Shown here one piece after another: positions 1 through 64,000 of a DNA stretch of 64,000 nucleotides; within the stretch, counting starts at the first letter, position 1; each line of letters starts with the position of its first letter. The stretch is from Candidatus Woesearchaeota archaeon. Lineage in GTDB: Archaea > Nanobdellota > Nanobdellia > Woesearchaeales > UBA11576. The notes below the pieces were generated by a model. That model did no database searches. It had not been told where the DNA came from and worked only from the letters and a program-made list of their open reading frames with translations. Position numbers and translations under genes: made by a program. The stretch covers positions 308,232-372,231 of the forward strand of contig JABGYH010000007.1 of the NCBI GenBank assembly GCA_018675335.1. Reading direction: 5' to 3'.

Positions 1-2
1 GA

Positions 3-203
3 CGAGGATTTCAAAATGGACTCCCAATAGTGGGTGAAGCACACCAATACTCTCCAGAGGATTTAGCTCGTAGAATAGAACTTGATCCTGAGATTGCAAA
101 TCAATTTGGTATTGCGCGAGGCCTTAGCGGAAATGTTCTTGAACAATTTGTTGAAGAATTTCCAATCGGAAGATATTTCAAACACGAGAAAAAACAGACG
201 TGA
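3..203 (+). CDS. 3' end (C-terminus) of an unidentified protein; open frame 3 runs from the window edge to TGA at 201-203
   Basis: Uninterrupted frame from base 3 to stop at 201-203 (…GIARGLSGNVLEQFVEEFPIGRYFKHEKKQT*). No family recognised. Confidence 0.3.
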   Translation, partial: RGFQNGLPIVGEAHQYSPEDLARRIELDPEIANQFGIARGLSGNVLEQFVEEFPIGRYFKHEKKQT

Positions 204-299
204 ATACCTACTGTTGTGAGAATATCATTAAACTTACTCTAAAAACAAAAACATTTTTATAATCTAGTTTATAAAGTAGGTTTAGTGATAGATATAATT

Positions 300-1370
300 A
301 TGATTCTCAGTAATGAATATTTACGATTCGTATTAATTCTTACGCTTTTTTTTGGTCTTGCTTGGCTTGTCGACTGGATTTTAACAAAATATGTTCAAAA
401 ATATGTTGAAAGTACAAAAACAAGCATTGATGATTTAATTGTTGAAATAATTAGGGGACCCGTACATTTTTACATAATTGTTGGCGGAATATACTTAGCA
501 TTCAAATCACTAAGCGTGATTGGATCATATGCTAATTGGCTAAACAAAGGATTTATTGTCATTTCTATATGGGTCGGAGCCACAATCATTGCAAGTCTTG
601 TTGCAGCACTAATTGATTATTGGTTAGAATCCCATAAGCGGTTTAAAAAAACACCTCAACTACTTAATAAAATATTTACAATCACAATTTATTTTCTCGC
701 ACTAATCATAATACTAGGATACTTCAATGTTGAAATTACACCTCTCCTTGCAACACTAGGAGTTGGAGGTCTTGCAATCGGTCTTGCATTACAAAAAACA
801 TTATCCGATTTTTTTGCAGGACTAAACATAATCTCTGAACGACAAATAAATGTTGGAGATCATGTACAAATAGAAAACGAAAAAATCTCAGGATATATTG
901 ATGATATTGGTTGGAGATCAACAAAAATAAAATCATTAAGAAATAATATGATCATAGTTCCTAATTCTAGTCTATCAAACAGCATAGTTACAAATAACAA
1001 AATGCCACACGATGAAATGTCAATTATCATTAAATGTGGAGTTGCATATAGCTCAAATTTAAATCAAGTTGAAAAAATAACTCTTGATGTTGCAAAAAAA
1101 ATACAGAAAAAAATTGAAGGTGCAAAAAAAGAATTTGAACCTTTAGTTAGATTTCACACATTTGGAGAGTCAAACATTGAATTTAGCATAATTTTACGTG
1201 TTGAACATTTTGTTGACCAATACAGAGTTAAACATGAATTTATCAAAGCATTAAAAGACCGATATGACCAAGAAAACATAGAAATTAGTTGGCCTGTAAG
1301 AAAAATTTATTATGATAATCAGGTAGCAAATAAATTAAAATTGCAAACTAAACCTGTTCGAAAGAAATAA
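300..1370 (+). CDS. MscS-family small-conductance mechanosensitive channel
   Basis: N-terminal TM helices followed by the MscS beta-domain signature (GLALQKTLSDFFAGLNIISERQINVGDHVQI…GYIDDIGWRSTKIKSLRNNMIIVPNSSLSNSIVTN). The ORF track starts at GTG 285; the first ATG is at 300. Confidence 0.75.
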   Translation: MILSNEYLRFVLILTLFFGLAWLVDWILTKYVQKYVESTKTSIDDLIVEIIRGPVHFYIIVGGIYLAFKSLSVIGSYANWLNKGFIVISIWVGATIIASLVAALIDYWLESHKRFKKTPQLLNKIFTITIYFLALIIILGYFNVEITPLLATLGVGGLAIGLALQKTLSDFFAGLNIISERQINVGDHVQIENEKISGYIDDIGWRSTKIKSLRNNMIIVPNSSLSNSIVTNNKMPHDEMSIIIKCGVAYSSNLNQVEKITLDVAKKIQKKIEGAKKEFEPLVRFHTFGESNIEFSIILRVEHFVDQYRVKHEFIKALKDRYDQENIEISWPVRKIYYDNQVANKLKLQTKPVRKK

Positions 1371-1375
1371 AATAA

Positions 1376-1531
1376 TTACTTAATCTCGCCAATCATATGT
1401 TCTCTAACTATAAACGTTCTTCCGCAATAAACACAACGTTTTTTTTTATCGCTCAGAATTCTAGATGTAGTATGATATTTCATATTATTTTTACACGCAG
1501 GGCATTGAAGTAAAAAGAAAAATTTTTCCAT
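1376..1531 (-). CDS. Small Zn-ribbon protein (51 aa, CPxC…CxxC), missing from the ORF track
   Basis: Reverse-strand ORF MEKFFFLLQCPACKNNMKYHTTSRILSDKKKRCVYCGRTFIVREHMIGEIK* lies immediately downstream (3 nt) of the scpB-like gene. It has two Cys pairs typical of archaeal Zn-ribbons. Confidence 0.4.
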   Translation of the reverse strand: MEKFFFLLQCPACKNNMKYHTTSRILSDKKKRCVYCGRTFIVREHMIGEIK

Positions 1532-1533
1532 TT

Positions 1534-2880
1534 TTAATTAGAATCGTGTTTAATAGGCATTGCATCTTCAGGAACACTCATCCCTTCAGAAGAAGAATCG
1601 TTTTTATTAGATTCGGATTTTTCAGTATTTTCTGACTCACTATTTTTTGACTCTTTTTTTTGAGAATCATTTTCGCCATCATTTTGATTCGAATTAGTTT
1701 GTGCAGGATCTTGTGCTAGTTCTTGTTCTGGACGTTCAGTTGCCTTAACACTTTCTCCCTCGATAAAATCTTCAAGTTCCGGATGAAGATTTCGATCCTC
1801 AAAAATATCATCTTTAACAACAACATCTTTTTTAACTGGTAAATCTTTATGAGTTTCTAGTAGTTGATCTGCAAGTTCTTTTGCGTGATCTGAATTATTT
1901 TTTTCTAAATCCTCTTCGAGTAATTTTGCTGATCCATCAACTTCAGAGTTAGACTTATCTGATTCGAAACCATTATTTGAGTTAGAATCAGCTTCATTTC
2001 CAGACGTAGATTCGCCCCCTGCTACTTCAACAGACTCAGCCTCTTGGTTTTCAGATTGTGAAGGAATAGGTACAACATCCAAATCTCCAATTTTTTCAGC
2101 AGGTTCTTGTGCTTTATTTTTGCCAGAATCATCATCAGAAATTATTTGTACTTTTTCTAAAGGAACTGCAGAGTCATATGTTTCAAGAGATCCAACTTTT
2201 TCACCCTCTACGTTATCTTTTTTTGTTGTGTCACCCAATTTATCTAGATTCGCATCTTGATTTTTGGTGTCAATTATTTTTTCTGGATCTTGTGGAAGTG
2301 CTAATTGAGCTTGAGATGAACCATCAAGTTTATTCTCGTAATCTTCCACTTTCTTTTGTGGAAGGACATTTTTTAAATCTGCAAAATCTTTGAATACTTC
2401 TTTAATTGCTTTTTTATGAGGTAGATCGAAATAATCCAAAAACTTTTGAGTGGTTTTGAGAAGATAAGATCTCCCTTGACGTTCTTTAGACAGAAATCCT
2501 TGCTCAACTAAATCTTTAATATGTTCATATGCTTTATTAGATCTAATATTTACTACTTCTGCTTGCAAAATTGGTTGTTTCCACGCAACAATTGCTAATG
2601 TTTCAAGAATTGCTTTAGACATTTCAGTGTGAGGATTAATACTATGAACAATTCCCAAATATTTTTCGCGAACTATTAATTTCCAACCATCTCCCTCTTC
2701 TATAAGACTTATAGGTGAATTTCGAGTTTTATAATCTGATTTGATGTCATTTACGGTTTCTTTTACTAATCCGTCTTCTTTAATGTCTAATAAAAGTTTA
2801 ATTTCAGTTAAAGTAATTACTCTACCACTAGAAAAAAGAATTGCTTCAATTTCATTTTTTAATTCTGAAAATTCAGCCAT
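1534..2880 (-). CDS. scpB: Segregation and condensation protein B (ScpB)-like, with a long acidic C-terminal tail
   Basis: N-terminus EIEAILFSSGRVITLTEI…; two winged-helix-like halves (…LAIVAWKQPILQAEVVNIRS…EQGFL), then a roughly 250-aa D/E/S/N-rich low-complexity tail. Confidence 0.65.
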   Translation of the reverse strand: MAEFSELKNEIEAILFSSGRVITLTEIKLLLDIKEDGLVKETVNDIKSDYKTRNSPISLIEEGDGWKLIVREKYLGIVHSINPHTEMSKAILETLAIVAWKQPILQAEVVNIRSNKAYEHIKDLVEQGFLSKERQGRSYLLKTTQKFLDYFDLPHKKAIKEVFKDFADLKNVLPQKKVEDYENKLDGSSQAQLALPQDPEKIIDTKNQDANLDKLGDTTKKDNVEGEKVGSLETYDSAVPLEKVQIISDDDSGKNKAQEPAEKIGDLDVVPIPSQSENQEAESVEVAGGESTSGNEADSNSNNGFESDKSNSEVDGSAKLLEEDLEKNNSDHAKELADQLLETHKDLPVKKDVVVKDDIFEDRNLHPELEDFIEGESVKATERPEQELAQDPAQTNSNQNDGENDSQKKESKNSESENTEKSESNKNDSSSEGMSVPEDAMPIKHDSN

Positions 2881-2940
2881 TTAAATTATCCACCTCGTTT
2901 GAAAACCAAAATAAAATATAATAATGTACAATAAAATATA

Positions 2941-3012
2941 ATCCAATAATTGGTTATTTAAATCAATAATTGTTTATTTAAATCAATAATTGTTTATTTA
3001 AATCAATAATTC
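2941..3012. repeat. 20-bp tandem repeat (aatcaataattgtttattta) x ~3.5 in the scpB upstream intergenic region
   Basis: Direct reading: four consecutive 20-mers at 2941, 2961, 2981 and 3001 (first and last degenerate). Confidence 0.8.
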
Positions 3013-3189
3013 CATAATAATCCAACAATAACCCAATATTTTGAACTATTAAAACATTTGAAAAAAATAAACTAATATGAGTATATAAATATTATTTATC
3101 TAAAGCTCAATTTAATAAGTATTTTATAATTTGATTGAAACTTATTTTAAAATTAATAACTGCAATCATATTGTTACTTCTTACCTAAC

Positions 3190-3870
3190 TTACTTCTTAC
3201 CTAATTTAAGCATTGAAGAGTAAACATCTCCCTTTTTTTCAATAACTTTCTCTTTTACTAATTGACCTAAAAAGTTTTCAATTTTATCTGCCGGAATACC
3301 CACATTTTTAGAAATTTGTTCAAGAGATAACTCTTTGTTTTGAAGTGAAAAAACAATAAAATTTCGAACTAAATTAATACTGTTTTTATCCATAAGTTTA
3401 ACGTGCGCAGACATTTCTTTTACTCTCATATCTGCAAAGTGAAGTCTTGCTATAAGATCTAACATTAAATCTGACAAATCTTTTGCACCAATCATTGATT
3501 CTGTTGGTTCTAAAACATCAATAGACGATGGAGTGAAATCAAAAACAAAACTTAACAAATCTTTAGGAGATTTAACCCAGAATTCTACTTCCGCAAATGC
3601 AGTCAACAATTTCTCATTATCTTTAACAGGTGTTGCTTCAAACGATTCTTCAAATGTCACTTCTAAATATTTTTCTTCATTAACTTTATCTAGAACTCCA
3701 TCCAATGTTTTCTCAACATATTCTTTAGGCGCACCTAAAACCTCAATTAAAGCTTTTACCAATAACTCGCCTTTAGCCATCCTTTCTTTAGGAGACATAA
3801 CTGGAGCTTCTTCCTCTTCTACTGCTTCAGATTTATTTTTTTTACGCTTAGTTGATTCTTTAATTGCCAT
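3190..3870 (-). CDS. Hypothetical protein with C-terminal winged-helix; possible kleisin (ScpA-like) partner encoded upstream of scpB
   Basis: C-terminal wHTH-like segment (ELSLEQISKNVGIPADKIENFLGQLVKEKVIEKK). The position immediately upstream of scpB on the same strand mirrors bacterial scpA-scpB order. Sequence similarity to ScpA is weak. Confidence 0.3.
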   Translation of the reverse strand: MAIKESTKRKKNKSEAVEEEEAPVMSPKERMAKGELLVKALIEVLGAPKEYVEKTLDGVLDKVNEEKYLEVTFEESFEATPVKDNEKLLTAFAEVEFWVKSPKDLLSFVFDFTPSSIDVLEPTESMIGAKDLSDLMLDLIARLHFADMRVKEMSAHVKLMDKNSINLVRNFIVFSLQNKELSLEQISKNVGIPADKIENFLGQLVKEKVIEKKGDVYSSMLKLGKK

Positions 3871-3987
3871 ACTTTAATCAAAAAAGATACTGACTTATAT
3901 ATCTTTCTGAAAATAAAAACCCCTCAATACTGTGCTTAGAAGATCTGTACCTGCGAAATTGAATAAAATTTAAAAAAAATGAATCTA

Positions 3988-5217
3988 TTAAAGTTTTTTG
4001 AAAATGAGTAAAACTAAAAGAACTGCAAATAATAAAATGAATATAAAAACTAGAAGAGATCTTGCTTTGGCAGAACTTGATCTATAACTGTCAGATGAGT
4101 TCATTTTTGAAAAATTTGCAGGAAATTTTGATTTAAAATCAATAATATGTTGATCTAAATTTAACGAATTATTTAATTTATTTAACGAATTATTTGTTGG
4201 AATTACAATTAACTCTTTAGTTAACAAATAAGGTGTTTTTCTATTTGATGAATTAATAACAATTCTTAACTTAAACATTCCGGCTTTTATAACTGAATTA
4301 TTAAGAGTAAAAGATACATTTGAAAATTTAGGCAAAATTAAATCTTTACGATTATCTGTTTTTTTACCTTGCGAATAATGTTTGCTACTTTTAAAAACAT
4401 AAGAATATACGGAAAATATCAAATCCTCATCTCGAAAATTTTGAGCAGAAATATTAATTGTAAATGACTGATTGACAAATACTTTTGATGGTGCTGAAAT
4501 AATTGAAAAGTTCAAATTAGTTGATTTTGTGTTTGTTTTTTTAGGAGAGGGTATTGATTTTTGTGTTGAAGTGATCGATTGAGAGTTAATTGATTGATTT
4601 ATGAACTGAGCATTACAATCCCCGTTAGCACTCCCCTCATCATAGACCTCACATTCCTCAGAATTATTCAAATCACATTCTTTTAAGACATCTAACTCTG
4701 CTAACTCCAATTTCACGTCGAGATCAAACCCCGTAATTCGTAAAAAAACTGATTGATTTTTAGCAAGACAACTTAAATAAAAAGGAAAATTAATAGTTTT
4801 GGAATGATTTGAAAATTTATTTTGAAATTTTTCTTTTTTTGTAGGAGTTAATTTTTTTAGTTTCGAATCTAACAAATCAAAATACAATGTAGTCTTTCTA
4901 GAATCTAATTTAACAAACAAGTAATCAACCAATAACTCATTCGCATTAGTGTTTTTTGAAATATTAATAATATTTATTCGTGCTTGATCATTTTCCCCAG
5001 AAAATAACACTTTTTGTGGAATTTGATATATATTTTGAGACGAATCACCCATATTGCTTTCACCCACTAATAATTTTAGACTAATTTCATTTTCAGGATT
5101 GTTAATTTGATATTTGGCGATGTTAATTATTGAAGCAGTATCGCCACCAGAGAATATTATAACCACGATTAACAAAAATATTTTTAAACACAATTTTAAA
5201 AAAATATTAGTCTGCAT
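3988..5217 (-). CDS. Secreted, membrane-anchored surface protein (N-terminal signal or TM, N/S/T-rich, C-terminal TM anchor)
   Basis: Hydrophobic N-terminus (IFLLIVVIIFSGG), many N-x-S/T sequons, C-terminal TM (LLVFIFILLFAVLLVLLIF) followed by KKL. Confidence 0.5.
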   Translation of the reverse strand: MQTNIFLKLCLKIFLLIVVIIFSGGDTASIINIAKYQINNPENEISLKLLVGESNMGDSSQNIYQIPQKVLFSGENDQARINIINISKNTNANELLVDYLFVKLDSRKTTLYFDLLDSKLKKLTPTKKEKFQNKFSNHSKTINFPFYLSCLAKNQSVFLRITGFDLDVKLELAELDVLKECDLNNSEECEVYDEGSANGDCNAQFINQSINSQSITSTQKSIPSPKKTNTKSTNLNFSIISAPSKVFVNQSFTINISAQNFRDEDLIFSVYSYVFKSSKHYSQGKKTDNRKDLILPKFSNVSFTLNNSVIKAGMFKLRIVINSSNRKTPYLLTKELIVIPTNNSLNKLNNSLNLDQHIIDFKSKFPANFSKMNSSDSYRSSSAKARSLLVFIFILLFAVLLVLLIFKKL

Positions 5218-5406
5218 GTGTTACTAGCGAAGAAATTATTTAATTAATTTTTACTGGAAAAAACCGTAAAAAGAATTAACTTAGTCGGAAAAACTAATTT
5301 TATTGCTACTTCAAAGTTTGTTACCATTATAGAATACTCGATAAAGTTTTAATACTAAGCAAGGATAAAGTATTTAAACGTAACTATATGTTGTCGTGGG
5401 GGTAAC

Positions 5407-6288
5407 ATGTCTTTTTTGGAATCAATTAAAAATAAATCTAACAATGGAGAACCTGAATTAGATTTGCCACCATTACCAACAGAAGATGAATTTAATTCTC
5501 AAGATTTTTCCCAAGAACTTAATCAGTTCCCACAAGACAATATGAATCCAACTAACACTCAACAAACAACAGTACCCGAGTTAGATAATCAAGGACTTCC
5601 TCCATTACCTCAACAAGTTCAATTTCCCACTCAACCTAATGCAGGACATGATATGAGCACAATTCCACCACTAGACTTAGGTAATAAAAAATTTCCCATC
5701 CCCCCTCCAAACGAAAATTCACTTCCAAAATTACCACCAATTAATCCTATGAACGCGTCCTCTGCAGTCGCACCCCAACCAATACAACAATATCCGCAAC
5801 CAGGACAGATTGGAAATTCTCCTGTTGAAAATACTAACAATTACCCACCTACACAACCTATGCCACAACCAAACTCACAAAATCAAGTCACTCAAATTCC
5901 CGAAGTTCCCGATCTCGACGATCTTCCAGAACCAGTTTCACAGTCAACACGTCAAGAAAATTCACAAACCAACTTTAACTCTAATTCGCAAATTCCAAAA
6001 TCAGTACCTTCTCTTGAAGGATTTCCAAACATATACGAAGAAATTAATCAAATGCCACAGTCACAAAGAATGGCATCAGGACCAGTTTTTGTTTTACTTG
6101 ACGATTATCGAAACATACTAGATAATTTTAATCAAATCAAAATTAAATTTAAAGAAGAAGAAACAAAATTTACTGCAATCAATAATATCAAAATTAAAAA
6201 AGAAATAAAACTCGAAGCATTTAGAGAAACCATCGAGGACATACAGCGAAAATTATTATTTATAGATAAAGTCCTATTTGAAGGATAA
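5407..6288 (+). CDS. Pro/Gln/Asn-rich low-complexity protein with a C-terminal coiled-coil module (PVFVLLDDYRNILDN…)
   Basis: About 200 aa of P/Q/N-rich disordered sequence followed by a charged helical C-terminus. The C-terminal module is paralogous to the next two genes. Confidence 0.5.
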   Translation: MSFLESIKNKSNNGEPELDLPPLPTEDEFNSQDFSQELNQFPQDNMNPTNTQQTTVPELDNQGLPPLPQQVQFPTQPNAGHDMSTIPPLDLGNKKFPIPPPNENSLPKLPPINPMNASSAVAPQPIQQYPQPGQIGNSPVENTNNYPPTQPMPQPNSQNQVTQIPEVPDLDDLPEPVSQSTRQENSQTNFNSNSQIPKSVPSLEGFPNIYEEINQMPQSQRMASGPVFVLLDDYRNILDNFNQIKIKFKEEETKFTAINNIKIKKEIKLEAFRETIEDIQRKLLFIDKVLFEG

Positions 6289-6298
6289 AGAGGTAAAA

Positions 6299-6529
6299 AT
6301 GGAACGAAGTGCACCAGTATTTGTAAAAATAGATGAATACAAAGACGTCTTAGACATAATTGATTTAGTTAAAAATAAAATCGGTGAAGCAAAACATCTT
6401 ATCAACCAAATCAATGAAATAAAAAATCAAGAAGATACTGAACTTGAAATGTGGTATAATGAAATTAATGACATTGAAAGAAAAGTAGACTATGTGGATA
6501 AAACACTAGTTAAACCTGAAAATACATAA
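6299..6529 (+). CDS. Small coiled-coil protein (PVFVKIDEYKDVLDIIDLV… module)
   Basis: ATG at 6299 is preceded by a GAGGT SD-like motif. Shares the PVFV(K/L)(I/L)D(E/D)Y(K/R)(D/N)(V/I)LD module with the C-terminus of the upstream gene. The track start at 6278 overlaps the upstream gene. Confidence 0.5.
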   Translation: MERSAPVFVKIDEYKDVLDIIDLVKNKIGEAKHLINQINEIKNQEDTELEMWYNEINDIERKVDYVDKTLVKPENT

Positions 6530-6531
6530 AA

Positions 6532-6873
6532 ATGGCAGAAGGAGAATTTTTTGTACAAATACCTGACGGCACAGAAGTGCGACGAATCTTACTTGAAGAT
6601 AGCAAACAAATAATTCAAATTCTACAAAGATACGAACAATTTAAAGCACATAGAATCCACAAACAAGAACTCATTAGCAAACTCCGCGATATAAATCAAT
6701 CAATTCAAGTTTTATTACAAAAATTAGAAGAAGAAATGCCAAAAACAAATATGCGTGTAAAATTAACCAAACGAAAAAAAGAACCAATTAGAAGTCAAAA
6801 AACAAAAGAATTACAACAATTAGAACAATCACTTGCAGACATAGAACGAAAGATCTCATCTGTACGAAAATAA
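6532..6873 (+). CDS. Small coiled-coil protein, probable third paralogue (EFFVQIPDGTEVRRILLEDSKQIIQIL…)
   Basis: Starts 3 nt after the previous stop; heptad-like charged helical sequence; loosely shares the N-terminal module. Confidence 0.45.
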   Translation: MAEGEFFVQIPDGTEVRRILLEDSKQIIQILQRYEQFKAHRIHKQELISKLRDINQSIQVLLQKLEEEMPKTNMRVKLTKRKKEPIRSQKTKELQQLEQSLADIERKISSVRK

Positions 6874-6957
6874 AAACTAATTCTCTCATAAAACTAGTTA
6901 TTAAGTTAATAAATATAATCAGTTAGCTTTTTAAATCGTTACTCGTTTACAAGAAAA

Positions 6958-8001
6958 ATGACAAAAGTAACTTGTGTTAGCGTTGTATTACAAAAAGCTG
7001 AAGATGTAAAGAATTTTTTACTTGAAAAAAATCTATTTAATAAAGATTATTCTTTCAAAAAATATGAAAATAGAATTTGCTTCCCAATAATTCAATCAAA
7101 AGAAAGCAACCAAATGATTCTAGACAAGTTCGATTTTGTAACATTTGAAGAACTAGAATTACAAGAAACTAGATATCCTCAAAATTTAAAAGACTCACTA
7201 AAAGAAAAATTAACAAAAGAAGAATTAGGTTTTTTAAAAACTTCATACGATGTTGTTGGAACAATTGCAATACTTGAAATTGATGCACCACTTGATAAAA
7301 AAGAAAAAATTATTGCAGATGAAATTCTTAAAACAAACAAAAACATAAAAACAGTAGTAAAAAAGGCAGATAAACACGACGGAGAATTTAGAACTCAAAA
7401 AATGACCTACATTGCCGGCGAAGAAACACTCGAAACATCATATCAAGAACATAATGTGCGACTAAAACTAAATGTTGAAGAAGTATATTTTTCACCAAGA
7501 CTCTCAACTGAACGAAAAAGAATATATGAAAAGATTACGAAGGGAGAAGATGTTTTAGTTATGTTTAGTGGTTGTGCACCTTATCCTTGCGTTCTTTCAA
7601 AAAATAGTTCTGCTGCCAATATTTTAGGAGTTGAAATAAATCCAGTAGGACACAAATATGGAATTGAAAATATTAAATTAAACAAACTAACCAATGTTAA
7701 ATTAATTAATGGCGATGTACGCGAAATTGTTCCAAAGCTAGAAGAAAAATTTGATCGAATACTTATGCCACTACCAAAAACTGCAGAAGAATTTTTAGAT
7801 ACAGCACTTTGCGTTGCAAAAAAAGGAACAATAGTTCACTTATACGCCTTTTTACATGAAGACAATTTTAAAGAAGCACACGATGCAATAGACATTGCCT
7901 GCAAGAATAAAGGATTTAAGTATAAACTACTTGAGACAGTCAAATGCGGGCAACACGCGCCAAGAGTATATAGAATCTGTGTTGATTTTGAGATACTTTA
8001 A
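6958..8001 (+). CDS. tRNA (guanine37-N1)-methyltransferase Trm5/Taw2 family (class I SAM MTase)
   Basis: Motifs FSPRLSTERKRI, VLVMFSGCAPYPCVL, GVEINPVGHKYGIENIKLNKL and FDRILMPLP are typical of Trm5/Taw2. Confidence 0.6.
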   Translation: MTKVTCVSVVLQKAEDVKNFLLEKNLFNKDYSFKKYENRICFPIIQSKESNQMILDKFDFVTFEELELQETRYPQNLKDSLKEKLTKEELGFLKTSYDVVGTIAILEIDAPLDKKEKIIADEILKTNKNIKTVVKKADKHDGEFRTQKMTYIAGEETLETSYQEHNVRLKLNVEEVYFSPRLSTERKRIYEKITKGEDVLVMFSGCAPYPCVLSKNSSAANILGVEINPVGHKYGIENIKLNKLTNVKLINGDVREIVPKLEEKFDRILMPLPKTAEEFLDTALCVAKKGTIVHLYAFLHEDNFKEAHDAIDIACKNKGFKYKLLETVKCGQHAPRVYRICVDFEIL

Positions 8002-8250
8002 ACTTTAGAACTCATTTAAAAGAATTTCTGGAAAGCTTTTTATAATGCCCTGAGTTATTCAATAATTAAGTAGTGTAAACCTGCGATGATTTAGTGAACA
8101 CCAGCTGAGCCTTGCGGCGATGATGGACGGTAGTAACTTAAGAGCGGGGCACAAATACTTTACAAAAATAGAAATTACTCAACAAACAAATTCTAACCGA
8201 AAAAAATATGTTAAAACTCAAAAAAAAATCTTACGCTAAAGAAAAAATAA

Positions 8251-9615
8251 TTAATCGACAAAATCTATAAACTGCCCATCTTGAATTATGTGAACTTGTT
8301 TTTCAGTTTCATAACCCATTTCTTGACAAAGATCAACAAGTGCAGTCTTCATACTCAAATTACCATGCGCAGGAATAATATGTTTTGGTTTTACCATATT
8401 AATCAAATCTCTCAAATCTTCTCTTGCTGCATGACCACTAACATGAATTTTTTTAAAGAGTCTCACTCCTTTCTTTTTTATTTTCTCTTCTAAAATCTTA
8501 CGATTTGCAATATTAATAGTTGTTGGAATCACATCACAACTAAAAATAATATGATCTTCTTTTTCTAGTTCAAACTTAAATTCACCAGAAATAATTCTTG
8601 ACAAAACAGATTTAGGCTCGGCTTGATGACCTGTGCACACAATCAAATACTTAGAACGATCTTTTTTGACCTCTTCTAACATACGAGCAATTTTCTTTTT
8701 ATAACAAATAACTGTTGCTTCACGAGAAAAATCAACTATTTTAATTGCTTCTGCAGCACCCACATACTTACCTAAACTACGACCTAAAAGAATAACTTTT
8801 CGCTCCAATTTATTACCAAACTCAATAATTGATTTGAGTCTTGCTATATGACTAGAAAAAGTTGTGACAATAACTGCTTTACCCTCGCTATTACAACAAA
8901 GCATAACATCTTTTAGTAATTCACGCGCTACTTGCTCTGAAGGAGTCTTACCATCATTATTTGCACGCGTACAATCAACAATTAATGCAACCACTTTTGA
9001 TTTGGGATCCTCAGAGTTTTCAGAAATTTCCCCAATTCTTTTTAATTTTTCAAAATTAGGTTTTTTACCAAGAGTAGGATTATTATCAAACTTAAAATCA
9101 TTACCATAAATAACTTTACCATACTTAGTATGAACAATCACCATCACAGTCTGAGGAGTACTATGCGTCATGTTAACAAATTCAATAGTGATATTATCAG
9201 AAATTTTATAAGAACAATTAACATTTAAAACTTTAATTTCATTATTAAGTTTTATTTTTTCATCTTTACAAATTCTAAAAATAACTTCTGCAGTAAATGG
9301 CGTGCAAATGATTGGAGACGTAAATTTATTTGACATAAAAGGAATTGCTCCAACATGATCCAGATGTGCGTGAGTTGGAATAATTGCTTTTACTAATTTT
9401 TTCCATTTTTTAATTGGTTCAATATCAGGAATTGCGCCAATTTTAGATAATGCATATGCACTCAAATCAACATTGTCTGCATCTTCAGTATAATTCACAT
9501 AAGCATCCAGATGAAGCCCCATATCAAGAATTACTACCTCATCATCAACTCGCACTGCAGTCATGTTTTTACCAACTTCATTAAATCCTCCCACACCACA
9601 AATTTGTAAAGTCAT
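8251..9615 (-). CDS. beta-CASP family metallo-beta-lactamase RNase (aCPSF2-like, no KH domains)
   Basis: HxHxDH motif (IIPTHAHLDHVGAIPF), ~450 aa, beta-CASP C-terminal region (…IHVSGHAAREDL). Confidence 0.7.
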   Translation of the reverse strand: MTLQICGVGGFNEVGKNMTAVRVDDEVVILDMGLHLDAYVNYTEDADNVDLSAYALSKIGAIPDIEPIKKWKKLVKAIIPTHAHLDHVGAIPFMSNKFTSPIICTPFTAEVIFRICKDEKIKLNNEIKVLNVNCSYKISDNITIEFVNMTHSTPQTVMVIVHTKYGKVIYGNDFKFDNNPTLGKKPNFEKLKRIGEISENSEDPKSKVVALIVDCTRANNDGKTPSEQVARELLKDVMLCCNSEGKAVIVTTFSSHIARLKSIIEFGNKLERKVILLGRSLGKYVGAAEAIKIVDFSREATVICYKKKIARMLEEVKKDRSKYLIVCTGHQAEPKSVLSRIISGEFKFELEKEDHIIFSCDVIPTTINIANRKILEEKIKKKGVRLFKKIHVSGHAAREDLRDLINMVKPKHIIPAHGNLSMKTALVDLCQEMGYETEKQVHIIQDGQFIDFVD

Positions 9616-9802
9616 GAAAAAAGATTCAGGATAATTTGTTTATAAATCTTTGGAAGAAAAAGAAACTGAATTTGATTGAAAGCAGATGACTGCAATAAGT
9701 TTTATATATCACTGCAAGATTTCTTTTACGCAGCGCGAAAGGCTTAAATTGGTTAATTGAACGCTAAACTAATGTTACCTTAAAATTAATGCTTAAAAAA
9801 AC

Positions 9803-10007
9803 GTGGGGGTAGCAAAGTATGGTCAAATGCGCTGGACTCAAGTTAAATTTGAGTGATGAGCTTATGCGATGAATAATTACGCATATGACTTTCCTATTAT
9901 GAGGAATCCAGTCCTTTAGTAGGTTCAGGGGTTCGAAATTAAATATGATTTTTTTAGTGCTTAAAACTAACTAAAAACCATATTTGACGATTGTCCCCTC
10001 CCCCACA
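9803..10007 (+). tRNA. tRNA-Leu(CAA) interrupted by two introns (canonical 37/38 intron ~63 nt plus a ~57-nt insertion in the T-loop)
   Basis: Acceptor GTGGGGG/CCCCCAC with discriminator A; D-arm GCA-AAGTATGGTCAAA-TGC; anticodon stem CTGGA/TCCAG with loop CTCAAG|intron|A; 15-nt variable arm TCCTTTAGTAGGTTC; T-stem AGGGG/CCCCT with TTCGAAA followed by a 57-nt insert before CCCCT. The BHB-like 3' half (TGAG helix plus 3-nt bulge GAA) is visible at the anticodon intron. Confidence 0.7.
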
Positions 10008-10049
10008 TTTTCTATTTTTTTATCATAAATAATAATTAGAACAATAAAA

Positions 10050-11084
10050 TTAAAAGAAATCTCCAAGACCTTTTTGCGCTGCTTTTTGTTGTTGCTTTTC
10101 AAGTTTTTTTAATGCAGACAAAACACGATCTTTGCTAAAATCATGTTCTTCACATAAAATTTTACAAACCCTATCAGGATCAATTGCAGTCCAGGTTAAA
10201 TCATAATCATCAGTGTGAGGCATTTTTTTAAATAAATAAAATACTTCAGTCCAAGGAAAATCAAAAAAATCATCCCACTTAACTTCTTCAAATAAACTAT
10301 CAAAATCAGAACCATGTTTTTTAACTAACTTAATTGCATTTTTTGGACCAATACCCCTAATTCCTCCAACATTGAAATCAGTTCCAACTAACATGCCGAC
10401 AGCAATTAATTGATCTCTATCAATACCTAAATGATTAAGGTTTTCTGCAAGTTCTATTATTTCAGGTTTAATTTGTTCATAAGACAATCTGCCCAACATT
10501 TTTTTACGCTCAGAAATAGTTAAATTACGAACCATAATAGGCACTCCAAACATCAAACAATCAAAGTCTTGAGAAATTTCATAATCAACTTCCCCTTTTG
10601 AAACCATGTATGCTGCTTGGGCCTCCCCCTCGCTTGGTGCTTGAATAACTGGAATTCCCAGCGCCAATAAAAGTTCTTTTGCTTCACTTACCATTTCAGG
10701 ACTTAACTTAGCAGTTCTTGCAGCAAATTTTTTCATACCTTCGAGATCGTGCTCAGCTTCCGCTTCTTTAAATTTTTTTTGAGCGTCTGATTTGAGTTGT
10801 GCTCGCCTAATACGTTCTTTAGTTTTAAGTTCTGGTGCTTTCCCATCAAAAACAAAAGCAAGTTTCATTCCATGAGACATAAGTTTAGTTGACCTATAAA
10901 ATAATCCACTAAGATGAGATGTTACTCTACCTTTAGAATCAGTAAGAAGTGCTCCGTCTCTTTGACGAATTGTCGATACAAATTGATATAAAATATTAAA
11001 TGCATCTACTGCAAACGTTTTATTATTAAATTGATTAATCGACGCTTCTTTTTTCAAAATTAAATCTTTAAGATTAACACCCAT
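10050..11084 (-). CDS. fen: Flap endonuclease 1 (FEN-1)
   Basis: N-terminus MGVNLKDLI…AVDAFNILYQF, XPG-N/I domains, and a C-terminal PIP-like tail (…QKGLGDFF). Confidence 0.85.
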   Translation of the reverse strand: MGVNLKDLILKKEASINQFNNKTFAVDAFNILYQFVSTIRQRDGALLTDSKGRVTSHLSGLFYRSTKLMSHGMKLAFVFDGKAPELKTKERIRRAQLKSDAQKKFKEAEAEHDLEGMKKFAARTAKLSPEMVSEAKELLLALGIPVIQAPSEGEAQAAYMVSKGEVDYEISQDFDCLMFGVPIMVRNLTISERKKMLGRLSYEQIKPEIIELAENLNHLGIDRDQLIAVGMLVGTDFNVGGIRGIGPKNAIKLVKKHGSDFDSLFEEVKWDDFFDFPWTEVFYLFKKMPHTDDYDLTWTAIDPDRVCKILCEEHDFSKDRVLSALKKLEKQQQKAAQKGLGDFF

Positions 11085-11194
11085 TCAAGACACCTTTTAA
11101 ACTGAATTTAGACTTCTGGTTATTGACTGTGCTCACAAACTTCCCAGCATAAAATATTTATGAATTACAGATTTATGAATTATATATTTACAGT

Positions 11195-12472
11195 TCAGAT
11201 ATTGTTGATGACCATTCCTTTAAATTCATTAGACAACATTTCTTCTGCTCGCTTAGTTAACTTTCCCGACGTAACAAAAAGAACAGGTAACTTTTTTAAT
11301 TGTCCTTGAACAAACGCTGAACTTAAATCACCATCATTAATTGTTTTTTTTGATTTAGCTTTACAATAAAAACTAATAACTCCTACTGGACTTGGAACAT
11401 CAAGTACCAAATCAAGTTCAGAATTTTTTCGAATAATTTTTATGTCAATAAGTTTAATATCATTTGATTTTAAAAATGAACTTATTTGAGACCCGAACTC
11501 ATCATCAGGAATTTGAGGAAGTGGTTTTTCAAAAGTTTTTTGCGTTTCATTAGAAATTGATTCAAGTTTTGATTTTTTAGGTTTTGGTTTATCCCTCGAT
11601 ATTTCTTTAATTTGAGAAATTTCTTTTCTTAAGTCTGAGATGATAGATTTTTGTTGATTGATAAGATCATTTCTATGTTTTAAAAGAGATTGTTCTAATT
11701 CTAAAATTGTTTGATGATCATTAAGTTGAGCTTTAGATGGTACTTCACTATCACTCGTTGTTGAAGGAACCTGACTTTTTTGAGTTAATACTTCAGGCTC
11801 CACATTTGGTTGCGCATTAGGTCGGGGTGATTCAACTGGCGTTGGTTGTGCAGGATGAGTTTGAGTAATTGGTTTTTGAGTTGGTTGTATGTGCTCCGCT
11901 GCAATTGAATTAGAATTTTCTTTTTGAACCTGAGTGTTTTGCGATTGAACTTGATTATTTTCAGGAACATCTGCTTTTGGAACTTCATCTACTTTTTCAA
12001 CTTCAGGTGCAGACTTATCTTCAATTCCCAATAATTTTTTAATAAAAACCGAACTCTCATCATTTGATAACAAATACCATTTCCAAAAAATTTCAGTAGA
12101 ATTATTATGCGAAACTTCTAACGGAATTGCAAAGTCTTTAATTTCTCTTAAACTAACTCGCACCAAAGGAGTCTGAGTTGAATCTTGAAGAATCTTTTTA
12201 GATTTTAATAAATCAAAAGTATCACGATCTTTTGCATTAAGTTTATTTGAAAAATTTTGAAGAAGATGTTCTTGACCTGGCTTAAAATACAAAGGAGACC
12301 CCCCAAATTTCAAATTTGAAAGCTTTAAAATTTTATTATCAACAAGCTCGGATAACATAGCTGATGTAAACAGAATATTTAGATTTAATTCCTTATTAAT
12401 ATTTGATGGAATAACTGGGCCTTTAATACTTATTAACTGAAGGATCTTAGACTGGTTATCTGGAGCTGCCAT
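11195..12472 (-). CDS. Hypothetical protein: N-terminal winged-helix-like domain, P/Q-rich linker, C-terminal restriction-endonuclease-like (PD-(D/E)xK-like) domain
   Basis: C-terminal segment ELDLVLDVPSPVGVISFYCKAKSKK resembles the D…(D/E)xK core of Hjc-like nucleases. The middle ~120 aa is Q/P/S-rich. Confidence 0.4.
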   Translation of the reverse strand: MAAPDNQSKILQLISIKGPVIPSNINKELNLNILFTSAMLSELVDNKILKLSNLKFGGSPLYFKPGQEHLLQNFSNKLNAKDRDTFDLLKSKKILQDSTQTPLVRVSLREIKDFAIPLEVSHNNSTEIFWKWYLLSNDESSVFIKKLLGIEDKSAPEVEKVDEVPKADVPENNQVQSQNTQVQKENSNSIAAEHIQPTQKPITQTHPAQPTPVESPRPNAQPNVEPEVLTQKSQVPSTTSDSEVPSKAQLNDHQTILELEQSLLKHRNDLINQQKSIISDLRKEISQIKEISRDKPKPKKSKLESISNETQKTFEKPLPQIPDDEFGSQISSFLKSNDIKLIDIKIIRKNSELDLVLDVPSPVGVISFYCKAKSKKTINDGDLSSAFVQGQLKKLPVLFVTSGKLTKRAEEMLSNEFKGMVINNI

Positions 12473-12587
12473 AATACAAAATAAAAGAAATCAAAGGTAT
12501 ATAAGTATTTTGATACAAGTGGAAAGTAAAAACAAAAAAAAGTAAATTAAGTTAAAAAAATGATTAGAAATTTAATTATAACTACGT

Positions 12588-13118
12588 TTATGGTCGCATC
12601 CAACGAATTTCCCAGTAAGTAACATCAGTCTCAGCATCAACAACACCGATTAAAAGCCGTTTTTTAGTTGAGTTTGCAACACGATTTTTTGCAGAAAATT
12701 CATACCATGAAAAACTATCTGATTCTTTAACAGGATATACTAACCATTTGGCATGATCTTCACCAGGTTTCACACCACGATCGTAAACCCTAAAATCAGC
12801 ACCAAACTTAAGTGCAGTCTTAACAATATACCCTCTGTTTCTTAAATCCTTAAACACGCAGAATCTAGTCCAGAAATTATTTTCTTTTCTTAACGCTTTT
12901 TTAAGAAAATTCTGATCATCAAGTGGCTTATTACGAAGATCAGTAATGACAATACGTTTTTTTTGCATAAGATAATAAGCTTCAATAAGAGATAATTCTA
13001 CTCTGCTTTCAACAACAACCCCAAATCTACTTTGATTATAAAGTTCTCTTGCTATATCACTATCTTCAGTTAATACTCTTTCCTTAGCAAAAATTGCTTT
13101 AACAACTTGTTTTGGCAT
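12588..13118 (-). CDS. endA: tRNA-splicing endonuclease (EndA), short alpha4-type length (176 aa)
   Basis: Catalytic region FGADFRVYDRG…HAKWLVYPV…STKK matches the EndA Tyr/His/Lys core. Confidence 0.75.
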   Translation of the reverse strand: MPKQVVKAIFAKERVLTEDSDIARELYNQSRFGVVVESRVELSLIEAYYLMQKKRIVITDLRNKPLDDQNFLKKALRKENNFWTRFCVFKDLRNRGYIVKTALKFGADFRVYDRGVKPGEDHAKWLVYPVKESDSFSWYEFSAKNRVANSTKKRLLIGVVDAETDVTYWEIRWMRP

Positions 13119-13262
13119 TTTATATCAGATTGAGAGGGTTATTTATAAAGGTTTGGGGATTTAATAACTTTGTTTAAATAGGATTTATAAAGGAAAATAA
13201 TATAAATGGATAATGGAAATTAACTAATAATATATTCACTAAAATTGATTGTGCGTACGCCA

Positions 13263-13690
13263 ATTACAAACTCAATCGTACTCGATTATTAAAAAAAACT
13301 CAAAACAAAAATAAAATGCAACTAACATTTTTAGGCACCAACTGGTTACGCTCAGCTTGACACGCAACACCCAGTACGATTTCGCAAACTCAATCGTACT
13401 CGATTATTAAAAAAAACTCAAAACAAAAATAAAATGCAACTAACATTTTTGGGCACCAACTGGTTACGCTCAGCTTGACACGCAACATCCAGTACGATTT
13501 CATAAATTCAATCGTACGCAATTTTAAAAAAAAACTCAAAACAAAAACAAAATGCAACTAACATTTTTGGGCACCAACTGGTTACGCTCAGCTTGACACG
13601 CAACATCCAGTACGATTTCATAAACTCAATCGTACGCAATTTTAAAAAAAAACTCAAAACAAAAACAAAATGCAACTAACATTTTTAGGC
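13263..13690. repeat. 118-bp tandem repeat x ~3.6, each unit containing a TATA-like box and the first 27 nt of the RNase Z gene
   Basis: ATG of the repeated unit sits at 13316, 13434, 13552 and 13670 (period exactly 118). The first three copies continue caccaactggttacgctcagcTTGA (a 14-aa uORF). The fourth copy continues into the real rnz ORF. Confidence 0.9.
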
Positions 13691-14578
13691 ACTAGTGCCA
13701 TGGTTCCAACAAAGGAACGAAATGTATCAGGGATTTTTCTAGATTACAAAACAGAAGGAATACTATTTGATTGCGGAGAAGGAACGCAAAGACAGATGAA
13801 TATAACTGGAATAAAAAGATCAAAGGTTACAAAAATACTAATCAGCCATTGGCATGGAGATCACGTTTCAGGAATTATTGGCCTCATCCAAACAATGGGT
13901 TCAGATCAAGTAACTCACACAGTAAGAATATATGGCCCAACAGAAACTAAAAAAAGAGTTGAACATATGATGCAAACTTGCATATTTGATCAAAAAATAG
14001 AAATTGAAGTGATGGAACTTGAACCTGTGGGAACAGAAGTATTAAGATTTTTTGAAAACGAAAATTATGCACTAGAATGTGCTGCTCTTGATCATAAACT
14101 ACCTTGCATAGGATTTAATTTTATTCAAAAAGATCAGCTTAATGTGAGCATGGCAAAAATTAGCAAATTAGGACTGAGTGAAGGCCCATACTTAAGACAA
14201 ATTAAAGAAGGAAAAGATGTTACTGTAAACGGAATTAAAGTTCTTTGTAAAGATGTAACGTATCTTAAACCAGGAAAAAAAATAAGTTATGTTGCAGATA
14301 CTCAAACTTGCGAAGGTGCACTGAGACTCGCCGAAAATGCAGACATACTAATAAGTGAATGCGTTTATGCCTCATCAACACACCAAGAAAAAGCAGAACA
14401 ATACAAACACATGAGCGCAAAAGATGCAGCAATGCTTGCAAATCGGGCAGAAGCAAAAAAATTAATACTCACACACTTTTCTCAAAGATACAAAAACACA
14501 CAAGACATAGAAGAAGAAGCTAGCATGTACTTTGATAATGTAATTTGTGCAGAAGATTTTATGAAAATAAAAATTTAA
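13670..14578 (+). CDS. rnz: Ribonuclease Z (tRNA 3' endonuclease), metallo-beta-lactamase fold
   Basis: MQLTFLGTSAMVP…; HxHxDH (ISHWHGDHVSGI); C-terminal …LILTHFSQRY. Confidence 0.85.
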   Translation: MQLTFLGTSAMVPTKERNVSGIFLDYKTEGILFDCGEGTQRQMNITGIKRSKVTKILISHWHGDHVSGIIGLIQTMGSDQVTHTVRIYGPTETKKRVEHMMQTCIFDQKIEIEVMELEPVGTEVLRFFENENYALECAALDHKLPCIGFNFIQKDQLNVSMAKISKLGLSEGPYLRQIKEGKDVTVNGIKVLCKDVTYLKPGKKISYVADTQTCEGALRLAENADILISECVYASSTHQEKAEQYKHMSAKDAAMLANRAEAKKLILTHFSQRYKNTQDIEEEASMYFDNVICAEDFMKIKI

Positions 14579-14658
14579 TTCTTTTCTCGACGAGAAAAAT
14601 TCATCTGCTTTGTTTAAATTCATAATTTTAAAACAGAAATTGTTAAACTAAAATATAA

Positions 14659-14796
14659 TTAAAATTCCCAAATAGACTTCTGTCCGGCTTTCAAAAGCTG
14701 TTCTGCTTCATCATAAGTTATACGTCGTTTATTCATCAAAGCTCTAACTTGAGTTTCAAAAGTTTCTTCTTCAGTTTTTTTTTGCTCACCAAACAT
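14659..14796 (-). CDS. Small hypothetical protein (45 aa), missing from the ORF track
   Basis: Reverse-strand ORF MFGEQKKTEEETFETQVRALMNKRRITYDEAEQLLKAGQKSIWEF* in the rnz-hjc intergenic region. No family assignment. Confidence 0.3.
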   Translation of the reverse strand: MFGEQKKTEEETFETQVRALMNKRRITYDEAEQLLKAGQKSIWEF

Positions 14797-15021
14797 CTTA
14801 ATATAAAATTATTAGAAATGTTATTTAAAGTTTGTTTACCATTACACAATTAAATAAATAAATATGAAATCGCACAATAGTAACAAAAACATGAATTGTT
14901 TATGTAATGCCCCAGAAATACATATTTGATCAAAAGTTTTGATTGATAAAAACATAATAATAAAAATAGTTCTTACTTAAGTAAACACATAATTATTTTG
15001 AAATGTAAACAATAAATAACA

Positions 15022-15414
15022 ATGAGTCTAAAAAGTAAAGGAATTAATGCTGAAAGAGAATTAATCCACAAATTTTGGGGATCTGGTTGGGCCTCAACAA
15101 GAGTTGCAGGAAGTGGTTCAATCAAATACGCTAGTCCTGATGTTATTGCAGGACGAGGTAATCGTAAAATAGTAATAGAATGCAAAGTCACTAAAAATAC
15201 TCGGCAATATCTCACCCATAAAGAAGTAAAAGAATTACAAGAGTTTGCAAGCATATTTGGAGGGGAAGCCTGGATCGGGGTTAAATTTAATTCTTACGGC
15301 TGGTATTTTTTAAATATTGAAGACTTAGAACTAACACCTAAAAGTTATGTTACAAGTTTAGAACATGCAAAATTAAAAGGATTACTCTTCGAAGAATTAA
15401 TTGAATTCAAATAA
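15022..15414 (+). CDS. hjc: Holliday junction resolvase Hjc
   Basis: RELIHKFWGSGWASTRVAGSGS…SPDVIAGRGNRKIVIECKVTK carries the PD…ExK catalytic motif of archaeal Hjc. Confidence 0.8.
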   Translation: MSLKSKGINAERELIHKFWGSGWASTRVAGSGSIKYASPDVIAGRGNRKIVIECKVTKNTRQYLTHKEVKELQEFASIFGGEAWIGVKFNSYGWYFLNIEDLELTPKSYVTSLEHAKLKGLLFEELIEFK

Positions 15415-15426
15415 ATTATTATGAAT

Positions 15427-16356
15427 TTACTTTTTTTTAGCTTTTGTTTTTTTAAGAAGTTCATCAACTTCTTTTTCCTTCTTCTTAATTTTTTTAACTT
15501 CAGATTTTACTTCTTGAATCTCATCTTCTTGACGTTCATGTGATTCTTCTGCTCGATCCAACTTATGTTCTTCTCTTTTTAAAATATTACTTTGAGTGCC
15601 AGAAATGTAAACTAATAACAATGCAATAAATAACACATTAATTACCATCCCAAACATAATTTCCAAACTAGTCATAAATCTTGCTGCAGTCGATAAAGGA
15701 GTAATTTCTCCATACCCAATTGTTGCAAATGTTACAACACTATAATAAATAAAAGTAGTTGGTTCAAGTTCTTCTTCAAATCCAACAGTAAATGCGTCCG
15801 GCGAATGAACATACATATCATAATACTGCATACCAAAACCAAAAATATACAATAAAACAATCGCAAGATACACAACCATAACGTATAATTGTTTTCCTTT
15901 AATGAACCAATCTTTAATATTAGAATAAATACCTAAAACTTCGGGAGCAAAAATAAATGTTAATAAAAGATAATGCGCAAAATAACACAACGACCCAAGT
16001 AAAAAACCAGGATTACCTGCTAATGCAGAAGGCAAGGAAAGTCCAATACCCACAAGAAAAAAAGCTAAAATGGAATATCTAATTCCTGAAATTTTCTCTC
16101 GCCTACGAATAAAAGGGATTATCAACATAAAAATAAGAAATGTAAAAACAAACATGAAAATTCTAGCGACAATAGTTTGCGATGTTTCAAAGAAAATACT
16201 AAAAATTGAACCTAACCAAAAAGAAATCAAAAGCGCAATTAAAATAGGAATAAAAAAGAGCAAATTATAATTAACTAATTTCATAAGAGAAATATCAGTT
16301 TTGCCAATATCAGACGGGTGCGACACCTCTTTTTTCATACGATCCCACAGATTCAT
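15427..16356 (-). CDS. Potassium channel (6TM plus pore, TIGYGE selectivity filter) with a charged coiled-coil C-terminus
   Basis: Selectivity-filter sequence TFATIGYGEITP; multiple TM helices before it; Lys/Glu-rich tail. Confidence 0.75.
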   Translation of the reverse strand: MNLWDRMKKEVSHPSDIGKTDISLMKLVNYNLLFFIPILIALLISFWLGSIFSIFFETSQTIVARIFMFVFTFLIFMLIIPFIRRREKISGIRYSILAFFLVGIGLSLPSALAGNPGFLLGSLCYFAHYLLLTFIFAPEVLGIYSNIKDWFIKGKQLYVMVVYLAIVLLYIFGFGMQYYDMYVHSPDAFTVGFEEELEPTTFIYYSVVTFATIGYGEITPLSTAARFMTSLEIMFGMVINVLFIALLLVYISGTQSNILKREEHKLDRAEESHERQEDEIQEVKSEVKKIKKKEKEVDELLKKTKAKKK

Positions 16357-16469
16357 TATTTAAATACAAATAAAAAGACTATTTAAATGTTTCTCATAAA
16401 AAAAATAAAAAAGATTACACCAACAAAGAAATAGTAAGATTAATAAAACTCAAATTAATACAAACTAAT

Positions 16470-17069
16470 ATGAAATCTTGGATGCATAAATTCGAACATT
16501 TAATTGATAAATCAATACCTTATACTTTAATACTATTATTAGGAATCATTGTTATTGAAATATTTTTTAAAGACTTTGCACACCACTACCACACAATAAT
16601 TTCCATACTTGATTGGATTGTAATTTCAGTATTTGTTTTTGATCTTGTGTTCAAATATATCCGAATAAGAAATGTAAAAAATTTTATAAAAAAATGCTGG
16701 CTAGATATTATCGCAGTATTTCCTTTCTTTATTTTTTTTCGAGCAATAGAAGGAATTGCAGGGACATTATCATTTGGACTCAATGAAGGACTTGGAACAT
16801 TTCAAAGCATTCTACACGAGGGAGTCGAAGTTGAAAAGGAAGGCGCAAAAATAATTGAAGCAATAGAAAAAGAAGGCACACGAGGTGCAAAAATGACTCG
16901 AAGCACTCGATTTACAAGATTTGTTCGAATGTTTTCACGAACTCCCCGATTTTTAAAAGCAGTGCCTTTTTATGCAAAACCAACAGGCCAACATCACCCT
17001 CACGAAACCATACTCAATAATAAAAAGAAAGCACATAAAAAAACTAATTCTAAAAAGAAAAGAGTATGA
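16470..17069 (+). CDS. Membrane protein resembling a pore-less ion-channel transmembrane module, with an Arg/Lys-rich C-terminal tail
   Basis: 3-4 TM helices (…LDIIAVFPFFIFF…) without a GYG pore. The C-terminus RSTRFTRFVRMFSRTPRF is highly basic. Confidence 0.35.
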   Translation: MKSWMHKFEHLIDKSIPYTLILLLGIIVIEIFFKDFAHHYHTIISILDWIVISVFVFDLVFKYIRIRNVKNFIKKCWLDIIAVFPFFIFFRAIEGIAGTLSFGLNEGLGTFQSILHEGVEVEKEGAKIIEAIEKEGTRGAKMTRSTRFTRFVRMFSRTPRFLKAVPFYAKPTGQHHPHETILNNKKKAHKKTNSKKKRV

Positions 17070-17116
17070 TATTGAACATACTTAATGTCTAATTAATAAT
17101 AATTAAAAAGAATAAA

Positions 17117-17229
17117 AGCCCTTGGTGAGAGTTGAACTCACGACCTGCTGCTAACTCAAATAAACACATTTTACAAGTTCTGTGTTAGGATATACGAGGC
17201 AGCCGCTCCAGCCACTAAGCTACAAGGGC
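17117..17229 (-). tRNA. tRNA-Thr(CGU) with a ~40-nt canonical-position intron
   Basis: Reverse complement gives acceptor GCCCTTG/CAAGGGC; D-arm GCTT-AGTGGCTG-GAGC; anticodon stem GCTGC/GCAGC with loop CTCGTA|intron|A; variable loop AGGTC; T-arm GTGAG-TTCAACT-CTCAC. BHB 3' half: TGAG helix plus TTA bulge. Confidence 0.7.
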
Positions 17230-17271
17230 AAGTATGAACGTAAATTCAAACATGACTATAATTAAATTTTT

Positions 17272-17417
17272 TCTAATACTTCCTTTTTTGTTTGAAACTT
17301 ATTTTGACATTCACTACAAATAATATGCTTCTTACCCTTTTCATCCTTAACATAAGAACCAAATGGTTTTTCTAAAAAATTCATTTGAACCTTTTGCTTA
17401 CAAATCTCGCACTTCAT
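17272..17417 (-). CDS. Small Zn-ribbon protein (48 aa; CxxC…CxxC), missing from the ORF track
   Basis: MKCEICKQKVQMNFLEKPFGSYVKDEKGKKHIICSECQNKFQTKKEVLEKI*. Confidence 0.4.
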
Positions 17418-17496
17418 ATTAACTAAAGAAAAAAGATTTGTTTATAAATTTAATCAAATAAGTTTAAATACTTAAAAAACCAATATATACATTAAA

Positions 17497-17724
17497 ATGA
17501 TAGGATTCGTACTAATCTCACTAAATCATGGAGATGAACAGAAAGTACAAGCTGAATTACAACTATTAGAACAAGTAACTGAAGTTCATATTCTATTTGG
17601 AGAATGGGACTTAATCGCAAAAGTTACCGTAGATGGTCCAGAAGCACTTTCAACATTTGTTATGGACGCAGTTAGAACAATACCTGAAATAAAAATGTCA
17701 TCTACTCTTATTGTTGCGAAATAA
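17497..17724 (+). CDS. Stand-alone Lrp/AsnC-type RAM (ligand-binding) domain protein
   Basis: 75 aa with GFVLISLNHGDEQKVQAELQLLEQVTEVHILFGEWDLIAKV, typical of the AsnC C-terminal domain. No HTH present. Confidence 0.55.
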   Translation: MIGFVLISLNHGDEQKVQAELQLLEQVTEVHILFGEWDLIAKVTVDGPEALSTFVMDAVRTIPEIKMSSTLIVAK

Positions 17725-17750
17725 ACATGAACTTAGAAAAAAACTAATAT

Positions 17751-19502
17751 TTATGTGTAATACAACTTGTTAGCGGATTTTTGTTCACGGTCTTTACGAC
17801 TATCTTCTTTATTTACCCTTGGCCTAGATGAATCTTCATCACGCCGCATAGTAATTTTTAAATCTGCCAAAAAATGATTCATCCCTTGCTCCATCGTAAA
17901 CGGACCTTTTACAATACCATTTACTGCCGGAACTCCATCAAATACCACAATTTTTCTAGCAATATAATCAATAAATAATAAATCGTGATCAATAACAAAA
18001 CAAGACTTACCCGTTACATCCATCAAATCTGCAATTATTTTGGAAACATTAAGCCTTTGCTCAACATCCAAATAAGCACTTGGCTCGTCTAAAAGAAATA
18101 AATCTGCATCCCGAGAAAGACAATGTGCAATTGTTACTTTTTGAAGTTGTCCTCCTGAAAGCTCATTTAATTTTTTATAAAATAAGGGTTTTAAATTTAA
18201 TGGATTAATTAATTGATTCTCAAACTTTTGAATTGCAGTGCCTAAAAAAGTCATCACTAACTCATCAGTTGATTCCAAATATTGTGGTTTGTAAGCAATC
18301 TTGATTTTCTCATCAATTTCTCCTTCATCAGGCAGATCCACTTTTGCTAAAATTTTAACAAAAGAAGTTTTACCAATTCCATTCTCACCTAAAACTCCAA
18401 TAACATCATGTTTTCTTAATTCACCTTTCTGTGCAACTAAAGAAAAATTACCTAATTTCTTTTTAACATTTGACCACGCACACAACAACGGAGTTTCCCT
18501 ATTATGTTCTTCAGGCCTAGTGTTAAATGTAATCTTGTAATCTCTAAATCTAACATTCTCTTCTTTAATGTAACCTTCAAGATATGCATTAATCCCAACT
18601 CGCGTTGTTCTTGGAAGACTAACCATCCCATAAACACTTTCTCGCCCGTACATAATATGAGTTAAATCAGTCATCGAATCAAGAATAATTAAATCGTGCT
18701 CGATAATTAAAACTGCCTTTTCAGGGGTTGCCAGACTTCGAATAAACTTACTTAATTTAATTCTCTGTTTAATATCTAAATAAGATGTTGGCTCGTCGAA
18801 GATATATAGATTTGCATCTTTTAATACAGTTGCTGCAATTGCTACTCTTTGTAACTCCCCACCAGAAATATGTTCAACACTCCTATCAATTATTTTTGTT
18901 AATTCTAAAAGAGTAATTATTTCATCAAGTTTATTTGTTTCATCAGCTTTTTCTAAAAGTTCTCTTACTGTGCCCTTAAACACTTTAGGAATTTGATCAA
19001 CCGCCTGCGGTTTATATGCAACCTTAATTTCTCCCTGCTTTACCTTCTCAAAAAACTTCTGAGCTTCAGTTCCTTTGAAAAACTCAACAAGTTCGTCGTA
19101 TGATGCGGATTCATTTCTCCCAAAATTAGGCTTTAATGCACCCGCAAGAATTTTAATTGCAGTAGATTTTCCAATACCATTTACTCCCACAATACCCACA
19201 ACTTTCCCAAAAAGAGGTGTTGGCAAAGAATAAAGTGCAAACCCATTTGGGCCAAATCTATGAATTGGATCGCGTTGAAGTTCTGATGGTAAGTTAATAA
19301 TTGAAATTGCTTCGAATGGACAACGATTACTACAAATACCACAACCAGTGCAAAGAGACTCGTCAATAAGTGGTTTTCCCTCTTGTTGAATTATACATTC
19401 AGAACCAGTACGATTCATAGGACAAAGTTTGACACAAAGAAAATCACCACAACCAATAGGATTACAATATGATTTTTTAATAACTGCAATACGTTTTTTC
19501 AT
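17751..19502 (-). CDS. ABCE1/RLI (RNase L inhibitor) ribosome-recycling ATPase
   Basis: N-terminal 4Fe-4S cysteine clusters (CNPIGCGDFLCVKLCP, CTGCGICSNRCPF) followed by two ABC ATPase domains (Walker A GVNGIGKST, GENGIGKTS; LSGGELQR, LSGGQLQK). Confidence 0.9.
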   Translation of the reverse strand: MKKRIAVIKKSYCNPIGCGDFLCVKLCPMNRTGSECIIQQEGKPLIDESLCTGCGICSNRCPFEAISIINLPSELQRDPIHRFGPNGFALYSLPTPLFGKVVGIVGVNGIGKSTAIKILAGALKPNFGRNESASYDELVEFFKGTEAQKFFEKVKQGEIKVAYKPQAVDQIPKVFKGTVRELLEKADETNKLDEIITLLELTKIIDRSVEHISGGELQRVAIAATVLKDANLYIFDEPTSYLDIKQRIKLSKFIRSLATPEKAVLIIEHDLIILDSMTDLTHIMYGRESVYGMVSLPRTTRVGINAYLEGYIKEENVRFRDYKITFNTRPEEHNRETPLLCAWSNVKKKLGNFSLVAQKGELRKHDVIGVLGENGIGKTSFVKILAKVDLPDEGEIDEKIKIAYKPQYLESTDELVMTFLGTAIQKFENQLINPLNLKPLFYKKLNELSGGQLQKVTIAHCLSRDADLFLLDEPSAYLDVEQRLNVSKIIADLMDVTGKSCFVIDHDLLFIDYIARKIVVFDGVPAVNGIVKGPFTMEQGMNHFLADLKITMRRDEDSSRPRVNKEDSRKDREQKSANKLYYT

Positions 19503-20284
19503 TTTCCAATCTTCCTCACAAAACTTAAGAATCCAGAATGAATAATTTGTCTTGATTTTGGTCTAACTTTTCTACCTTCAACTTGCCACTCTCGTTCTAT
19601 TAACTCAATAGTTTTAAGATGAATAAGATTTTCATGATTGGGAATTTCATTAACAAACTCTGCAGTTTGAGTAATTGTTGGAGAATAAGATACAACAAAA
19701 CCTCCTGGTTTTAGCATTTTTGATGCGTGTTTTAAAACTAACCACGGTTCTGGAAGATCAAGAGTTAATAAATCAACATTTTTTTCTTCAAATCCATCAT
19801 AAATACTTTGATTTTTAACATCAATATTTTTTATATCAAGAATTTTAATATTTTCTTTAACAACTGCAAGATGATCAGGTTCAATTTCATACGTTGTAAC
19901 CTTTTTTACATGGCGCGCTAAAAATAAAGAAAGTGCGCCTGAACCACTACCTGCATCAACAACAATAGAATCTTTACCAACTCCAGTTTGCGCCAGAATA
20001 AAACCAATATCTTTTAGAGGGATTATTTGAGGCAATCTTTTCATCTTTTTATAATCATCAATGAACGCAGAATCAAAAATAAATAATTCTTCACCTTTAC
20101 TAGAAATAACTTTATCGCCATTTGATTTTTTCAGATCTTCCGCTTTGATAAAACCTTTTGACGTGGAAAAATCTTTAGACAAATCAGATAAATAATATCT
20201 TTTTTCTTTTGAAAGAGTAATCTCTTTATCCAAATCTTCAAAATACTTTTTTATGCATTTTTTAATTAAAATTTTAGCGCACAT
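19499..20284 (-). CDS. trmI: tRNA (adenine-N1)-methyltransferase TrmI/Gcd14 family
   Basis: SAM motif VVDAGSGSGALSLFLAR; its stop overlaps the ABCE1 start by 4 nt. Confidence 0.65.
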   Translation of the reverse strand: MCAKILIKKCIKKYFEDLDKEITLSKEKRYYLSDLSKDFSTSKGFIKAEDLKKSNGDKVISSKGEELFIFDSAFIDDYKKMKRLPQIIPLKDIGFILAQTGVGKDSIVVDAGSGSGALSLFLARHVKKVTTYEIEPDHLAVVKENIKILDIKNIDVKNQSIYDGFEEKNVDLLTLDLPEPWLVLKHASKMLKPGGFVVSYSPTITQTAEFVNEIPNHENLIHLKTIELIEREWQVEGRKVRPKSRQIIHSGFLSFVRKIGK

Positions 20285-20348
20285 AAATATAAAAGAAAAA
20301 GAGAAGATTTTATAAAATTATAGCTTTTGAGAACGCATTAAATAAGGC

Positions 20349-22082
20349 TTAATCTATCTTCTCAAGCACTTGCGCCGCTAAATCCTCAGTCCAACCTTTT
20401 CTAATTAAACCTTGTCTAATTTGCTCTTTTGAATATCCTTTCTTCGAAAGTGCTTTAATTGATGCGATTGCAGCTGAAAGCCGCGTATCTTCCTCATGCA
20501 GTTTATTCTTCTCCATATGAGTATCAACCGCAGTAATATGAGTGAAAACATCATCTAACAATTCATTAGACCAACCTTTTTTTGAAAGAACATTTCTAAC
20601 TTCCTCACCCGTAAAGCCATTAGCAAGCGCATGATAAATATACCTTTCCACTGCCATTTCTTTTTCTTTTGATAGAGTTAATTTAGGCTTAGGTTTTGGT
20701 TGCACTACTGGTTTTTCTTCTTGGGTAAAAGGTAGGACAGGTTCAGAGATCTCTTTAGGTGATTCTCCAAGACCTGCCCTGGTTGTTGTTGGGGGTTTTC
20801 CCATAGGCAATTGATAACGGAAAACCGCAATACCACCTATGAGAAGAACTATGATTGACGATGCAATAATCCACGTCCACAAACTAATTGGAGACTTCGG
20901 AGGTGTTGGTGATTCTACAACAGGTTCGGGCGTCGCCTTAATATTTGCCCAACCACTTTCAGTTTTGGTTGTTGCTTGCCCTGTTACTTCAGTTGTTATT
21001 TGAGACTCAACTTTAGGATTTGTTTGAGGAGGAGTTACTTTCTTCTTAGGCGGCAATAAATTAGGCATAGCATAAGATTTTTTCTCAGGATATAATTTAA
21101 AACTCATTATAACAAAACCATCAGCAAGCTCTATATTGATCACAATGTCATCTGAAAATAATTCTGCTAAACCAACAGTTTTTTGCTCTCCTAATTTAAC
21201 TGTGTATGAATAAGGAGTTCCAGTTCTTTTGATGGTTGCTTGTAAATTACCAACTTCAGTAACATCAAAAGGATACTCTAACCCATTAAACAAAATAGTA
21301 AGTTTGTCATTTTTTCTAAGTTTTGCAGTAACACCTTGATCGGTTGGGATAACTACAATAGATGAGGGACTAGATGAAGAAGATCCGCCTCCGCCGCCAC
21401 CACCTGTGTTCCCACCCGCAGAACAATCGTTGCAAATACCACCACAATCAGTTCCAGTTTCAGATCCATCTTTTTTATTATTATTACACATATCTTCCGC
21501 AACAAAAAATGCAGAAAATTGAGTGATTCCCGTAATTGTAATCATGCCAGTATTAGAATCAAAGGATAAATCAGTACCATGAGTTTCGACATTCCTAGTC
21601 ATATTTGGAATTCCAGCATCAAAATCATAAGGCGTGTGAATAACCACCGGAGTAGTTAATGAATCTAACTCTGAAGCATTATAATAAATTGTAAAAGTAT
21701 TATTAACTCCATTTTGTTTTACTTCAAACGCATGCACTGCTAAAACTTCATATTCTGCACCCGAAGTATTAAATGAAGTATTAACATAAGTAAAATCATC
21801 TATGTCTAAAGACCTTGAACTAATATTAACAACAGTTGTTGGTTGAAACGTTGTTGAAATTACTTTAAATTTCTCATCCAACGATGCAATCTCTGCAGTT
21901 AAAATAGTGTCAGGCAAATCTACCTGTTGCGTAGAATTAAATGACTGATTATTATGTAATTCAATTTCGCCCAAACTATAAATCAAACTAACATTTTCTT
22001 TGTTTGTTGCAGAAACAAAACTAAATGAAAATAAAACTAACAAAAACAAAATACAAAATTTGAATAAGTTTTTAGTTCTCAT
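20349..22082 (-). CDS. Single-pass surface protein: signal peptide, extracellular domain with a Cys/Asp-rich motif and poly-Gly/Ser linker, TM helix, cytoplasmic tail with two ~35-aa repeats
   Basis: Signal FCILFLLVLFSFSFVSA; DMCNNNKKDGSETGTDCGGICNDC; GGNTGGGGGGGSSSSS; TM LWTWIIASSIIVLLIGGIAVF; tail repeats …SKKGWSNELLDDVF… and …IRKGWTEDLAAQVL…. Starts 2 nt after the giant gene. Confidence 0.55.
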   Translation of the reverse strand: MRTKNLFKFCILFLLVLFSFSFVSATNKENVSLIYSLGEIELHNNQSFNSTQQVDLPDTILTAEIASLDEKFKVISTTFQPTTVVNISSRSLDIDDFTYVNTSFNTSGAEYEVLAVHAFEVKQNGVNNTFTIYYNASELDSLTTPVVIHTPYDFDAGIPNMTRNVETHGTDLSFDSNTGMITITGITQFSAFFVAEDMCNNNKKDGSETGTDCGGICNDCSAGGNTGGGGGGGSSSSSPSSIVVIPTDQGVTAKLRKNDKLTILFNGLEYPFDVTEVGNLQATIKRTGTPYSYTVKLGEQKTVGLAELFSDDIVINIELADGFVIMSFKLYPEKKSYAMPNLLPPKKKVTPPQTNPKVESQITTEVTGQATTKTESGWANIKATPEPVVESPTPPKSPISLWTWIIASSIIVLLIGGIAVFRYQLPMGKPPTTTRAGLGESPKEISEPVLPFTQEEKPVVQPKPKPKLTLSKEKEMAVERYIYHALANGFTGEEVRNVLSKKGWSNELLDDVFTHITAVDTHMEKNKLHEEDTRLSAAIASIKALSKKGYSKEQIRQGLIRKGWTEDLAAQVLEKID

Positions 22083-22083
22083 T

Positions 22084-25000
22084 TTAGTTTACGTTAACAT
22101 TCTGTTCTACTTTTTCGAAAGAGGAAAACACATTCAAGTAGGATTCATCAAATAAATTAGATTCATTGTCAGATGCATTTATGAAAATACTATAAGTTCC
22201 ATTCTGACTAACCTCATCAAAACTAAGATTATAATCTCCCTCTATATCTGCATCACTAATCGCAGGTATAAAATCATCAGCTTCATATTGAGATAAAGAT
22301 CCATTAGGAAGAATAAATGTTAAATTAAATGAATCAATATTATTTTTAGACGATAATGTAAGTGCAACATCTATCCCGCTATCATTAAACGTCCAACCAG
22401 ACCCGAAGGAAATATTATCAATGAAAATAAAATCTTCTAGTGCATGGAAAGTTGCAATATCAGGATCACCATAAGTTCCTAAATTATCCACACAAGAAAT
22501 ATTTAATACCGTTTCTCCTTGAGATACATTAATTGTAGTATCATTCCCTAACGTGTTCAGATACGTTTTATTTACGACACCGTCAAGATAAATGGTACAG
22601 TTAGCAAGTTCATCCACTGTGAAATTTAAAGGAATTTCTAACGACTCATAAACTCCCCCATTAACAGGAGAATATAAATCAACTCCTGGAGTTGAAACAT
22701 TTAGTTGAACTACAACAGGCGTTGAATTTTTATAATTCAAACCATCAAATGCGCTTATTTTAATTCCGAAATAATCAACATTGTAACTTGAATTTATCCA
22801 CTGATACCAATTATTGGTTGTGTTGGCCACATTAGTAAATGAAGTAATATCTTGAGACGAATCAAATCCAAAATACACATGATACTCTAAAGATTCATTA
22901 TCTATATCTTCTGCAGCATCCCAAGTAATATTAATTGAGCCACCATATTCCTCCCCTGATGATGGATAAGTTATTACTGGCGCTATGTGAGGCATATCAT
23001 TAAATGCAGTAACATTTAAAGTTATATCTGGAGACCACTCTGAAACATTAATTAAATCGCCAGCCCTAAATGAAATTGTTGGCAAAATTTCATCCTCACT
23101 ATTAGAATAATTTGCAGGAGGAGTTATGTTAACAATTCCAGTAGAGTCATTAATTACAACAGTAAAATTACTATTAGATAAATTATATTCATAAGTTAAG
23201 TTATCCAAATCTACATCGAAAAATTCTTCAGATAAATTAATACTTATATTAGATACATCTTCAGTCAGAGACATATTATCAATTTGACCTCCAAAGTAAG
23301 GAGCATCATTAACAGGGATTATTGATATGTTAATCTGAGTTTCAAACCCAATTAAATAGCTATCAACAACATTAATAATTAAAGTAATGTTTTCAACATA
23401 ATCATTACCTAAAGTAATATTATATTCTCCAGTTGTGCTATTAATTAACTCAACAGTTAAAGTTTCATCTAATAACTCAATAGGATCTGGCACAACATCA
23501 TAAGTTAAATTATCACTTGTTGGATCAATATCTTCATCAGGATCAATAAAAAAATCATCTAACGTAATTGTACCAGACAAGTCTTCGAGTATACTAATAA
23601 TGCCTGCACCCATAAATATTGGAGGTGTGCTTTCAATAAAAATTGAACTAGGTAATTCAGTTGAATCATTATTACCATCAACTGCAACAACTGACCAATT
23701 TAAAGTTTTATTAATGAACTTGTGTAAATCAACAACCTCAAAAGTATAAATCCCACTATCTAAGTAATGTGTTGAATTCTGAGTTTCGTTAACACTAGAT
23801 ACTTTAGAAACAATCGTTCCATTAGGATACTCAAATGAAATATTTACTAAACTTAGCGTTTCATCAGTAATATTTACTGAAAGATAAATACTATCACTAG
23901 CAACCACTGTCGTTAAAATAGCATCACCTGAAACATTCATTGTTTGATTTTGTGCAATGATCGGACTTGAATGATCAATATAAACTTCCCTACTTTCAGG
24001 ATTGGTTTCAGCAGGACCCGCACCATTCTCACCATTTAATTGAATAACATATTCTCCTTCAGCCCAATCACCAACATAAATTAAATCAGTGTAATTATGA
24101 TCTTCTGCATACACAGTTTCTTGAGTTTCTTTAAATTTAATTAAACCTTGCGAATCATAAATAGTAAAAGAACTATTGATTGCATTTGTAACTTGAAACC
24201 CTGAATCAATATTAGTTTCGTTGTATATGTGCCCACTCTCAATAAAAGAGCTATTTGTATCATTAATCCCAAATATTAATTGCGGAGCTCTTTTATCAAC
24301 TGTAAAATTAATAAATGATTGATTAGTGTTATTGAATTCATCTTTTGCAGTCACAATAAAAGTTAAATTCGTTACATTATTTTCAATATCTGAAAAATCT
24401 AGTAAAATATCTCCATTGGAAGGTAAACTTCCAGTCATATTATCATAAGTTATATTTGTATTATTAGCATACTTAACTTGATATGTTCTCTCAGTAATTG
24501 CATTATTATCAGTAATTGTTGTTTGAAATTCCACTACTCCCGAAATAATATCATCCTGGTCAGGGAAAACAAATTCTACCGAGGGATTAGTTCTATCAAG
24601 TTCAAACTGTCTTGTAGTTGAGTAAACACAAGAATTGTTAGCAACAGCATTATCGCAAGCAACAACTCTCCAATAATAAGTTCCATCCTCAGAGTTTGAT
24701 GTATCAACTTCAAAAGTTTCAGCAGTAGCCCCAGTTGGTTCGCTGATAAAAATAGAAGTTGGAAGTTTCAAATCACGTTCATAAATCCAAATTTTAGATC
24801 CGTTAGTTGCAACTACAATATTATCACTAAATCCATAATCAGTAACTGAATCTGATTCGTCAATTAACTGATTGTTGTTTTGATTTATAAAAAAACCATC
24901 CAAACTGTTATTTATTGAATAATCTCCAAAATAACTATTTTCAAAATTTTCTTCAGGATACGAAATAAAACTATTATTATTTCCAAAATAAACTGCAGTT

Positions 25001-28000
25001 CCACCATTATTATCAGAATAACTGGATACAACTATTGGGAAAACTGACAAATTGTCGCCAGCATAATCCAGTTTCATAGATAACTTAGATTCTGAATCCG
25101 CTAAACTTAAGATTTCACCAGATTTATTAGACTGCAAATCATGCATCCAAACAGAGCTGCCATCACCCCAAATAAAAGACCCTCCTTTAACAGAAACTGC
25201 ATCAGCACCATAAACCCCATTTATCATAACTAATTCTAAGGAATCTAATTTAAAATTAAATATTCCTGAATCATTTACATAAATTAAATTATTCCCCTCA
25301 ACATCATAAGTGTTTGATTTAAAATCAGTTACTACCTCTGATCTTTTTGAAGTTGTTAAATCATAACTTAATAAATCCTTTTGCGCACCATTTGTTTTTT
25401 GATAATAAATTTTATTTTTGTAGATTTTAGGCATTGTTTCTGCAGATGTTGTTGTTGTTATTTGAGCAGTATTATTAGTCACAATATTTCTTGAAAAAAT
25501 GTTCCAATCACCCGACCTATTATCAGCCCAAACAATAATATCTCCAAAAACATCTGGATCTGCAATAGTTGCAACGGACGGCGTTAAAATTTCATATCTT
25601 GAAAAATTATTCAACTCATTATCCGAATAATTAAAACTAGTTTCATTATCAATTTCAATTGAGTAAATAAAATAATCATCATCAAGGTCACTTGTTAAAT
25701 TCCAAGATAAAATAATATCTGAATTAGTTTTAGTATTGTTTGAAACTCCAATTAATTCAGGAATTGCTGGAGCACTATTTGAAACTCTAACATAACCTGA
25801 CGAACTATTAGTTCTTTCTGTCTCATCAGCAATATTTACAGCACATGAAAGAGTTGAATCGCGAGTTATTGAATATTCTGATAAATTCAATTCAGCAGAA
25901 GTAAAATTTCCTGAAAGGAATAAATTTGTGGAATTCTCAAAGTTTACTCCGTCGTCAAACCACTGAAACAATGCCGAATCAACATTATTATCTTGATCCG
26001 TATAATTTGCAGAACAAAACGCAATTGAATCTGCATAAACAAATTCGCCGTCTGAATTATTAACAGTTACGTTAAATACTTGAGGGGCATCTGGCCAATT
26101 AATTATAAAATTAACATTAGTATTTTGAGTATGATCTTGAGCAACTCCCTGACTATCCCTACAAGAAATATACCAAGTAAAATTACCTTGACCACCAGTT
26201 GAAATTTCGCCACCAACATTAAACCTATTTACAGTCGTATTAGTACAAGAATAATTAGTTAAAGTAAAATTATCACATTCTTGAATATTTTCATTACTAC
26301 TATACCCAATATCAACATAAGTTAAAACACATTCACTAGCTTCTTCTGCATTGAAATTAATAGTAACATCTTTATCAGTTTCATTTACAAAAATCCAACC
26401 ATCGCCAGGATTTGAATCATCATTAATTTGATAAACTTCCGGTGCGGTTGGTGCAGAATTATCAATATAAATAATACCATTTGAATAAGTTGAAGCATTA
26501 GGATTATTAAAACCATTATAGGGAGTTATTTTAAAGTAATATTTAATTTGATTATCTAAACTAAGTCCACTAACTGAAACTTCAGAATTAGTAACATTAC
26601 CACTTGCACCACTTACTGCCGGACAACTATTAGGAATATCTCCACCACACTGATCATCCTCAGGATTGTACTGCAAAATTTCCCAAGCATAATGATCTAT
26701 ACCCGTTTCAGGATCAGAACTTGGAGTCCAACTAGCATGCAAATATGAACTATCAAAAGTTTGGAAACCTTGATCAGTAACAGATGAAATTAAAGTAGGC
26801 CCAGTTAAGTCAGATTTCATAACTTTTTGTATTGCCCCCGAATCATATACTTTTAAGTTACCTGCACCATCATAAACATGAAGTTTGAACGCATGACACT
26901 TACCAGAAATTAAATTCACATCTTCAATTGATTCGGCAAGACCATTACTAGGAGTAAGATAATGAATCAAATTAAAATCATAAATTGGAGGGCAAGTATT
27001 ATTAAGACCTACAGGTAATGAAGACGTTCCCATCCACAAAGAAACATTTTTGATTCCTGCAACCGAATTACTGGGCGTATCTAAACCATTATCTAAACCA
27101 GATCCATTATCCCCCCCCGAATTATAAAAAATATCCACGCTTTCAATATCATAATCGCCTCCCACATAAGAAATCGCACCACCAACTGGCTCTGTGAAAT
27201 CAGTAGTTATTCCTGCAGATGAAAAAAACTCAGACCAACCACTACTATAGTTAGAAAAACTATTTCCACTTTTTGCTCTAACATTAAAATAATATTTTAC
27301 TCCTTCTTCCAAAATTAAATTTGAAACTAAAACTGAGGTTTGACTTGTTTGCGTGAGCGGATGAACTGAATCAAAGCTTGCTTCCCATTCATTAGTTCCA
27401 GTTCCGATTGAATACTCATACCCAATAATTTCAGACTCTGCATCAGTAAAATTCCATGAAGCATTTAAGGATGATTGTGAATTTGCCCAAGCAGATGCGC
27501 CTTGTGACACGCAATTCCCCTCACAAGCAGGAGCACTATCATCAATATACAAAATACCATCACTAGAAACTGGCGCACTTGTAGCTCCAGCCAAATTAAC
27601 TGCCCTAACATTAAAATAATAAACTTCATTAGTTAAAAAAGTAAAATTATAAGCTGATTCTATTTCTGAACCCGTATGAGTTATGTTAATTTCTTTAGTT
27701 TGTTTTGATATATTAACCCAATTTAATTTATCAACAAGACTTGGATCTTTACCAACTGAAACTTGATAATAATCTAAATCAGTATCTTCACTCCCACTAG
27801 CTAAAGTCCAATTAGCCCAAATCCAATTTTTACTAGTCACATCCCAATTATTATAGTCTCTAACCCAACCAATACTGACATTAGTTAGTATAACATTAAT
27901 TTCAGTCACATTAATTTTTTCAGTACCAATATAATCCGATACATTAAACTTAACATTATTTGTTCCATTAAATAAAACCAAAGTAACATTACATGAATAA

Positions 28001-31000
28001 TATGAAGTATTGATTTCAGAACACAAAATATTATCTTCAAATTCAGACATATTTAATCCCAAAGAATCATTAACTGATTCAGGACTAACTGCATGAATAC
28101 TAAAGTTATCATCTTTTGACGCATTAATCCACAATGAAGAAATATTTACTTCATTATTATCAGATACGTTAAACTCAATAAAAGTTTCAGTTGATGCAGA
28201 AACATTTGAAATTTCACCCAAATAAAAAACAGGAGCGTCACCTGCATCATAATAAACGTATTGTGAAATTGATTTGTATCCTTCAGTTTCGTTTTTAACT
28301 CCCACTGCATAAATTTCATTAGTTTGATTGGCAGTTAAATTTCCAGAAATATTAATTGATACATTAAAAAATCCATGCCTCCACTCTGCGCTATGAATTA
28401 CCATATCCGCAGACGTTGTTACCGAACTTTCTAATGTAGGATCGAGTATTATTCTAGGATCTTCTCCAGGATTATCTTCTATTTCAGTTACATTATATCT
28501 TTGCCAATAAGTTCTATCATGATTTGAAAACTCAACCCAATAATTTGCCCACGCAGATTCGCTAATATCTAATGAGTCATATTCTGCTTGAGAAACAAAA
28601 ACATAAGATGCACCTTCTGCATGATTTGAACTAATGTTTAATACACCTAATTGATTTGAAGTATTATTTACATCTTGAGATAATAATGATACTTCATTAT
28701 CCTCATCTTTGATTACAACAGTAATATTTAAATGGGTTAAGCTTTCTTCGTCAATATACCCAATAACATTAAAATCTTCATTTTCTACACTAGGCAAATC
28801 CCACAATTTAGGAATTGCTTCAACAGGACCTGTTGGATGATTAATAAAATCATCAGTAGCACTACCAGAATTTCCTTTCTTATCCGTACCCCAAACAGAG
28901 ATTCTATTAACGCCACCATACAAAGAAACATTAGCTTGGAAATGTCCTGAAGGATACTCTGTCGAATACAAAGTAACTTGTGTTCCCACAGGAATAATTG
29001 ATTCTAAATTATCTGTAAAATTAACTCTAATATCATTACCCGTTCTATTAGCCTGATCAATTGCATATCTTTGGAAATAAGTCTTATCATGATTTGAAAA
29101 TGTAACATAATCATATGTCAAAAATGCGTCTTCACGCTCAGCAGTCCATTCAACCAACACAACATTTTGACCTTCTTCAGCATGATAATTTAAGGTAATA
29201 CTTTCACCTTCATATGTTGAATAAATTTCTGAATTTGTTTGAGTATCAACACTAAACTCATAATTTTCATCCTCATCAACTCTTAAAATAACAATTGTTG
29301 ATTCAATATCAGACTCATCATAATAACCCGCAACAACTGTTGTAGAATTATCAGATTGATTTGTTGGATGCAACCAAATTTGTTTATACAAAATAGGTGC
29401 AATAGGTGCAGTTACATCATCAACAAGAGTAAACGTCGAAGATAACGATTGATTCTCAAATTTATTTGAAGTACAATTAATATTATAATTATACACTCCT
29501 GGAGCAGTAAAATTTGTAACAGAATTATTAAATTTGTAAACTCCAAAATTTGAATCATAAATCATAGGCGTATTTGAAATTTTAGATAATCCATTCCAAG
29601 ATTGAGAAATTGAAATTGTACAACTACCATTATTAGTTGATGCAAAATCATCTCCTCCTGTTTGATCATTTATTGATTGTCCTGAAAGATCATTACCTTG
29701 ATCAGTTATGAAAAACTTAGTATAGTTTGCATAAAACCAAATACGATGATAAGTTTCTAAAGTACCATTTTCAGTATAAGTATTAATTTTACTATTATTA
29801 GTAGTTGAATAATTTGAAAATGAATTAACTTGAGTTGAAAAAATTCCATTCGTGTAATTTCTTGAACTGCTCGGACAAATTGAGTTATTACATAAAACTC
29901 CATTCCTAAGTAAAGCAGGAATTTGTTCGTAGGAAAGATTTGTTAAATTTAATTGAACTTGTTTGTTTGCTAAGTTGTATAACAAAACAGAATCCACACT
30001 AATTGAATTTTGTTCAATTGTAGCATAATTAAGATTCATTTTTTTAAAATTAATTGTTTCAAGGAATTCAATTGAACCGTAAGTGTTTTCCAATAAAACA
30101 TTTTCTGCAGAGTCTAATTCATCAATCAACGTAAAATTATAAGTATACTCTGCTTGATTAAATCCTTCCCCACAATCAGGTTCATCCCAACCAATATCCC
30201 CATCACAATCCCAATCAATAAGTCTATCTGCAAGATCAGTACAATGATCAACAGAAGAGTTTGAATGATTTAATGCGCCCGGATTTACCGCAGGATTATT
30301 ATCATTACAATCTTGAGGAATAAAATAAGAATCGTTATCATAATCAGTTGCCTTACTTACATTAAAAAAATCACTCTGATTAGTAAAACCAATAACTCCA
30401 TATGCTAACGGAGTAACATTATAATAAAACGACGTATTTTGCGGATCACCATAAGTAATTTGGTTATACGGAGTCCACTCAAAATAATTATTTACTTCAG
30501 TATCTGTTAAAGTAACCGAACCATAAAAAGTACCTTCAACACCAGTATCATTTTTGTAAAGATCAACCTGATACGTAATTGCATCAAAATTACCAACAGA
30601 ATTCCAAGTTAAATTAACAACATCCTCACTAGTTTCAAACGCAGCATCAATTGGAGGAGACGTTTTCAAACCACATTCAGTATCAGGAATAGTTGCACCT
30701 GCCGGATGAAAATTACCTGTGTTGTTTTGGCAAAAAGTGTTGTTTGTTAAATAGTCTTCACCAATTCCTTTCAAAAATAAATTGTTTGAAACTAAATTTC
30801 CCTCATTATTCTCAATAAATGCAAGATCATTTCCTGAACTATTAAAATAATTATTATAAATAATATTAGAACTGGATACTACACCAATTCCCGAAATAGT
30901 CGAGTTTATGAATGAATTATTTTCAATTAAACTCAAATTTGAATCAAGATAAATACCATATGATGAACCAGATATTGAATTATTAATAATTGAAATATTA

Positions 31001-32832
31001 ACTGAGGGTTCATCAGTAAATACACCCATGTCAAAGTTACCCATAATTAAACAATTAGTAATAACTGAATTATTCACATATTGATCAATTTCAATTCCTC
31101 TGTCAGTAATTCCTTGAATAGCAAAACCTGCGCAATCAAGAGCTACATTATTAGCATTGATGTTAAGACCATTTGTGGAACAACTAGTAATATTATCAAC
31201 CAAATAAGTATGTTCAACAGTCAAATCAGAATTACAAAATGTAGAAGTACCATCACCAATCCAAGCATAACCACAATCAAAAGATGCAGGGAAATTTTTA
31301 GCAGTTAATGTGTAATTATTACCAACACCGTTGATACAGAAGTTGTTGTTGCCATTATCTAAAATGCCATTTCCATAAAAAATATTATTGGAAAAATTAT
31401 TATATTCTCCAGAATTAAGGTCTAAATCATATTTAGAGTTTCCAGCATTAATAAAAACATTATTTATGAAACTATTATTATTTCCCCCTTGCAAATAAAC
31501 TCCCGATCCAGTTGTGCTATTAATAGTATTATTTTCAAATAAACCATATTCTCCAACTTGTTGTATGCCATAAATAACATTGTTTAAATTGGTGTTAAAT
31601 ACTCTTAAGTAATCTGCATTATTTGAAGCGCCAATACCATATGAAAAATTATTAATTATACAATTATTTATGGTGATATTGGAATGAGGATTGTTAAATA
31701 AATCTACTCCAAAATTAAACTGGGTTCCATCACCGAGAATAAGATGGTCGTCACAATCTAAATTAAGATTATCCTCCCCAATGTTGAGTCCATTACCAGA
31801 ACAAGTAGATTCTCCAGTAGCTCGAGTTAAATTTTCAGTTAAAATTAAGTTGCCAATAACAGTTACGCCACAAACAGGAGGCAAAGTTTCTGGAGAATAT
31901 GCTTCAGTCAAATTACTACAAGGATAGGCATCCATTTCTACTCCTTCTACGTAATAGTTACCATAATAGTTTGATGAAGTTGTAAATCTTCCCGCAGTAA
32001 GTTCTGAAGTTACAGGCCCACAATAATAACTAGTTCCTGCAGATACATCATTAACATTACCACTTAGAAAAGTATTTAGCCAAAATTGGTTATTTGTCGA
32101 CGATCCAGTCACATTAATGTTAGTTTCCATATCTGAAAAAGTATTTCCTACAAAATTATTGGAGTCCGCATTTGAAAGCGAAACGTCAACCTTACCATTT
32201 TCTTCATTATCCAAAATATTAAATGAAAAATTGTTATTATCCGCACTAGTATCAAAAACTACTGCATGATCTTTAGTAGTATTACAATCATATATAGAAT
32301 TGTTAAAAAATAAATTATAATCTCCTTGTATATGTATGCATGAATCCGTAGAATCATGGAAGGTATTGTTCGTAAAATTTGAATATCTCACATTATCAAA
32401 CAAAATTACATTAATCACAAACCCTGAAATATCGCAATTTCTAATTGTAGTATAATTCCACTGATAACCAACATTAAAAATATTAATGCCATAATCCTGA
32501 TCATACAAAGCATAATCGCCACTAATTTCAAATCCACCACAATCCAAAGTTACATTGTTTGCACCTATATAGAATCCATTACCCGTACAGGCTAAGCCCT
32601 CATCTAAAGTATAAACTCCATTTTCAGTTGCTAAAGTATCACCACAGGCAAGAGTTTGCCCAGGTGTTTTGACTGCCATCCCAGTTATTGTTGGATCGCC
32701 TGGAAGGATTATTGCTGCTGCTATTAAAGAACCAATCAAAGCTATTACTGCCACTACTGAAAGTAGTTCTGCATTCTTGTTTGATCTCATAAAACCTCTT
32801 TTCTCTTTTTGTTCTTTAGTAGTCAGGTTCAT
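22084..32832 (-). CDS. Giant (3582 aa) cell-surface protein built largely from right-handed parallel beta-helix repeats, extremely rich in N-x-S/T sequons; N-terminal TM/signal anchor
   Basis: Single uninterrupted 10.7-kb ORF. N-terminal hydrophobic anchor LLSVVAVIALIGSLIAAAIIL. Repeated N-N-x-F/I-x-x-N motifs (e.g. NNSFINNVFINAGNSKYDLDLNSGEYNNFSNNIFYGNG). Cys/Asp-rich motif DWDCDGDIGWDEPDCGE. Well over a hundred N-glycosylation sequons by eye. Confidence 0.8.
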   Translation of the reverse strand: MNLTTKEQKEKRGFMRSNKNAELLSVVAVIALIGSLIAAAIILPGDPTITGMAVKTPGQTLACGDTLATENGVYTLDEGLACTGNGFYIGANNVTLDCGGFEISGDYALYDQDYGINIFNVGYQWNYTTIRNCDISGFVINVILFDNVRYSNFTNNTFHDSTDSCIHIQGDYNLFFNNSIYDCNTTKDHAVVFDTSADNNNFSFNILDNEENGKVDVSLSNADSNNFVGNTFSDMETNINVTGSSTNNQFWLNTFLSGNVNDVSAGTSYYCGPVTSELTAGRFTTSSNYYGNYYVEGVEMDAYPCSNLTEAYSPETLPPVCGVTVIGNLILTENLTRATGESTCSGNGLNIGEDNLNLDCDDHLILGDGTQFNFGVDLFNNPHSNITINNCIINNFSYGIGASNNADYLRVFNTNLNNVIYGIQQVGEYGLFENNTINSTTGSGVYLQGGNNNSFINNVFINAGNSKYDLDLNSGEYNNFSNNIFYGNGILDNGNNNFCINGVGNNYTLTAKNFPASFDCGYAWIGDGTSTFCNSDLTVEHTYLVDNITSCSTNGLNINANNVALDCAGFAIQGITDRGIEIDQYVNNSVITNCLIMGNFDMGVFTDEPSVNISIINNSISGSSYGIYLDSNLSLIENNSFINSTISGIGVVSSSNIIYNNYFNSSGNDLAFIENNEGNLVSNNLFLKGIGEDYLTNNTFCQNNTGNFHPAGATIPDTECGLKTSPPIDAAFETSEDVVNLTWNSVGNFDAITYQVDLYKNDTGVEGTFYGSVTLTDTEVNNYFEWTPYNQITYGDPQNTSFYYNVTPLAYGVIGFTNQSDFFNVSKATDYDNDSYFIPQDCNDNNPAVNPGALNHSNSSVDHCTDLADRLIDWDCDGDIGWDEPDCGEGFNQAEYTYNFTLIDELDSAENVLLENTYGSIEFLETINFKKMNLNYATIEQNSISVDSVLLYNLANKQVQLNLTNLSYEQIPALLRNGVLCNNSICPSSSRNYTNGIFSTQVNSFSNYSTTNNSKINTYTENGTLETYHRIWFYANYTKFFITDQGNDLSGQSINDQTGGDDFASTNNGSCTISISQSWNGLSKISNTPMIYDSNFGVYKFNNSVTNFTAPGVYNYNINCTSNKFENQSLSSTFTLVDDVTAPIAPILYKQIWLHPTNQSDNSTTVVAGYYDESDIESTIVILRVDEDENYEFSVDTQTNSEIYSTYEGESITLNYHAEEGQNVVLVEWTAEREDAFLTYDYVTFSNHDKTYFQRYAIDQANRTGNDIRVNFTDNLESIIPVGTQVTLYSTEYPSGHFQANVSLYGGVNRISVWGTDKKGNSGSATDDFINHPTGPVEAIPKLWDLPSVENEDFNVIGYIDEESLTHLNITVVIKDEDNEVSLLSQDVNNTSNQLGVLNISSNHAEGASYVFVSQAEYDSLDISESAWANYWVEFSNHDRTYWQRYNVTEIEDNPGEDPRIILDPTLESSVTTSADMVIHSAEWRHGFFNVSINISGNLTANQTNEIYAVGVKNETEGYKSISQYVYYDAGDAPVFYLGEISNVSASTETFIEFNVSDNNEVNISSLWINASKDDNFSIHAVSPESVNDSLGLNMSEFEDNILCSEINTSYYSCNVTLVLFNGTNNVKFNVSDYIGTEKINVTEINVILTNVSIGWVRDYNNWDVTSKNWIWANWTLASGSEDTDLDYYQVSVGKDPSLVDKLNWVNISKQTKEINITHTGSEIESAYNFTFLTNEVYYFNVRAVNLAGATSAPVSSDGILYIDDSAPACEGNCVSQGASAWANSQSSLNASWNFTDAESEIIGYEYSIGTGTNEWEASFDSVHPLTQTSQTSVLVSNLILEEGVKYYFNVRAKSGNSFSNYSSGWSEFFSSAGITTDFTEPVGGAISYVGGDYDIESVDIFYNSGGDNGSGLDNGLDTPSNSVAGIKNVSLWMGTSSLPVGLNNTCPPIYDFNLIHYLTPSNGLAESIEDVNLISGKCHAFKLHVYDGAGNLKVYDSGAIQKVMKSDLTGPTLISSVTDQGFQTFDSSYLHASWTPSSDPETGIDHYAWEILQYNPEDDQCGGDIPNSCPAVSGASGNVTNSEVSVSGLSLDNQIKYYFKITPYNGFNNPNASTYSNGIIYIDNSAPTAPEVYQINDDSNPGDGWIFVNETDKDVTINFNAEEASECVLTYVDIGYSSNENIQECDNFTLTNYSCTNTTVNRFNVGGEISTGGQGNFTWYISCRDSQGVAQDHTQNTNVNFIINWPDAPQVFNVTVNNSDGEFVYADSIAFCSANYTDQDNNVDSALFQWFDDGVNFENSTNLFLSGNFTSAELNLSEYSITRDSTLSCAVNIADETERTNSSSGYVRVSNSAPAIPELIGVSNNTKTNSDIILSWNLTSDLDDDYFIYSIEIDNETSFNYSDNELNNFSRYEILTPSVATIADPDVFGDIIVWADNRSGDWNIFSRNIVTNNTAQITTTTSAETMPKIYKNKIYYQKTNGAQKDLLSYDLTTSKRSEVVTDFKSNTYDVEGNNLIYVNDSGIFNFKLDSLELVMINGVYGADAVSVKGGSFIWGDGSSVWMHDLQSNKSGEILSLADSESKLSMKLDYAGDNLSVFPIVVSSYSDNNGGTAVYFGNNNSFISYPEENFENSYFGDYSINNSLDGFFINQNNNQLIDESDSVTDYGFSDNIVVATNGSKIWIYERDLKLPTSIFISEPTGATAETFEVDTSNSEDGTYYWRVVACDNAVANNSCVYSTTRQFELDRTNPSVEFVFPDQDDIISGVVEFQTTITDNNAITERTYQVKYANNTNITYDNMTGSLPSNGDILLDFSDIENNVTNLTFIVTAKDEFNNTNQSFINFTVDKRAPQLIFGINDTNSSFIESGHIYNETNIDSGFQVTNAINSSFTIYDSQGLIKFKETQETVYAEDHNYTDLIYVGDWAEGEYVIQLNGENGAGPAETNPESREVYIDHSSPIIAQNQTMNVSGDAILTTVVASDSIYLSVNITDETLSLVNISFEYPNGTIVSKVSSVNETQNSTHYLDSGIYTFEVVDLHKFINKTLNWSVVAVDGNNDSTELPSSIFIESTPPIFMGAGIISILEDLSGTITLDDFFIDPDEDIDPTSDNLTYDVVPDPIELLDETLTVELINSTTGEYNITLGNDYVENITLIINVVDSYLIGFETQINISIIPVNDAPYFGGQIDNMSLTEDVSNISINLSEEFFDVDLDNLTYEYNLSNSNFTVVINDSTGIVNITPPANYSNSEDEILPTISFRAGDLINVSEWSPDITLNVTAFNDMPHIAPVITYPSSGEEYGGSINITWDAAEDIDNESLEYHVYFGFDSSQDITSFTNVANTTNNWYQWINSSYNVDYFGIKISAFDGLNYKNSTPVVVQLNVSTPGVDLYSPVNGGVYESLEIPLNFTVDELANCTIYLDGVVNKTYLNTLGNDTTINVSQGETVLNISCVDNLGTYGDPDIATFHALEDFIFIDNISFGSGWTFNDSGIDVALTLSSKNNIDSFNLTFILPNGSLSQYEADDFIPAISDADIEGDYNLSFDEVSQNGTYSIFINASDNESNLFDESYLNVFSSFEKVEQNVNVN

Positions 32833-32849
32833 CTTATTTATTAAATTTA

Positions 32850-33155
32850 TTATAACTCCTCGAGATTATTTTTGGATCGTGATTTTTTGTAAGTGTCAAC
32901 TGCTTTGTCAATTGATTTTTTCTTAAGTGGAATTTTGTCAGATTTTTCTTTTAATTTTTGAATTATTGGAGAATCGCTTGGAAGATCTTCACGTGGAATT
33001 TTTTTGAGTAGAATACCTTCATCAGAAATAGAAAATGCCCAAAAGCCCGTACCTTCACCTATTCCAAGCTCTTCACGAATGTCCTTAGGAATAACTATTT
33101 GCCCGCGTTTATCACACTGAACAATCTTTGGGTACTTCTTCACTTTAAAATACAA
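32850..33155 (-). CDS. AbrB/SpoVT-type (swapped-hairpin) DNA-binding domain protein
   Basis: CDKRGQIVIPKDIREELGIGEGT matches the AbrB/MazE/SpoVT looped-hinge-helix motif. Lies 17 nt upstream of the giant gene on the same strand. Confidence 0.6.
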   Translation of the reverse strand: MYFKVKKYPKIVQCDKRGQIVIPKDIREELGIGEGTGFWAFSISDEGILLKKIPREDLPSDSPIIQKLKEKSDKIPLKKKSIDKAVDTYKKSRSKNNLEEL

Positions 33156-33400
33156 TCGCCTCTTTTATTCTGAAAATCAGATTAAAACCTCTGAAATTCA
33201 TTTTAAACGTCTGATTTTCGTTTAAATTGTTTGAATTTCTTGAAAAAATTTAGTTTTTCTGAATTATTTAACTGAAAGTCTCACTTATATTCTGAAAATA
33301 AGAAAAAGCATCGTATATAAATGTTTCTATTTTTTTAAAGCTTTAAACAAACTTAAAGTTAAGAAAACCTATTTAAATGAGCAAAGAATAGCAGATAGCC
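33156..33400. promoter_or_regulatory. Divergent promoter region with repeated TCTGA(A/T) motifs, including a perfect palindrome TCTGAAAATCAGA
   Basis: ttattctgaaaatcagatt, cgtctgattttcg, tttttctgaatta and atattctgaaaataag lie between the AbrB-like and ArsR-like genes. Confidence 0.4.
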
Positions 33401-34036
33401 ATGAGTCGAAACTTTTTACTAGTGTCCTTGAATGACAAAAAGGCCAAAAAAATTGCAAGCGTAATTAAAAATCCTAGCTGCAAAAAAATACTCGATTACT
33501 TGGCAGGAAAAGAGAGAAGTACAGAAACCGAGATTAGTAAAAAACTTGAAATGCCGATTTCAACAGTGCACTACAGCATAAAACAATTAGTTGAGGCAAA
33601 ACTTGTCAAAAGTGATGAATATACTTACAGCGAAAAAGGAAAAGAAATAAATCACTATAAACTAGCAAATAAATATGTAATCATCGCACCCGAAGAAGAT
33701 AAAAAAGGTTTACGAGAAAAATTAAAAACAATCATCCCCGTTGCACTAATTACAGGAGCACTAGGATTTGTTGCCAGTTTATTTGGAAAAAGCATAGGAT
33801 CATTTGGCTCAAGTATTTCAACGACAAAAATAATGGCAGCACAAGATATGGCAACTGAAAGTGCTCAAGTCATGACTGCAGAAGTTGCAAGCTTTAAATC
33901 AGCACCAATTGCCAGTCAAGCAAGTAACATGTGCGGAGTTGATATTCTAACTTACTTTGGATGGTTTATTTTTGGTGCAATTACAGGAATTGGAATTTAT
34001 TTACTGATAAAATATTTAATTAAACGATTTTCTTAA
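33401..34036 (+). CDS. ArsR-family wHTH transcription regulator fused to a C-terminal membrane anchor
   Basis: KKILDYLAGKERSTETEISKKLEMPISTVHYSIKQLVEAKLV (ArsR-like HTH); C-terminal hydrophobic segments (IIPVALITGALGFVASLF…FIFGAITGIGIYLLI). Confidence 0.55.
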   Translation: MSRNFLLVSLNDKKAKKIASVIKNPSCKKILDYLAGKERSTETEISKKLEMPISTVHYSIKQLVEAKLVKSDEYTYSEKGKEINHYKLANKYVIIAPEEDKKGLREKLKTIIPVALITGALGFVASLFGKSIGSFGSSISTTKIMAAQDMATESAQVMTAEVASFKSAPIASQASNMCGVDILTYFGWFIFGAITGIGIYLLIKYLIKRFS

Positions 34037-34175
34037 AATAATCTCATCATGTTATTTTTATGTTATTCTATTTTTAAACTACCTCTCAATTTTAAAATAA
34101 TAACTTTAACCTAAATTAAAGCTTACTCGTCAGAATAAATAACATAATAGTTCTACCTAGTATTTGGTGATACTA

Positions 34176-35333
34176 ATGAAAAAAATAATCTTACTCATTT
34201 CAATACTTATGTGTTTAACACTGTTAAGTTTTGTTAACGGCACAGAAATAACCCATTATCCAGGAAATCCAAATATTGGCTTTGAAAATACTGCAAACTA
34301 CAATGTAATATTTGATGGAGAAGGGGAAGCAGAAATTATTGCAAAAATAAATATGATTAATTTGAATTCTGAATTGAATACAATAATTCTCGAAATTCCC
34401 GGAAATATTCGAATAATTAATGCAATACAAGAATATGATGCATCAGATCGAGATGAACAAACAGACGAACAAAGAAATAAGTATTATTACAATAACCCAA
34501 AACATTACGCAAAAATAAATTATTCAAAAACAGGGTTTTCAGAAACAAATGTTTACGAATTTAAGCTTGCAAACCCAACCCGCGAACTAGAAAGTACAAG
34601 CATAATTTTACACTACAAAGCGAACGGATACGTACAACCAGGATTTAATAAAAAGTTTGAATTTAAAACAATAAAAATTGGACATGATCAAACAAACGTT
34701 CGAGTAGCAATAGATGTCGTTGATGGTTTATATCTTAAAAATGGAAAAAGCAAAATAGGATATTACAACAATTACGGCGTTTTTGATAGTGCAAAAGGAA
34801 TGCAAAGTAGGGAAATTTCTCAAGCAGTATCGCGAATTGGATACACCGGACAATACACAAAACAAACAGGAGGACTCGATCCTTGGGAAACATATAATGT
34901 TTACGGAACTTATACTGACTCTTGGTTAGTTTACAACCTAACACCCATAATTGTTATTTTAGGCCTAATCAGTTTAGTTTTTTTCATCGGAATAATTGGT
35001 TTTAAAAAACTTAAGAAAACAAAAGAACCAAAACTAAAAAGTTATTTAGCAGGAATTGGAAGCGTAATTGGAATTTCAATTTTATGGGGGCTCGAAATAT
35101 TTTTACTTGTTAATTTGCGAGACCTTGTGGGATATCAATATGATGACTTAATTGGTGCTTTGAGTTTTATCATAATACTGCTGATTACTCTTGTGACTCT
35201 TATTTTAACTCCAATTTATGTCGGACTCAAAAGTAAAAGTAACTATGGCTTTATGGTGGTCGTTGTACAAGTCATTAGTGCAATTATAATATTAGTATTA
35301 GGCACAGTAATTTTAGTTATCTTAGGAGTTTGA
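34176..35333 (+). CDS. Secreted protein with C-terminal polytopic membrane region
   Basis: Signal peptide MKKIILLISILMCLTLLSFVNG; soluble ~240 aa; then 3-4 TM helices. The track start at 34164 is a TTG; the first ATG is at 34176. Confidence 0.5.
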   Translation: MKKIILLISILMCLTLLSFVNGTEITHYPGNPNIGFENTANYNVIFDGEGEAEIIAKINMINLNSELNTIILEIPGNIRIINAIQEYDASDRDEQTDEQRNKYYYNNPKHYAKINYSKTGFSETNVYEFKLANPTRELESTSIILHYKANGYVQPGFNKKFEFKTIKIGHDQTNVRVAIDVVDGLYLKNGKSKIGYYNNYGVFDSAKGMQSREISQAVSRIGYTGQYTKQTGGLDPWETYNVYGTYTDSWLVYNLTPIIVILGLISLVFFIGIIGFKKLKKTKEPKLKSYLAGIGSVIGISILWGLEIFLLVNLRDLVGYQYDDLIGALSFIIILLITLVTLILTPIYVGLKSKSNYGFMVVVVQVISAIIILVLGTVILVILGV

Positions 35334-35465
35334 GTAATTGTTTAAAAAAATAATTTTTTTATTTTTATTTATTATGTTAATTTTTCAATTCTAATTGTTA
35401 AAATCAATAACTTAAACTCAAATTAATTGATAAGTTTTAAATAACCTAAAATCTTTTTTATTCTT

Positions 35466-35930
35466 ATGAGTTTAAAAAATAATAAAGCAATTATTGTAAC
35501 TGGAACACCAGGCACAGGTAAAACCACATTTGCGAAGAAACTTACTCGCAAAGAAAAACTCAAAATCATCGATGTCACTAAATTTATTAAAACTGAAAAA
35601 TTAAGCCAAGGATATGACGTTGAAAAACAATGCGAAATTATTGATGAATTAATTCTTAAGAAAAAACTAATAGAACAAATAAAAAAAAATGAATCTACAA
35701 GTAGTAAAAAATTAATTATAGATAGTCACATGTCACAAATACTGCCAAAAAAATATGTAGAAAAGTGTTATGTAACCAAATGCAATCTAAAAGAATTGAA
35801 AAAAAGACTTAAAACCCGAAAATATTCTAAAGAAAAAATAAAAGAAAATCTGGATTGCGAAATATTTGATATATGTTTAACTGAAGCTCAAGAGAAAAAA
35901 TACGAAATAGAAATCATCCACACAGATTAA
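35466..35930 (+). CDS. Fap7/adenylate kinase isoenzyme 6-like P-loop NTPase
   Basis: Walker A IIVTGTPGTGKTTFAKKL at the N-terminus; ~150 aa; adjacent to other small-subunit biogenesis factors. Confidence 0.55.
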   Translation: MSLKNNKAIIVTGTPGTGKTTFAKKLTRKEKLKIIDVTKFIKTEKLSQGYDVEKQCEIIDELILKKKLIEQIKKNESTSSKKLIIDSHMSQILPKKYVEKCYVTKCNLKELKKRLKTRKYSKEKIKENLDCEIFDICLTEAQEKKYEIEIIHTD

Positions 35931-35958
35931 ATAAAAAATAAAACACTATTTCTTGAAA

Positions 35959-36020
35959 TTAAATGTTATTTATGCTAAATTAAATATTATTTATGCTAAA
36001 TTAAATATTATTTATACTAT
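35959..36020. repeat. 21-bp tandem repeat (ttaaatattatttatgctaaa) x ~3
   Basis: Direct reading at 35959, 35980 and 36001. Confidence 0.75.
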
Positions 36021-36105
36021 TTAAAAAAATTAATTTTAGTATTTTACAACAATATAAAAATAAAATAAGAAAAAAAATTAAAAATATAAAAAAAATATTA
36101 AGTTA

Positions 36106-37392
36106 TTATTTATCTAAAGCTTCCGCAGTAAGAATAGTTATCCTACTTTCTTTAACTTTAGAGTCCATACCAACAATATATTTGATTTCGCTACGTTCAA
36201 CAGTTGCAACTAAAACTTTGTCAACAATCCCATCTAAGATTATTGCATGAACGCCAGAAGTTAAACTCTTAATAGTCCCAACAAGCTCTGTTACTGGAAC
36301 TTTACCAAGAATATTTAACTTTGGATCAAGAATATATGCTCCTCTCGTACCAATTAAATCCTCTAGCATTTTTTTGAAAGTTGCCTTTTCTGGTTCAGAT
36401 AGCGCAGGCTTTCTCACAAACCTAGGATTAGGTGCAGATCTAAGCTTTGGCAATGGTTGCCTTCCTTGAGGTGGTGCTCTAGAATTATTTTGAACTGGAG
36501 CAGACCTTCTTTGAGGAACAGCTTGATGACTCGCAGATGGGCGAGGCATAGGCCTTTTGTTAGCAAAGTCCAATTTAGCTTGTTCTGCTGAAATTTTCGA
36601 ACGCAAACATTTGTGAAGTTCTTTTTGAGTTAATTCTTCAACTTCTTTCCCATCAGGCGCTTTAGTTACAAAATCAAGTTCTGCAACTTGGATTAATTCC
36701 TGAACGTTTAAATCTCCGCCACGATCTCCATCTACAAAAGCACACATTATTTTTCTTTTGGACAAATCAATAATTGTTTGAGGAACAGATGAACCATTCA
36801 TAGCAATTACGTTTTTGAAACCATGCTTAAGCAAATTTAAAACATCTGCGCGACCTTCAACAAGAATAATTTCTTCAGAATCATCAATTGATGGCCCTGC
36901 TGGAAGTCTATCCCTACCATACTCTCTAATTTCCATAACTCTAACTGAATAAGCAACTTCATCTGCTAATTCTTGAGAATCAGGAAGAACCGTATCCGCA
37001 AGAGTCTTTAAAAGTTCTTTTGCTCTGTCAATAACAAATGATCTTTTCGAAATTCTAACATCTTCGATTTTAGTAACTTTGATTTTAGCATTGCACGGGC
37101 CTATTCTTTGAATAATCTCTAATGCAGCACCAATAATACAAGTTTCAGCTTTATCTAATGAAGACGGAACGATAATTGCCCCAGTAGTTTTACCTGCTCT
37201 TGTTTCAACATTAACCTCAATACGGCCAATACGACCAGATCTTTGAAGTTCTCTTAATTCTAAATCAGATCCTAAAAGACCCTCAGTTTGACCAAAAATA
37301 GCACCAACAACATCAGGGCGATCAACAACTCCCTCAATATCAATAGTTGAATGGACTATATATTTTGCACTTACTTGACTAATTTTTGCCAT
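36106..37392 (-). CDS. dnaG: Archaeal DnaG (Toprim domain; primase/exosome-associated)
   Basis: Toprim motifs EIILVEGRADVLNLLKHGFKNVIAMNGSS and IMCAFVDGDRGGD; Pro/Arg-rich linker; ~430 aa. Confidence 0.8.
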   Translation of the reverse strand: MAKISQVSAKYIVHSTIDIEGVVDRPDVVGAIFGQTEGLLGSDLELRELQRSGRIGRIEVNVETRAGKTTGAIIVPSSLDKAETCIIGAALEIIQRIGPCNAKIKVTKIEDVRISKRSFVIDRAKELLKTLADTVLPDSQELADEVAYSVRVMEIREYGRDRLPAGPSIDDSEEIILVEGRADVLNLLKHGFKNVIAMNGSSVPQTIIDLSKRKIMCAFVDGDRGGDLNVQELIQVAELDFVTKAPDGKEVEELTQKELHKCLRSKISAEQAKLDFANKRPMPRPSASHQAVPQRRSAPVQNNSRAPPQGRQPLPKLRSAPNPRFVRKPALSEPEKATFKKMLEDLIGTRGAYILDPKLNILGKVPVTELVGTIKSLTSGVHAIILDGIVDKVLVATVERSEIKYIVGMDSKVKESRITILTAEALDK

Positions 37393-37759
37393 GTGTATCC
37401 TCCTCTATCTTGCAAATAACAAATACAATCAATTAGAATAAGTACTTACGATCCCCACTTTGAAAGTTACAGTTCAATTTGCGCAATGGATTTAATTAAA
37501 TTTAGACGAATTTAACCAATATTAATTAATATCTAAACTGGTTGATATCTAATCGATAAAATATCCAATCTGTTTAACATCCAATAAAAACAATGCAAAA
37601 TGAAACTGTGTGAGCATGCAAGTAACCTCCTTCTCAAAGACTAAATAGAACAACCTGTTACAAATAATGTATTAAATTAATTAAATTTAATGAATATGAT
37701 GAATATGAAATATTTGTTCTATTTAACTTATTGATTGTATTTGTATAACGCTTTAAATC

Positions 37760-37784
37760 GGCTTTGAAAGCCTTTTTGTTTTTT
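37760..37784 (+). terminator. Hairpin GGCTTTGAAAGCC followed by TTTTTGTTTTTT (terminator-like)
   Basis: Palindromic stem plus T-tract read directly. No annotated plus-strand gene lies upstream, so it may terminate an unannotated sRNA. Confidence 0.3.
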
Positions 37785-38089
37785 AAATGATAAATATGAA
37801 ATAAAATGTTGCCCGAGACACTAACTCCCAAGTTCATCGCTTGCATTTAGCGACAGCTCAATTGAGTACTCTCGTGACGGGCTGTACCACGCAAGAGTGT
37901 CTTCAAATCATCGATAGACCTTACGTCAGGCTCAAAAAAGGACCCATTTACGCAGTTTTATGAGTTTATATAGTGAACATGACATATATAAACTTTTGTT
38001 TTCGAAGTTAGAAAATTAAACTATATAAATGTTTCGATTATTTATTACTGTTTAGTAGTATTTATCGTTGCTTGCGGTTTTGTAATATT

Positions 38090-38569
38090 TTAATCACAAA
38101 TACGATAACTTGCAACCAAATTAGAAAAATCAAAATCCATAATTACAATTAAATTACCAGAAGAAACATATTCACTATATTTTTTCGAAATACGCCCAAC
38201 CAAACTAGACCCTTCCACACTCGAACTCACAACTAAATCTAAAGTTTTTGCTAAATAAACCTCTACCAACGCTTCATTTTTTCTCCTACCCACATAAGTA
38301 ATACCATTTAATGCATCATGAGCATAAACTCCCGCTAATTTTTGAAATGAAGTATATTTTTTTTCTTGAACTTGTGCCGAAAATAATTTTTTACGTAACC
38401 TGCGCAGAGTTTTAGGATGAAGTGCAGTTACATTCCCATTAATTAACCTGTGAATTAGCGATTGAGAAACTCCAATTAACTCTGCAGTCTCCCTTTGAGA
38501 ATAATCTGCAGAATATTTTATGAGCGCTAATCTAACTTCAGCAATATCTTCCTCAGTAATTACTGCCAT
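38090..38569 (-). CDS. HTH-domain protein (N-terminal XRE-like HTH, uncharacterised C-terminal domain)
   Basis: ETAELIGVSQSLIHRLINGN resembles a helix-turn-helix. Confidence 0.4.
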   Translation of the reverse strand: MAVITEEDIAEVRLALIKYSADYSQRETAELIGVSQSLIHRLINGNVTALHPKTLRRLRKKLFSAQVQEKKYTSFQKLAGVYAHDALNGITYVGRRKNEALVEVYLAKTLDLVVSSSVEGSSLVGRISKKYSEYVSSGNLIVIMDFDFSNLVASYRICD

Positions 38570-38718
38570 AAAAATTGATTAATTTACTAACACATAAAAG
38601 TTTGATTCTATTCATCACTAGTTTGATATATAAATAAAGATATAAATGGGAGGGGACTTCTTTAAAAATACACACAACAAACTAGGTTAAACTACCAAAA
38701 TTCAAGTGAAATATTAAA

Positions 38719-39456
38719 ATGGGAAAAATAACACGCGAAAAATTCAAAATTAGAGGAAATGTATTTGATGATTTTACAGAAAGACTCATATTCAAATTAG
38801 AAGGAAAATACTTCGATCACATAAAAAGTCCAGTATCAATTGGAAAAGAAGCAAACATTTTTACTGCCACCGGACTTGAAGAAAAAGACTCAGAAGATAC
38901 AGAAGACGAGCGTAGACCAGTAATTCTTAAAATTTACAGACTTGAAAATTGCGAATTTAATAAAATGTATGAATATATCAAAGTTGATCCACGCTATTCC
39001 AACTTGAAAAAAAAGAAAAGAGAAATAGTATTTTCTTGGGCTCAAAGAGAGTTTAGAAATCTCCTCAAAGCACGAGAATCAGGCGTAAGAGTCCCAATAC
39101 CAATACATTGTGAACGACACATCCTGGTTTTAGAACAAATTGGAAAAGACTGTCCCGCACCTAAATTAAAAGATCAAATCCCCCAAGATATTGCTAAATT
39201 TTATGACAAGGTCGCAGAGGAAATGAAAAGACTTTATAAAGGAGGACTGGTGCACGGAGATTTAAGCGCATTTAACATACTCAATGATTGCGAAAATCCA
39301 GTGTTTATTGACTTTTCACAATCAACCACCACCCAAAATCCAATGGCACGAGAACTGTTAGATCGAGATGTAAAAAACATTTGTGATCACTTCAAAAAAA
39401 TAGGTTTAAAAACAGACGAACAAAACCTAAGAAAACAGATAAAAGAAGCTAAATAA
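38719..39456 (+). CDS. rio: RIO-type serine/threonine protein kinase
   Basis: RIO-domain motifs: PVSIGKEANIF, LVHGDLSAFNIL and FIDFSQS. Confidence 0.8.
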   Translation: MGKITREKFKIRGNVFDDFTERLIFKLEGKYFDHIKSPVSIGKEANIFTATGLEEKDSEDTEDERRPVILKIYRLENCEFNKMYEYIKVDPRYSNLKKKKREIVFSWAQREFRNLLKARESGVRVPIPIHCERHILVLEQIGKDCPAPKLKDQIPQDIAKFYDKVAEEMKRLYKGGLVHGDLSAFNILNDCENPVFIDFSQSTTTQNPMARELLDRDVKNICDHFKKIGLKTDEQNLRKQIKEAK

Positions 39457-39459
39457 AAA

Positions 39460-40101
39460 ATGGAATTCCACCACGAAATCAAAATACCAAAAGAAAGAAT
39501 CGCAGTCTTAATAGGTAAGTCTGGAGAGATTAAGCACGAGATAGAAGAAGAAACCAACACTAAAATTAACATAGACAGTAAAGAAGGCGATGTGAATTTA
39601 AGTGGAGAAGATAGTTTAGGCATATTTATTGCAAAAGATGTAATCAAAGCAATTGCCAGAGGATTTAATCCAGATCTTGCAAAACTACTTCTTAAAGGAG
39701 ATTATACATTTGATATGGTCAATATTCAAGATTATACAGGCAAATCAAAAAAAGATTCATTAAGACTAAAAGGAAGAGTTATTGGAACTGAAGGAAAATC
39801 AAGAAGACACATAGAAGACTTAACCGAAACAAACATTAGCGTATATGGAAAAACAATTGCAATTATTGGCCGTGCTGAAGATACAAACATAGCAAGAAAA
39901 GCTGTTGAAAGTTTACTTGCAGGAAGTGCACACACTTCAGTTTACAAATGGCTTGAAAAAAAGAAAAAAGAAAAAGAAAGAAATAATTTTTTACAACATA
40001 CAGAACCAGAAGAACATTTTAAAGAAATAAGCGATCTTGAAGAAGAAACTGATGAGGTGAGTTCTGAAAAAGATAACGATCAGGAAAATGACGAATCTTA
40101 A
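39460..40101 (+). CDS. KH-domain RNA-binding protein (Dim2/Pno1-like) with acidic C-terminal tail
   Basis: Two KH-like segments (IAVLIGKSGEIKHEIEEETNTKINI; GRVIGTEGKSRRHIEDLTETNISV). Starts 4 nt after rio. Confidence 0.7.
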   Translation: MEFHHEIKIPKERIAVLIGKSGEIKHEIEEETNTKINIDSKEGDVNLSGEDSLGIFIAKDVIKAIARGFNPDLAKLLLKGDYTFDMVNIQDYTGKSKKDSLRLKGRVIGTEGKSRRHIEDLTETNISVYGKTIAIIGRAEDTNIARKAVESLLAGSAHTSVYKWLEKKKKEKERNNFLQHTEPEEHFKEISDLEEETDEVSSEKDNDQENDES

Positions 40102-40234
40102 GAACGCAAAAAAATAAAAAAAGTTTAACTGAAAAAAAATAAAAATTTAACTAAAATTTATTGACTACAAAAAACAGTTAACTTTGAAAAAATCAAATTC
40201 ATATTTCATTAAACAAAAAAAAAGGTGAATATCG

Positions 40235-41947
40235 ATGTCTCAAACTAAACTAACAGAAACAGATCCAACAGGAGAAGGACAAACAAAAGCACACGAGATG
40301 GCAAAAAAACAAAGAGAAATCTCTGTTGCCGAATTCTTTGCAAAAAATCGACACTTACTCGGATTTGACAATCCAAAAAAATCACTTCTAACAACAATTA
40401 AAGAAGCAGTAGATAATTCTCTTGACGCATGTGAAGAAGCAGGACTACTTCCAGAAATTGCAGTCGAAGTAATACAAATGGGAGATAGTAGATTTAAGGT
40501 CGTAATTGAAGATAATGGACCTGGAATTGTAAAAAAACAAATACCCAACATATTCGCAAAACTTCTTTATGGAAGCAAATTTCATTCACTAAAACAACAA
40601 AGAGGACAACAAGGAATTGGAATCAGCGCATCAGTTATGTATGGGCAAATGACCACAGGAAAAGCTGCAAGAATAACCTCTCGAATCGGCGCAAACTACG
40701 AAGCGCATTATTTCGAATTAAAAATTGACACTCAAACAAACAAACCACTCATCCAAAAAGATGACATAATAGAATGGCACAAAGAAAGAGGGACAAGAAT
40801 AGAACTTGACCTTGAAGCAAGCTATTCAAAAGGAGCACAATCAATTGATGCATATCTTAAGCAAACCGCAATTGCAAATCCACATGTCACCATAATTTAT
40901 ACCAATCCAAAAGCCGAACAAATAATTTTTCCAAGAGCAGTTGATAAAATGCCCTTAGAAGCAAAAGAAATCAAACCACACCCTTATGGAATTGAACTTG
41001 GACTTCTCATAAAAATGATAAGCTGGACTGCTAGCAAAACATTACAACATTTTCTCATGAATGAATTTAGTAGAGTAAGTTCTTCTGTTGCAAAAGAAAT
41101 TTGCGAACATGCAAAACTCTTACCCAACACAAAACCAAAACAACTCAAACGAGAACATGCCGAAAAAATACTAAACGCAATCAAACAAACAAAAATTATG
41201 AATCCTCCAACAGACTGCATATCACCAATAGGATCAGATGCACTCGAAAAGGGACTCAAAAAAGAAATAAAAGCAGAATTTTATTGTGCAACTACCCGGC
41301 CTCCTTCAGTATACAGGGGAAATCCATTCGTAATTGAAGCAGCACTAGCATATGGTGGAGAAATGCCAAAAGACAAATCCATCAGAATATTAAGATATGC
41401 GAATCGAGTACCAATACAATACCAACAAAGTGCTTGTGCATCAACTCACGCAATAATGCATACTAATTTTAAAAATTATGGACTTCACCAATCAAGAAAT
41501 TCAATTCCAGTAGGGCCTATGACTCTAGTCATTCACATGGCATCAGTATGGGTTCCATTCACATCAGAAAGTAAAGAAGCAATTGCGCACTATCCAGAAA
41601 TCATCAAAGAAGTAAAACTTGCAATACAAGAATGTGGAAGACTTCTTGCAAGTTATGTTAACAAAAAAAATAGACTGCAAAAAGAAATGCAAAAAAGAAG
41701 TTACATTGAAAAATACATCCCTCACGTTGGAACCGCTTTAAAAAAATTGCTAGATCTAACAAAAGAAGACGAAGCAGAAATTGAAGAAATACTAAAAAAA
41801 ATCCTCGAACAAAAAAGAGGAAAACTCAAAAAAATAGAAGCAGAAAATTTAGAGTATGATGAAGAATTTGCAAAAATTGGATCTGCAACAGTAGAAGATG
41901 AATTAGAGTCTGATGACGAAAATAACGGAGGTGAAAACGATGAGTGA
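40235..41947 (+). CDS. top6B: DNA topoisomerase VI subunit B (GHKL ATPase)
   Basis: Bergerat-fold motifs ([26 protein letters not shown]). Confidence 0.9.
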
Positions 41948-43022
41948 AGTAATTGATAAAATTAAAAAAATAGCAACACAAGTACACCAAGAAATCAAAA
42001 AAGTAAAATCACCTTCATTATTCATGCCAGTAAGATCACTACAAAATGTAAGTTATGATCCAAAAGAAGGATACTTTAAATTAATCGGAAAAGAAAAAGA
42101 AAGAACACTTACTGCAACAACAGTAAAAACATTTGCTCAAACTCTCCTCATGATGGATGAGAGTAAAAACATAGTAAAGTCTGATGATATTGCCACAAAA
42201 AGAGAGATGTATTATATTTCAAAAAACTGGGGAGACGCTCGATTTAAAGAACAACCCGAATCAGACTCAGTAATGGACGACATAGAAAGCATGATGCTTG
42301 TTAATCGCGAACAACTAGGATTCATACCTGAAGAAAAAGGCGGCGATGTTGCAGGATCCCTTGTAGTCATTGACAAAGATTCAGAAACTGGGGATGAACT
42401 AAAAATTGATTGTACCAAATTTGGAAGTGGAGCATACTCAGTACCAAGTATTGTCGAACATTTAAAATTTGAAACCAAAGCTAAATTTATATTAGCCATC
42501 GAAACTGCGGGTATGTTTCAAAGACTAGTAAAACACGGCTATGCAAAAAAAGCCAATTGCATACTAGTTTCCATGGGAGGAGTACCAACTAGAGCTTGTC
42601 GAAGATTTATCAGGCGATTATCAGATGATAAAAAATTACCAGTATACGTTTTTACAGATGGCGACCCCTACGGGTTTTTCAATATTTATAGAACTTTGAA
42701 AGTAGGATCTGGAAATGCAGCTCACATAAACCAATACTTTTGCGTACCTAATGCACAATTTATTGGAATAACCCCTCAAGACATTATCGATTACAAATTA
42801 CCAACACATCCATTAAAAGATGTAGATAAGAAAAAAATCAAAGATGTAATCAAAAATGACCCATTTTGTAAAGCACACAAAGAATGGCAAAAAGCACTCA
42901 AACAATTAGCAATGATGGGTAAAAGAGCGGAGCAGCAGGCACTTGCAAAACATGGACTAAACTTTGTCATAACTGATTATCTTCCAAAAAAACTCAAAGA
43001 TCATACAACCTGGCTACCCTAA
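41940..43022 (+). CDS. top6A: DNA topoisomerase VI subunit A (Spo11-like)
   Basis: Toprim region with DGDPYGF; catalytic-Tyr region REMYYIS. The ATG at 41940 overlaps the top6B stop (ATGAGTGA); the track start is at 41913. Confidence 0.85.
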
Positions 43023-43173
43023 AAATAGCATAAAAAAGACTAGTAACTTTTGGTTGCTAAGAGAGGTAATAAACTGAGGGAAAGATCTAATACTTAATTT
43101 CTTTTTAAATTAAGTTAAATAAGATAATAATATTTATAAATGAACTGCTGTTTCTTGAAGAATAACTCAATAC

Positions 43174-43382
43174 GGGCCCGTAGCCTAGCCTGGTAAAAAT
43201 CATCACTCACTCTGAGAATAATATTTGAAGAGTTTACTGATTTTTAGGTAAATAGGGCAACAGCCTTCTAACCAAACAAACTAAAGTTTGAGAAGAGAGC
43301 TGTGGGTCGAGGGTTCGAAATGTTTTAAGCGCTAGGTAAAACCGACCGAAATGCTTAAACCTCGAAAGTCCCTCCGGGCTCG
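43174..43382 (+). tRNA. tRNA-Arg(UCU) apparently interrupted by three introns (D-loop ~58 nt, anticodon 37/38 ~27 nt, T-loop ~49 nt)
   Basis: Removing three inserts yields a 74-nt cloverleaf: GGGCCCG-TA-GCCT-AGCCTGGTA-GGGC-A-ACAGC-CTTCTAA-GCTGT-GGGTC-GAGGG-TTCGAAA-CCCTC-CGGGCTC-G. BHB 3' half at the anticodon intron: GAAG helix plus AGA bulge. T-loop insert is flanked by duplicated TCGAAA. Confidence 0.55.
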
Positions 43383-43527
43383 TTCATATTCACTTTTGAA
43401 AATAATTCTATTTAACCAAAGTACGTTTGATAAAATAAAAAAAAATACTTTAAAAAAACAAAAATATACTTCACGAAAACTATATAAATAAACACTTGCC
43501 CCAATTGGAATAAAATACGTTCAATTT

Positions 43528-43652
43528 GGTGGAGTCGCCAAGCCCGGTAAGGCGTTCGGCTGCAATAATTGGGATGATGAGCAACCAAAAATCATGGTTG
43601 TAATGATCTAGCAGATCCCGATCATTCGAGGGTTCAAATCCCTCCTCCACCT
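43528..43652 (+). tRNA. tRNA-Cys(GCA) with ~51-nt canonical-position intron
   Basis: Acceptor GGTGGAG/CTCCACC with discriminator U; D-arm GCC-AAGCCCGGTAA-GGC; anticodon arm TTCGG-CTGCAA|intron|C-CCGAT; T-arm GAGGG-TTCAAAT-CCCTC. BHB 3' half: GCAG helix plus ATC bulge. Confidence 0.6.
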
Positions 43653-43773
43653 TTTTTATTTTTATTAAAAATATGTTTTGATTATCACATAAATTTAAAC
43701 CAAATTTGAGGTAATTAACAAAAAAAAACCAAGTTCTACACAAAACGAATTAAAAAAAATTCAAGGTGAAAAA

Positions 43774-44262
43774 ATGGCAAGTTGTGAAATGTGCGGACGC
43801 GAAGGAGACTTAACAGAAGTAGATGTTGAAGGAACAAACCTAGAAGTATGTAAAAATTGTTTAAAGTTTGGAAAACAACAAGTTAAACCTGCAGCTAAAT
43901 TTAGTAGAGCGCCAAATAAATTTAATAAAACTCAAGGCAGATTTAAACAAAGAAGAACAATACGACCTGAAGTTGTAGAAGTAATAATCAAAGGATACGG
44001 CGACAAAGTAAGTAAAGTAAGATCAAAAATGGGTTTGACCCAAGAAGAATTCGCACGCAAACTTAATGAAAAAGAAAGCCTAATTAGTAAAATCGAAAAT
44101 AATCAGTTCGAACCTAGCATAATCCTTGCAAAGAAACTTGAAACAATACTAAAAATTAAACTAATAGAAGTTCAAGAAGAAACAAAAGCCGAAATGTTAC
44201 AACAAAAAGCAAGCGGAAAAGGGCTTACCATTGCAGATTTTATTAAAGTTAGAAAAAAATAA
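43774..44262 (+). CDS. mbf1: Archaeal multiprotein bridging factor 1 (MBF1): N-terminal Zn-ribbon plus C-terminal XRE-type HTH
   Basis: CEMCGREGDL…CKNCLKFG Zn-ribbon; HTH segment SKMGLTQEEFARKLNEKESLISKIENN. Confidence 0.8.
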   Translation: MASCEMCGREGDLTEVDVEGTNLEVCKNCLKFGKQQVKPAAKFSRAPNKFNKTQGRFKQRRTIRPEVVEVIIKGYGDKVSKVRSKMGLTQEEFARKLNEKESLISKIENNQFEPSIILAKKLETILKIKLIEVQEETKAEMLQQKASGKGLTIADFIKVRKK

Positions 44263-44311
44263 ATTTGAAGTTTTACTAACACACACCAAAAACTAAAATT
44301 ATTTATTTAAA

Positions 44312-45799
44312 TTAATTTTCTGTAGTAATTAATACTTTCCAAATCTTAATACCTTGTTTAGAATAAATATTTTCAAATGTTTCTTTATTTCTTAATAAAA
44401 ATAACAACCCTTCATCCGGTTTGATCCAAACTTTACCATCAGTCATTGTTTCATCAATATAAATATAATTAATACCATATTGAGTTAACAGAGTTTTTGC
44501 AGTTTCTAAATCTCTATTTTCAAAAATCGTTTCTGACACTTTTAGTAAAAAACTTTGATCATAATTAGATCCCGAAAATGAATCTGCGAATGCAACTCTT
44601 TTTGAAATCGACTCAATCCAATAACCATTATCGTAATGACTAAGAACTACTGAATGCGCATCAGAAGCATTTTCTAAAAATGTTAATGCGTCAATAGTTT
44701 CACTTGATGGTTCAAAATTAGTAACTCGATTCATAAAAGAAACTGAAGAAAATAATAACCCTAAAATAATTAAAAAAATAGATAATTGCTTAACAAAATC
44801 AACTTTCCATTCTCGCTCATATAACATAACAAATGCCATTCCTGCTGAAACTGCAACAAAAAATGAGATATAAAAATTAGCAGAAACGCCCACTATAAAA
44901 TTTGCAAACAACAATAATAAAGCCGCTATAAAAAATATTAAAAATTGATTTTTGTGTTTCCAATATAACAAAACACCCATGCACGCAAGTAAAATTGTAA
45001 AACTACCAAAACCTGCAACTCCCCCTAAATCAGAATTTAATCCAATGAAAAAATCAGAGGAATGATTAAACAAATAATTAAGGAAATAAGGTGGTTGAAC
45101 CGAAAAAGAAATTAATCCCACTACAAATGAACTAATCAAAAACCAATCTAATTTTTTACCAGTATAAAATACATATGCAAGTAAAAGTAATACCACAACT
45201 GCAGAATTAAAAAGAGTGAATGCTGCAACAAAACCAAATATTATTGTTGAAAGTATAAGAAACATCTTTCCTTCTTGAATAAATAAATAAAAGCCTAACA
45301 ACGTCAGAAAAATAATAATTGAATGGGGATTTGAAAATGAAAATAAATAAACAAATGCAGGAGATATAACTAAAAAAATAAGAATTATTTGCCGAGTAAA
45401 TTTTGGAAATTCAAAACTAATAAGAATTTTATTAAAAATAAATAAGGAAAGAATCCCAAATATTAAAGGTAAAAGTATTGAAATATACTTAAGTGAAAAA
45501 ATAAAACCAAACAATGCTAAAAAAACATGATAAAAAGAAAAATACATGTTTCTTGAATGGAATGCTGAATCTTGAATTGAAGGTAAAGACTGAATGATAT
45601 CTAATTTATCTGGAGACACCCTATCATAATCAATTAAAGACTGTGCTAAACGCGCATGATAATAAGGTTCTGACCCAATCATTAATGGTTCGTTATTAGC
45701 AAAACGTCCTGCGTAAGGCAACAATAAAAATATGATAAAAGCTGCAACTAAAAAAATCAATAAATTCTGTTTTTTCAAATCGATTTTAAACCAATCCAT
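44312..45799 (-). CDS. Polytopic membrane protein, GT-C-fold glycosyltransferase-like (AglB/STT3- or PMT-like) with C-terminal soluble domain
   Basis: ~11 TM helices then a ~130-aa soluble C-terminus. First-loop motif GSEPYYHAR resembles the STT3/AglB xDPxxxxR loop. YDNGYWIE in the C-terminal domain is reminiscent of WWDYG. Confidence 0.4.
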   Translation of the reverse strand: MDWFKIDLKKQNLLIFLVAAFIIFLLLPYAGRFANNEPLMIGSEPYYHARLAQSLIDYDRVSPDKLDIIQSLPSIQDSAFHSRNMYFSFYHVFLALFGFIFSLKYISILLPLIFGILSLFIFNKILISFEFPKFTRQIILIFLVISPAFVYLFSFSNPHSIIIFLTLLGFYLFIQEGKMFLILSTIIFGFVAAFTLFNSAVVVLLLLAYVFYTGKKLDWFLISSFVVGLISFSVQPPYFLNYLFNHSSDFFIGLNSDLGGVAGFGSFTILLACMGVLLYWKHKNQFLIFFIAALLLLFANFIVGVSANFYISFFVAVSAGMAFVMLYEREWKVDFVKQLSIFLIILGLLFSSVSFMNRVTNFEPSSETIDALTFLENASDAHSVVLSHYDNGYWIESISKRVAFADSFSGSNYDQSFLLKVSETIFENRDLETAKTLLTQYGINYIYIDETMTDGKVWIKPDEGLLFLLRNKETFENIYSKQGIKIWKVLITTEN

Positions 45800-45946
45800 A
45801 AATAAACCACCTTAAACAATTAAATTAAATATATTTGTCATATTGAACTGTGAAACTTTTTTATTAAACATACGCATCAAACATAAGTATTAAACACAAA
45901 TATGTAACATAATTATCAAACATAGCATAAATAGTTAACATAAAAA

Positions 45947-47509
45947 TTAACCAAACTTACATTTAACCTCATATATTTTAATATCAATTATTGAATTATT
46001 AGTGGTCGCTAACTCAACTTCAGCAGGAATTGACTCTGACTCATAAACTAAAGGAAAACATTCTTTATCCACATATTTTATTTTTTTAATATCATAATCA
46101 AATTTAGTATGATCTGAAAAATAAATATAATCAACAGAATATTTCTGTAATAACTCTAATGCTTCGGATTTAAACAAAAACGAATACATCCCTTTAATAT
46201 CATCAAAATAAACTGAAGAATCTTTAATTAATAAAAAGTTCATATCACCAACATTTTTTCTGTTAGAAATGCTCGCAATAAACTGTCCCTCACCTAATGT
46301 AGATAAAATAACTGAATCTTTTGGAGTATTTTGTTTGATCCATTCAAATGCCTCAAACTCTTCTTCGGATAATGCATTATCCATTTTTTTACTCGAAAAC
46401 GCAAAACATGCTAAAACAGATGTGAGAATGAAAATAATCAATAATGTTGCTATGAAAACTTTTTTGAAAAACGCAAATTTTGTTTGTTCAAAATAAGAAA
46501 TCAAAAAACGATATGCAGGACCTGCTAAAATAGATAAAAATAAACTCAATAAAATTAAACCAAGTTCTAATCTAACAAGTTTTAGCCAGAGTAAAATAGT
46601 AATTGCAAAAACAAACGATCTTAAAAGATAAACTTTCTTATCTTTATCTTTTAACATACACTTATACATCGAAAAAACTCCGAGAACGAAGGGTAAAATA
46701 CCCACTGTTGTGAATGCTTCTAGAATTGATGTATCTTTAAAATATGAAAATAAAATTTGATGTGGAAAATTCTGCCAAATAACTGCATAACCATGAAATA
46801 AAAATGCATTTTTAAAGAAAATAAATTCAAACCAAATAACAAAAAAAGTTGCAAACAAAATTAATTCTAGCTCCAACCAATTAGTGTTTTTATACTCTAG
46901 TCTCATGAAAACTAAGTACAACAATAAACCAATAATTAAAAAGAAAATTATAGGCGAAACTAAAGGCACAATAAAACAAAGTAAAACAAAATAATAAATA
47001 TATTTTTTTGATTGTGAAACTTTTAAGAAAAAATAGATCAGTAAAAAGAATAGCGGAACAGATAATGAATACACAGAAACCGAATTAACAGTCTCTGCAA
47101 TATAAATCGGAATAAATGAACAAATAAATGCAGTTATAAGTGAATCTCTTCGATTACCCATAATCTCATACGCGATTAAATATGCGATGAATACAAATGT
47201 TGCTGCAAAAATATTTGGTAAAATTTTGGCAGTTAAAAAAGTACCAAAAAATAATGAAAAAAATGATAAAATATAATGAAACAACGGCGCAAACATAAAA
47301 AAACGACCAGAGTAAGAAAGTGAATCTTCAAATAGCGGAATTCCTGTTTCTCTTATGTGCTCAATTTGCCTTAAATTAAAATATGCAGACTCACCAGTAA
47401 AATGAGGTGATTGAAATGCAAAATAAAGACGAATAGATAATGAAATTACAAATAATCCAATTAACAAATATAAATACTTTTTTTGTGCTTTTGAAAGATT
47501 AAATTTCAT
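45947..47509 (-). CDS. Polytopic membrane protein, paralogous GT-C-fold glycosyltransferase-like
   Basis: Same architecture as the downstream gene; first-loop motif ESAYFNLRQIEH. Confidence 0.4.
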   Translation of the reverse strand: MKFNLSKAQKKYLYLLIGLFVISLSIRLYFAFQSPHFTGESAYFNLRQIEHIRETGIPLFEDSLSYSGRFFMFAPLFHYILSFFSLFFGTFLTAKILPNIFAATFVFIAYLIAYEIMGNRRDSLITAFICSFIPIYIAETVNSVSVYSLSVPLFFLLIYFFLKVSQSKKYIYYFVLLCFIVPLVSPIIFFLIIGLLLYLVFMRLEYKNTNWLELELILFATFFVIWFEFIFFKNAFLFHGYAVIWQNFPHQILFSYFKDTSILEAFTTVGILPFVLGVFSMYKCMLKDKDKKVYLLRSFVFAITILLWLKLVRLELGLILLSLFLSILAGPAYRFLISYFEQTKFAFFKKVFIATLLIIFILTSVLACFAFSSKKMDNALSEEEFEAFEWIKQNTPKDSVILSTLGEGQFIASISNRKNVGDMNFLLIKDSSVYFDDIKGMYSFLFKSEALELLQKYSVDYIYFSDHTKFDYDIKKIKYVDKECFPLVYESESIPAEVELATTNNSIIDIKIYEVKCKFG

Positions 47510-47684
47510 GGTTTACACACATTTTACACACATAAGTTATTGACGCTAAAACACTTTAAAATAATAAATATTAATATCATTTCACTGCTTTAAAAAGATA
47601 AAAATCAAAGGGGTTTAAAAAACTTTGGCAAAAGACTAACTGAGAATGTAAAACTATTTAAACAGCAAAAAAAACAAAATAAAT

Positions 47685-48365
47685 ATGGAAAAAACACCCA
47701 CAGGGAGCAATGTATTTGATAAATTACTTAATGGAGGCTATGAACTAGAAACACTCACAACCGTTTATGGTCCATCAGGCAGTGGAAAAAGTAACTTGTG
47801 CCATGTAAGTGCAGTTAATACCATACTAAATGAAAATAAAAAAGTAATTTATGTTGATACAGAAGGAGGATTTAGTTTAGAAAGACTAAAACAAATCACC
47901 CCCCGATATGACGAAATTTTGGAAAAAATAGTTATTTTAAAACCAACAAATTTTGAAGAACAAAAAAAAGCATTTCTTAAATTAAATAAATTATTAACCA
48001 ATGAAGATGTCGGACTCATAATTGTTGACACAATTTCTATGTTATACCGACTTGAACTTGGCAAAACCGAAGAAACATACAGCATAAATCGCGAACTCGG
48101 AATACAAATTGCGCTCATAACTGAAATATGTAGAAAGAAAAAAATACCTATTTTAGTAACAACACAAGTATATGCAAATTTCGAAGAACAAAACCAAGTA
48201 AAAATCGTCGGCGGAGACATACTAAAATATGCAAGCAAATGCTTAGTAGAATTAAAAGTATTAAAACACGGACGAATGGCAATTCTTAGAAAACACCGAA
48301 GCATAAAAGAAGGACGCGAAGCATTATTTAAAATTGAAGATAGCGGACTCATAGAAATAATTTAA
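47685..48365 (+). CDS. radB: RadB-like RecA-superfamily ATPase
   Basis: Walker A GPSGSGKSNLC; Walker B LIIVDTIS; 226 aa (RadB size, no N-terminal HhH domain). Confidence 0.65.
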   Translation: MEKTPTGSNVFDKLLNGGYELETLTTVYGPSGSGKSNLCHVSAVNTILNENKKVIYVDTEGGFSLERLKQITPRYDEILEKIVILKPTNFEEQKKAFLKLNKLLTNEDVGLIIVDTISMLYRLELGKTEETYSINRELGIQIALITEICRKKKIPILVTTQVYANFEEQNQVKIVGGDILKYASKCLVELKVLKHGRMAILRKHRSIKEGREALFKIEDSGLIEII

Positions 48366-48450
48366 AATAAAATTCAGCAAATACTAACTCATATTAACGA
48401 AAAAATAACCAATAAAATTAAAGAAAAAAAGATAAAAAAAATATTAAAAT

Positions 48451-49053
48451 TTATGTTTCACAAAAGTCATCAAAAGGCACATCTAATTCTTTACCTTGTT
48501 CTAGTAAACCTCTATGTCTCATATATTCTCTAGTTAAAATATGAAATAACAAACCTAAACTTTTCTTACCCTTATTATTACAAGGCATAACAAAATCAAG
48601 ATTATTAGTTTGGTTGTTTGTATCACATAAAGCAACAACAGGAATACCTACCTTTAGCGCATCCTTAATTGGATTACGATCAGGCCATGCATCTACTGCA
48701 AGTAAAACTTTTGCTTCAATAAACTCATTCAAACTAGGATTTGTTAAAACTCCAGGAGGATAACGTCCAGGAAAAGCTCTTGATCCAGTAAGTTTTGCAA
48801 ACATTCTAATCGGTCTCCACCCATTTTCACGCCTACTAACTACAACAATATCTTCAGGAGCGTAATTTGCGAGAAATTTCGCCGCGAGTGCTATACGTTC
48901 ATCAATTTTTTGAAGATTAAGAACAAATAATCCATCAGGTCTTACTTTGTAAATGAAATTCTCCATATATTTAGTTTTAAATTTTGTACCAATATGAATA
49001 CCTGCTTTAAGATATTGATCGATTGGAACTAATAATTGTTTTTGTTCAGCCAT
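48451..49053 (-). CDS. rps2: 30S ribosomal protein S2 (uS2)
   Basis: uS2 conserved blocks (…GIHIGTK…, VVVSRRENGWRP, VVALCDTNNQTNNLDFVMPCNNKGKKSLGLL). Confidence 0.85.
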   Translation of the reverse strand: MAEQKQLLVPIDQYLKAGIHIGTKFKTKYMENFIYKVRPDGLFVLNLQKIDERIALAAKFLANYAPEDIVVVSRRENGWRPIRMFAKLTGSRAFPGRYPPGVLTNPSLNEFIEAKVLLAVDAWPDRNPIKDALKVGIPVVALCDTNNQTNNLDFVMPCNNKGKKSLGLLFHILTREYMRHRGLLEQGKELDVPFDDFCET

Positions 49054-49390
49054 TTTAACTCCTCCAAATAATAATCCAAATAACTTTAATTTTTAATTAA
49101 ATATGATATAAATCAGCTAAATTTAAATTAAAGCTTTAAATAACCACCTAGAAAACATAAAACGTTCTTAGCTACAGTATTATCGCCTTTGTAGCTTGAA
49201 AAGAACCCAGAATCTTTTTAAAAAGTCCTGCCATGTTCTTATCTAGGCAATAAAATCAAAAAATCAAAGGGGATTTATAAATGTTTGGGAGGGGTTAAAC
49301 CCTGAATTTATGACCTTATCGTGCCACGCACCCTAAATCCCTTAAAATCAAATATGTTTATTAAAATTAAATTAAGAGTTTTTAAATATT

Positions 49391-49445
49391 TAGAAGATTT
49401 TGAAGAGGTTGAAGGGTTAGAAGAGTTTGAAGGTTTAGAAGTTGT
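49391..49445. repeat. Short tandem repeat (~9 nt, GAAGRGTTW) x ~6
   Basis: agaagatttt gaagaggtt gaagggtt agaagagttt gaaggttt agaagttgtg, read directly. Confidence 0.6.
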
Positions 49446-49746
49446 GCAGTGATTTGTTATAAACCATATTTCGCACAAATAAAAAAATACCTCAAATATT
49501 ACTAAGCTACTAATTGATTTTCACCAACACCAATAATTACCTCAAAACACGTTCATCAAACCTAATTGTGAAACCTTAATTTTAAACAATAAAAACATTT
49601 AAATATAATCTCGCTTTTATTTTTACTCAATAGTTTTGAAACAGATTTAAATAATCTCTTTAAAGCAAACCAATTATTAAGTTATAAATTTAATATAAAT
49701 TCAAAAAAAATTAAAGTAATATAATACTACCAGAGGGGGACTTACC

Positions 49747-50010
49747 ATGGCTGAAGACGAAAAAAAATTTTCAAAAGAACTTATAGGAAAAACAGTTGTT
49801 TCTAAAACTGGGAAAAAATTTGGCCAAGTTGGAGATATAGTATTCGAAACACGTAGCGGAGAACTAATCCACCTAATTCTTGCAAACCCAACACAATACA
49901 TTGATAAACTTGAATTAGAAAAAGATAGAAAAGGAAACATCTTAATTCCATTTAGTGCAGTTATTGCAATGGGAGACTTCTTAGTAATAGCCGAAGAAGA
50001 TATCATATAA
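49747..50010 (+). CDS. PRC-barrel domain protein
   Basis: LIGKTVVSKTGKKFGQVGDIVFETRSGELIHLIL matches the PRC-barrel consensus; 87 aa. Confidence 0.65.
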   Translation: MAEDEKKFSKELIGKTVVSKTGKKFGQVGDIVFETRSGELIHLILANPTQYIDKLELEKDRKGNILIPFSAVIAMGDFLVIAEEDII

Positions 50011-50164
50011 ACTAGCCCAATATAATAATAAATTTAAACTAAATTTTTTAAAATATTTTATTTATTTTTATGATCATTCTAACACCTATACGACAATTAA
50101 ATTATATCTTGCGATTTAGTTAAAATAACAATATTTTTATAGTAACCCGTTTTCTTTATAACTC

Positions 50165-51121
50165 ATGGTAAGCGACATATGGACTGAAAAATATAGACCG
50201 AAAAAATTCTCAGATGTTTTAGGACAAGACGAGATAGTAAAAAGAGTAAAAGCATTTGTAGAACAAAAAAGCATGCCTCATCTTTTATTCTCTGGCCCTG
50301 CAGGAGTTGGAAAAACATCACTTTCACTAGTTACAGTACATGAATTATTTGGCGACTCTTGGAGATCAAACTTTCTTGAATTAAATGCGAGCGATGAGCG
50401 AGGAATTGATGTAGTACGAAATAAAGTAAAAGACTTTGCAAGAACAAAAGCAATTGGAGATGTACCGTTCAAAATAATTTATTTAGACGAATGTGACGCA
50501 CTTACAAAAGAAGCACAACAAGCGCTTAGAAGAACTATGGAAAACTACACTCAAACTTGTCGGTTTATTTTAAGTTGTAATTACTCATCAAAAATTATTG
50601 ACCCAATACAAAGTAGGTGCGCAATATTTAGATTCAAACTACTTGCTCAAAAAGATATAAAATTATTAATAGAAGACATAGTACAAAAAGAAAATTTAAC
50701 AATGGATGATTTAGCAAAAGATGCATTATACCAAATCTCTAATGGAGACTGTAGACGTGTTGAAAATATTTTACAAGCAAGTGCCGTAATATCCAAAAAC
50801 ATAACTGAAGAACTAATATATTCATTATCCTCAGTTGCAAAACCAAAAGAAATCAAAGAAATGATTCAATTAACACTTGATAACAATTTCTTAGATGCTC
50901 GAAAAAAATTACTAGATATAATGCTCAATTATGGATTATCCGGACTTGACATGATCAAACAAATACAAAAAGAAGTAATAAGCATGGATGTTGATGGTCG
51001 CAAAAAAATGCAAATGACTGAGATGTGCGGAGAGTTCGAATTTAGAATGACTGAAGGATCAGATGAATTTGTTCAATTAGAAGCATTAATTGCGAAATTT
51101 GTTTTAATAGGTTCTGAATAA
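50165..51121 (+). CDS. rfcS: Replication factor C small subunit
   Basis: WTEKYRPKKFSDVLGQ, Walker A GPAGVGKTS, DEAD-like IIYLDECDALT and SRC motif (IQSRCAIFRF). Confidence 0.9.
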   Translation: MVSDIWTEKYRPKKFSDVLGQDEIVKRVKAFVEQKSMPHLLFSGPAGVGKTSLSLVTVHELFGDSWRSNFLELNASDERGIDVVRNKVKDFARTKAIGDVPFKIIYLDECDALTKEAQQALRRTMENYTQTCRFILSCNYSSKIIDPIQSRCAIFRFKLLAQKDIKLLIEDIVQKENLTMDDLAKDALYQISNGDCRRVENILQASAVISKNITEELIYSLSSVAKPKEIKEMIQLTLDNNFLDARKKLLDIMLNYGLSGLDMIKQIQKEVISMDVDGRKKMQMTEMCGEFEFRMTEGSDEFVQLEALIAKFVLIGSE

Positions 51122-51190
51122 TTATAAACCTGCTTCTGACATATAATTGTTAAATTATGAAATTCATAAAACAAAAGAATTAGTTAAAAA

Positions 51191-51502
51191 TTATTTAATT
51201 TTTTGGAGATCTTTTAATTGTTTATCAATACTTCCCATTTCAGATTCTATTATTATTTTTTCGTCTAAAATGGATTTTATTCTCTCAACATAAGGTCTTA
51301 ACTTTCTAGCCCAATACTCAGGAACTTTTCCTTTTACACGCTTAGCCAGCAGTTCAGACTTTCTTTTTTCACAAGATTCTAATTCATCCTCAAGACTCTT
51401 TAACCGTTTAGCTAAACGCTTTGACTTATTAACTAATTTTTCTTCAGGGGTTTTATTACGATCCCAAAAACTCATAAACCATTCCATAACCATTTTTGAC
51501 AT
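51191..51502 (-). CDS. Small charged coiled-coil protein
   Basis: 103 aa, K/E-rich helical heptads; no family recognised. Confidence 0.35.
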   Translation of the reverse strand: MSKMVMEWFMSFWDRNKTPEEKLVNKSKRLAKRLKSLEDELESCEKRKSELLAKRVKGKVPEYWARKLRPYVERIKSILDEKIIIESEMGSIDKQLKDLQKIK

Positions 51503-51595
51503 ATCAGAAATATATAAACATTTCTAAAAAAAACAATTAAAGAACTAATACAATTATAGTAAGATTAAAATAGTAAATCATCCTCTTAATAAAAC

Positions 51596-52759
51596 ATGAC
51601 TGAAGAAAATGAGGTGCAACTTGATTCTAATCTTATCGAAGAGATAGAAACTAGAACCAAAAGACTTGCTGAATCAAATCTATTTCTAGCACAAAAATTA
51701 AAAGAAAATGACGATACGATAAATTATCTTCATGATAACATGTCCAGGCTTTCTTTTGTTAAACAAAACTTAGAAAAAAAAGAAAAAATAATTACTGAAT
51801 TAAAAACAAAAACTGAAGCTGCATTTTTTGAACAACGAAGACTTGAAACTGAAAATACCAGACTAATTACGGATTTAAGTGAACTCAAAAAGAAAAGTCA
51901 AGATTCAATTAATTTAATGGATGAAAAAACTAAACAAGTAACTGACATGAATTTACACGTTTCAGAACTAACTGTTGAGATTAAAAAACAAAAAAATGAA
52001 ATTGCACGACTACAAAATCAAGTTGAATTATTAACCTCAAAAAATCAACTAAAAGAAAATACAACACACGAACTACAAAGTGCACTTGACTTAGAAAAAA
52101 AGAAAAATGAAGATATCAAAGCAGAATTTGAAAATAAAAAAATAGAACTAACAGAAAAACAAAAACTGTTTGACGAAGAAACTGAAACACTCAAAAAAAA
52201 TTATGAAAGCCGCCTTAACAGGCTCGTACAACAAAACACACTAAAAATTGTTACGTTCAAATCGAAAATAGACAAACTACACAAACTATTACAACACAAA
52301 CAAGAATCAATCTCAGAAAGACAAAAACAAGCATCACAAGTCATAAATGAATTTAATAAAAAATTCAAAGACCTCGTAAGTGATGAAGATGCACTTCAAC
52401 TTGAATCATACAAAGAAGAACTTGAAGAAAAAGAAGAAAAGTTTACCGAAGAACTAAATGAACACCCATATGATTCACCAAACAATAACATAGGTCAAAT
52501 TAATAGTTCGGATTTAATAAATGAAGAAGTTGATGGCGCAACCGCAGAAGAAGAAGAAATGATTATTAATCCATATCAAGAAATTAACGATCCATACTCA
52601 GCATCACCAATGCCAAATATTGATGATCTAATACCAATGATTAAAGTAGCACTTGATCATGGAGATAATGTGGAAAGCATATTTAATTCTTTACTCAATT
52701 CAGGAATAGATAAACAAGCAATACAACTAGCATTCACAAGAGTAAATGAAAGTGAATAA
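51596..52759 (+). CDS. Long coiled-coil protein (SMC/intermediate-filament-like architecture) with acidic C-terminal region
   Basis: ~300 aa of continuous heptad-like charged sequence (…LKKKSQDSINLMDEKTKQVTDMNLHVSELTVEIKKQKNEIARLQNQVELL…). Confidence 0.4.
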   Translation: MTEENEVQLDSNLIEEIETRTKRLAESNLFLAQKLKENDDTINYLHDNMSRLSFVKQNLEKKEKIITELKTKTEAAFFEQRRLETENTRLITDLSELKKKSQDSINLMDEKTKQVTDMNLHVSELTVEIKKQKNEIARLQNQVELLTSKNQLKENTTHELQSALDLEKKKNEDIKAEFENKKIELTEKQKLFDEETETLKKNYESRLNRLVQQNTLKIVTFKSKIDKLHKLLQHKQESISERQKQASQVINEFNKKFKDLVSDEDALQLESYKEELEEKEEKFTEELNEHPYDSPNNNIGQINSSDLINEEVDGATAEEEEMIINPYQEINDPYSASPMPNIDDLIPMIKVALDHGDNVESIFNSLLNSGIDKQAIQLAFTRVNESE

Positions 52760-52808
52760 AAATAATTGTTAGCAATTTATGTTGTGTTAATAGCAACTGT
52801 ACGTTCCA

Positions 52809-53687
52809 TTAAATTCTCAAAAGAATAATTCCAAGTACTGCAATACAAACTAGTCCAAACTGCTTAAGAGATAGTTCTTCACCATTAAACAACTTAGCAA
52901 GAATTGCAGTAATAATTATGAAGTTAGGATGAATTGCTGAAACTAATACTAACGGACCTGATTTAAGCGCAGTCAGTAAAGAAATATAACCCATAAAATT
53001 TATGATTCCAATAATAATACCATATTTAATTGATGCAGACCAATTGGTTTTTTGAATCATTTTAGGCAATTTATTTCTTTGATTGAATTTTGATGTTTTT
53101 GCAGAACCAAAAGAAATCATAATAGAAAACAAATAAGTGATCATAATAAAAAATCCAAGATTAGTTGAGGTTGCAGCATACTTGTTAGTTATCATCATCC
53201 CAGCACCAAATGGAATTGTAATTATGGCAAATAAAAAACCAGATCTTGTTATTTTATAATCAGATTTAGATTTAGCAAAATAGTGAATGAGAGTGATTGC
53301 CAAGATAATCAATATAATTCCCACAATAGAAAATATTGAGAGTTTTTCTTTGAAAAAAATAATTGCATAAAAAACAGTTAAAATAATGCTTGCTGCAGAA
53401 ATTGGAAAAACGATATTAGTTGGAAGAAATTCTAATGCCTTAAATTGAAAAATTGTTTTAAGAAAAAAACATAATGCAAAAAGAAAACCTAACAAGAGAG
53501 TAAGGGATATAAATAAAAATTCAAAACCCTTAATTGAAAAATAAACAATTGCGAAAACTTCTACAGTGAGCATGAAAAATAAAGTTACCCAAAACTTATC
53601 AGCAGAGTTAGTTAATGCTCGCTTGTATAAAAAACTTTGAATACCAAACATGCACGTTGCAAAAATTGAAAAAAAGAACCATTCCAT
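52809..53687 (-). CDS. DMT-superfamily (EamA-like) 10-TM transporter
   Basis: 292 aa, ~10 evenly spaced TM helices forming two 5-TM halves. Confidence 0.45.
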   Translation of the reverse strand: MEWFFFSIFATCMFGIQSFLYKRALTNSADKFWVTLFFMLTVEVFAIVYFSIKGFEFLFISLTLLLGFLFALCFFLKTIFQFKALEFLPTNIVFPISAASIILTVFYAIIFFKEKLSIFSIVGIILIILAITLIHYFAKSKSDYKITRSGFLFAIITIPFGAGMMITNKYAATSTNLGFFIMITYLFSIMISFGSAKTSKFNQRNKLPKMIQKTNWSASIKYGIIIGIINFMGYISLLTALKSGPLVLVSAIHPNFIIITAILAKLFNGEELSLKQFGLVCIAVLGIILLRI

Positions 53688-53827
53688 ACACAGAATAAGT
53701 AATGAAATAGTTTAAATAATTATCTAGAAACAAAGACTGTTCACTTATCATAAGAAAATAGAAGATATGATTAAAAAAAATATAAGAAAAAAAGAAATAA
53801 AAAATTAATTGATAAATGTTTAATTAT

Positions 53828-54811
53828 TTATCCTCCAATGTGTTGAACTGTTAAAGATGTTTCTGCACTTTGTTTGTAATCATATCCGAGATCGATTCTA
53901 ACAACTTTTTTGAAGTCACTAGGTGAACTAATTTCTTGACTACAACTAATTTCTCTCATGCCGTTTAAAAGAACAACATCACCAGAATAAACAGAACCAC
54001 TAGATGATGGATCTTGTAGACCACTACAAGTTAAACCGCCACTAATTCCAGTATCAATTTCAACGTGAACTTTGTTACGCTTAGGAAACTCTTCAACACA
54101 CTCAGAACTTGATGCGTAAAGTTTACCACTTCCTTTATGTTCAACTTTAAAAATAAAATTGGTTTTTGTTGCACTACCAACTGATTCTCTAAAACTAGTT
54201 ACTTGAACTGGAGCACCAGAATTATCAACTGATTTTTCTTCTGTTACTTTACAAAAACTAGATTCTTGACCAGTCATACCCAGCATATCTTCTAAAATGC
54301 AAAGTTCAGAATTAACAACAGTACCATAATTATAACAAACATCTGCTTTAATATTATAAGTTACTTGACCTGCAACTTCTTTTTGGTTTACAAAAGCAGA
54401 ACCTGATGTTGGAAAATCAATAGATGCCATACCGCCAGGTATCTTTCCACCTTCAGTATCAATTTTAACTCCTCTAAGCGGATCAGGACTATCTTTTTTA
54501 AGATCAGATGCGCCAACACCAAAGTCAGCAGGATCAAATCCAGTAACAGTAACAGTTGCATCAGAACCAAGATCTATATCATGACCTCCTAAGTTTTCAA
54601 TACGAACACTAATTCCGAAAGGTTGCTCTTTATCAACAACGGATGTAGGTGGAGCACCGGATACAAATTCAATTGATAAACCATCAGTACCTTGAATAAA
54701 CATACTTCCAGTTTTAATACCAGTAGGTTGAGCTGCAGAATCTTGATTCTCCCCACAACCAACTAAGAAAATCATCATTAAAATGACCAAAATAATCGCT
54801 AATCTCCTCAT
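53828..54811 (-). CDS. Secreted lipoprotein, CARDB-like beta-sandwich plus Cys-containing domain (family member 1 of 3)
   Basis: Signal with lipobox-like LVGCG. FGISVRIENLGGHDIDLGSDATVTVTGFDP resembles CARDB. Shares blocks (LEFVSGAPP; GAPVQVTSF; C-Y-x-Y) with the next two genes. Confidence 0.5.
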   Translation of the reverse strand: MRRLAIILVILMMIFLVGCGENQDSAAQPTGIKTGSMFIQGTDGLSIEFVSGAPPTSVVDKEQPFGISVRIENLGGHDIDLGSDATVTVTGFDPADFGVGASDLKKDSPDPLRGVKIDTEGGKIPGGMASIDFPTSGSAFVNQKEVAGQVTYNIKADVCYNYGTVVNSELCILEDMLGMTGQESSFCKVTEEKSVDNSGAPVQVTSFRESVGSATKTNFIFKVEHKGSGKLYASSSECVEEFPKRNKVHVEIDTGISGGLTCSGLQDPSSSGSVYSGDVVLLNGMREISCSQEISSPSDFKKVVRIDLGYDYKQSAETSLTVQHIGG

Positions 54812-54999
54812 TTTTACGCCTCCTTTTTGAAAAAAATGAAATTTGAGTTATTATATTAAATATTACCAACCAAAGAGTTGATAACACACATATCATCAAT
54901 TTTTTATTATTTTTAACTAATATTAATAGCTAATACAAACATAAAAACCGTTTTTCTATATAAATATTATTTAAAATGCATCATATATGTTATTTTTTA

Positions 55000-55923
55000 T
55001 TATTCAATATTTTTAATTGCAACATCTCGACTTATGCTATTTTTATAACCATATTTTAATCTCACAGATAATGTAGTTTGAAATGCACTACCTGCTTGAG
55101 CAGTTTGAGGAAATTTACAATAAATTGTTGCTTTACCATTAACTAATCTAAGTTTATCATTTGAAGGTTTACAATCTCCTTCCCAATTAGTACCTAAAAC
55201 AGGATTTTCATAATAAACTTTGTTAAGATCTTTAAAATCTAAATTATTAGGACATGCTGCAAGTGCAGTTGGAGAATAAACAACACCGTTTCCAGAATTA
55301 GAAATATGAATTCTAAAAAAAGTTCCTTTAGGCGTTGAATCTTGTTCAATTGACGTTACTGCCAACGGTGCTCCTTGACTACCTGCTGCAACATTTTGAA
55401 CTGTACATGCTTTATCACTTAATTGATCAGTAGGATTTGGATCAACACACACAATAGGACTTGCAACAGTTTCATAGGGATAACATGCAGTTAATAAAAA
55501 TTTAGGACGATAAACAGGAGTTCCTTCTTGAAGATGAATGTCTGATGATTCCCACTCAAGAATTTCCATTCCTCCTTCAGAATTATATTGAGACTTTCCC
55601 TCTAAATAAGAAACTTCACGAAATGGTTGTAAGTTAATTAGTCTAGGATCATATCCAGTTAAGTAAAATGATGCACTTGGAACATCATAAGTTCCACGAT
55701 TTTTAATTGTTACCATAAAAATTAGAGGAGTTGTAGAATAAATTTCTTGAGGAGGCGTATCTGCTGAAAATTCCATTACAATTCCTTCAGTCCCAGTATG
55801 CGAATAAACTGGGGATTGTTCAGGATTATCAGGATTACCTTTGTTTAATCCCCCACAACCAACTAATAAGAAAGATGTGACTAGAATTGAAATAATTAAA
55901 AACATTCGCTTAGTTAATTTCAT
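55000..55923 (-). CDS. Secreted lipoprotein, CARDB-like (family member 2 of 3)
   Basis: Signal plus LVGCGG; VMEFSADTPPQEIY; LIFMVTIKNRGTYDV; GAPLAVTSIEQ; ACYPYETVASPIVCVDPNP. Confidence 0.5.
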   Translation of the reverse strand: MKLTKRMFLIISILVTSFLLVGCGGLNKGNPDNPEQSPVYSHTGTEGIVMEFSADTPPQEIYSTTPLIFMVTIKNRGTYDVPSASFYLTGYDPRLINLQPFREVSYLEGKSQYNSEGGMEILEWESSDIHLQEGTPVYRPKFLLTACYPYETVASPIVCVDPNPTDQLSDKACTVQNVAAGSQGAPLAVTSIEQDSTPKGTFFRIHISNSGNGVVYSPTALAACPNNLDFKDLNKVYYENPVLGTNWEGDCKPSNDKLRLVNGKATIYCKFPQTAQAGSAFQTTLSVRLKYGYKNSISRDVAIKNIE

Positions 55924-56035
55924 TTTATATCCTCTTTTAAAACAAAAACAGTTATTTTGTTTTATATATTTTTCGGTAAAATATAATTATTTTAATAGTA
56001 AATGAATAATTTAATTTTATAATATATAACAATCA

Positions 56036-57130
56036 TTATTCTAGGGAAGACAGCGATGCTTTAAACTCAGATTCTAATCCAGTACAAACTGCATCACTAA
56101 CTCCACCAATTGGAGGTGCAATCATTAATTTATGATGAACCTTATCTTTATAATTATATTTCGCAGTAACAGTCACAGGAGTAATAAATGCGCCATCTTC
56201 TTTATTTAATTCAGTATAACACCTAATTTTGGATTTGCCCGATCTAAAAACTGCAGTTCCAGGTTTTTCATTAAAAGTATTCACTAAACTTTTACAATGC
56301 ATGTTTTGACCACTAATTTCTGCCTCAACAAAAATCTTATTTTGAATCTTAGGATCATCGCATTCAGCAATAAATTCATTCAAATAAACTTCACCTTGAG
56401 AATTTGCAATAGATAAGTCAATATCAATTTGTGCCCTAATTTTATTCCCATACGGAACTATTTCGGGACTAATTTGTGTAACTGCAATTGGTGCGCCTTG
56501 ACCACCTGACAAAGAAACTGCTGATTGAGTACAAACTTTTTCTTCATTTTTTGCTGACTGTTTATTGCTATTTGGATCAAAACAAATATCTGCACTTGCA
56601 TGAGTTTCATAAGCATAACATGCTATTGCCACCACAGTTTGTGAAAAATTCTTTTTTTGATTGCCTTTTAATTGCTGAAAACAACGAGACAGGGCAGGAT
56701 AATAAATTTCAGTAAACTCACCATCACTTACAAATGCAGAACGACCCAAAAGTTCAAATTCTTGAGTTCTAGTATCTTCTTCAATTAAAAACATTGTTGA
56801 ATCGAAATTTAAAAAAAGACTGCCCTCTGCAAGATCTACATCATATGCACCCTTATTTTCTAAACGAATACCAAAATTAAACATATCTCCCACAAGAACT
56901 TTCTCAGGAGGCATTGATTCGACAAACTCCAATTTAATACCTTCAGTTCCTTTTCTATAATCTTGAATTTTAACATTATCAGCAGTTTTTCCCGTACCAA
57001 ATAAACTACCTTTCATACTAACTGCAGAACCACAACCAGTTAGTGCTATAAGTAAAAAAATAATTGCAATTAAAATAAATAACTTGGTTACATAAATTTT
57101 ATTTAGGACGGTTGATTGAGTTTTAATCAT
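56036..57130 (-). CDS. Secreted lipoprotein, CARDB-like (family member 3 of 3)
   Basis: Signal plus LTGCGS; KLEFVESMPPEKV; FGIRLENKGAYDVDL; GAPIAVTQISPE; ACYAYETHASADICFDPNS. Confidence 0.5.
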   Translation of the reverse strand: MIKTQSTVLNKIYVTKLFILIAIIFLLIALTGCGSAVSMKGSLFGTGKTADNVKIQDYRKGTEGIKLEFVESMPPEKVLVGDMFNFGIRLENKGAYDVDLAEGSLFLNFDSTMFLIEEDTRTQEFELLGRSAFVSDGEFTEIYYPALSRCFQQLKGNQKKNFSQTVVAIACYAYETHASADICFDPNSNKQSAKNEEKVCTQSAVSLSGGQGAPIAVTQISPEIVPYGNKIRAQIDIDLSIANSQGEVYLNEFIAECDDPKIQNKIFVEAEISGQNMHCKSLVNTFNEKPGTAVFRSGKSKIRCYTELNKEDGAFITPVTVTAKYNYKDKVHHKLMIAPPIGGVSDAVCTGLESEFKASLSSLE

Positions 57131-57220
57131 TTTTTTATATTCTCTTTTTGGTTTGATCTTTTTTAATTTTTATTTTTTTATTATTAAATATTATTAATTA
57201 AAAATTTTCATTATTGAAAT

Positions 57221-59260
57221 TTAAGTTGTTGTGTTATTACTTATGTTTTTAGTAGTTGATGTTTTAGAATCACTTGCTTTTGACTTTCCACAACCATAAC
57301 TTGTTTTAGTAAATTCTTTTCCTGCAGACTTAACATCGAGTTCCAACTTATTTTGAACTGCATACTCATATTCTATTTCACCAATAATAGTAGTTGGATT
57401 GGCTTCTGTCGGATTTATTAATATTTTATCAGGCGCAGTTAATGCCAAATGACATGAAGGTAACTTTTTTTGTAACCCTTTTTGTAATTCGAAAAATTTC
57501 ATATTACCAACATTATCTAAAGTTAAAACTGTACGCTCATCCTCAACAAGTTGTGACCAACCTTTACAAAAATTAATTGCTTTTCCCTCAGTAGTTCCAG
57601 AATCTGCTTTCTTAAACCCATCTGGCAAAACTAATCTGACTGAAGAAATATGTTCAATTGCACCTTCCCCCATATTTTCTACATTAATTGACAATTTAAT
57701 AGTCTTACCACTATCTTCTAAATCTAATCCAATTAATGGCATTTTTTGAGTTTGCAAAACTAATTTAATTAAACCTTTATCAGACATTGATACGCCTGTG
57801 AAATCTGATAGTTCAGGATAAAGAGATCTAATTGCAGAAACTACTGCGCTTTCACCATCTAAACTAACTCCATTTTGTTGAGAATATGCTTTTAATTTTT
57901 CTTCTAAATAGGATTTATCAATAAATGCATTTTTTAATTCAGCTTTTGTTGTAAACCCAGATGACACTGCAGTTAAAAAAACAAAATATTTCTCAGGACA
58001 AACAATATCGTCAGGATAACAAGTTATTTCTTGATCAAAACTTAATTCAGATGGTAACTCTGACAGATCAACAACTTCTTTTGTTGAACCAATAAGTGAA
58101 TCATACGCAGTTGAGGCAGTAACTTTATGTTTAGATCTTCTAATAGAATTACAACCTACAACTGTTTGAATATTATTACTATAACCAAATCCATGCAATC
58201 TAGCGCTTATTTCTAAAGGTTCTTTTGAACCCATATCTCCTGGTTGTGGAAGATTATATGTTTTAGTATTGGGAGTCCAAGGATTTAACCATTCAACACC
58301 CACAAATTCTTTAACTTGAGTATCTTGATTCCCTTCAATACGTTCACCACTTGCTTTTTGCAAATTCTTTTTCCAACTCTTTTGAAATTCACCAATGAGT
58401 TCTGCTACTGCGCTTTTAGCACCGTAAGAAACTGACTCTGATGCCTCGTCTGTTTGAGCATCAACAGTTGTTTGAGACATAGCATATGCAACACGAGGAC
58501 CAATCACTGTAACACCAAACGAACCAATTGCCACAATGAAAAGAATAACCACTATAACTATGATAACTGCACCCCCGTTACCTCCTGACCTAGAACCACC
58601 AGATGCAATATTTGCAAATCCGCTTGATGATTGTTTAACTCGTGCACCAGATAAACCTCCTGAAGAAGGACTTGAACTCGTACTTGAAGATAAACTTGCA
58701 CTTTGAGATTTCATTTGAGAAACTAATTTTTTTTGTGAATCTATTTGAGATTTAATTGCATCTCTTTCTTGATATAAATGCTTTAAATTATTTTTACTAG
58801 CTTTGATAGACAGATAAACATTTAATGTATACCAGGGAATAATATCTAAAAACGGAACTAATTCTAACAATCCAAAATTCATTTTTTGATATCTGCCCTT
58901 ACCCAATATAGATGGAAATAGCATAAATTGAAGTAAGCAATCAAAAACAAGTTCTATAATCTCAGACATTAATCCAGTACTTACTGACACTATCTGATCA
59001 ATAAAAATTCCCCACACTACATCTACAATAAATGCGACTATGTATGCAGTAATTTTTTTTCCAAACGAAATATCTTTTTCATTAATCTCTGAATTTTTCG
59101 CATCAAGTTGCGATGCAAGAGAGGTAATTTGAGAACTTGCCGAAGAAAGTTGATTTGCTAATTGATATTGTTCCATTTGACCTAATCGCCCCATATCAGG
59201 ACTTGAGGTTTGTGGTTGATTTTGCATTGCAGTATTTGGTACTTGCGATTGATTTTGCAC
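57221..59260 (-). CDS. Polytopic membrane protein: Q/N-rich N-terminus, TM bundle, coiled-coil and Ser/Gly-rich linker, further TM, then extracellular C-terminal domain including a CARDB-like segment
   Basis: TM segments ITAYIVAFIVDVVWGIF, LLELVPFLDIIPWYTLNVYL and AVIIVIVVILFIVAIGSFGVTVIG; C-terminal TIKLSINVENMGEGAIEHISSVRLVLPDGF. Confidence 0.45.
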   Translation of the reverse strand: MQNQSQVPNTAMQNQPQTSSPDMGRLGQMEQYQLANQLSSASSQITSLASQLDAKNSEINEKDISFGKKITAYIVAFIVDVVWGIFIDQIVSVSTGLMSEIIELVFDCLLQFMLFPSILGKGRYQKMNFGLLELVPFLDIIPWYTLNVYLSIKASKNNLKHLYQERDAIKSQIDSQKKLVSQMKSQSASLSSSTSSSPSSGGLSGARVKQSSSGFANIASGGSRSGGNGGAVIIVIVVILFIVAIGSFGVTVIGPRVAYAMSQTTVDAQTDEASESVSYGAKSAVAELIGEFQKSWKKNLQKASGERIEGNQDTQVKEFVGVEWLNPWTPNTKTYNLPQPGDMGSKEPLEISARLHGFGYSNNIQTVVGCNSIRRSKHKVTASTAYDSLIGSTKEVVDLSELPSELSFDQEITCYPDDIVCPEKYFVFLTAVSSGFTTKAELKNAFIDKSYLEEKLKAYSQQNGVSLDGESAVVSAIRSLYPELSDFTGVSMSDKGLIKLVLQTQKMPLIGLDLEDSGKTIKLSINVENMGEGAIEHISSVRLVLPDGFKKADSGTTEGKAINFCKGWSQLVEDERTVLTLDNVGNMKFFELQKGLQKKLPSCHLALTAPDKILINPTEANPTTIIGEIEYEYAVQNKLELDVKSAGKEFTKTSYGCGKSKASDSKTSTTKNISNNTTT

Positions 59261-59507
59261 AGAGGGATTTGGCGTAGAACCTTGCGGTTTAACAGAATTA
59301 GCACTAGGGGCAAGCCGACTATTTAACTTATTTAAAGCATTACTACCCGGATTAGGAGGAGAAATGATACCACACCTCTTTTTAATAAATATTTGATTAT
59401 CGATAAATATTAAATTAATTTAATAAATATTTAAGTAAATATTTTAATTGATATAAATAAACATTTAATTGATATTTTTAAAATATAAAAAAATATTTTA
59501 TTAAGAT

Positions 59508-60701
59508 TTAATCTTTTCTTACCACTTCTAACTTAACAATCTGAAGAATGTCTTCAGGAGTTATCTTAATTGCATTATTGCCTTTCACCAAATAATCATT
59601 AATTTTTTTACTATAAACTCTTTCTTTTTGATGAATATTTGTTTCAATGCCATTAATATTTGCCTTGCCAATGTGATACTCTTGCGAATCTATAAAAGTG
59701 ATTTCTAAATAAATTTCATCAGATTCATCTTGTACATCAGAAAACTCATCCTCATCTAAATCAAAGAAATAAACTGGCTGAATAATTTCTTTTAATTCAC
59801 TCTTAATTTTGATTAAATCAATCAAGTAATTACCTTTAATTGTTTTAAACACGATTTGGTTCTCCCCATTACGAAGAATATCTGGAGAAAATTCAACAGT
59901 AATTGCAAAACCACAGTCAGGAACTGCATCATAAACTATGTGATTATTAATCAAAGCTTGAAGAGCTCCAACCGAACCAATTGAACATTCCGGCGTAAAA
60001 ACTAACTTTCCTCGCTTAAGATTATTTTTCTCAGTTGCACTTGCAATAAAAATATTACGACTCAATTGTTGACTAATATCAGTAATATCACCTGTAATTT
60101 GTAAGTTTTCAAGATTGTGTTTGTTCACTCTCCAAAAAGCAAGTCCGACATCTTCTGTAATAAATTCTAAACTATTAGCACCTTGTGCCAAATATTTTGA
60201 AGATAACTTAATAGGATCAGGATTTTCTTTAGTTATTGCTTGATTGAAAATTTCTTCGCCATTCAATAAAATTTGAAGATTTCCTCTACTTAGTTTAGAA
60301 ACAAATGTTAAAAGTAAGTTCTCAGTTTGAGACAAATCTTGAACTACAAATGAAAACTCTCCTGTTTTATCTGAAAACCAGCTCTTTTTCACAGACAGAC
60401 TATTTTGAGTATCAATAACTTTAGAATTTTCTGATGCAAAAATGTTTACTGGCGCAATGCTATGTTCAATATCTTTAGTTGAAATAGTAGTTAATGTGCC
60501 TGGAGTCTCAAGAAGTAAAGTAGTATTTTTATCATCATCGCCAGAATCTTTCGAATCTTCTGAATAATCACCTTCTAAAATATTCTGCCTCACTTGAGGA
60601 GGAATAAACAATAAGTAGAAAATAATTAATAAAGCAATTAATGCAACTAATGTTGCTGCCTTTGTACCATCTTCAGCTCTTTTATTTTTAAATAACTGCA
60701 T
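59508..60701 (-). CDS. Signal-anchored extracellular protein (N-terminal TM, ~360-aa ectodomain)
   Basis: N-terminal TM AATLVALIALLIIFYLLFIPP. Rest hydrophilic with two Cys pairs (PECSIG…PDCGF). Confidence 0.45.
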   Translation of the reverse strand: MQLFKNKRAEDGTKAATLVALIALLIIFYLLFIPPQVRQNILEGDYSEDSKDSGDDDKNTTLLLETPGTLTTISTKDIEHSIAPVNIFASENSKVIDTQNSLSVKKSWFSDKTGEFSFVVQDLSQTENLLLTFVSKLSRGNLQILLNGEEIFNQAITKENPDPIKLSSKYLAQGANSLEFITEDVGLAFWRVNKHNLENLQITGDITDISQQLSRNIFIASATEKNNLKRGKLVFTPECSIGSVGALQALINNHIVYDAVPDCGFAITVEFSPDILRNGENQIVFKTIKGNYLIDLIKIKSELKEIIQPVYFFDLDEDEFSDVQDESDEIYLEITFIDSQEYHIGKANINGIETNIHQKERVYSKKINDYLVKGNNAIKITPEDILQIVKLEVVRKD

Positions 60702-60837
60702 TTTTAACCTCTATTTTGAAAAACATTAAACAATTTGAATTATTTAAATGATAATTTAAAGATAAATAATATTTTAAATAATATAATACTTTGGATTAAT
60801 GAATAATTTTATATATAAATGTTTTTCTTTTTTATGT

Positions 60838-61893
60838 ATGAAAATAATTAGTTTTAAGAAAAATGAAGCAAAAGTCGAAATAGAAACTGCTGATGATTTA
60901 TGGTATCTGAGTAGTATTGTTGATAATTGCGACATTGTTGAAGGTAAAACTGAAAGAAAAATAAAAATTGGTGAAGCTACTGATCGGTCCCAAAAAATAG
61001 TACGAAAATGGGTTTACTTAAAATTAAGTGTTGAAAAAATTGAATTTCATAAATATTCCTCAAGTTTACGAATTAGTGGAAAAATAACTGAAGGACCAGA
61101 AGATGTCGCCAAAGGAAGTTACCATACATTCTCAATTGAACCTGGAACACAGATAAAAATTGTAAAAGAAACTTGGCTTTCATATCAAACAAAAAAACTA
61201 AAAGAAGCAAGTGAAAAAGCAAAATCAAAAATTTTAGTTTGCGTATTTGATCGTGAAGACGCATATGTTGGACTATTAAATCGACAAGGATATGAACTTT
61301 TAACTAAATTAAAAGGAAATGTTGCTAAAAAAGATGAAGCTAAACAAATTGTAACAAATTTCTATTCAGAAATTATAACTGTCCTAAAAGAATATGCAAC
61401 TAGATATAACGTTGAAAAAATAATTGTTGGCTCCCCTGCATTTTGGAAAGATGAATTTTTAAAAAATGTAAAAGACCCCGAATTTAAGAAAAAACTTGTA
61501 ATGGCCACTTGCAGCAGTGTTGATGAAAAAGCAATAAATGAAGTATTAAAACGACCTGAAACACAAACAGTACTAAAACAAGATCGAATTGCTCAAGAAG
61601 TACAATTAGTTGATAAAATATTATCTGAAATTTCAAAAGAAGGAAAAATCGCATACGGTATGTTTGAAGTTAAAAACGCAACCAATATGGGTGCCGTAAG
61701 TAAACTAATTGTAACTGACGGACTCATACAAAAACTAAGAGAACAAGAAACATTTGATGAATTAAATAGAATAATGAAAGAAGCAGACAAACAAAAAGCC
61801 GACATTGTAATTATTGATTCTGAAAATTCAGGCGGACAAAAACTTGACGGGATAAGCGGTGTTGCTGCAATACTTCGATTTAAATTGAATTAA
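60838..61893 (+). CDS. pelA: Pelota/Dom34 homolog (aPelota; mRNA surveillance/ribosome rescue)
   Basis: MKIISFKKNEAKVEIETADDLWYLSSIV… matches the Pelota N-terminus; eRF1-like central and C-terminal domains. Probable start at the internal Met (60838) rather than the track start at 60799. Confidence 0.75.
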   Translation: MKIISFKKNEAKVEIETADDLWYLSSIVDNCDIVEGKTERKIKIGEATDRSQKIVRKWVYLKLSVEKIEFHKYSSSLRISGKITEGPEDVAKGSYHTFSIEPGTQIKIVKETWLSYQTKKLKEASEKAKSKILVCVFDREDAYVGLLNRQGYELLTKLKGNVAKKDEAKQIVTNFYSEIITVLKEYATRYNVEKIIVGSPAFWKDEFLKNVKDPEFKKKLVMATCSSVDEKAINEVLKRPETQTVLKQDRIAQEVQLVDKILSEISKEGKIAYGMFEVKNATNMGAVSKLIVTDGLIQKLREQETFDELNRIMKEADKQKADIVIIDSENSGGQKLDGISGVAAILRFKLN

Positions 61894-61931
61894 AATTAAT
61901 TTGATCTTATTAATCATTACAAAAAACGCAA

Positions 61932-62330
61932 TTATTCGCCACCTTCTCTAAAAATATCAACAATAGATACAACAATAATTGGAAGTAACCCCACCGCTAA
62001 ATGACTCACTACTTCTTTATCAACCAAAATAAAAAAATTCAAAAAATCAATAACAAATAAATCATTAAATGCCGGTGATAACAACAATGCAGCACAAGCA
62101 ACCACAACTATTGCCTCGATTAAAATTCTAACCTTAACTTGTTCTTTAAACGCTGAAAACAATAAAATTAAAGAGTGAATAATTAAAAAAAAAGCAACAA
62201 TAACTGATAATAAAGATTTGAGTTCCGGAGTAAAAACATCAAAAAAATGATAGTGTTCAGACAATAAAATAACAATTGCTAAAACTAAAGAACTTGCCTG
62301 AATGATTTCTAATATACGCATAAGAGACAT
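61932..62330 (-). CDS. Small 4-TM membrane protein
   Basis: 132 aa, four hydrophobic helices; no family recognised. Confidence 0.35.
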   Translation of the reverse strand: MSLMRILEIIQASSLVLAIVILLSEHYHFFDVFTPELKSLLSVIVAFFLIIHSLILLFSAFKEQVKVRILIEAIVVVACAALLLSPAFNDLFVIDFLNFFILVDKEVVSHLAVGLLPIIVVSIVDIFREGGE

Positions 62331-62343
62331 TTTTTCACTTCAT

Positions 62344-63471
62344 TTATTTTAAAACATTAATTACTTCTAAATACATCATTTTTTCTTCATTGGTGGGAAT
62401 TACAAAAACTGAAACTTTGGACTTTTTTGAAGATATTTTAATATTATTTTTTTTGTTAAGATTAATATCAATATCAACACCCAAATATTTGAAATAACTA
62501 AGAATATTTTTTCTTATCCACCAAGCATGCTCGCCAATTCCTGCAGTAAAAAGAATTGCATCGACGCCATTTAACGTCGCAACATACGACCCAATATATT
62601 TTGCAACTCTATAACAAAAAACCTCTTCTGCTAGTTTTGCATCAGATATTTCTGATTTTTTAGATTTAGATGAATCTTTTTTGATTTGCGTGTGAATATC
62701 TCTCATATCACTAGAACCGCAAATACCTTTCAAACCACTTTGGCAATTAAGTAATTGATTTATTTGTTTTGAAGACATATTTTTTTGATCTTGAAGAAAT
62801 AATATGATTGCAGGATCTAAATCTCCTGATCTAGTACCCATAACTAAACCTTCAAGAGGAGTAAAACCCATTGAGGTGTCAACACTCTTGCCATTTTTAA
62901 TTGCGCAAACACTAGAACCATTGCCCAGATGACAAGAAATAATTTTCAAACGAGAAATTGGCTTTTTTAAAAGTTTTGCAGCAACTCCTGATACATAATT
63001 ATGACTTTCCCCATGAAAACCATATCTGCGAATTTTATTTTGCTTACAAAGAAGTTTTGGAAGCGCATATGTAAATGCTTTAGGGGGAATTGACGCATGA
63101 AATGCAGTATCAAAAATTGCTACTTGCGGAATTTTAAATAATTCTAAACAAGTTTTAATCCCCTCAATTTCAGGAATATCATGAAGAGGTGCCAACACAG
63201 ATATTTTTTCTAACTTTTTAACAACTGCCGCAGTTATTTTTTTTGATTCTTTAATATCTCCGCCATGAACAACACGATGACCTATTGCATGAATCTTGCA
63301 ATTAAAATCTTTATTAATTATTTTTATAAGATTTAGAAGTTCTTTTTTAAAATTAATAACTCTTTCAATTAATCCTTTATTAACTTGTTTGCCTTCAATA
63401 AATAATGCATATTTTATTGACGATGACCCTAAGTTAAGAATTAAAATGTTTTTTATTTTAGTTTTATTCAT
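62344..63471 (-). CDS. ackA: Acetate kinase
   Basis: N-terminal ILILNLGSSSIKYALF, HRVVHGG and FDTAFH motifs; 375 aa. Confidence 0.8.
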   Translation of the reverse strand: MNKTKIKNILILNLGSSSIKYALFIEGKQVNKGLIERVINFKKELLNLIKIINKDFNCKIHAIGHRVVHGGDIKESKKITAAVVKKLEKISVLAPLHDIPEIEGIKTCLELFKIPQVAIFDTAFHASIPPKAFTYALPKLLCKQNKIRRYGFHGESHNYVSGVAAKLLKKPISRLKIISCHLGNGSSVCAIKNGKSVDTSMGFTPLEGLVMGTRSGDLDPAIILFLQDQKNMSSKQINQLLNCQSGLKGICGSSDMRDIHTQIKKDSSKSKKSEISDAKLAEEVFCYRVAKYIGSYVATLNGVDAILFTAGIGEHAWWIRKNILSYFKYLGVDIDINLNKKNNIKISSKKSKVSVFVIPTNEEKMMYLEVINVLK

Positions 63472-63491
63472 TTTTTTATTGGAGTCTTCAT

Positions 63492-64000
63492 TTAATTTTT
63501 TTGTTTAATTTTTTTGATGTTTTTATTTGATTTATTTTTTGAATTTTTTAATTCCAGCACTTGAACTGATGTTAATGCTGCTAGCTCCACAATATCATTA
63601 ACACTACAGCCCCTACTTAAATCATTAACCGGCATTGAGAGTCCTTGAAGAAACGGTCCAATAGCTTTGGCATGAGCTAGACGTTCAACAAGCTTATATG
63701 AAATATTACCTGCATACAAATTTGGAAAAATTAAAACATTTGCATTACCTTTTAGAGGAGACAATGGTGCTTTAAGTTTTTGAACTGAGGGAACTAATGC
63801 TGCATCCACTTGAAGATCTCCATCAATTTTTATTTTAGGATGTTTTTTATTGACAATCTTAATTGCTTTTTGAATTTTTGCTAATTCATCATAATTTGCA
63901 CTTCCATGAGTTGAGAAAGATAATAATGCAATCTTAGGATTTAGCCCTAAATCTTTTGCTGAATTCCAACTATCAATTGCAATCTCGGCTAATGTTTTTG
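63492..64000 (-). CDS. pta: Phosphate acetyltransferase (C-terminal part; gene continues past the window edge)
   Basis: C-terminal Pta blocks (…ANVLIFPNLYAGNISYKLVERLAHAKAIGPFLQGLSMPVNDLSRGCSVNDIVELAALT). The reading frame stays open upstream of the track Met through base 64000. Confidence 0.75.
   Translation of the reverse strand, partial: KTLAEIAIDSWNSAKDLGLNPKIALLSFSTHGSANYDELAKIQKAIKIVNKKHPKIKIDGDLQVDAALVPSVQKLKAPLSPLKGNANVLIFPNLYAGNISYKLVERLAHAKAIGPFLQGLSMPVNDLSRGCSVNDIVELAALTSVQVLELKNSKNKSNKNIKKIKQKN

Follow-up and report, generated by a model that had tools for sequence, protein, structure and literature searches.

Three consecutive genes, here called P1, P2 and P3, in a 64,000-nucleotide stretch of woesearchaeotal DNA (the window) are, as their conservation across related loci indicates, one widely conserved and so far undescribed operon. 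We put at about 40% the probability that this operon encodes a membrane-tethered, heteromeric coiled-coil rod, specific to DPANN archaea of the Woesearchaeota/Nanoarchaeota type, which scaffolds division or chromosome segregation at the membrane.

A sequence-only reading had placed three genes here, and the open reading frames were confirmed on the forward strand at 5407-6288 (P1, 293 aa), 6299-6529 (P2, 76 aa) and 6532-6873 (P3, 113 aa). Its P2 gene stands, and the length of 77 aa that it gave is corrected to 76 aa, counted from the ATG. P1 comprises, from N- to C-terminus, a hydrophobic-basic block, a proline motif, a linker rich in P/Q/N and a strand-plus-helix module. P2 consists of the module alone, with a PVFVKIDEYKD strand followed by a helix (residues 11-70), and P3 of an FFVQI strand, a helix (13-68), a basic linker (69-86) and a zipper (87-112). 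The genes are separated by 10 nt (P1-P2) and 2 nt (P2-P3). A TATA-like box (TATTTAAA, 5371-5378, + strand) approximately 29 nt 5' of the P1 ATG is a candidate operon promoter, and a T5 run 3' of P3 (6928-6932, +) a possible archaeal oligo-T terminator; both were read from the sequence, the bacterial promoter scanner not being valid for archaea. Spurious antisense ORFs are present over P2.

Co-conservation of the trio, proposed as a check, was borne out: almost every one of 70 related loci from Woesearchaeota/Nanoarchaeota has the genes in this order. A P1 orthologue lies directly upstream of P2 in 67 of the 70, and an orthologous P3 ORF was called directly downstream in 64, so that the order P1-P2-P3 is found in 64-67 loci with intergenic gaps of mostly -7 to +14 nt. 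Order and spacing are conserved over loci of 28-60% G+C (window, ~30%), and in one locus (L074) the trio is intact though the surrounding genes differ. Literature searches for a description of the P1/P2/P3 family returned nothing relevant, and cluster look-ups yielded no informative names.

Comparison of the three proteins indicates that the P1 C-terminus (residues 222-293; 6070-6285, +) and P2 are true paralogues, as had been suspected from their appearance. This P1 module starts with a GPVFV strand, continues as a heptad helix of ~60 residues and ends in DKVLFEG; in BLASTP with compositional adjustment it shares 38% identity with P2 over 68 ungapped residues (E=6e-15). An HMM built from P2 orthologues only scored 66 P1 C-termini with 15.4-72.7 bits (median 48.9), and the same HMM gave at most 14.9 bits for reversed and 15.0 bits for shuffled P1 tails. 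Because these controls score lower, the shared module is not the product of K/E/I compositional bias, an outcome which the sequence-only reading had itself allowed for. P1 C-termini and P2 proteins separate as best-hit groups (63/66 and 70/70, respectively), hence the duplication is old. In total, 56 close homologues of P2 were found, each of ~76 aa, and the P1/P2 module is represented by 3224 cluster representatives (50% identity) in public data at E<=1e-3. P0128 matches residues 222-293 of P1, and these residues as well as window P2 fit the module family profile. Its signature is a P-V-F-V-K-I-D-E-Y-K strand followed by an indel-free helix of ~60 residues with E45-D46, W52 and D67-K-x-L-F, while P6, V9, Y14, K27 and D67 are invariant in P2. 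We know of no counterpart of the PVFVKIDEY strand motif in short coiled-coil division proteins of bacteria.

P3 had been regarded as a looser relative of the same module, which could not be upheld. Alignment of the P2 and P3 families by hhalign reached a probability of 8.8% over the last 27 columns only, and P3 sequences scored a median of 5.1 bits against the P1C/P2 HMM, no better than their own reversed sequences (5.9 bits). P3 as a P2 paralogue was thus rejected; by sequence comparison, it is a protein of the same architecture and rod length as P1C/P2, a short hydrophobic strand leading into a heptad helix of about 56-60 residues and fixed length, without detectable common ancestry. Among its 61 homologues, the distance from FFV to LP amounts to 62 residues in 58, the helix 13-68 ending at a conserved LP(K)T. 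The linker behind it is Lys-rich, with a net charge of at least +3 in 53 of 61; in three it is strongly acidic, and this speaks against DNA or lipid binding as a conserved role of the linker. Pfam models of C2H2 zinc fingers are matched by two P3 homologues, the finger of P0257 lying within the linker. The C-terminal zipper (87-112; 6790-6867, +) spans three heptads with the family consensus tELekLE.ELa.IEeKLgsL, and its match to PDB entries of designed antiparallel coiled-coil peptides (9i5e, 7a48) marks it as a canonical a/d heptad.

The charged, heptad-like helices that had been described for the trio were recovered by structure prediction. AF2 models P2 as a single long helix (residues 11-70, pLDDT 88) and P3 as a helix (13-68) plus a second one (87-112; pLDDT 84), and the hydrophobic pattern of the family is a continuous 3-4 heptad with hydrophobic e/g positions near the N-terminus. 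The spacing from V to D(KxLF) is 58 residues in P2 as well as P1C, free of indels; the rod lengths are therefore fixed while the linkers vary (53-331 aa in P1, 18-85 aa in P3). Based on co-conservation and these matching lengths, P1, P2 and P3 may assemble with one another.

Three features of P1 had been missed in the sequence-only reading: its N-terminal block, an LDΦPPxPP motif and the variable length of its linker. Taken together, they make P1 look like a membrane tether. Residues 1-12 (MSFLESIKNKSN; 5407-5442, +) form a candidate membrane-targeting block, for which column counts over 66 orthologues gave the consensus M-G-(F/L)-(L/F)-x-F-(L/F)-K-K-K. If GTG/TTG starts are admitted, almost every orthologue has it, the apparent exceptions carrying the motif behind such starts. 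The block, of which only ~4 residues are hydrophobic before a polybasic run, resembles over ~10 residues only the SepF membrane peptide of M. smithii (MGFTDALKRSLGF; compare MGFTDLFKKKRE of P1 from locus L002), a peptide with experimentally shown membrane binding (PMC8178401). Its helical hydrophobic moment (median 0.26) is not above that of shuffles; it is thus not a classical amphipathic helix, and we term it a hydrophobic-polybasic block. It is followed by a conserved short linear motif, (D/E)-L-(D/E)-hydrophobic-P-P-x-P-P, here ELDLPPLPT (residues 17-25; 5455-5481, +); the hydrophobic-PPxP(P) core occurs within the first 80 residues of 61 of 66 P1 orthologues at a median position of 20. 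The subsequent linker (5482-6069, +) is P/Q/N-rich in the window and P/E-rich across the family. Residues 13-215 contain 19% Pro, 13% Gln and 12% Asn (44% combined), in agreement with the long disordered arm attributed to the first protein. Within the 66 orthologues it measures 53-331 aa with 20% Pro and is a stretch without conservation in the family alignment; the full-length proteins range from 140 to 418 aa after start-codon correction. Window P1 has no cysteines.

Neither P1, P2 nor P3 could be assigned to a known family, in line with the initial impression. The family search comprised Pfam hmmscan, PDB hmmsearch and hhalign comparisons; scans of Pfam, NCBIfam, PHROGs and PADLOC returned sub-threshold coiled-coil noise only, plus RST for P3. 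The latter, a plant domain, was treated as a chance match (23.9 bits at a cut-off of 22.7; 3 of 47 members). When 25 P2/P1C and 47 P3 homologues were scanned singly against Pfam, the best-represented families were matched by seven members at most and were generic coiled coils. Profile searches against the PDB yielded no significant match, the P3 tail fitting the designed coiled coils, and Foldseek, applied to the P3 model alone as the single P2 helix carries no fold information, returned no PDB matches. Prefoldins and ATPase stalk subunits, which the sequence-only reading had named as families whose match would speak against it, do not account for the trio. Prefoldin (PF02996/PF01920) showed no match in P1-P3, is absent from the 25 most frequently matched families for both homologue sets, and AF2 gives single straight helices; for the A/V-type ATPase peripheral stalk (E, G/H) there are neither Pfam matches nor an ATPase operon location, ATPase subunit genes being absent from the recurring neighbours of the trio. 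Likewise, the Pfam scans showed no resemblance to the PspA/ESCRT-III, bactofilin or DivIVA families.

Several described systems nevertheless share parts of this architecture. ZipA, the gammaproteobacterial FtsZ tether, joins its membrane anchor to a binding domain at the C-terminus by a long, flexible linker rich in P/Q, a layout like the one proposed for P1. Its anchor is a transmembrane helix and its C-terminal part a globular FtsZ-binding domain. P1 has neither of them, its N-terminus offering only the few hydrophobic residues described above, and no sequence or Pfam match to ZipA was found; the likeness is confined to the linker. SepF, which anchors FtsZ to the membrane in archaea and bacteria, has a membrane-binding peptide at its N-terminus, then a flexible linker and, at the C-terminus, a domain for interaction/oligomerisation, and P1 with its candidate membrane-targeting block would be built similarly; the SepF core, however, is alpha/beta, whereas the P1 C-terminus consists of a strand and a single long heptad helix, and P1 has two partner genes as well as a much longer, Pro-rich linker. 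The SepF core (PF04472) was rejected for P1/P2 in the absence of Pfam matches at E<=1 (none among 25 members), on an hhalign probability of 0.4% against the B. subtilis and C. glutamicum cores, and on the one continuous helix modelled by AF2. The haloarchaeal FtsZ1 anchor CdpC (HVO_0399) has a membrane-binding N-terminus and a C-terminal binding domain, as proposed for P1, and shares with P1 a long, fast-evolving disordered linker and conserved termini; zinc fingers in both of its terminal domains are reported to be indispensable, and no small paralogous partner genes are described for it (10.64898/2026.07.16.738847). The cysteine-free P1 of the window is incompatible with such fingers. The divisome-positioning operon Dip (DipA/DipB/DipC) is likewise a three-gene archaeal operon, one member of which is conserved at both ends but variable and disordered in between; it encodes a GTPase, a DUF2073 SepF-like protein and a Zn-ribbon protein, and within DPANN is reported only from Nanohalarchaeota (PMC13228585). 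All three of these domains are absent from P1-P3. The small size (70-130 aa) and the mostly single long helix are shared with ZapA/ZapB and FtsB/FtsL, bacterial proteins working as hetero-oligomers, to which the trio shows no Pfam sequence match; transmembrane segments are absent from the trio.

The genes around the trio were examined in 66 loci. In the window, a wHTH gene (3190-3870, - strand), whose homologues in related loci carry precomputed matches to PF27325 (MJ0538), and the ScpB gene (1534-2880, -; Pfam match, 5e-36) lie outside the operon and divergent from it. Within 5 kb of the trio, homologues of the MJ0538-family protein occur in 38 and ScpB in 27 of the 66 loci, the wHTH gene starting ~120 nt from P1 in about 14, and GyrA is often found beyond the pair. 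This ScpB gene pair is the sole recurring functional neighbour, the others being ordinary housekeeping genes; a membrane protein adjoins P1 in 26 of 66 loci. The linkage to ScpB is absent in L074 and may reflect inherited gene order within a single order-level clade. Identification of the MJ0538-family neighbour as ScpA (kleisin) was not demonstrable. A literature search on MJ0538 returned nothing. Motif scans detected no FtsZ, MinD/ParA or AAA+ signatures within 5 kb in the 66 loci nor in the 64-kb window, and no sepF gene was found near the trio in the 66 loci.

From these observations, we propose that P1 would act as the tether, its MG(L/F)FxFLKKK block binding the membrane and its (D/E)L(D/E)ΦPPxPP motif leading into a Pro-rich linker of freely variable length, so that the C-terminal strand-plus-60-residue-helix module could join a rod. 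P2 would be this module minus the tether, and P3 an unrelated, equally long strand-plus-helix unit with a mostly basic disordered tail, whose three-heptad leucine zipper might reach a further partner, be it DNA, a protein or a second complex. The rods, all equally long, would probably lie side by side in register, and their short N-terminal strands would make up a small sheet. Our inferences here concern membrane binding, assembly of the three proteins with each other and their role in the cell. The analogy with SepF, ZipA and CdpC, together with the frequent adjacency to the ScpB gene pair, suggests scaffolding at the membrane in cell division or chromosome segregation as the most likely role, akin to the cytoskeletal or division scaffold of which the sequence-only reading had been reminded, also by way of interpretation. 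That a SepF-style tether and a three-protein rod link the membrane specifically to the division ring or to SMC-ScpB, as an undescribed DPANN-specific machine, is a possible but doubtful proposition.

The neighbourhood would also fit an accessory of SMC-ScpB or a tether between chromosome and membrane, in which P1 would provide the membrane anchor and the basic P3 tail, equipped with a zinc finger in some lineages, would contact DNA or the ScpB/MJ0538-family pair, so coupling nucleoid and envelope as the chromosomes segregate. The divergent linkage to this pair with GyrA often beyond, the positive charge of most P3 linkers and the two zinc-finger matches are in favor of this reading, which we still consider unlikely given that the linkage is lost in L074, three orthologues have a strongly acidic linker, a DNA-binding domain is not conserved and kleisin identity could not be demonstrated for the MJ0538-family protein. 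Similarly hard to credit is the idea that the trio anchors the FtsZ ring to the membrane or regulates it, as a functional analogue of SepF, ZipA or CdpC; FtsZ or SepF would then be bound by the LDΦPPxPP motif or by the P1C/P2/P3 rod. The three-part build of P1 and its SepF-like N-terminal peptide would suit such an anchor, and DPANN archaea are reported to divide by FtsZ (PMC7617429); yet neither ftsZ nor sepF lies near the trio, the SepF core is missing, P1 without cysteines cannot form a CdpC-type zinc finger, and FtsZ-bearing archaea, DPANN included, are reported to have SepF already (PMC8178401).

The lack of any functional domain, the housekeeping neighbours and the membrane protein next to P1 would also be compatible with a general coiled-coil scaffold at the membrane, serving for example the structure of the envelope or of cell contacts, membrane remodelling or the stress response, with no link to division or DNA; nothing speaks specifically for it and the PspA/ESCRT-III, bactofilin and DivIVA families are absent, rendering it rather improbable. 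An ESCRT-like recruitment would have the C-terminal helix of P3 (I-E-x-K/R-L-x-x-L) and the proline motif of P1 serve as MIM1- and MIM2-type ligands, respectively, of a MIT-domain ATPase. The MIM1 consensus is (D/E)xxLxxRLxxL(K/R). P3 resembles it at the pattern level only: its tail fits LxxRLxxL loosely but, as a generic a/d heptad, agrees equally well with designed coiled coils. With no AAA+ Walker motif within 5 kb in the 66 loci or in the window, no Snf7 or Vps4 matches in Pfam, P3 modelled as a straight helix plus tail helix, and DPANN described as FtsZ-based (PMC7617429), we regard this recruitment as highly implausible. The low G+C content of the window and the antisense ORFs over P2 could raise the suspicion of spurious similarity among non-genes, i.e., K/E/I-rich ORFs arising from AT-rich sequence. 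Thousands of homologues with invariant residues, order and spacing conserved over 28-60% G+C and the failing reversed and shuffled controls leave practically no room for this already refuted explanation.

The membrane-tethered coiled-coil rod thus remains our preferred reading of the trio. Hardly any DPANN archaea have been cultivated, and knowledge of their cell biology is derived from homologues of model-organism proteins. Of the gene sets that lie near the core information-processing genes of Woesearchaeota and have no annotation, the trio is one of the more conserved. Even without a known function, the family merits a name and a profile, which would allow thousands of "hypothetical proteins" to be grouped, and P1-P3 are small and soluble-looking, making in vitro work possible without culturing the organism. 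If the tether and rod do link the membrane to the division ring or to SMC-ScpB, they would constitute a new lineage-specific component of archaeal division or segregation; as a membrane-tethered scaffold for division or chromosome segregation, they would mean that these reduced genomes hold their own solution to the problem solved elsewhere by SepF, CdpC and ZipA.

The trio occupies 5407-6873 on the forward strand and comprises P1 (5407-6288, 293 aa), P2 (6299-6529, 76 aa from an ATG) and P3 (6532-6873, 113 aa), with intergenic gaps of 10 nt (P1-P2) and 2 nt (P2-P3). At 76 aa, P2 is as long as its homologues; the start given in the mechanical ORF list is an upstream TTG. P2 shows 100% identity to 'hypothetical protein HN587_05905 [Candidatus Woesearchaeota archaeon]', which makes the source a DPANN archaeon. 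As read from the sequence, a TATTTAAA box precedes P1 by 29 nt, and P3 is followed by a T5 run. Since no comparable signals were found between the genes of the trio, P1-P2-P3 would form a single operon.

A word-indexed search returned 56 P2 homologues, all unannotated and 72-86 aa long. Exhaustive profile comparison with 1.84 billion cluster representatives yielded 3224 matches at E<=1e-3, of which 1003 reach E<=1e-10; among the 150 matches listed, proteins either measure 71-84 aa or are approximately 200-293 aa long and carry the module at their extreme C-terminus. Scanning one genome per GTDB species recovered 69 loci, a number obtained with the single peptide pattern VKIDEYK[DE] and thus under-sampling distant members. 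All of these loci stem from MAGs of Woesearchaeota, Nanoarchaeota or Nanobdellota, or from others that bear the label 'uncultured Methanosarcinales' and have the same synteny. Co-conservation, named by the sequence-only reading as a check on the trio, was evident: P2 is immediately preceded by a P1-type gene in 67/70 loci and immediately followed by a called ORF in 64/70, 59 of these 64 clustering with the P3 of the window. Exceptions are mostly contig ends or start-codon miscalls, and at the related locus L074 the trio is intact despite an entirely different neighbourhood. For P3, 61 further homologues were found, all unannotated or generically named. The label 'uncultured Methanosarcinales archaeon' of the TPA assemblies carrying 21 loci (including L010, L019, L020, L023, and L024) is probably wrong; these loci share the Woesearchaeota-type synteny of ScpB, MJ0538 family, RNase J, and PCNA. 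One P1-type homologue (P0119, 204 aa), deposited as 'SAR324 cluster bacterium', likely comes from a mis-binned contig.

The sequence-only reading had considered the C-terminus of P1 and P2, and more loosely P3, as paralogous, with mere K/E/I bias as the alternative. P1 residues ~224-291 align with P2 4-71 ungapped at 38% identity (BLASTP with compositional adjustment, E=6e-15). Scored against an HMM built from P2 orthologues only, P1 tails (the C-terminal 85 residues, taken from 66 orthologues) reached 15.4-72.7 bits (median 48.9), in comparison to at most 14.9 bits for reversed and 15.0 bits for shuffled tails. These low control scores dismiss compositional bias, and the module shared by P1 and P2 is real. 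For 63/66 P1 tails and 70/70 P2 proteins the best match is a member of their own group; the duplication is older than the diversity sampled. The looser claim for P3 did not hold: profile-profile comparison with the P2 family gave a probability of 8.8%, confined to the last 27 columns, and P3 proteins scored a median of 5.1 bits against the P1C/P2 HMM, no better than reversed P3 copies (5.9 bits).

P3 is of the same build as P1C/P2. AlphaFold2 models based on family alignments depict P2 as one helix (11-70, pLDDT 88) and P3 (pLDDT 84) as two helices, 13-68 and 87-112, with a low-confidence stretch between them. In all three proteins the helix is preceded by a short hydrophobic strand-like motif (PVFVKI, GPVFVLL, and FFVQI) and a D/P turn. 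The heptad-like helices postulated earlier were recovered, the family hydrophobicity profile of P1C/P2 following a 3-4-3-4 heptad that runs uninterrupted between Y14 and L70, with a polar KN-ED stretch mid-helix and extra hydrophobic e/g positions near the N-terminus, which suggest more than two helices. Rod lengths are fixed: 58 residues separate the V of VFV from the D of DKxLF in P2 and P1C alike, and 62 residues the V of FFV from the P of the conserved LP(K)T in 58/61 P3 orthologues. In contrast, the disordered parts vary freely, spanning 53-331 aa (P1) and 18-85 aa (P3).

The P/Q/N-rich arm ascribed to the first protein is borne out by the composition of P1 residues 13-215 (19% Pro, 13% Gln, 12% Asn). 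Four further features had gone unnoticed by the sequence-only reading. The P1 N-terminus is conserved as M, G (36/66), F/L, L/F, x, F, L/F, then K-K-K-(K/R), and the ~14 apparent exceptions all have the motif behind an upstream GTG/TTG start. About 20 residues into P1, a (D/E)-L-(D/E)-hydrophobic-P-P-x-P-P motif is present in 61/66 orthologues (ELDLPPLPT in the window). The P3 linker is net positive in 53/61 orthologues and strongly acidic in 3/61. The P3 C-terminal consensus tELekLE.ELa.IEeKLgsL represents a perfect three-heptad zipper, matching designed coiled-coil peptides in the PDB. Two P3 homologues (P0257 and P0219) match C2H2 zinc-finger Pfam models, the finger of P0257 (YTCTVCGMEF...HKKIAH) being inserted in an otherwise disordered linker. 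Elsewhere in the window, the 425-aa protein at 11195-12472 (-), with a P/Q-rich centre between conserved-looking ends and no Pfam match, likewise follows a 'two domains on a disordered linker' scheme.

That the trio fits no known family, as initially stated, was confirmed by the lack of meaningful matches to Pfam, NCBIfam, PHROG, or PADLOC models (Pfam also for the homologues) and to PDB sequences; Foldseek on the P3 model found nothing. Prefoldin and ATPase-stalk subunits, the known families proposed as alternatives, were matched by none of the proteins.

ZipA combines membrane anchoring, a flexible linker and a C-terminal interaction domain, and P1 resembles it in overall plan; it is no ZipA, having neither the ZipA domain nor a transmembrane helix. 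SepF offers the same plan of membrane peptide, flexible linker and C-terminal interaction domain, and the P1 N-terminal block (in the L002 orthologue beginning MGFTDLFKKKRE) is similar to the M. smithii SepF peptide MGFTDALKRSLGF, for which vesicle binding was shown by experiment (PMC8178401); P1 contains no SepF core (hhalign probability 0.4%). The recently described haloarchaeal FtsZ1 anchor CdpC shares this three-part plan of membrane element, linker and interaction domain, but depends on zinc fingers (10.64898/2026.07.16.738847), whereas P1 has zero cysteines and is thus no CdpC. The three-gene Dip system, composed of a GTPase, a DUF2073 protein and a Zn-ribbon protein (PMC13228585), is unrelated to the trio. 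The family is unrelated in sequence to known tethers, nevertheless following a familiar logic, and is undescribed as far as the profile libraries and literature searched show. A membrane claim calls for caution, since P1 residues 2-12 have a helical hydrophobic moment (median 0.26) that does not exceed that of shuffles; a hydrophobic patch with a polybasic run behind it describes the block better than a classical amphipathic helix does.

The window (G+C ~30%) hosts genes typical of archaeal information processing: ScpB, Trm5/Taw2, RNase J, FEN1, tRNA-splicing endonuclease, Hjc, topoisomerase VI, RFC, RadA-like, and aRF1. When all ORFs lying up to 5 kb from the trio were clustered across 66 loci, the recurring neighbours were a wHTH protein of the MJ0538 family (PF27325; 38/66), RNase J (29/66), ScpB (27/66), a membrane protein (26/66), and PCNA (18/66); FtsZ, MinD/ParA, and AAA+ signatures were absent from these surroundings. 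In the window, the wHTH gene (3190-3870, -; homologues carry PF27325) precedes scpB in the same orientation, with counterparts at the related loci L003 (4798-5361) and L075 (7862-8461). At several such loci (L003, L075, and L076) it overlaps scpB by a few bases; the pair is transcribed divergently from P1, with only ~120 nt between the MJ0538-family gene and P1 in ~14 loci. The MJ0538-family gene occupies the usual place of scpA. Neither a ScpA Pfam match nor a PDB relative was found for its product, which may be either a kleisin that has diverged or another partner of ScpB; kleisin identity is not demonstrable. Between this gene and P1, a 409-aa protein (3988-5217, -) with hydrophobic N- and C-terminal segments and no Pfam match has homologues in the same position in 26/66 loci. 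Further along, a 118-bp unit is repeated in 3.6 tandem copies of 95% identity (13266-13692), spanning the start, first codons and upstream sequence of an RNase Z-like gene (13670-14578) and giving rise to near-identical 55-aa minus-strand ORFs. A giant ORF of 3581 aa (22084-32832, -) matches no Pfam family at E<=1e-4, and the 577-aa ORF directly downstream (20349-22082, -) only a weak RecX HTH. Rfam reports two, presumably intron-containing, tRNA genes (17117-17229, -, 113 nt; 43528-43652, +, 125 nt), ARAGORN none in the whole window.

The well-supported part of this picture is anatomical: an old, strongly conserved operon of a tether-like P1, a paralogous rod P2 and, as P3, a third rod of matching length whose tail reaches outward. 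That the three proteins assemble together and attach to the membrane is a reasonable inference, given the co-conservation of the trio, matched and indel-free rods beside freely varying linkers, e/g positions hinting at more than two helices, and the SepF-like P1 N-terminus. The weakest step concerns the cellular role, where analogy and ScpB linkage would favour division or chromosome handling; this linkage is not universal. Taken as a whole, a membrane-tethered heteromeric scaffold is a tentative reading, to which we assign a probability of about 0.4, split roughly evenly between an FtsZ-ring, a chromosome/SMC, and another membrane role. Without overturning anything, the trio provides a solid lead, amenable to testing, in organisms about which little is known.

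Follow-up and report, generated by a model that had tools for sequence, protein, structure and literature searches.

Two predicted bulge-helix-bulge introns, at positions 37/38 and 59/60, in a tRNA-Leu(CAA) gene of a Woesearchaeote

Known T-loop introns and the present gene

The motif of the archaeal tRNA-splicing endonuclease (EndA) consists of two 3-nt bulges that flank a 4-bp helix, the bulge-helix-bulge or BHB (PMC3239211, PMC5829648). Position 59/60, within the T-loop, is on the list of archaeal non-canonical intron sites (PMC4090602). An earlier reading of the locus described here, made from the sequence alone (the sequence-only reading), had implied that an intron inside the T-loop was a novel placement, which the listing of 59/60 contradicts. 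The closest described case is ARMAN-2 (Candidatus Micrarchaeum, DPANN), where the 59/60 intron of pre-tRNA-Cys(GCA) was cleaved in vitro (Fujishima et al. 2011, PMC3239211) and pre-tRNA-Pro(GGG) carries introns at both 53/54 and 59/60 (PMC3239211). A second comparison is offered by Thermoproteales and other Crenarchaeota. These archaea have up to three BHB introns per tRNA, located at recurrent non-canonical sites that include 59/60 and the D-loop, in genes that are hidden from standard tRNA finders (Sugahara et al. 2007, 2008; reviewed in PMC4090602). A third is the survey of DPANN tRNA genes by Kaneta et al. (2018, PMC5829648), which included one Woesearchaeota genome. Those authors reported an association between alpha4-type EndAs in DPANN and greater disruption of tRNA genes, and pointed out that some disrupted tRNAs still lie hidden and await discovery.

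We analyzed a 64-kb stretch of Woesearchaeota DNA, referred to throughout as the window. The locus at 9803-10007 on the forward strand is, with a probability of about 0.9, a real three-exon tRNA-Leu(CAA) gene with two predicted protein-spliced introns in a Woesearchaeota (DPANN) host. The gene resembles those of ARMAN-2 in its DPANN host, in a T-loop intron located exactly at 59/60, in excision by EndA from a BHB (here, splicing is predicted) and in the occurrence of multi-intron genes. It differs in that the ARMAN-2 Cys intron is 13 nt long with a relaxed hBH motif, whereas the intron described here is 56 nt long and has a near-strict 3-4-3 BHB. The enzymes differ as well; that of ARMAN-2 is a three-unit epsilon2 endonuclease with extra loops, and the window encodes a 176-aa, alpha4-like EndA that has no insertion at the N. 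equitans/ARMAN-2 site.

The likeness to Crenarchaeota lies in the number of BHB introns per tRNA, in the choice of recurrent sites and in the concealment of the genes from standard tRNA finders (PMC4090602). In contrast to the hyperthermophilic, mostly GC-rich TACK hosts of those introns, the present host is a Woesearchaeote with 31% GC. Crenarchaeota also possess an (alpha-beta)2 EndA with a Crenarchaea-specific loop, and the transposition of introns between tRNA genes that has been modelled for Thermoproteales was not clearly seen here. Since 59/60 introns, multi-intron tRNAs and DPANN tRNA gene disruption have all been published, the gene represents a further case of a known kind.

Structure of the tRNA-Leu(CAA) gene and its splice motifs

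The GC content of the window is 30.6%. ARAGORN in its default mode reported no tRNA gene in the whole 64 kb; with anticodon-loop introns allowed it reported tRNA-Thr and tRNA-Cys only, and the same two were the only matches to Rfam at the gathering threshold. The unspliced tRNA-Leu locus gave no Rfam match even at E<=10 and no ARAGORN call. Because the detectors returned nothing for the raw locus, splicing was performed by hand and ARAGORN was rerun. The locus is composed of the following features:

9803-9842, + strand: exon 1 (acceptor 5' strand, D-arm, anticodon stem 5' strand, anticodon loop through G37)
9843-9905, + strand: intron 1 (canonical site, 37/38), 63 nt
9906-9937, + strand: exon 2 (A38, anticodon stem 3' strand, 15-nt variable arm, T-stem 5' strand at 9927-9931, T-loop positions 54-59, TTCGAA)
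9938-9993, + strand: intron 2, 56 nt, at the non-canonical T-loop site 59/60
9994-10007, + strand: exon 3 (U60, T-stem 3' strand, acceptor 3' strand, discriminator A73)

The acceptor stem is a perfect 7-bp helix (GTGGGGG at 9803-9809 with CCCCCAC at 10000-10006), and A73 is base 10007. The D-arm, GCAAAGTATGGTCAAATGC, is of the Leu type with a long D-loop. The anticodon stem CTGGA/TCCAG is broken after CTCAAG (G37), and the 15-nt variable region, TCCTTTAGTAGGTTC, contains a CCU/AGG stem, a class-II feature. The two halves of the T-stem, AGGGG (9927-9931) and CCCCT (9995-9999), are separated by 63 nt. No CCA is encoded at the 3' end of the gene, and a T-run (10008-10026) lies downstream of exon 3.

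In silico removal of both introns yielded an 86-nt class-II tRNA that ARAGORN called tRNA-Leu(caa), with a 7-bp acceptor stem, the anticodon loop CUCAAGA, a long variable arm, the T-loop UUCGAAU and A73. The long variable arm, A73 and the Leu anticodon are those of a class-II tRNA-Leu. The sequence-only reading had assigned 9803-10007 to a class-II tRNA-Leu(CAA) with a long D-loop, a 15-nt variable arm and A73, and this assignment is borne out both by the sequence as read directly and by ARAGORN on the spliced form. With the T-loop insert alone removed, ARAGORN found a tRNA-Leu gene with a 63-nt anticodon-loop intron; with the anticodon-loop insert alone removed, it made no call at the locus. 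Removal of the T-loop insert restores a 7-nt T-loop and a canonical cloverleaf, as is expected of a BHB intron at 59/60. Self-splicing group I or group II introns were also considered and rejected, as the inserts are 56 and 63 nt long against the hundreds of nucleotides of a catalytic core, and no Rfam match was obtained at E<=10.

On our reading of the canonical 37/38 geometry, EndA cleaves each bulge 3' of its second base. A 3-4-3 hBHBh' motif with cuts at these positions is present at the T-loop junctions. Its outer helix (h) is the 5-bp T-stem, AGGGG (9927-9931) with CCCCU (9995-9999), and its central helix (H) is formed by UUCG (9932-9935) and CGAU (9988-9991), with three Watson-Crick pairs and one U.U. 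The bulges are AA|A (9936-9938) and UG|U (9992-9994), and the inner helix (h') consists of 9 bp between UUAAAUAUG and CAUAUUUGA (9939-9947/9979-9987). This BHB fold has a free energy of -18.9 kcal/mol compared with -19.5 kcal/mol for the minimum free energy (MFE) structure, a gap of 0.6 kcal/mol; ViennaRNA slightly favours another 3-bp pairing, CGA/UUG, at this intron. The sequence-only reading had described the T-stem AGGGG/CCCCT as split by TTCGAAA plus a 57-nt insert. The split of the stem stands, but the insert is 56 nt long and the cut falls after TTCGAA. Because the BHB register cuts at that point (A59), the seventh base of the T-loop is the T at 9994 and not the third A.

At the canonical intron, h is the anticodon stem, H is CUCA (9837-9840) paired with UGAG (9900-9903) at all four positions, the bulges are AG|U (9841-9843) and GA|A (9904-9906), and h' is formed by UAA/UUA, just three A-U pairs. 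The 3' half of this BHB, TGAG followed by a GAA bulge, had been recognized in the sequence-only reading. When constrained to the BHB, the canonical intron folds at -13.7 kcal/mol, 7.4 kcal/mol worse than the MFE of -21.1 kcal/mol, owing to a competing hairpin, CUCAAG/UUUGAG, between the anticodon loop and an intron-proximal UUUGAG.

The gene and its introns could be real and yet be read in another register or with another identity, either with the anticodon CAG (CTCA|...|GAA), which is a Leu anticodon too, or with the T-loop cut shifted by one base to give UUCGAAA. The ARAGORN call is cag, from an intron set one step earlier, for the part-spliced window gene and for two of the orthologs described below (L014 and L016), and the alternative cuts at both junctions still leave 7-nt loops. 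However, ARAGORN places introns by heuristics and not by BHB. Cuts after the second bulge base give CUCA-AG|...GA|A, that is, CAA with G37, and UUCG-AA|...UG|U gives U60, as in the intron-free orthologs (TTCAAAT). G37 (m1G37) is usual in archaeal tRNA-Leu. We consider a different register or identity very unlikely and have followed the BHB register over the ARAGORN heuristic, which results in the anticodon CAA, G37, A38 and the T-loop UUCGAAU.

A BHB search, which had been suggested as a check on the sequence-only reading, was carried out with a purpose-written, register-aware scan. It returned 9938-9993 as the top motif in the locus (H 3/4, h 5 bp, h' 9 bp) and also recovered 9843-9905 (H 4/4, h 6, h' 3). 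Among dinucleotide-preserving shuffles of the T-loop insert, 17-19 of 3000 (about 0.6%) did as well, and for the canonical intron, shuffled in the same manner and scored in register, 1 of 3000 matched. A chance origin of the BHB motifs is unlikely. These figures bear on the possibility that the locus is a pseudogene, with a T-loop interrupted by the random insertion of 56 nt and a BHB-like fold that is a coincidence in AT-rich sequence. The share of shuffled inserts that reach an equal score, the U.U mismatch in H and the blindness of the standard detectors to the locus all speak for a pseudogene; the restoration of the exact consensus loop UUCGAAU by the BHB register speaks against it, as does the evidence from orthologs presented in the next section.

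For a functional three-exon gene, the following scheme is proposed. The primary transcript would fold such that each exon-intron junction pair forms a BHB, EndA would recognize the BHB wherever it is placed in the tRNA and cut after the second base of each bulge, and an RtcB-type RNA ligase would join the exons. Removal of the 63-nt intron at 37/38 would generate the anticodon loop CUCAAGA with the anticodon CAA and G37, removal of the 56-nt intron at 59/60 would generate the T-loop UUCGAAU, and CCA would be added post-transcriptionally. What the data show directly is how the gene is built, how the BHBs fold, that they are conserved in orthologs and that an EndA gene is present; that the gene is transcribed, cleaved and ligated, and in which order the two introns leave, is what we infer. 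Against this scheme stand the U.U mismatch and the alternative pairing at the T-loop BHB, the competing hairpin and the 3-bp inner helix at the canonical intron, and the EndA loop described below, which has no insertion.

Orthologs and other interrupted tRNA genes

Orthologs were identified by scanning JGI metagenomes with a 22-nt exon-1 word, which led to three genes (L014, L015 and L016). Both introns are present in L015, which lies on an independent JGI metagenomic contig and whose exons are identical to those of the window gene at 84 of 86 positions, exon 1 being the same bar one D-loop base. Intron 1 of L015 is clearly homologous to that of the window gene. Its T-loop intron is also located at 59/60, but it is 33 nt long compared with 56 nt, and the two share just the BHB-forming 3' end, TATTTGACGA. 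In L015, H of the T-loop BHB is a perfect UUCG/CGAA helix, and h' begins with an A.A mismatch. The exons of L014 and L016 are identical to the window gene at 72 of 86 positions; both genes have the canonical intron only, and their T-loop is an uninterrupted TTCAAAT with no intron. The canonical intron is kept in all three orthologs. Conservation of exons and of the splice-motif ends, a freely varying interior and precise presence or absence is, on these three sequences, the pattern expected of BHB introns.

This pattern speaks against the pseudogene alternative. Near-identity of the exons next to an insert that differs in length and sequence, except for its BHB-forming end, indicates that both the exons and the splice motif are under selection. 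The use of the same 59/60 site by a second tRNA gene of the window, with a better H helix, and the presence of an EndA gene also argue against a pseudogene, which we regard as highly improbable.

The ortholog on an independent contig also bears on a further explanation, in which the T-loop insert is a scar or att remnant of an integrated mobile element or the product of a chimeric assembly. The 3' halves of tRNA genes are common integration targets, and the source of the window is a metagenome assembly, both of which would be consistent with such an origin. However, no duplicated tRNA 3' part and no flanking direct or att-like repeats were found at the insert, which is just 56 nt long, and in L015 this position is likewise occupied by an intron. 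Such an origin is further disfavoured by the occurrence of the neighbouring FEN1 protein on 7 contigs that were similar when compared at the level of gene neighbourhoods. An integration scar or an assembly chimera is extremely unlikely.

To find other tRNA genes, the window was scanned for T-arm and acceptor pairings with a T-loop insert allowed, and four GC-rich candidates were obtained. Besides tRNA-Leu(CAA), they comprise the following genes, listed with the introns of tRNA-Arg:

17117-17229, - strand: tRNA-Thr(CGU), from the T-arm/acceptor scan
43528-43652: tRNA-Cys(GCA), from the T-arm/acceptor scan
43174-43382, + strand: tRNA-Arg(UCU), with three introns, hidden from the detectors
43194-43251, + strand: tRNA-Arg D-loop intron, with a strict BHB in the BHB scan (H 4, h 4, h' 8)
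43271-43297, + strand: tRNA-Arg canonical intron
43320-43368, + strand: tRNA-Arg T-loop intron at 59/60, read by hand (UUCG/CGAA, bulges AA|A and AG|U)

The spliced tRNA-Arg is 75 nt long and is called tRNA-Arg(tct) by ARAGORN. All four tRNA genes of the window contain introns, seven in total, two of which are at 59/60. The Arg 59/60 motif and the Cys 37/38 motif are without a clean inner helix. The sequence-only reading had counted tRNA-Leu as the second tRNA in the window with a T-loop insertion, and tRNA-Arg(UCU) is indeed the other. It had also taken this recurrence as a sign of a habit of the lineage and not of an artefact, a view that is upheld by the tRNA-Arg 59/60 intron, by the diverged intron of L015 and by the consensus structure of the three T-arms.

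RNAalifold derived that consensus from three T-arms with a 59/60 intron, those of window Leu, window Arg and L015 Leu. It places the T-stem in a stack with the 4-bp H (UUCG/CGAW), has a bulge of 3 nt on the 3' side and supports h plus H. Between Leu and Arg, two pairs of the T-stem covary in this set, thin evidence of covariation because the T-loop intron is present in one independent ortholog only.

Transposition of an intron between the Leu and Arg genes, after the Thermoproteales model, was considered and is unsupported, as the shared stretch measures only 11 nt and 85 of 2000 shuffles scored equally. Separately, of the four copies of TGCTTAAA in the window, three lie at tRNA genes; one is located upstream of Leu, and each of the 59/60 introns holds another.

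The splicing endonuclease, a box-C-like motif and implications

Three protein-coding genes in the neighbourhood of tRNA-Leu are relevant here:

6958-8001, + strand: Trm5/Taw2-family methyltransferase (Pfam TRM5-TYW2_MTfase, TYW2_N_2, Trm5_N)
10050-11084, - strand: FEN1, adjoining tRNA-Leu
12588-13118, - strand: tRNA-splicing endonuclease EndA, 176 aa (Pfam tRNA_int_endo_N and tRNA_int_endo), 2.6 kb from tRNA-Leu

The Trm5/Taw2-family protein would plausibly make m1G37, the base beside the canonical splice site. FEN1 is identical to a protein that NCBI assigns to Candidatus Woesearchaeota, and its relatives in GTDB genomes come almost all from Woesearchaeota metagenome-assembled genomes. The cluster of EndA, a hypothetical gene, FEN1 and Trm5 is conserved in relatives, and the tRNA is not a member of it: tRNA-Leu was absent beside FEN1 in 12 FEN1-relative loci from genome contigs and in closer relatives reached via homologous proteins. 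A crude motif search of the open reading frames in the 64-kb window did not find L7Ae, fibrillarin, Nop5, RtcB or archease.

The solved structures closest to EndA are the Nanoarchaeum equitans alpha subunit (3IEY_A, 5e-36) and the alpha4 enzyme of Methanocaldococcus jannaschii (1A79, 2e-30). Alignment to 1A79 is almost gap-free, and the residues at the M. jannaschii catalytic Tyr, His and Lys positions are conserved in the alignment to 1A79 and 3IEY_A. An acidic D-x-E-x-D loop resembles the M. jannaschii L10 loop and is lacking in the N. equitans alpha subunit. The comparison suggests that EndA is an alpha4-like homotetramer.

Published work connects loop insertions in EndA with the cutting of relaxed motifs located at non-canonical sites (PMC5829648, PMC3239211). 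In the window EndA and eight Woesearchaeota orthologs, the stretch between the Tyr and the His reads YDRGVKPGEDH, with a Lys in the loop; it has the length of the M. jannaschii stretch and is 6 residues shorter than that of N. equitans and 5 shorter than that of ARMAN-2. A broad-specificity loop insertion (L1/CSL, L2/ASL or L3), with a conserved Lys near the catalytic His, was not found at this site in these nine aligned Woesearchaeota EndAs. As far as the text of PMC3239211 and PMC5829648 describes its position, this stretch would correspond to the Nanoarchaea/ARMAN-2 loop (L3) of Fujishima et al. and Kaneta et al. On that reading of the published text, the present case differs from the association of Kaneta et al., which is tied to the L3 loop, whereas the nine EndAs have the loop length of M. 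jannaschii. An alpha4 enzyme should be adequate for the T-loop motif of Leu, given that this BHB is near-strict.

A separate observation concerns the canonical introns. Intron 1 of tRNA-Leu contains a box-C-like GUGAUGA (9853-9859), a perfect match to the box C consensus. Box C is perfect in the Cys intron also, and UGAUGAGC is the box-C-like motif that the canonical introns conserve. Within the 64 kb, TGATGAGC has just two occurrences, each on the sense strand and inside a canonical tRNA intron (Leu, 9854-9861; Cys, 43575-43582). The block UUGAG-UGAUGAGC-hairpin-(A/U)UGAC is kept in four of four Leu orthologs, while the rest of the intron varies, and a UGA downstream of GUGAUGA could provide a K-turn or K-loop with its sheared G.A pairs. 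Intron 1 also holds a 7-bp antisense match to the anticodon loop, located 5' of box C. In a hand analysis, C34 (Leu) and C39 (Cys) fall at N+5 only when a D' box is assigned to the AUGA within box C. A search of IMG/VR with the intron-1 motif returned a single match in the coding region of a 55% GC contig, which was discarded as a chance match.

A box C/D guide is carried within the intron of euryarchaeal pre-tRNA-Trp (Clouet d'Orval et al. 2001, as cited in PMC7994747), and in Pyrococcus a C/D guide is predicted to direct methylation at C34 of tRNA-Leu(CAA) (PMC7994747). Intron 1 resembles the tRNA-Trp intron guide in having a box C GUGAUGA and a short antisense element to the anticodon loop. 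It differs in that other tRNAs and a DPANN lineage are involved, the box geometry is non-standard and the antisense element lies 5' of box C, where a standard guide would not be placed. The resemblance concerns intron 1 and not the T-loop intron.

A standard C/D guide was defined by RUGAUGA and CUGA forming a K-turn, with a 10-12-nt guide directly 5' of D or D' and the target at N+5. Intron 1 contains no CUGA box D or D', only AUGA/UUGA; a clear C' box is likewise missing, and L014 and L016 differ in the spacers between the boxes. The standard C/D guide model was set aside for these reasons. That the canonical introns of tRNA-Leu(CAA) and tRNA-Cys carry a functional box C/D-like K-turn, composed of GUGAUGA, a short hairpin and AUGA/UUGA, seems doubtful. 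If they did, the element would represent an intron-borne 2'-O-methylation guide, or at least an L7Ae-binding site controlling the folding of the pre-tRNA.

The tRNA-Leu gene leaves knowledge of how archaeal tRNA introns work unchanged. It adds to the catalogue a clean, near-strict 59/60 BHB intron from Woesearchaeota, and its occurrence together with an alpha4-like EndA lacking the insertion of N. equitans and ARMAN-2 speaks, in a modest way, against the loops being required for introns at non-canonical positions. Half of the window's four tRNA genes are hidden from both ARAGORN and Rfam, such that automated annotation would report tRNA-Leu(CAA) and tRNA-Arg(UCU) as missing. An incomplete decoding set could thus be wrongly inferred for the organism, a problem that Kaneta et al. 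raised for DPANN genomes.

A three-intron tRNA-Arg(UCU) and a relaxed tRNA-Cys(GCA) intron

A hidden tRNA-Arg(UCU) gene with three introns was located in the window, along with a tRNA-Cys(GCA) gene:

43174-43382, +, tRNA-Arg(UCU), three introns
43194-43251, +, tRNA-Arg(UCU) D-loop intron
43271-43297, +, tRNA-Arg(UCU) canonical intron
43320-43368, +, tRNA-Arg(UCU) T-loop 59/60 intron
43528-43652, +, tRNA-Cys(GCA)

The unspliced tRNA-Arg(UCU) was undetected by ARAGORN and Rfam; removal of the introns leaves a 75-nt product that ARAGORN recognizes. The tRNA-Cys(GCA) has a U27.U43 mismatch in its anticodon stem and a 51-nt canonical intron. Hand analysis of this intron found a CUGC/GCAG central helix and no clean inner helix, and it was therefore assigned to the relaxed hBH form of the bulge-helix-bulge (BHB) motif.

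EndA and its gene neighborhood

A cluster encoding a metallo-beta-lactamase (possibly RNase Z-like), the splicing endonuclease EndA, a 425-aa hypothetical protein, FEN1 and a Trm5/Taw2-family methyltransferase is kept across Woesearchaeota, based on a comparison of window positions 6958-13118 and the gene beyond 13118 with loci L002-L009 and L017-L021. Within the window, FEN1 is separated from Trm5 by RNase J (8251-9615) and tRNA-Leu. Two of the cluster genes are as follows:

11195-12472, -, 425-aa ORF, no match in a Pfam search
12588-13118, -, EndA, ~176 aa, alpha4-like

The N-terminal ~165 and C-terminal ~100 residues of the 425-aa ORF are conserved in Woesearchaeota, where its relatives are always positioned between EndA and FEN1. 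Its middle part is low-complexity and Q/P/S-rich. The Woesearchaeota EndA in general is alpha4-like and ~176 aa long, and a YDRGVKPGEDH loop is invariant in EndA from the window and from L002, L003, L005, L006, L007, L012, L017 and L020. In contrast to the EndA of N. equitans and ARMAN-2, the aligned Woesearchaeota proteins have no loop insertion at the equivalent site, yet the genome has non-canonical, partly relaxed BHB introns.

Sequence motifs and competing folds of the introns

Two short motifs recur in or near the tRNA introns:

9848-9887, box-C-like motif region, Leu canonical intron
43570-43606, box-C-like motif region, Cys canonical intron
9790-9797, TGCTTAAA, directly upstream of tRNA-Leu
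9958-9965, TGCTTAAA, Leu 59/60 intron
43352-43359, TGCTTAAA, Arg 59/60 intron

The box-C-like TGATGAGC has only two copies in 64 kb, each in a canonical tRNA intron. Motif regions also occur in intron 1 of the metagenomic tRNA-Leu(CAA) orthologs L014, L015 and L016, and a UUGAG-UGAUGAGC-hairpin-(A/U)UGAC block is kept in 4/4 Leu(CAA) orthologs. Possible roles of this block are a K-turn, an L7Ae site or, for C34 or C39, a methylation guide of non-standard type.

Copies of TGCTTAAA number four in the window (8.3 expected), three of them at the tRNA genes listed. The Leu and Arg 59/60 introns are scarcely alike apart from this word, and its placement may be a clue to introns of one origin or to a signal used in common.

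In tRNA-Leu, the anticodon loop ACUCAAGU and intron-proximal AUUUGAGU can form an 8-bp hairpin at 9836-9854. Because this hairpin competes, the canonical-intron BHB fold is 7.4 kcal/mol worse than the unconstrained minimum. The complementarity is kept in the orthologs.

Anticodon assignment of the tRNA-Leu genes

ARAGORN sets the canonical intron one step early in L014 (1860-1992), L016 (4824-4956) and the window gene (9803-10007), and thus calls anticodon CAG; the BHB register of the same genes gives CAA. Such early intron placement is a likely cause of isoacceptor mis-annotation in genomes of this kind.

Follow-up and report, generated by a model that had tools for sequence, protein, structure and literature searches.

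The window analysed in this study (the whole stretch of 64 kb) encodes a single tRNA-splicing endonuclease (EndA) of 176 aa, which is alpha4-like as judged from its sequence and its modelled fold, as well as four tRNA genes interrupted by a total of seven introns. In our assessment, this EndA is probably the single subunit of a Woesearchaeota alpha4-type homotetramer, which would tolerate relaxed splicing motifs without any of the known specificity loops.

The EndA gene product and its class

The EndA ORF (positions 12588..13118, reverse strand; 176 codons for amino acids) begins with an ATG codon, and a stop located two codons 5′ of this ATG leaves no space for a longer reading frame. The encoded chain carries one N-domain (PF02778, residues 7-71, 1.7e-11) and one C-domain (PF01974, residues 82-168, 2.3e-29), both identified with Pfam, and scores 118.7 bits against the TIGR00324 endA model (cut-off 59.6). 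A protein with 100% identity is present in the NCBI database as "tRNA-intron lyase [Candidatus Woesearchaeota archaeon]", carried on contigs of up to 564 kb. Approximately 7,000 database proteins are related to EndA; the best 120 of these share 66-85% identity with it and bear mostly the names of Woesearchaeota or Nanoarchaeota.

The divergently oriented neighbour of EndA encodes RNase Z, an enzyme of tRNA 3′-end processing (13670..14578, forward strand; TIGR02651, 312.7 bits versus a cut-off of 292.95). Many RNA-processing genes are found around EndA: besides RNase Z, these encode a GCD14-family methyltransferase, a Trm5/TYW2-family methyltransferase and an RNase J/beta-CASP-like protein. The G+C content of the window is 30.6%.

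Alignment with enzymes of the alpha4, (alpha-beta)2 and epsilon2 types revealed the features of an alpha4 subunit. The catalytic residues Y112, H122 and K153 align with Y115, H125 and K156 of the EndA from Methanocaldococcus jannaschii, and are invariant (120/120) in the best 120 of the roughly 7,000 homologues. The same chain contains an acidic L10 loop (D161-A-E163-T-D165), whose residues are conserved in this set of 120 proteins in 120, 120 and 118 cases, respectively. The L10 region (VDAETDVTYWE) resembles that of the M. jannaschii alpha4 enzyme (VDADGDIVYYN), and also those of two purely structural units, NEQ261 (VDSEGDVTYYE) and ARMAN-2 betaC (ADSETSVTYYK), whereas the loop is gone from the catalytic-only alpha subunits NEQ205 (VSDK--IEFIE) and S. 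tokodaii alpha (VNLTNGKIRY). EndA thus does not have the degenerate L10 of an (alpha-beta)2 alpha subunit. A partial exception to this loss is the alpha subunit of M. kandleri, whose L10 region retains acidic residues in the alignment, and the retention of L10 in EndA is therefore suggestive rather than decisive.

In ARMAN-2, residues R275, W384 and K228 position the bulged base (PMC12397907); their counterparts in EndA are R146 and W173, which form a cation-pi pair, and K104. One position departs from the general pattern: in the homologue alignment, Asn149 replaces the near-universal His of the RVAHS motif, which we count against a homotetramer with broad tolerance.

The AF2 model of the EndA monomer (pLDDT 86.7) has its best match by fold in the PDB in the M. 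jannaschii alpha4 subunit (1a79_A), with TM-scores of 0.89/0.91 and an rmsd of 1.8 Å over the whole chain. NEQ205 covers the model in part (TMq 0.70), since it lacks the start of the N-domain. A sequence search of the PDB reversed this ranking, with NEQ205 first (5e-36) and the M. jannaschii alpha4 enzyme next (2.4e-30). The description of this protein as a short, alpha4-like EndA, which had been given in the sequence-only reading, is borne out by both domains, the catalytic triad, L10 and the match to 1a79_A. The presence of one N-domain and one C-domain in 176 aa also differs from the fused architecture of the epsilon2 (three units, ~390 aa) and alpha′2 (two units, ~300 aa) enzymes.

The loops to which relaxed specificity has been attributed, namely CSL, ASL and the N. 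equitans-type insert, are all three missing from EndA. The CSL/ASL site consists of 8 residues, the same number as in M. jannaschii, compared with 19 in S. tokodaii. The Tyr-His spacing is 9 residues, again as in M. jannaschii (15 in NEQ205 and 14 in ARMAN-2), and this value was recorded in all of the best 120 of the ~7,000 homologues and in 82/82 genomic copies. The protein consequently has neither form of the specificity loop of (alpha-beta)2 enzymes (CSL/L1, or the Lys-rich L3 insert), and lacks any structural feature known to underlie relaxed specificity, which we count as an argument against broad tolerance.

A second EndA subunit was sought in several ways. The window contains no other EndA-like ORF detectable by phmmer, or by hmmsearch --max on six-frame ORFs, in agreement with the earlier claim of a single EndA in this stretch. 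Screening 1.35 Mb of EndA neighbourhoods (up to 10 kb from the gene), taken from 80 related GTDB genomes and the window, with hmmsearch --max likewise gave no paralogue or beta subunit. The relatives were GTDB representatives, among which the best hit to the EndA of the window has 74% identity, and the search of the genome of origin itself covered ~64 kb. A database search with joined fragments of NEQ261 (not the full sequence) returned no beta-subunit candidates from Woesearchaeota.

These results bear on the main rival of the homotetramer, in which EndA would serve as catalytic alpha subunit in an (alpha-beta)2 enzyme like that of N. equitans, with a divergent beta subunit encoded elsewhere and the heteromer providing the relaxed specificity. 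Heteromeric enzymes are usual where introns are relaxed or non-canonical, the solved structure closest to EndA in sequence is NEQ205, which supplies the catalytic function in the heterotetramer of N. equitans, and the paralogue search reached only the above-mentioned part of the genome; the N. equitans enzyme also constitutes a precedent within DPANN, according to Kaneta et al. 2018 (PMC5829648). We nevertheless consider a heterotetramer unlikely, because EndA possesses the full N-domain and the structural-type acidic L10, both of which have been lost in NEQ205 and S. tokodaii alpha, because these features are invariant across the best 120 homologues (apart from the two deviations at D165), and because the searches of the window and of the EndA neighbourhoods in the 80 related genomes yielded no paralogue.

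Interrupted tRNA genes and their introns

ARAGORN run with default settings on the 64-kb window detected zero tRNA genes, and Rfam found those for tRNA-Thr and tRNA-Cys alone, even with E<=1. Two further genes, for tRNA-Leu(CAA) and tRNA-Arg(UCU), which both programs had missed, were recovered by a custom scan that looks first for GC-rich islands and then for paired acceptor strands flanking a possibly interrupted T-arm. These scans overturned the alternative that the window carries only the Thr and Cys tRNAs, with introns at 37/38, and that "Leu/Arg" was a misreading.

The genes identified are (i) tRNA-Leu(CAA), with two introns (9803..10007, forward strand; 86 nt when spliced), (ii) tRNA-Thr(CGU), with one intron (17117..17229, reverse strand; 73 nt), (iii) tRNA-Arg(UCU), with three introns (43174..43382, forward strand; 75 nt), and (iv) tRNA-Cys(GCA), with one intron (43528..43652, forward strand; 74 nt). 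ARAGORN recognised each of the four products (4/4) of in silico splicing as a standard tRNA, with the identities Leu(CAA), Thr(CGU), Arg(UCU) and Cys(GCA). The spliced tRNA-Arg is close to the product of an intron-less Arg(UCU) gene of relative L081, and its D-arm, GCCUAGCCUGGAUAGGGC, is identical to that of relative L022. An alternative ARAGORN model of tRNA-Cys, with a 31-nt intron and a long extra arm, was rejected: its anticodon stem needs a U.U and two G.U pairs, and it leaves a clean H helix, together with the 3′ bulge, unused.

The position of each intron was fixed from the geometry of the BHB, i.e. an exonic 4-nt H strand followed by a 3-nt bulge that is cut after its second nucleotide, with the partner H strand and its bulge closing the intron on the 3′ side. 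When the precursors were scanned for BHBs without restriction, dozens of chance matches appeared in this AT-rich RNA; such a scan is useless unless splicing is required to restore a tRNA. The mirror-image arrangement, with bulges 5′ of H, was discarded as not equivalent to the real motif.

All seven introns have a central 4-bp H helix and two 3-nt bulges in the right register, H being fully paired (4/4) in six of them. Directly adjacent h and h′ helices (at least 2 bp) are present in three. The intron in the D-loop of tRNA-Arg (19/20; 58 nt; 43194..43251, forward strand) forms a strict hBHBh′ motif, with h of 4 bp, H GCCU/AGGU (4/4), bulges GG↓U and AA↓A (the arrow marks the cut) and h′ of 8 bp. 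The intron in the T-loop of tRNA-Leu (59/60; 56 nt; 9938..9993, forward strand) has H UUCG/CGAU (3/4, with one U.U), bulges AA↓A and UG↓U, h of 5 bp, which corresponds to the T-stem, and h′ of 9 bp. The third, at 37/38 of tRNA-Leu (63 nt; 9843..9905, forward strand), contains H CUCA/UGAG (4/4), bulges AG↓U and GA↓A, h of 6 bp and a weak h′ of 3 A-U pairs; this intron is able to pair with the anticodon loop instead of forming the BHB.

The remaining four introns lack an adjacent h′ and represent relaxed hBH forms. In tRNA-Thr (37/38; 40 nt; 17153..17192, reverse strand), H CUCG/UGAG (4/4), h of 5 bp and a well-formed 3′ bulge (UU↓A) are accompanied by an h′ of 1 bp beside the 5′ bulge. The 37/38 intron of tRNA-Arg (27 nt; 43271..43297, forward strand) has H CUUC/GAAG (4/4), 3′ bulge AG↓A and h of 5 bp, its 5-bp h′ lying beyond a C.A mismatch. 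In the T-loop intron of the same gene (59/60; 49 nt; 43320..43368, forward strand), with H UUCG/CGAA (4/4), 3′ bulge AG↓U and h of 5 bp, an h′ of 8 bp is found only beyond a 3x3 internal loop. Finally, the intron of tRNA-Cys (37/38; 51 nt; 43566..43616, forward strand) combines H CUGC/GCAG (4/4), 3′ bulge AU↓C and h of 4 bp with a 5′ site located within a larger loop and an h′ of 4 bp that follows only after 3 extra nt.

The energy cost of forcing the BHB was 0-3.5 kcal/mol in six introns, with 0.1 kcal/mol in the case of Arg 19/20, and 5.7 kcal/mol in Leu 37/38. The sequence-only reading had pointed to non-canonical tRNA introns near EndA, and the BHB geometry places three of these, at Leu 59/60, Arg 19/20 and Arg 59/60. 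Two of the three, Arg 19/20 and Leu 59/60, are the best-formed BHBs of the window. All of the tRNA inserts (7/7) fit this geometry, and their removal in silico restores four tRNAs.

The same EndA family co-occurs in other Woesearchaeota genomes with similar or more extreme tRNA introns, as revealed by a scan restricted to sites whose splicing restores a tRNA. Introns of the bulge-helix-loop type, of 11 and 14 nt, were identified in Gly(CCC) of L059 and Leu(GAG) of L028, respectively. The Arg(UCU) gene of L022 is interrupted by 13 nt at 29/30, Leu(GAG) of L047 by 14 nt in the D-loop and 35 nt at 59/60, and Pro(UGG) of L005 by 16 nt and 17 nt at 37/38 and 59/60. The Thr(CGU) intron of relatives is 20, 40 or 45 nt long, or is missing. 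At the T-loop position 59/60 the H helix covaries, from UUCG/CGAA to UUCA/UGAA in L047, and this compensatory change supports the pairing.

The recurrence of such introns is relevant to the idea that the Leu and Arg genes, with their several introns, are pseudogenes in decay and would make no demand on EndA. Although the failure of standard tRNA finders to detect these genes is what such decay would produce, we regard it as very improbable: splicing defined by the BHBs yields perfect cloverleaves with the right identity elements, the spliced tRNA-Arg is near-identical to intron-less orthologues, and introns at 59/60 and in the D-loop recur in other genomes, with the compensatory H change described above.

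Two of the four tRNA genes of the window were invisible to both ARAGORN and Rfam, which indicates that the "missing tRNAs" of DPANN bins are probably in part an annotation artefact caused by multi-intron genes. This agrees with the suspicion of Kaneta et al. 2018 (PMC5829648), who warn of undetected disrupted tRNA genes in DPANN genomes.

Substrate recognition and the proposed mechanism

Archaeal EndA reads the shape of the RNA and not its place in the tRNA, so introns in the D-loop or T-loop pose no problem for an alpha4 enzyme. The strictness of alpha4 and alpha′2 enzymes likewise concerns the shape of the BHB motif, irrespective of location, and BHBs in pre-rRNA are cut too. The premise from which the sequence-only reading started, that alpha4 enzymes are strict for BHBs at 37/38, does not hold in this form, and with the best BHBs of the window found at two of its three non-canonical sites, an unusual position by itself is no contradiction.

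A genuine tension exists elsewhere, between a strict alpha4 enzyme and the four introns without an adjacent h′, together with the bulge-helix-loop introns of the relatives. Substrates of the bulge-helix-loop type are reportedly not cut by the M. jannaschii alpha4 enzyme, a finding said to go back to work of Tocchini-Valentini in 2005 and to later reviews. The predicted substrates of the EndA family studied here extend beyond strict hBHBh′ motifs, as 4/7 in the window are relaxed and those of relatives include bulge-helix-loop introns of 11-14 nt. The lack of an inner helix in these introns suggests that relaxed motifs are most likely tolerated by EndA.

The tension would also be removed if EndA were an ordinary strict alpha4 enzyme whose relaxed sites become proper BHBs with help, either from an intron-bound protein, e.g. 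L7Ae on the box-C-like motif UGAUGAGC of the Leu and Cys introns, or by refolding after the other introns have left. The motif occurs as GUGAUGAGC in the Leu 37/38 intron and as AUGAUGAGC in the Cys 37/38 intron. In 128 kb (both strands), TGATGAGC is present only twice, each time 10-12 nt inside a 37/38 intron and on the sense strand, and the cost of forcing the BHB is low for most introns. A precedent for an arrangement of this kind exists in Euryarchaeota, whose tRNA-Trp intron contains a C/D RNP. We consider such assistance improbable. Neither a box D nor a D′ of any credibility is found at the required distance, and we therefore rejected the reading of the Leu and Cys introns as complete box C/D sRNAs; the motif is absent from the relaxed Thr and Arg introns, and the bulge-helix-loop introns of the relatives, at 11-14 nt, are too short for a helper site or a second helix.

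The sequence-only reading had offered two explanations, a second subunit encoded elsewhere or a broadened specificity of this enzyme. This was a fair framing of the problem, and the evidence leans towards the latter, in the form of a homotetramer. A homotetramer with broad tolerance is in our view the most likely of the readings considered, followed by the heterotetramer as its main rival; a strict enzyme aided by a helper is less probable, and so is the pseudogene reading.

In the mechanism that we propose for the homotetramer, four copies of EndA would assemble via the C-terminal beta-strand, and the acidic L10 loop (D161-x-E163-x-D165) of each would dock in a basic pocket of the neighbouring subunit. 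In two diagonal subunits, Tyr112, His122 and Lys153 would then cleave the 3-nt bulges, each behind its second nucleotide, the flipped-out bulge base being clamped by Arg146 and Trp173, and the exons would be joined by a ligase. If EndA finds its sites by RNA shape, all seven introns should be usable, whether they lie in the anticodon loop, the D-loop (19/20) or the T-loop (59/60). Both the formation of the tetramer and its broad specificity without a partner subunit are what we infer from the domain architecture, residues and fold of the protein and from the anatomy of the introns.

The cutting of imperfect motifs has so far been explained only by lineage-specific loops, namely CSL, ASL and the eukaryotic ESL (PMC12397907). 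A more far-reaching proposal, which we put forward tentatively and with less confidence than the assignment of EndA to a homotetramer, is that the Woesearchaeota enzyme is a partner-free homotetramer without CSL, ASL or the N. equitans insert, which in vivo excises introns of the relaxed hBH and bulge-helix-loop types at 19/20, 29/30, 37/38 and 59/60. If true, broad EndA specificity would have a fourth origin, one that requires no insertion, and would depend neither on a particular subunit architecture nor on an added loop. Its basis might be the turn formed by Lys117-Pro118-Gly119, which is invariant and lies between the catalytic Tyr and His, or else the clamp of Arg146 and Trp173. A loop-free, alpha4-like EndA of 176 aa and its natural set of substrates, which spans perfect BHBs outside 37/38 as well as relaxed ones at 37/38, form a small, clean system for an in vitro test of the loop explanation.

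Comparison with known systems

The enzyme most similar in architecture is the EndA of M. jannaschii (alpha4, PDB 1A79), which shares with the protein of the window a single two-domain chain of ~175 aa, the triad, the 9-residue Tyr-His spacing and the acidic L10, and is its best structural match. The two are 35-39% identical and differ in the C-terminal clamp, where Trp173 of the window EndA stands in place of a Tyr. Their substrates differ as well: M. jannaschii EndA accepts hBHBh′ motifs alone, whereas the predicted substrates in the window include relaxed motifs, and those in relatives bulge-helix-loop introns.

The (alpha-beta)2 enzyme of N. equitans (NEQ205 plus NEQ261, PDB 3IEY) likewise comes from a DPANN host with disrupted tRNA genes, and NEQ205 resembles the window EndA in its 48% identity, the GV.P motif and the Trp clamp. 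In contrast to this protein, NEQ205 lacks the N-domain start and L10, carries a 6-residue Lys-rich insert and requires NEQ261; the window EndA combines the triad with an L10 like that of NEQ261 in one chain.

The ARMAN-2 epsilon2 enzyme (PDB 4FZ2, 9W2K) and the crenarchaeal (alpha-beta)2 enzymes with CSL have conserved catalytic and bulge-clamping residues in common with the window EndA, and process relaxed BHBs and introns at non-canonical positions. However, they depend on inserted loops (Y160/K161 of ASL; the Lys of CSL), of which the window EndA has neither, and they consist of three units in 395 aa or are encoded by two genes, as opposed to 176 aa. The tRNA genes of Thermoproteales and Thaumarchaeota are similar to those described here in that each contains up to 3 BHB introns, located in the D-loop, anticodon loop and T-loop, but their hosts have (alpha-beta)2 enzymes with CSL, while the host of the window belongs to Woesearchaeota and has an alpha4-like EndA.

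Our literature search found no biochemical study of a DPANN alpha4-type EndA without specificity loops. The combination of an alpha4-type EndA with disrupted tRNAs in DPANN is already known, and the window is a worked example of it. Kaneta et al. 2018 (PMC5829648) describe alpha4-type EndAs in several DPANN lineages, alongside many disrupted tRNA genes, in a tRNA survey that took in one Woesearchaeota and one Pacearchaeota genome, and conclude that the EndA subunit type is of little weight for specificity. There, tolerance is tied to a Lys-rich insertion that N. equitans and ARMAN-2 have in common; this insert, located in the region between Tyr and His, is that of Fujishima et al. 2011 (PMC3239211), and was named "L3" by Kaneta et al. 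2018. The enzymes treated in that survey are like the one described here in combining a single alpha gene with many disrupted tRNA genes. They differ from it in that the window EndA belongs to a family that, as far as its alignment indicates and by the definition of Fujishima et al. 2011, has no L3 insertion, and this is the detail that our analysis adds to the picture drawn by Kaneta et al. 2018.

EndA and its upstream region

Comparison of the window EndA (12588..13118, minus strand) with a set of 120 homologous proteins revealed that its residue 149 (12672..12674) is Asn at the position where the RVAHS motif has His. The only other protein carrying Asn at this site is P0002, an 85%-identical relative, and the His is present in 118 of the 120 homologues. 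In the PDB sequences compared, this His is retained by catalytic units and is absent from structural units.

In the alignment of EndA homologues, most Woesearchaeota sequences are extended at the N terminus by a Lys/Glu-rich stretch with a median length of 24 aa and a maximum of 65 aa. The window protein lacks this extension, and an in-frame stop two codons before its start codon makes one impossible.

The region separating EndA from the divergent RNase Z gene is 551 nt long, both in the window and in the independent assembly L001. Tandem copies of a 118-bp unit fill this region (13266..13692; 3.6 copies with 95% identity). Every unit duplicates the A-rich stretch that precedes RNase Z together with the gene's first 8 codons (ATGCAACTAACATTTTTRGGCAC). 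A GC-rich segment of 45 nt comes after these codons in the three copies lying upstream, which generates three identical 14-codon mini-ORFs (MQLTFLGTNWLRSA) positioned ahead of the real RNase Z gene. In one relative (locus L028), an archaeal SRP RNA (Rfam RF01857, 124 bits; 2248..2518) was found approximately 2 kb upstream of EndA.

Detection and turnover of intron-containing tRNA genes

The multi-intron tRNA genes at 9803..10007 (Leu) and 43174..43382 (Arg) were missed by ARAGORN, both by default and with introns allowed, and by the Rfam tRNA model, both at the gathering threshold and at E<=1. Standard pipelines will count too few tRNAs in such genomes.

The intron of tRNA-Thr(CGU) is 20, 40 or 45 nt long depending on the genome and is missing from locus L025; these differences show that its turnover is rapid. 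The tRNA-Thr(CGU) genes of two related loci, L031 (2002..2119) and L046 (5952..6044), have the T-loop UGCAAYU, in which G replaces the near-universal U55.

Box-C-like motifs

A GC-rich intergenic island (49% GC; 8070..8159), flanked by RNase J-like and Trm5-like genes, contains GAUGAU, CUGA and GAUGAUG elements, whose spacing resembles that of a box C/D sRNA with degenerate boxes. The island had no match in Rfam.

When both strands of the window were scanned, TGATGAGC, which belongs to the box-C-like heptamer (GUGAUGA / AUGAUGA), was found only twice (9854..9861 and 43575..43582), each time on the sense strand and 10-12 nt inside a 37/38 intron, that of tRNA-Leu or tRNA-Cys. In both introns, the 7-8 nt immediately 5′ of the motif can pair with the anticodon arm of their own tRNA, and in the predicted pairing C34 of tRNA-Leu or C39 of tRNA-Cys faces the fifth nucleotide upstream of AUGA. 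This arrangement is similar to that of the tRNA-Trp introns, which act in self-guided 2′-O-methylation, but a search for a box D gave no convincing candidate.

Follow-up and report, generated by a model that had tools for sequence, protein, structure and literature searches.

The stretch of DNA analysed here, 64,000 nt in length and referred to below as the window, is a portion of ENA contig k141_91901 (556 kb; sample ERZ27237606) and stems from an uncultured marine DPANN archaeon, a member of the Woesearchaeota with a genomic GC content of ~31% (calculated for the window). Positions 13670..14578 on the forward strand encode an RNase Z of 302 aa (gene rnz) with a metallo-beta-lactamase fold and matches to Pfam Lactamase_B_2, Lactamase_B and Lactamase_B_4 (tRNase Z), in agreement with the original prediction for this reading frame. 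The gene endA for a tRNA-splicing endonuclease (12588..13118, reverse strand; Pfam tRNA_int_endo and tRNA_int_endo_N) is arranged divergently to rnz. The same arrangement of endA and rnz is present in the sister species. In the organism studied here the two genes are separated by a spacer of 551 nt, and it is inside this spacer that a tandem array resides. The true start of rnz is the ATG of the last array unit (13670), and the resulting N-terminus, MQLTFLGT, is common to relatives. Both NCBI (292-aa protein) and JGI place the RNase Z start at Met11, a caution for users of gene callers.

The neighbourhood is of a housekeeping character and comprises genes for RNase J, FEN1, Hjc, ABCE1, Trm5, a tRNA methyltransferase of the GCD14/Trm61 type, topoisomerase VI and others. 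Among the 30 ORFs scanned around the array there is no integrase, transposase or other mobile-element gene. A replication origin or iteron array finds no support, as the cumulative GC skew is monotonic across the window and Orc1/Cdc6 is not found among the scanned ORFs. The only Rfam matches in the window are two tRNAs, the genes of which are unusually long with 113 and 125 nt; ARAGORN found no tRNAs.

Anatomy and authenticity of the 118-bp array

The array spans positions 13266..13692 of the forward strand, and TRF describes it by a period of 118, 3.6 copies, 95% matches, 0 indels and a score of 735. In the original prediction it appeared as a perfect repeat in which the promoter and the first 27 nt of rnz are reiterated four times. 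The array itself and its period of exactly 118 bp are borne out by TRF, by the comparison of the units and by an identical independent JGI contig, whereas the attribute "perfect" has to be given up, since the units differ from each other at 2-9 positions. The repeated portion of the gene likewise turned out to be shorter than 27 nt: identity between unit and real gene extends through nucleotide 23, three of the next four positions are mismatches, and 8 codons are held in common. We distinguish the units u1 (13266-13383), u2 (13384-13501), u3 (13502-13619) and u4 (13620-13692), the last of which runs on into rnz.

The duplicated segment of 118 bp leads from a pre-existing, GC-richer upstream element across a palindrome and then a TATA-like box, and stops at nucleotide 23 of the rnz ORF. 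Each unit consists of a first part of 73 nt with 26% GC, which contains the right palindrome arm, the A/T box, the ATG and 8 rnz codons, and a second part of 45 nt with 49% GC, CAACTGGTTACGCTCAGCTTGACACGCAACATCCAGTACGATTTC, in which the stop of a mini-ORF, a weak hairpin and the left arm of the palindrome are found. The layout of the array is 73-[45-73]x3, with a 73-nt part at the front. Duplication has created a single novel joint, GGCAC|CAACTGG, located at 13338|13339 and at the equivalent places in the further repeats. ATGs are located at 13316, 13434, 13552 and 13670, exactly as predicted. Only the ATG of u4 is in frame with RNase Z, while the other three open dead-end ORFs of 14 codons, the first 8 of which are a copy of those of rnz. 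Translation of mini-ORF 1 (13316..13360), mini-ORF 2 (13434..13478) and mini-ORF 3 (13552..13596), all on the forward strand, yields the identical peptide MQLTFLGTNWLRSA followed by a stop, as the original prediction had it. A chance origin of the repeats is excluded, as not even one match to the 45-nt part was obtained in 100 shuffles. The similarity between the left flank of the array and the unit is not significant against shuffles.

Repeat expansion or collapse during short-read metagenome assembly had been a concern from the outset, and the name of the source contig does indicate a short-read assembly with k=141. The longest exact repeat within the array amounts to 76 nt, and all k-mers of at least 79 nt are unique; therefore, the k=141 graph is unambiguous at the array. 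As every 141-mer is longer than one period, the joints between the differing unit variants must occur in the reads. Via the neighbouring endA protein we reached an independent JGI contig from Saanich Inlet, SI34jun09_200mDRAFT_c1000001 (3300000172, 462 kb), that was built with a different assembler, is 100% identical along 631 nt that include the whole spacer and repeats all four units together with their variants. The two loci exhibit 0 differences in 6.5 kb and sample one clonal population, such that the identical copy number in both assemblies applies to that population. A third JGI contig (3300072015) breaks within the array and may be taken as a warning sign, but its end lies 449 nt from the endA start, corresponding to window position 13567, and thus within the 76-nt exact repeat, just where a break is expected from an assembler using shorter k-mers. 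With four distinguishable units, unique k-mers and an identical sequence from another pipeline, the worry is largely removed: the array is real, and an artefact is an extremely improbable explanation.

The pairwise comparison of the units revealed three differing sites between u1 and u2, eight between u2 and u3, nine between u1 and u3, and two between u3 and u4 among the 73 positions that can be compared. These variants group the units as two pairs, u1/u2 and u3/u4, that are set apart by six fixed differences, four of which fall within the BRE/TATA stretch. In total, there are 10 variable sites, equivalent to a unit divergence of 2-8%, and not a single indel even in runs of A8/A9. ATG, reading frame, stop and palindrome arms are retained in all units. 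The combination of indel-free divergence and retained features hints at constraint rather than pure neutrality, a tendency that is not significant with 10 variable sites.

TATA-like boxes, palindrome and 45-nt element

A/T-rich boxes begin 30 nt upstream of the ATG in each unit. The TATA-like box that had been predicted at about this distance is thus confirmed with regard to its position in every unit; strict hexamers (TTTTAA/TTTAAA at -30/-29) are restricted to u3 and u4. The box of u4 reads TTTTAAAAAAAAA (13640..13652, forward strand) and is identical to that of u3 (13522-13534), while the deviant box of u1, TTATTAAAAAAAA (13286..13298, forward strand), recurs in u2 (13404-13416), contains TTATTA and is not matched by the strict hexamers. 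For comparison, TATA boxes were scored by hexamer count upstream of 46 window genes, an unconstrained PWM having collapsed onto an A-run. TATA-like hexamers peak at -35..-26 from the start codon, with 23 matches in the two bins covering this interval versus 2-8 per bin at -90 to -41. Judged by this spacing, the promoter geometry of these genes is that of leaderless or near-leaderless transcripts. The leaderless TBP/TFB geometry is found in u3 and u4, and the boxes of u1 and u2 deviate from it. At the sequence level, promoter activity of the units is plausible. A Shine-Dalgarno sequence is not present at the rnz AUG, a scan for bacterial-type terminators gave no result, and between the units there is no oligo-T beyond a T5 that lies within the copied codons.

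A further box escaped attention in the original prediction. Upstream of the array, at 13183..13193 of the forward strand, an older TATA box of the rnz type is retained (ATTTATAAAGG; repeat D12). Its sequence repeats that of the endA box (13141-13151) in direct orientation and aligns with the rnz promoter of the distant relative L094.

The unit junctions are marked by a palindrome that was originally proposed to have perfect 9-bp arms throughout. This is true for the u1/u2 junction (13373-13400, AGTACGATT-N10-AATCGTACT), which is the only one with 9-bp arms; the arms GTACGATT and AATCGTAC at the u2/u3 (13491-13518) and u3/u4 junctions comprise 8 bp. At the latter junction, the palindrome (A)GTACGATT-N10-AATCGTAC(G) occupies positions 13609..13636 and abuts the 5' side of the TATA-like box; 0 such sites are expected by chance in the pattern search. 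The first unit features the right arm alone (13274-13282), without a partner. GC-containing palindromes of 8 bp are otherwise rare, with two others in 64 kb.

The left arm forms part of the 45-nt element (13575..13619 with copies at 13339-13383 and 13457-13501, forward strand), whose GC content of 49% exceeds the 31% of the window and which holds the weak hairpin GTTACGC-N10-ACGCAAC. Beyond its three array copies, the element is absent elsewhere in the window and from 80 GTDB relatives and related loci. When metagenomes were scanned a second time, with a pattern from inside the gene, no match was obtained in a collection that does not include contigs of this organism. Three readings of the element or its surroundings were discarded. 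A dif/Xer-like palindrome of the 11-6-11 type is at odds with 8 extra central bases in the related locus L091, C/D-box and tRNA-like (T-arm, BHB) interpretations were rejected by eye because the box and loop consensus is absent, and the idea that the 45 nt represent a frameshifted RNase Z N-terminus (..TRNI..) was dropped as blastn against relatives did not support it.

The key to the element is provided by L091, an ENA contig of 1,047 nt that encodes an RNase Z 76% identical to that of the array organism. The contig begins with ATACGCAACATCCAGTACGATTTCGCATCTAATGATGCTCAATCGTACGCTATAATGATAAAAC ~100 nt before its own rnz ATG; this upstream end lies inside the element. Around the palindrome, 22 of 22 nt (ACGCAACATCCAGTACGATTTC) and 12 of 12 nt (TCAATCGTACGC) are identical to the units; in other words, the last 22 nt of the element are found upstream of rnz in L091 and both palindrome arms are kept there. 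The local alignment score is 56 as compared with a maximum of 25 in 300 shuffles. Between the element of L091 and the L091 rnz ATG, no similarity to the units remains. The arms enclose a loop of 18 nt in L091 and of 10 nt in the array, the extra bases in L091 pair with one another (GCATC-TAAT-GATGC), and the L091 fold has a z of -3.9. This longer, self-complementary loop fits better with a hairpin than with a dimer site of fixed spacing. As the 45-nt part and the palindrome adjoin each other upstream of rnz in L091, the two are, on the evidence of this alignment, resident, conserved and ancestral upstream sequence in a small clade and not foreign. What follows nucleotide 23 in the upstream copies is then a conserved upstream element and not, as first thought, sequence that simply diverged from the gene.

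The same alignment bears on the idea of a scar left by a mobile element that integrated at the 5' end of rnz, restored the promoter and the first 23 nt and left the 45 nt as a remnant. The layout 73-[45-73]x3 does resemble direct repeats around an insert, the GC content of the 45 nt exceeds that of the genome and a palindrome is located at the junction. It is highly improbable, however, that integration accounts for the array: contiguity of the 45-nt part with palindrome and promoter in L091 identifies it as resident sequence, it has 0 matches in viral contigs or JGI metagenome contigs, none of the 30 neighbouring ORFs encodes an integrase, and the exact 118-bp period would require later amplification in any case.

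A small RNA transcribed from the minus strand of each unit was also considered. It would start near the palindrome, contain the hairpin GUUGCGU-N10-GCGUAAC and an antisense stretch of 23 nt against the start of rnz, and terminate in the long T-run that is complementary to the A-rich box. On the minus strand there are TTTTGTTTTTGTTTTGAGTTTTTTTTT, a good archaeal oligo-T terminator signal, and an upstream TTTTTAAAAT box, and it is on this strand only that the inner hairpin pairs fully, with two G-U pairs. We nevertheless regard this possibility as very unlikely because the folds of the minus-strand unit do not surpass those of shuffles (z -0.8 and -0.3), the minus-strand TATA scores are low, and an A/T-rich promoter will, by symmetry, show such boxes and T-runs on its other strand as well. 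In addition, Rfam yields no match for such an RNA; over positions 13100-13720, the best scores are 10-15 bits versus thresholds of 65-95, and nothing is found at gathering or relaxed thresholds.

More weight has to be given to selection for a regulatory device, in which each unit would add a palindromic operator or hairpin upstream of BRE/TATA and so increase the number of binding sites for a putative factor, or in which stacked promoters would be combined with decoy mini-ORFs, in order to set RNase Z relative to endA. The palindrome and 22 adjacent nucleotides recur unchanged in L091 despite the divergence of the coding sequence, and in both species the palindrome sits directly 5' of the TATA-like box. 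Exact spacing, ATG, frame, stop and arms have been kept in spite of 2-8% unit divergence, palindromes of this kind are as rare in the window as stated above, and archaeal rRNA operons with several differently regulated active promoters have been described (PMC4983044). On the other hand, the differing arm spacing (10 versus 18 nt) does not sit easily with a dimeric DNA-binding site of fixed geometry, the element is missing from the sister species and other relatives, the canonical TATA hexamer has been lost in the distal units, and variable sites are too few for testing constraint. Furthermore, the 64 kb offer no second palindrome site except for a single 8-mer inside a coding region. On balance, a selected device of this kind is possible but unlikely.

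Probable origin of the array and its possible consequences

In the sister species, whose RNase Z shares 72% of its amino acids with that of the array organism, the spacer has 313 nt, is identical in nine contigs and lacks an array. It contains neither a match to the palindrome nor a uORF; other perfect hairpins are found at the equivalent place. This spacer seemed to resemble the 45-nt element (GCTCAG..TGACA) and to contain what might be a decayed repeat, but neither is significant against shuffles and both were dropped. Tandem repeats upstream of rnz occur in none of the 80 GTDB relatives. Long hairpins 5' of rnz are no general trait, with stems of at least 8 bp at seven loci versus two in shuffles. 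In L094 and L002, two distant relatives (both 64% aa), the endA-rnz spacer measures only ~80-93 nt, and the one of L094 comprises two recognisable back-to-back TATA boxes. The array organism and its sister species keep both old boxes, and it is between the second of these and rnz that they carry additional sequence. In L091, rnz is preceded by an unrelated ORF of 12 codons with a stop that overlaps the rnz ATG. Within these comparisons, for which L091 offers sequence up to its contig end in the element, the array is lineage-specific.

Slippage or recombination had been named as one possible origin of the array, and this is now well supported by the lack of an array in the sister species and the 80 relatives and by the pairwise grouping of the units, which requires at least two rounds of duplication. 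A 118-bp module would have been duplicated by unequal recombination or replication slippage, the copies would have diverged at about six sites and each of them would then have been duplicated again, leaving two to three differences within pairs. L091 suggests ancestral states for several variable positions, namely G at unit position 17 (kept in u3/u4), GC at unit positions 1-2 (kept in u2) and T at unit position 105 (kept in u2/u3). If so, every unit has changed after the duplications. A simple duplication model predicts that the 45-nt part comes first, yet the array opens with the 73-nt part and its flank is not unit-like, so that an additional event at the left edge must be assumed. This would be a later deletion or rearrangement in the palindrome loop, by which the leftmost copy lost its 45-nt part.

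Taken together, the promoter-proximal module of rnz has probably undergone a genuine tandem amplification specific to this lineage, and the array is its product. The outcome would be four modules with promoter-like sequence and start codon, 118 bp apart and downstream of the TATA box at 13183 that predates them. Of these modules, the last would drive a leaderless rnz mRNA in keeping with the standard promoter geometry of the genome and without a Shine-Dalgarno sequence. Should the upstream modules fire, the 5'-terminal AUG of their transcripts would open a dead-end ORF of 14 codons, and transcription would read on through the following modules. On such distal transcripts the rnz AUG would be internal and not preceded by a Shine-Dalgarno sequence, so that little RNase Z would be expected from the upstream copies. 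Distal copies may also occlude the proximal promoter or interfere with it, and the older box at 13183 could give rise to a still longer leader. The degraded TATA box of the distal pair is as would be expected of drifting copies.

All in all, the array is most likely not a dedicated device but tolerated, or of a mild effect on dosage. A device maintained by selection, with four hairpin or operator copies and four leaderless starts, the distal ones serving as decoys (through mini-ORFs and occlusion) or as sources of antisense RNA and the whole setting RNase Z against endA, appears quite unlikely. The event is of a known type, tandem duplication of a promoter region, and the array thus reflects an ordinary kind of mutation; the curiosity is that the start codon was copied as well, and this in a very small genome in which spare DNA is rare. 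If the upstream copies fire, they would make up a natural experiment in leaderless expression, with the same promoter and start codon present four times and only the last one productive, and they could show how stacked promoters, read-through and 5'-end-dependent initiation act together in archaea. In that case, the palindromic element, common to one related lineage, would become a candidate site for a regulator of tRNA-processing genes. Should the copies be silent, what is left is merely a well-preserved case of promoter remodelling by tandem duplication.

Comparison with known systems

Our literature search on archaeal tandem promoter duplications returned general reviews only. The array can be compared with several known arrangements. 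Activating and operator palindromes in archaea that adjoin BRE/TATA include the sites of regulators of the TrmB, Lrp and Ptr2 types. The palindrome of the array resembles such operators in being centred ~48 nt before the start, in abutting a TATA-like box and in being conserved in a related species. It differs from them in that the arm spacing varies by 8 nt between species and that the longer loop is self-complementary.

In promoter minisatellites or VNTRs, tandem copies of regulatory sequence arise by slippage or unequal recombination, and copy number can in principle tune expression. The head-to-tail regulatory segments described here are of this kind. The array has the same copy number in two assemblies, which represent one clonal population. 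The 2-8% divergence of its units suggests an old, stable array and not a hypervariable contingency locus.

With uORFs and leader peptides the array shares three short ORFs of 14 codons, each running from ATG to stop, before the main ORF, with which they would presumably be co-transcribed. In contrast to leader peptides, the mini-ORFs are by-products of copying the first 8 codons of rnz, and the distance from each stop to the next ATG is 73 nt. There is no sign in these mini-ORFs of a sensing function, a conserved peptide, an attenuator or coupling. They are not conserved among relatives either, given that the sister species lacks a uORF and that the 12-codon ORF of L091 is unrelated.

A parallel in layout is offered by haloarchaeal rRNA operons. 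For H. cutirubrum's rRNA operon, up to five promoters in a row that are of unequal strength have been reported (PMC4983044, citing Dennis 1985), and transcription start sites 185, 293 and 444 nt upstream of the 16S gene have been reported for Hfx. volcanii (PMC4983044). The latter organism also has 111 genes with both leaderless and leadered transcripts, and its leaderless start sites exhibit about three-fold higher average read coverage (PMC4983044). Given the multi-promoter rRNA operons and the 111 genes with dual transcripts, stacked promoters are not exotic. The haloarchaeal rRNA promoters have been mapped experimentally and serve an RNA operon, whereas the array is known from sequence and precedes a protein gene. 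In both cases promoters or promoter-like modules are stacked every ~110-150 bp before one gene, and transcripts from distal positions run, or would run, through the proximal ones. What sets the array apart from the rRNA promoters is that its repeat includes the start codon, so that the distal copies open dead-end mini-ORFs.

Start codon of RNase Z and a third sample of the array

In the NCBI (MBT7903378.1) and JGI annotations, translation of RNase Z starts at Met11, which gives a protein of 292 aa. The 302-aa form begins with MQLTFLGT, an N-terminus that is conserved among relatives; the positions concerned are 13670-13699 of the window and 1541-2419 of L096. In the public databases, RNase Z is probably annotated 10 residues too short. 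A 322-kb contig from JGI 3300072015, the third contig compared at this locus, carries endA at positions 450-980 and ends inside the 118-bp array, at a point that corresponds to position 13567 of the window and falls within the longest exact internal repeat of the array. In this third sample of the same population, the assembly thus did not span the array.

Further repeats and other features of the window

Tandem repetition is also seen in a second promoter region, at window positions 2944-3011, where a 20-nt unit (CAATAATTGTTTATTTAAAT) is reiterated 3.4 times with 97% matches. It resides 64-131 nt upstream of a gene for a ScpB-like protein (1534-2880, minus strand), and on the strand of that gene every unit reads TTTAAATA, a TATA-like box. 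Another repeat, three copies of a 21-nt unit (AAATTAAATATTATTTATGCT; 95% matches), occupies positions 35956-36019, in the gap separating a pair of convergent genes, where the 3' region is extremely rich in A/T. Rfam models identify two tRNA genes, one of 113 nt (17117-17229, minus strand) and one of 125 nt (43528-43652, plus strand). Neither was detected by ARAGORN in the window, and both presumably contain introns; one of them is located 4 kb from the gene for the splicing endonuclease. A single open reading frame of 3,582 aa spans positions 22084-32832 on the minus strand.

The region upstream of rnz in relatives and a possible older promoter

In L091, a contig from a relative whose RNase Z is 76% identical, the stop codon of a 12-codon open reading frame (ATGCAACAGGAG...AAATGA; positions 94-132) shares bases with the start codon of rnz (ATGA). 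This reading frame contains a GGAG motif 9 nt ahead of that start; it looks like a translationally coupled upstream open reading frame. The endA-rnz spacer of the sister species features five perfect hairpins (L082, 3810-3965), its fold has a z of -4.3 and it is free of differences among nine contigs. Three of the five hairpins share a C-TAT-G centre and differ in their stems (CAAATTC-TAT-GAATTTG, CGAGC-TAT-GCTCG and TTGAACTC-TAT-GAGTTCAA), the last one adjoining the TATA box.

Upstream of the array, ATTTATAAAGG occurs twice, at window positions 13141-13151 and 13183-13193, a spacing of 42 nt, and the TATA box of endA is the first of these copies. An older rnz promoter seems to have survived at the second copy, about 480 nt upstream of rnz, because this copy aligns with the rnz promoter of the distant relative L094, in which endA and rnz are separated by about 93 nt; the distance is about 80 nt in L002, another distant relative.
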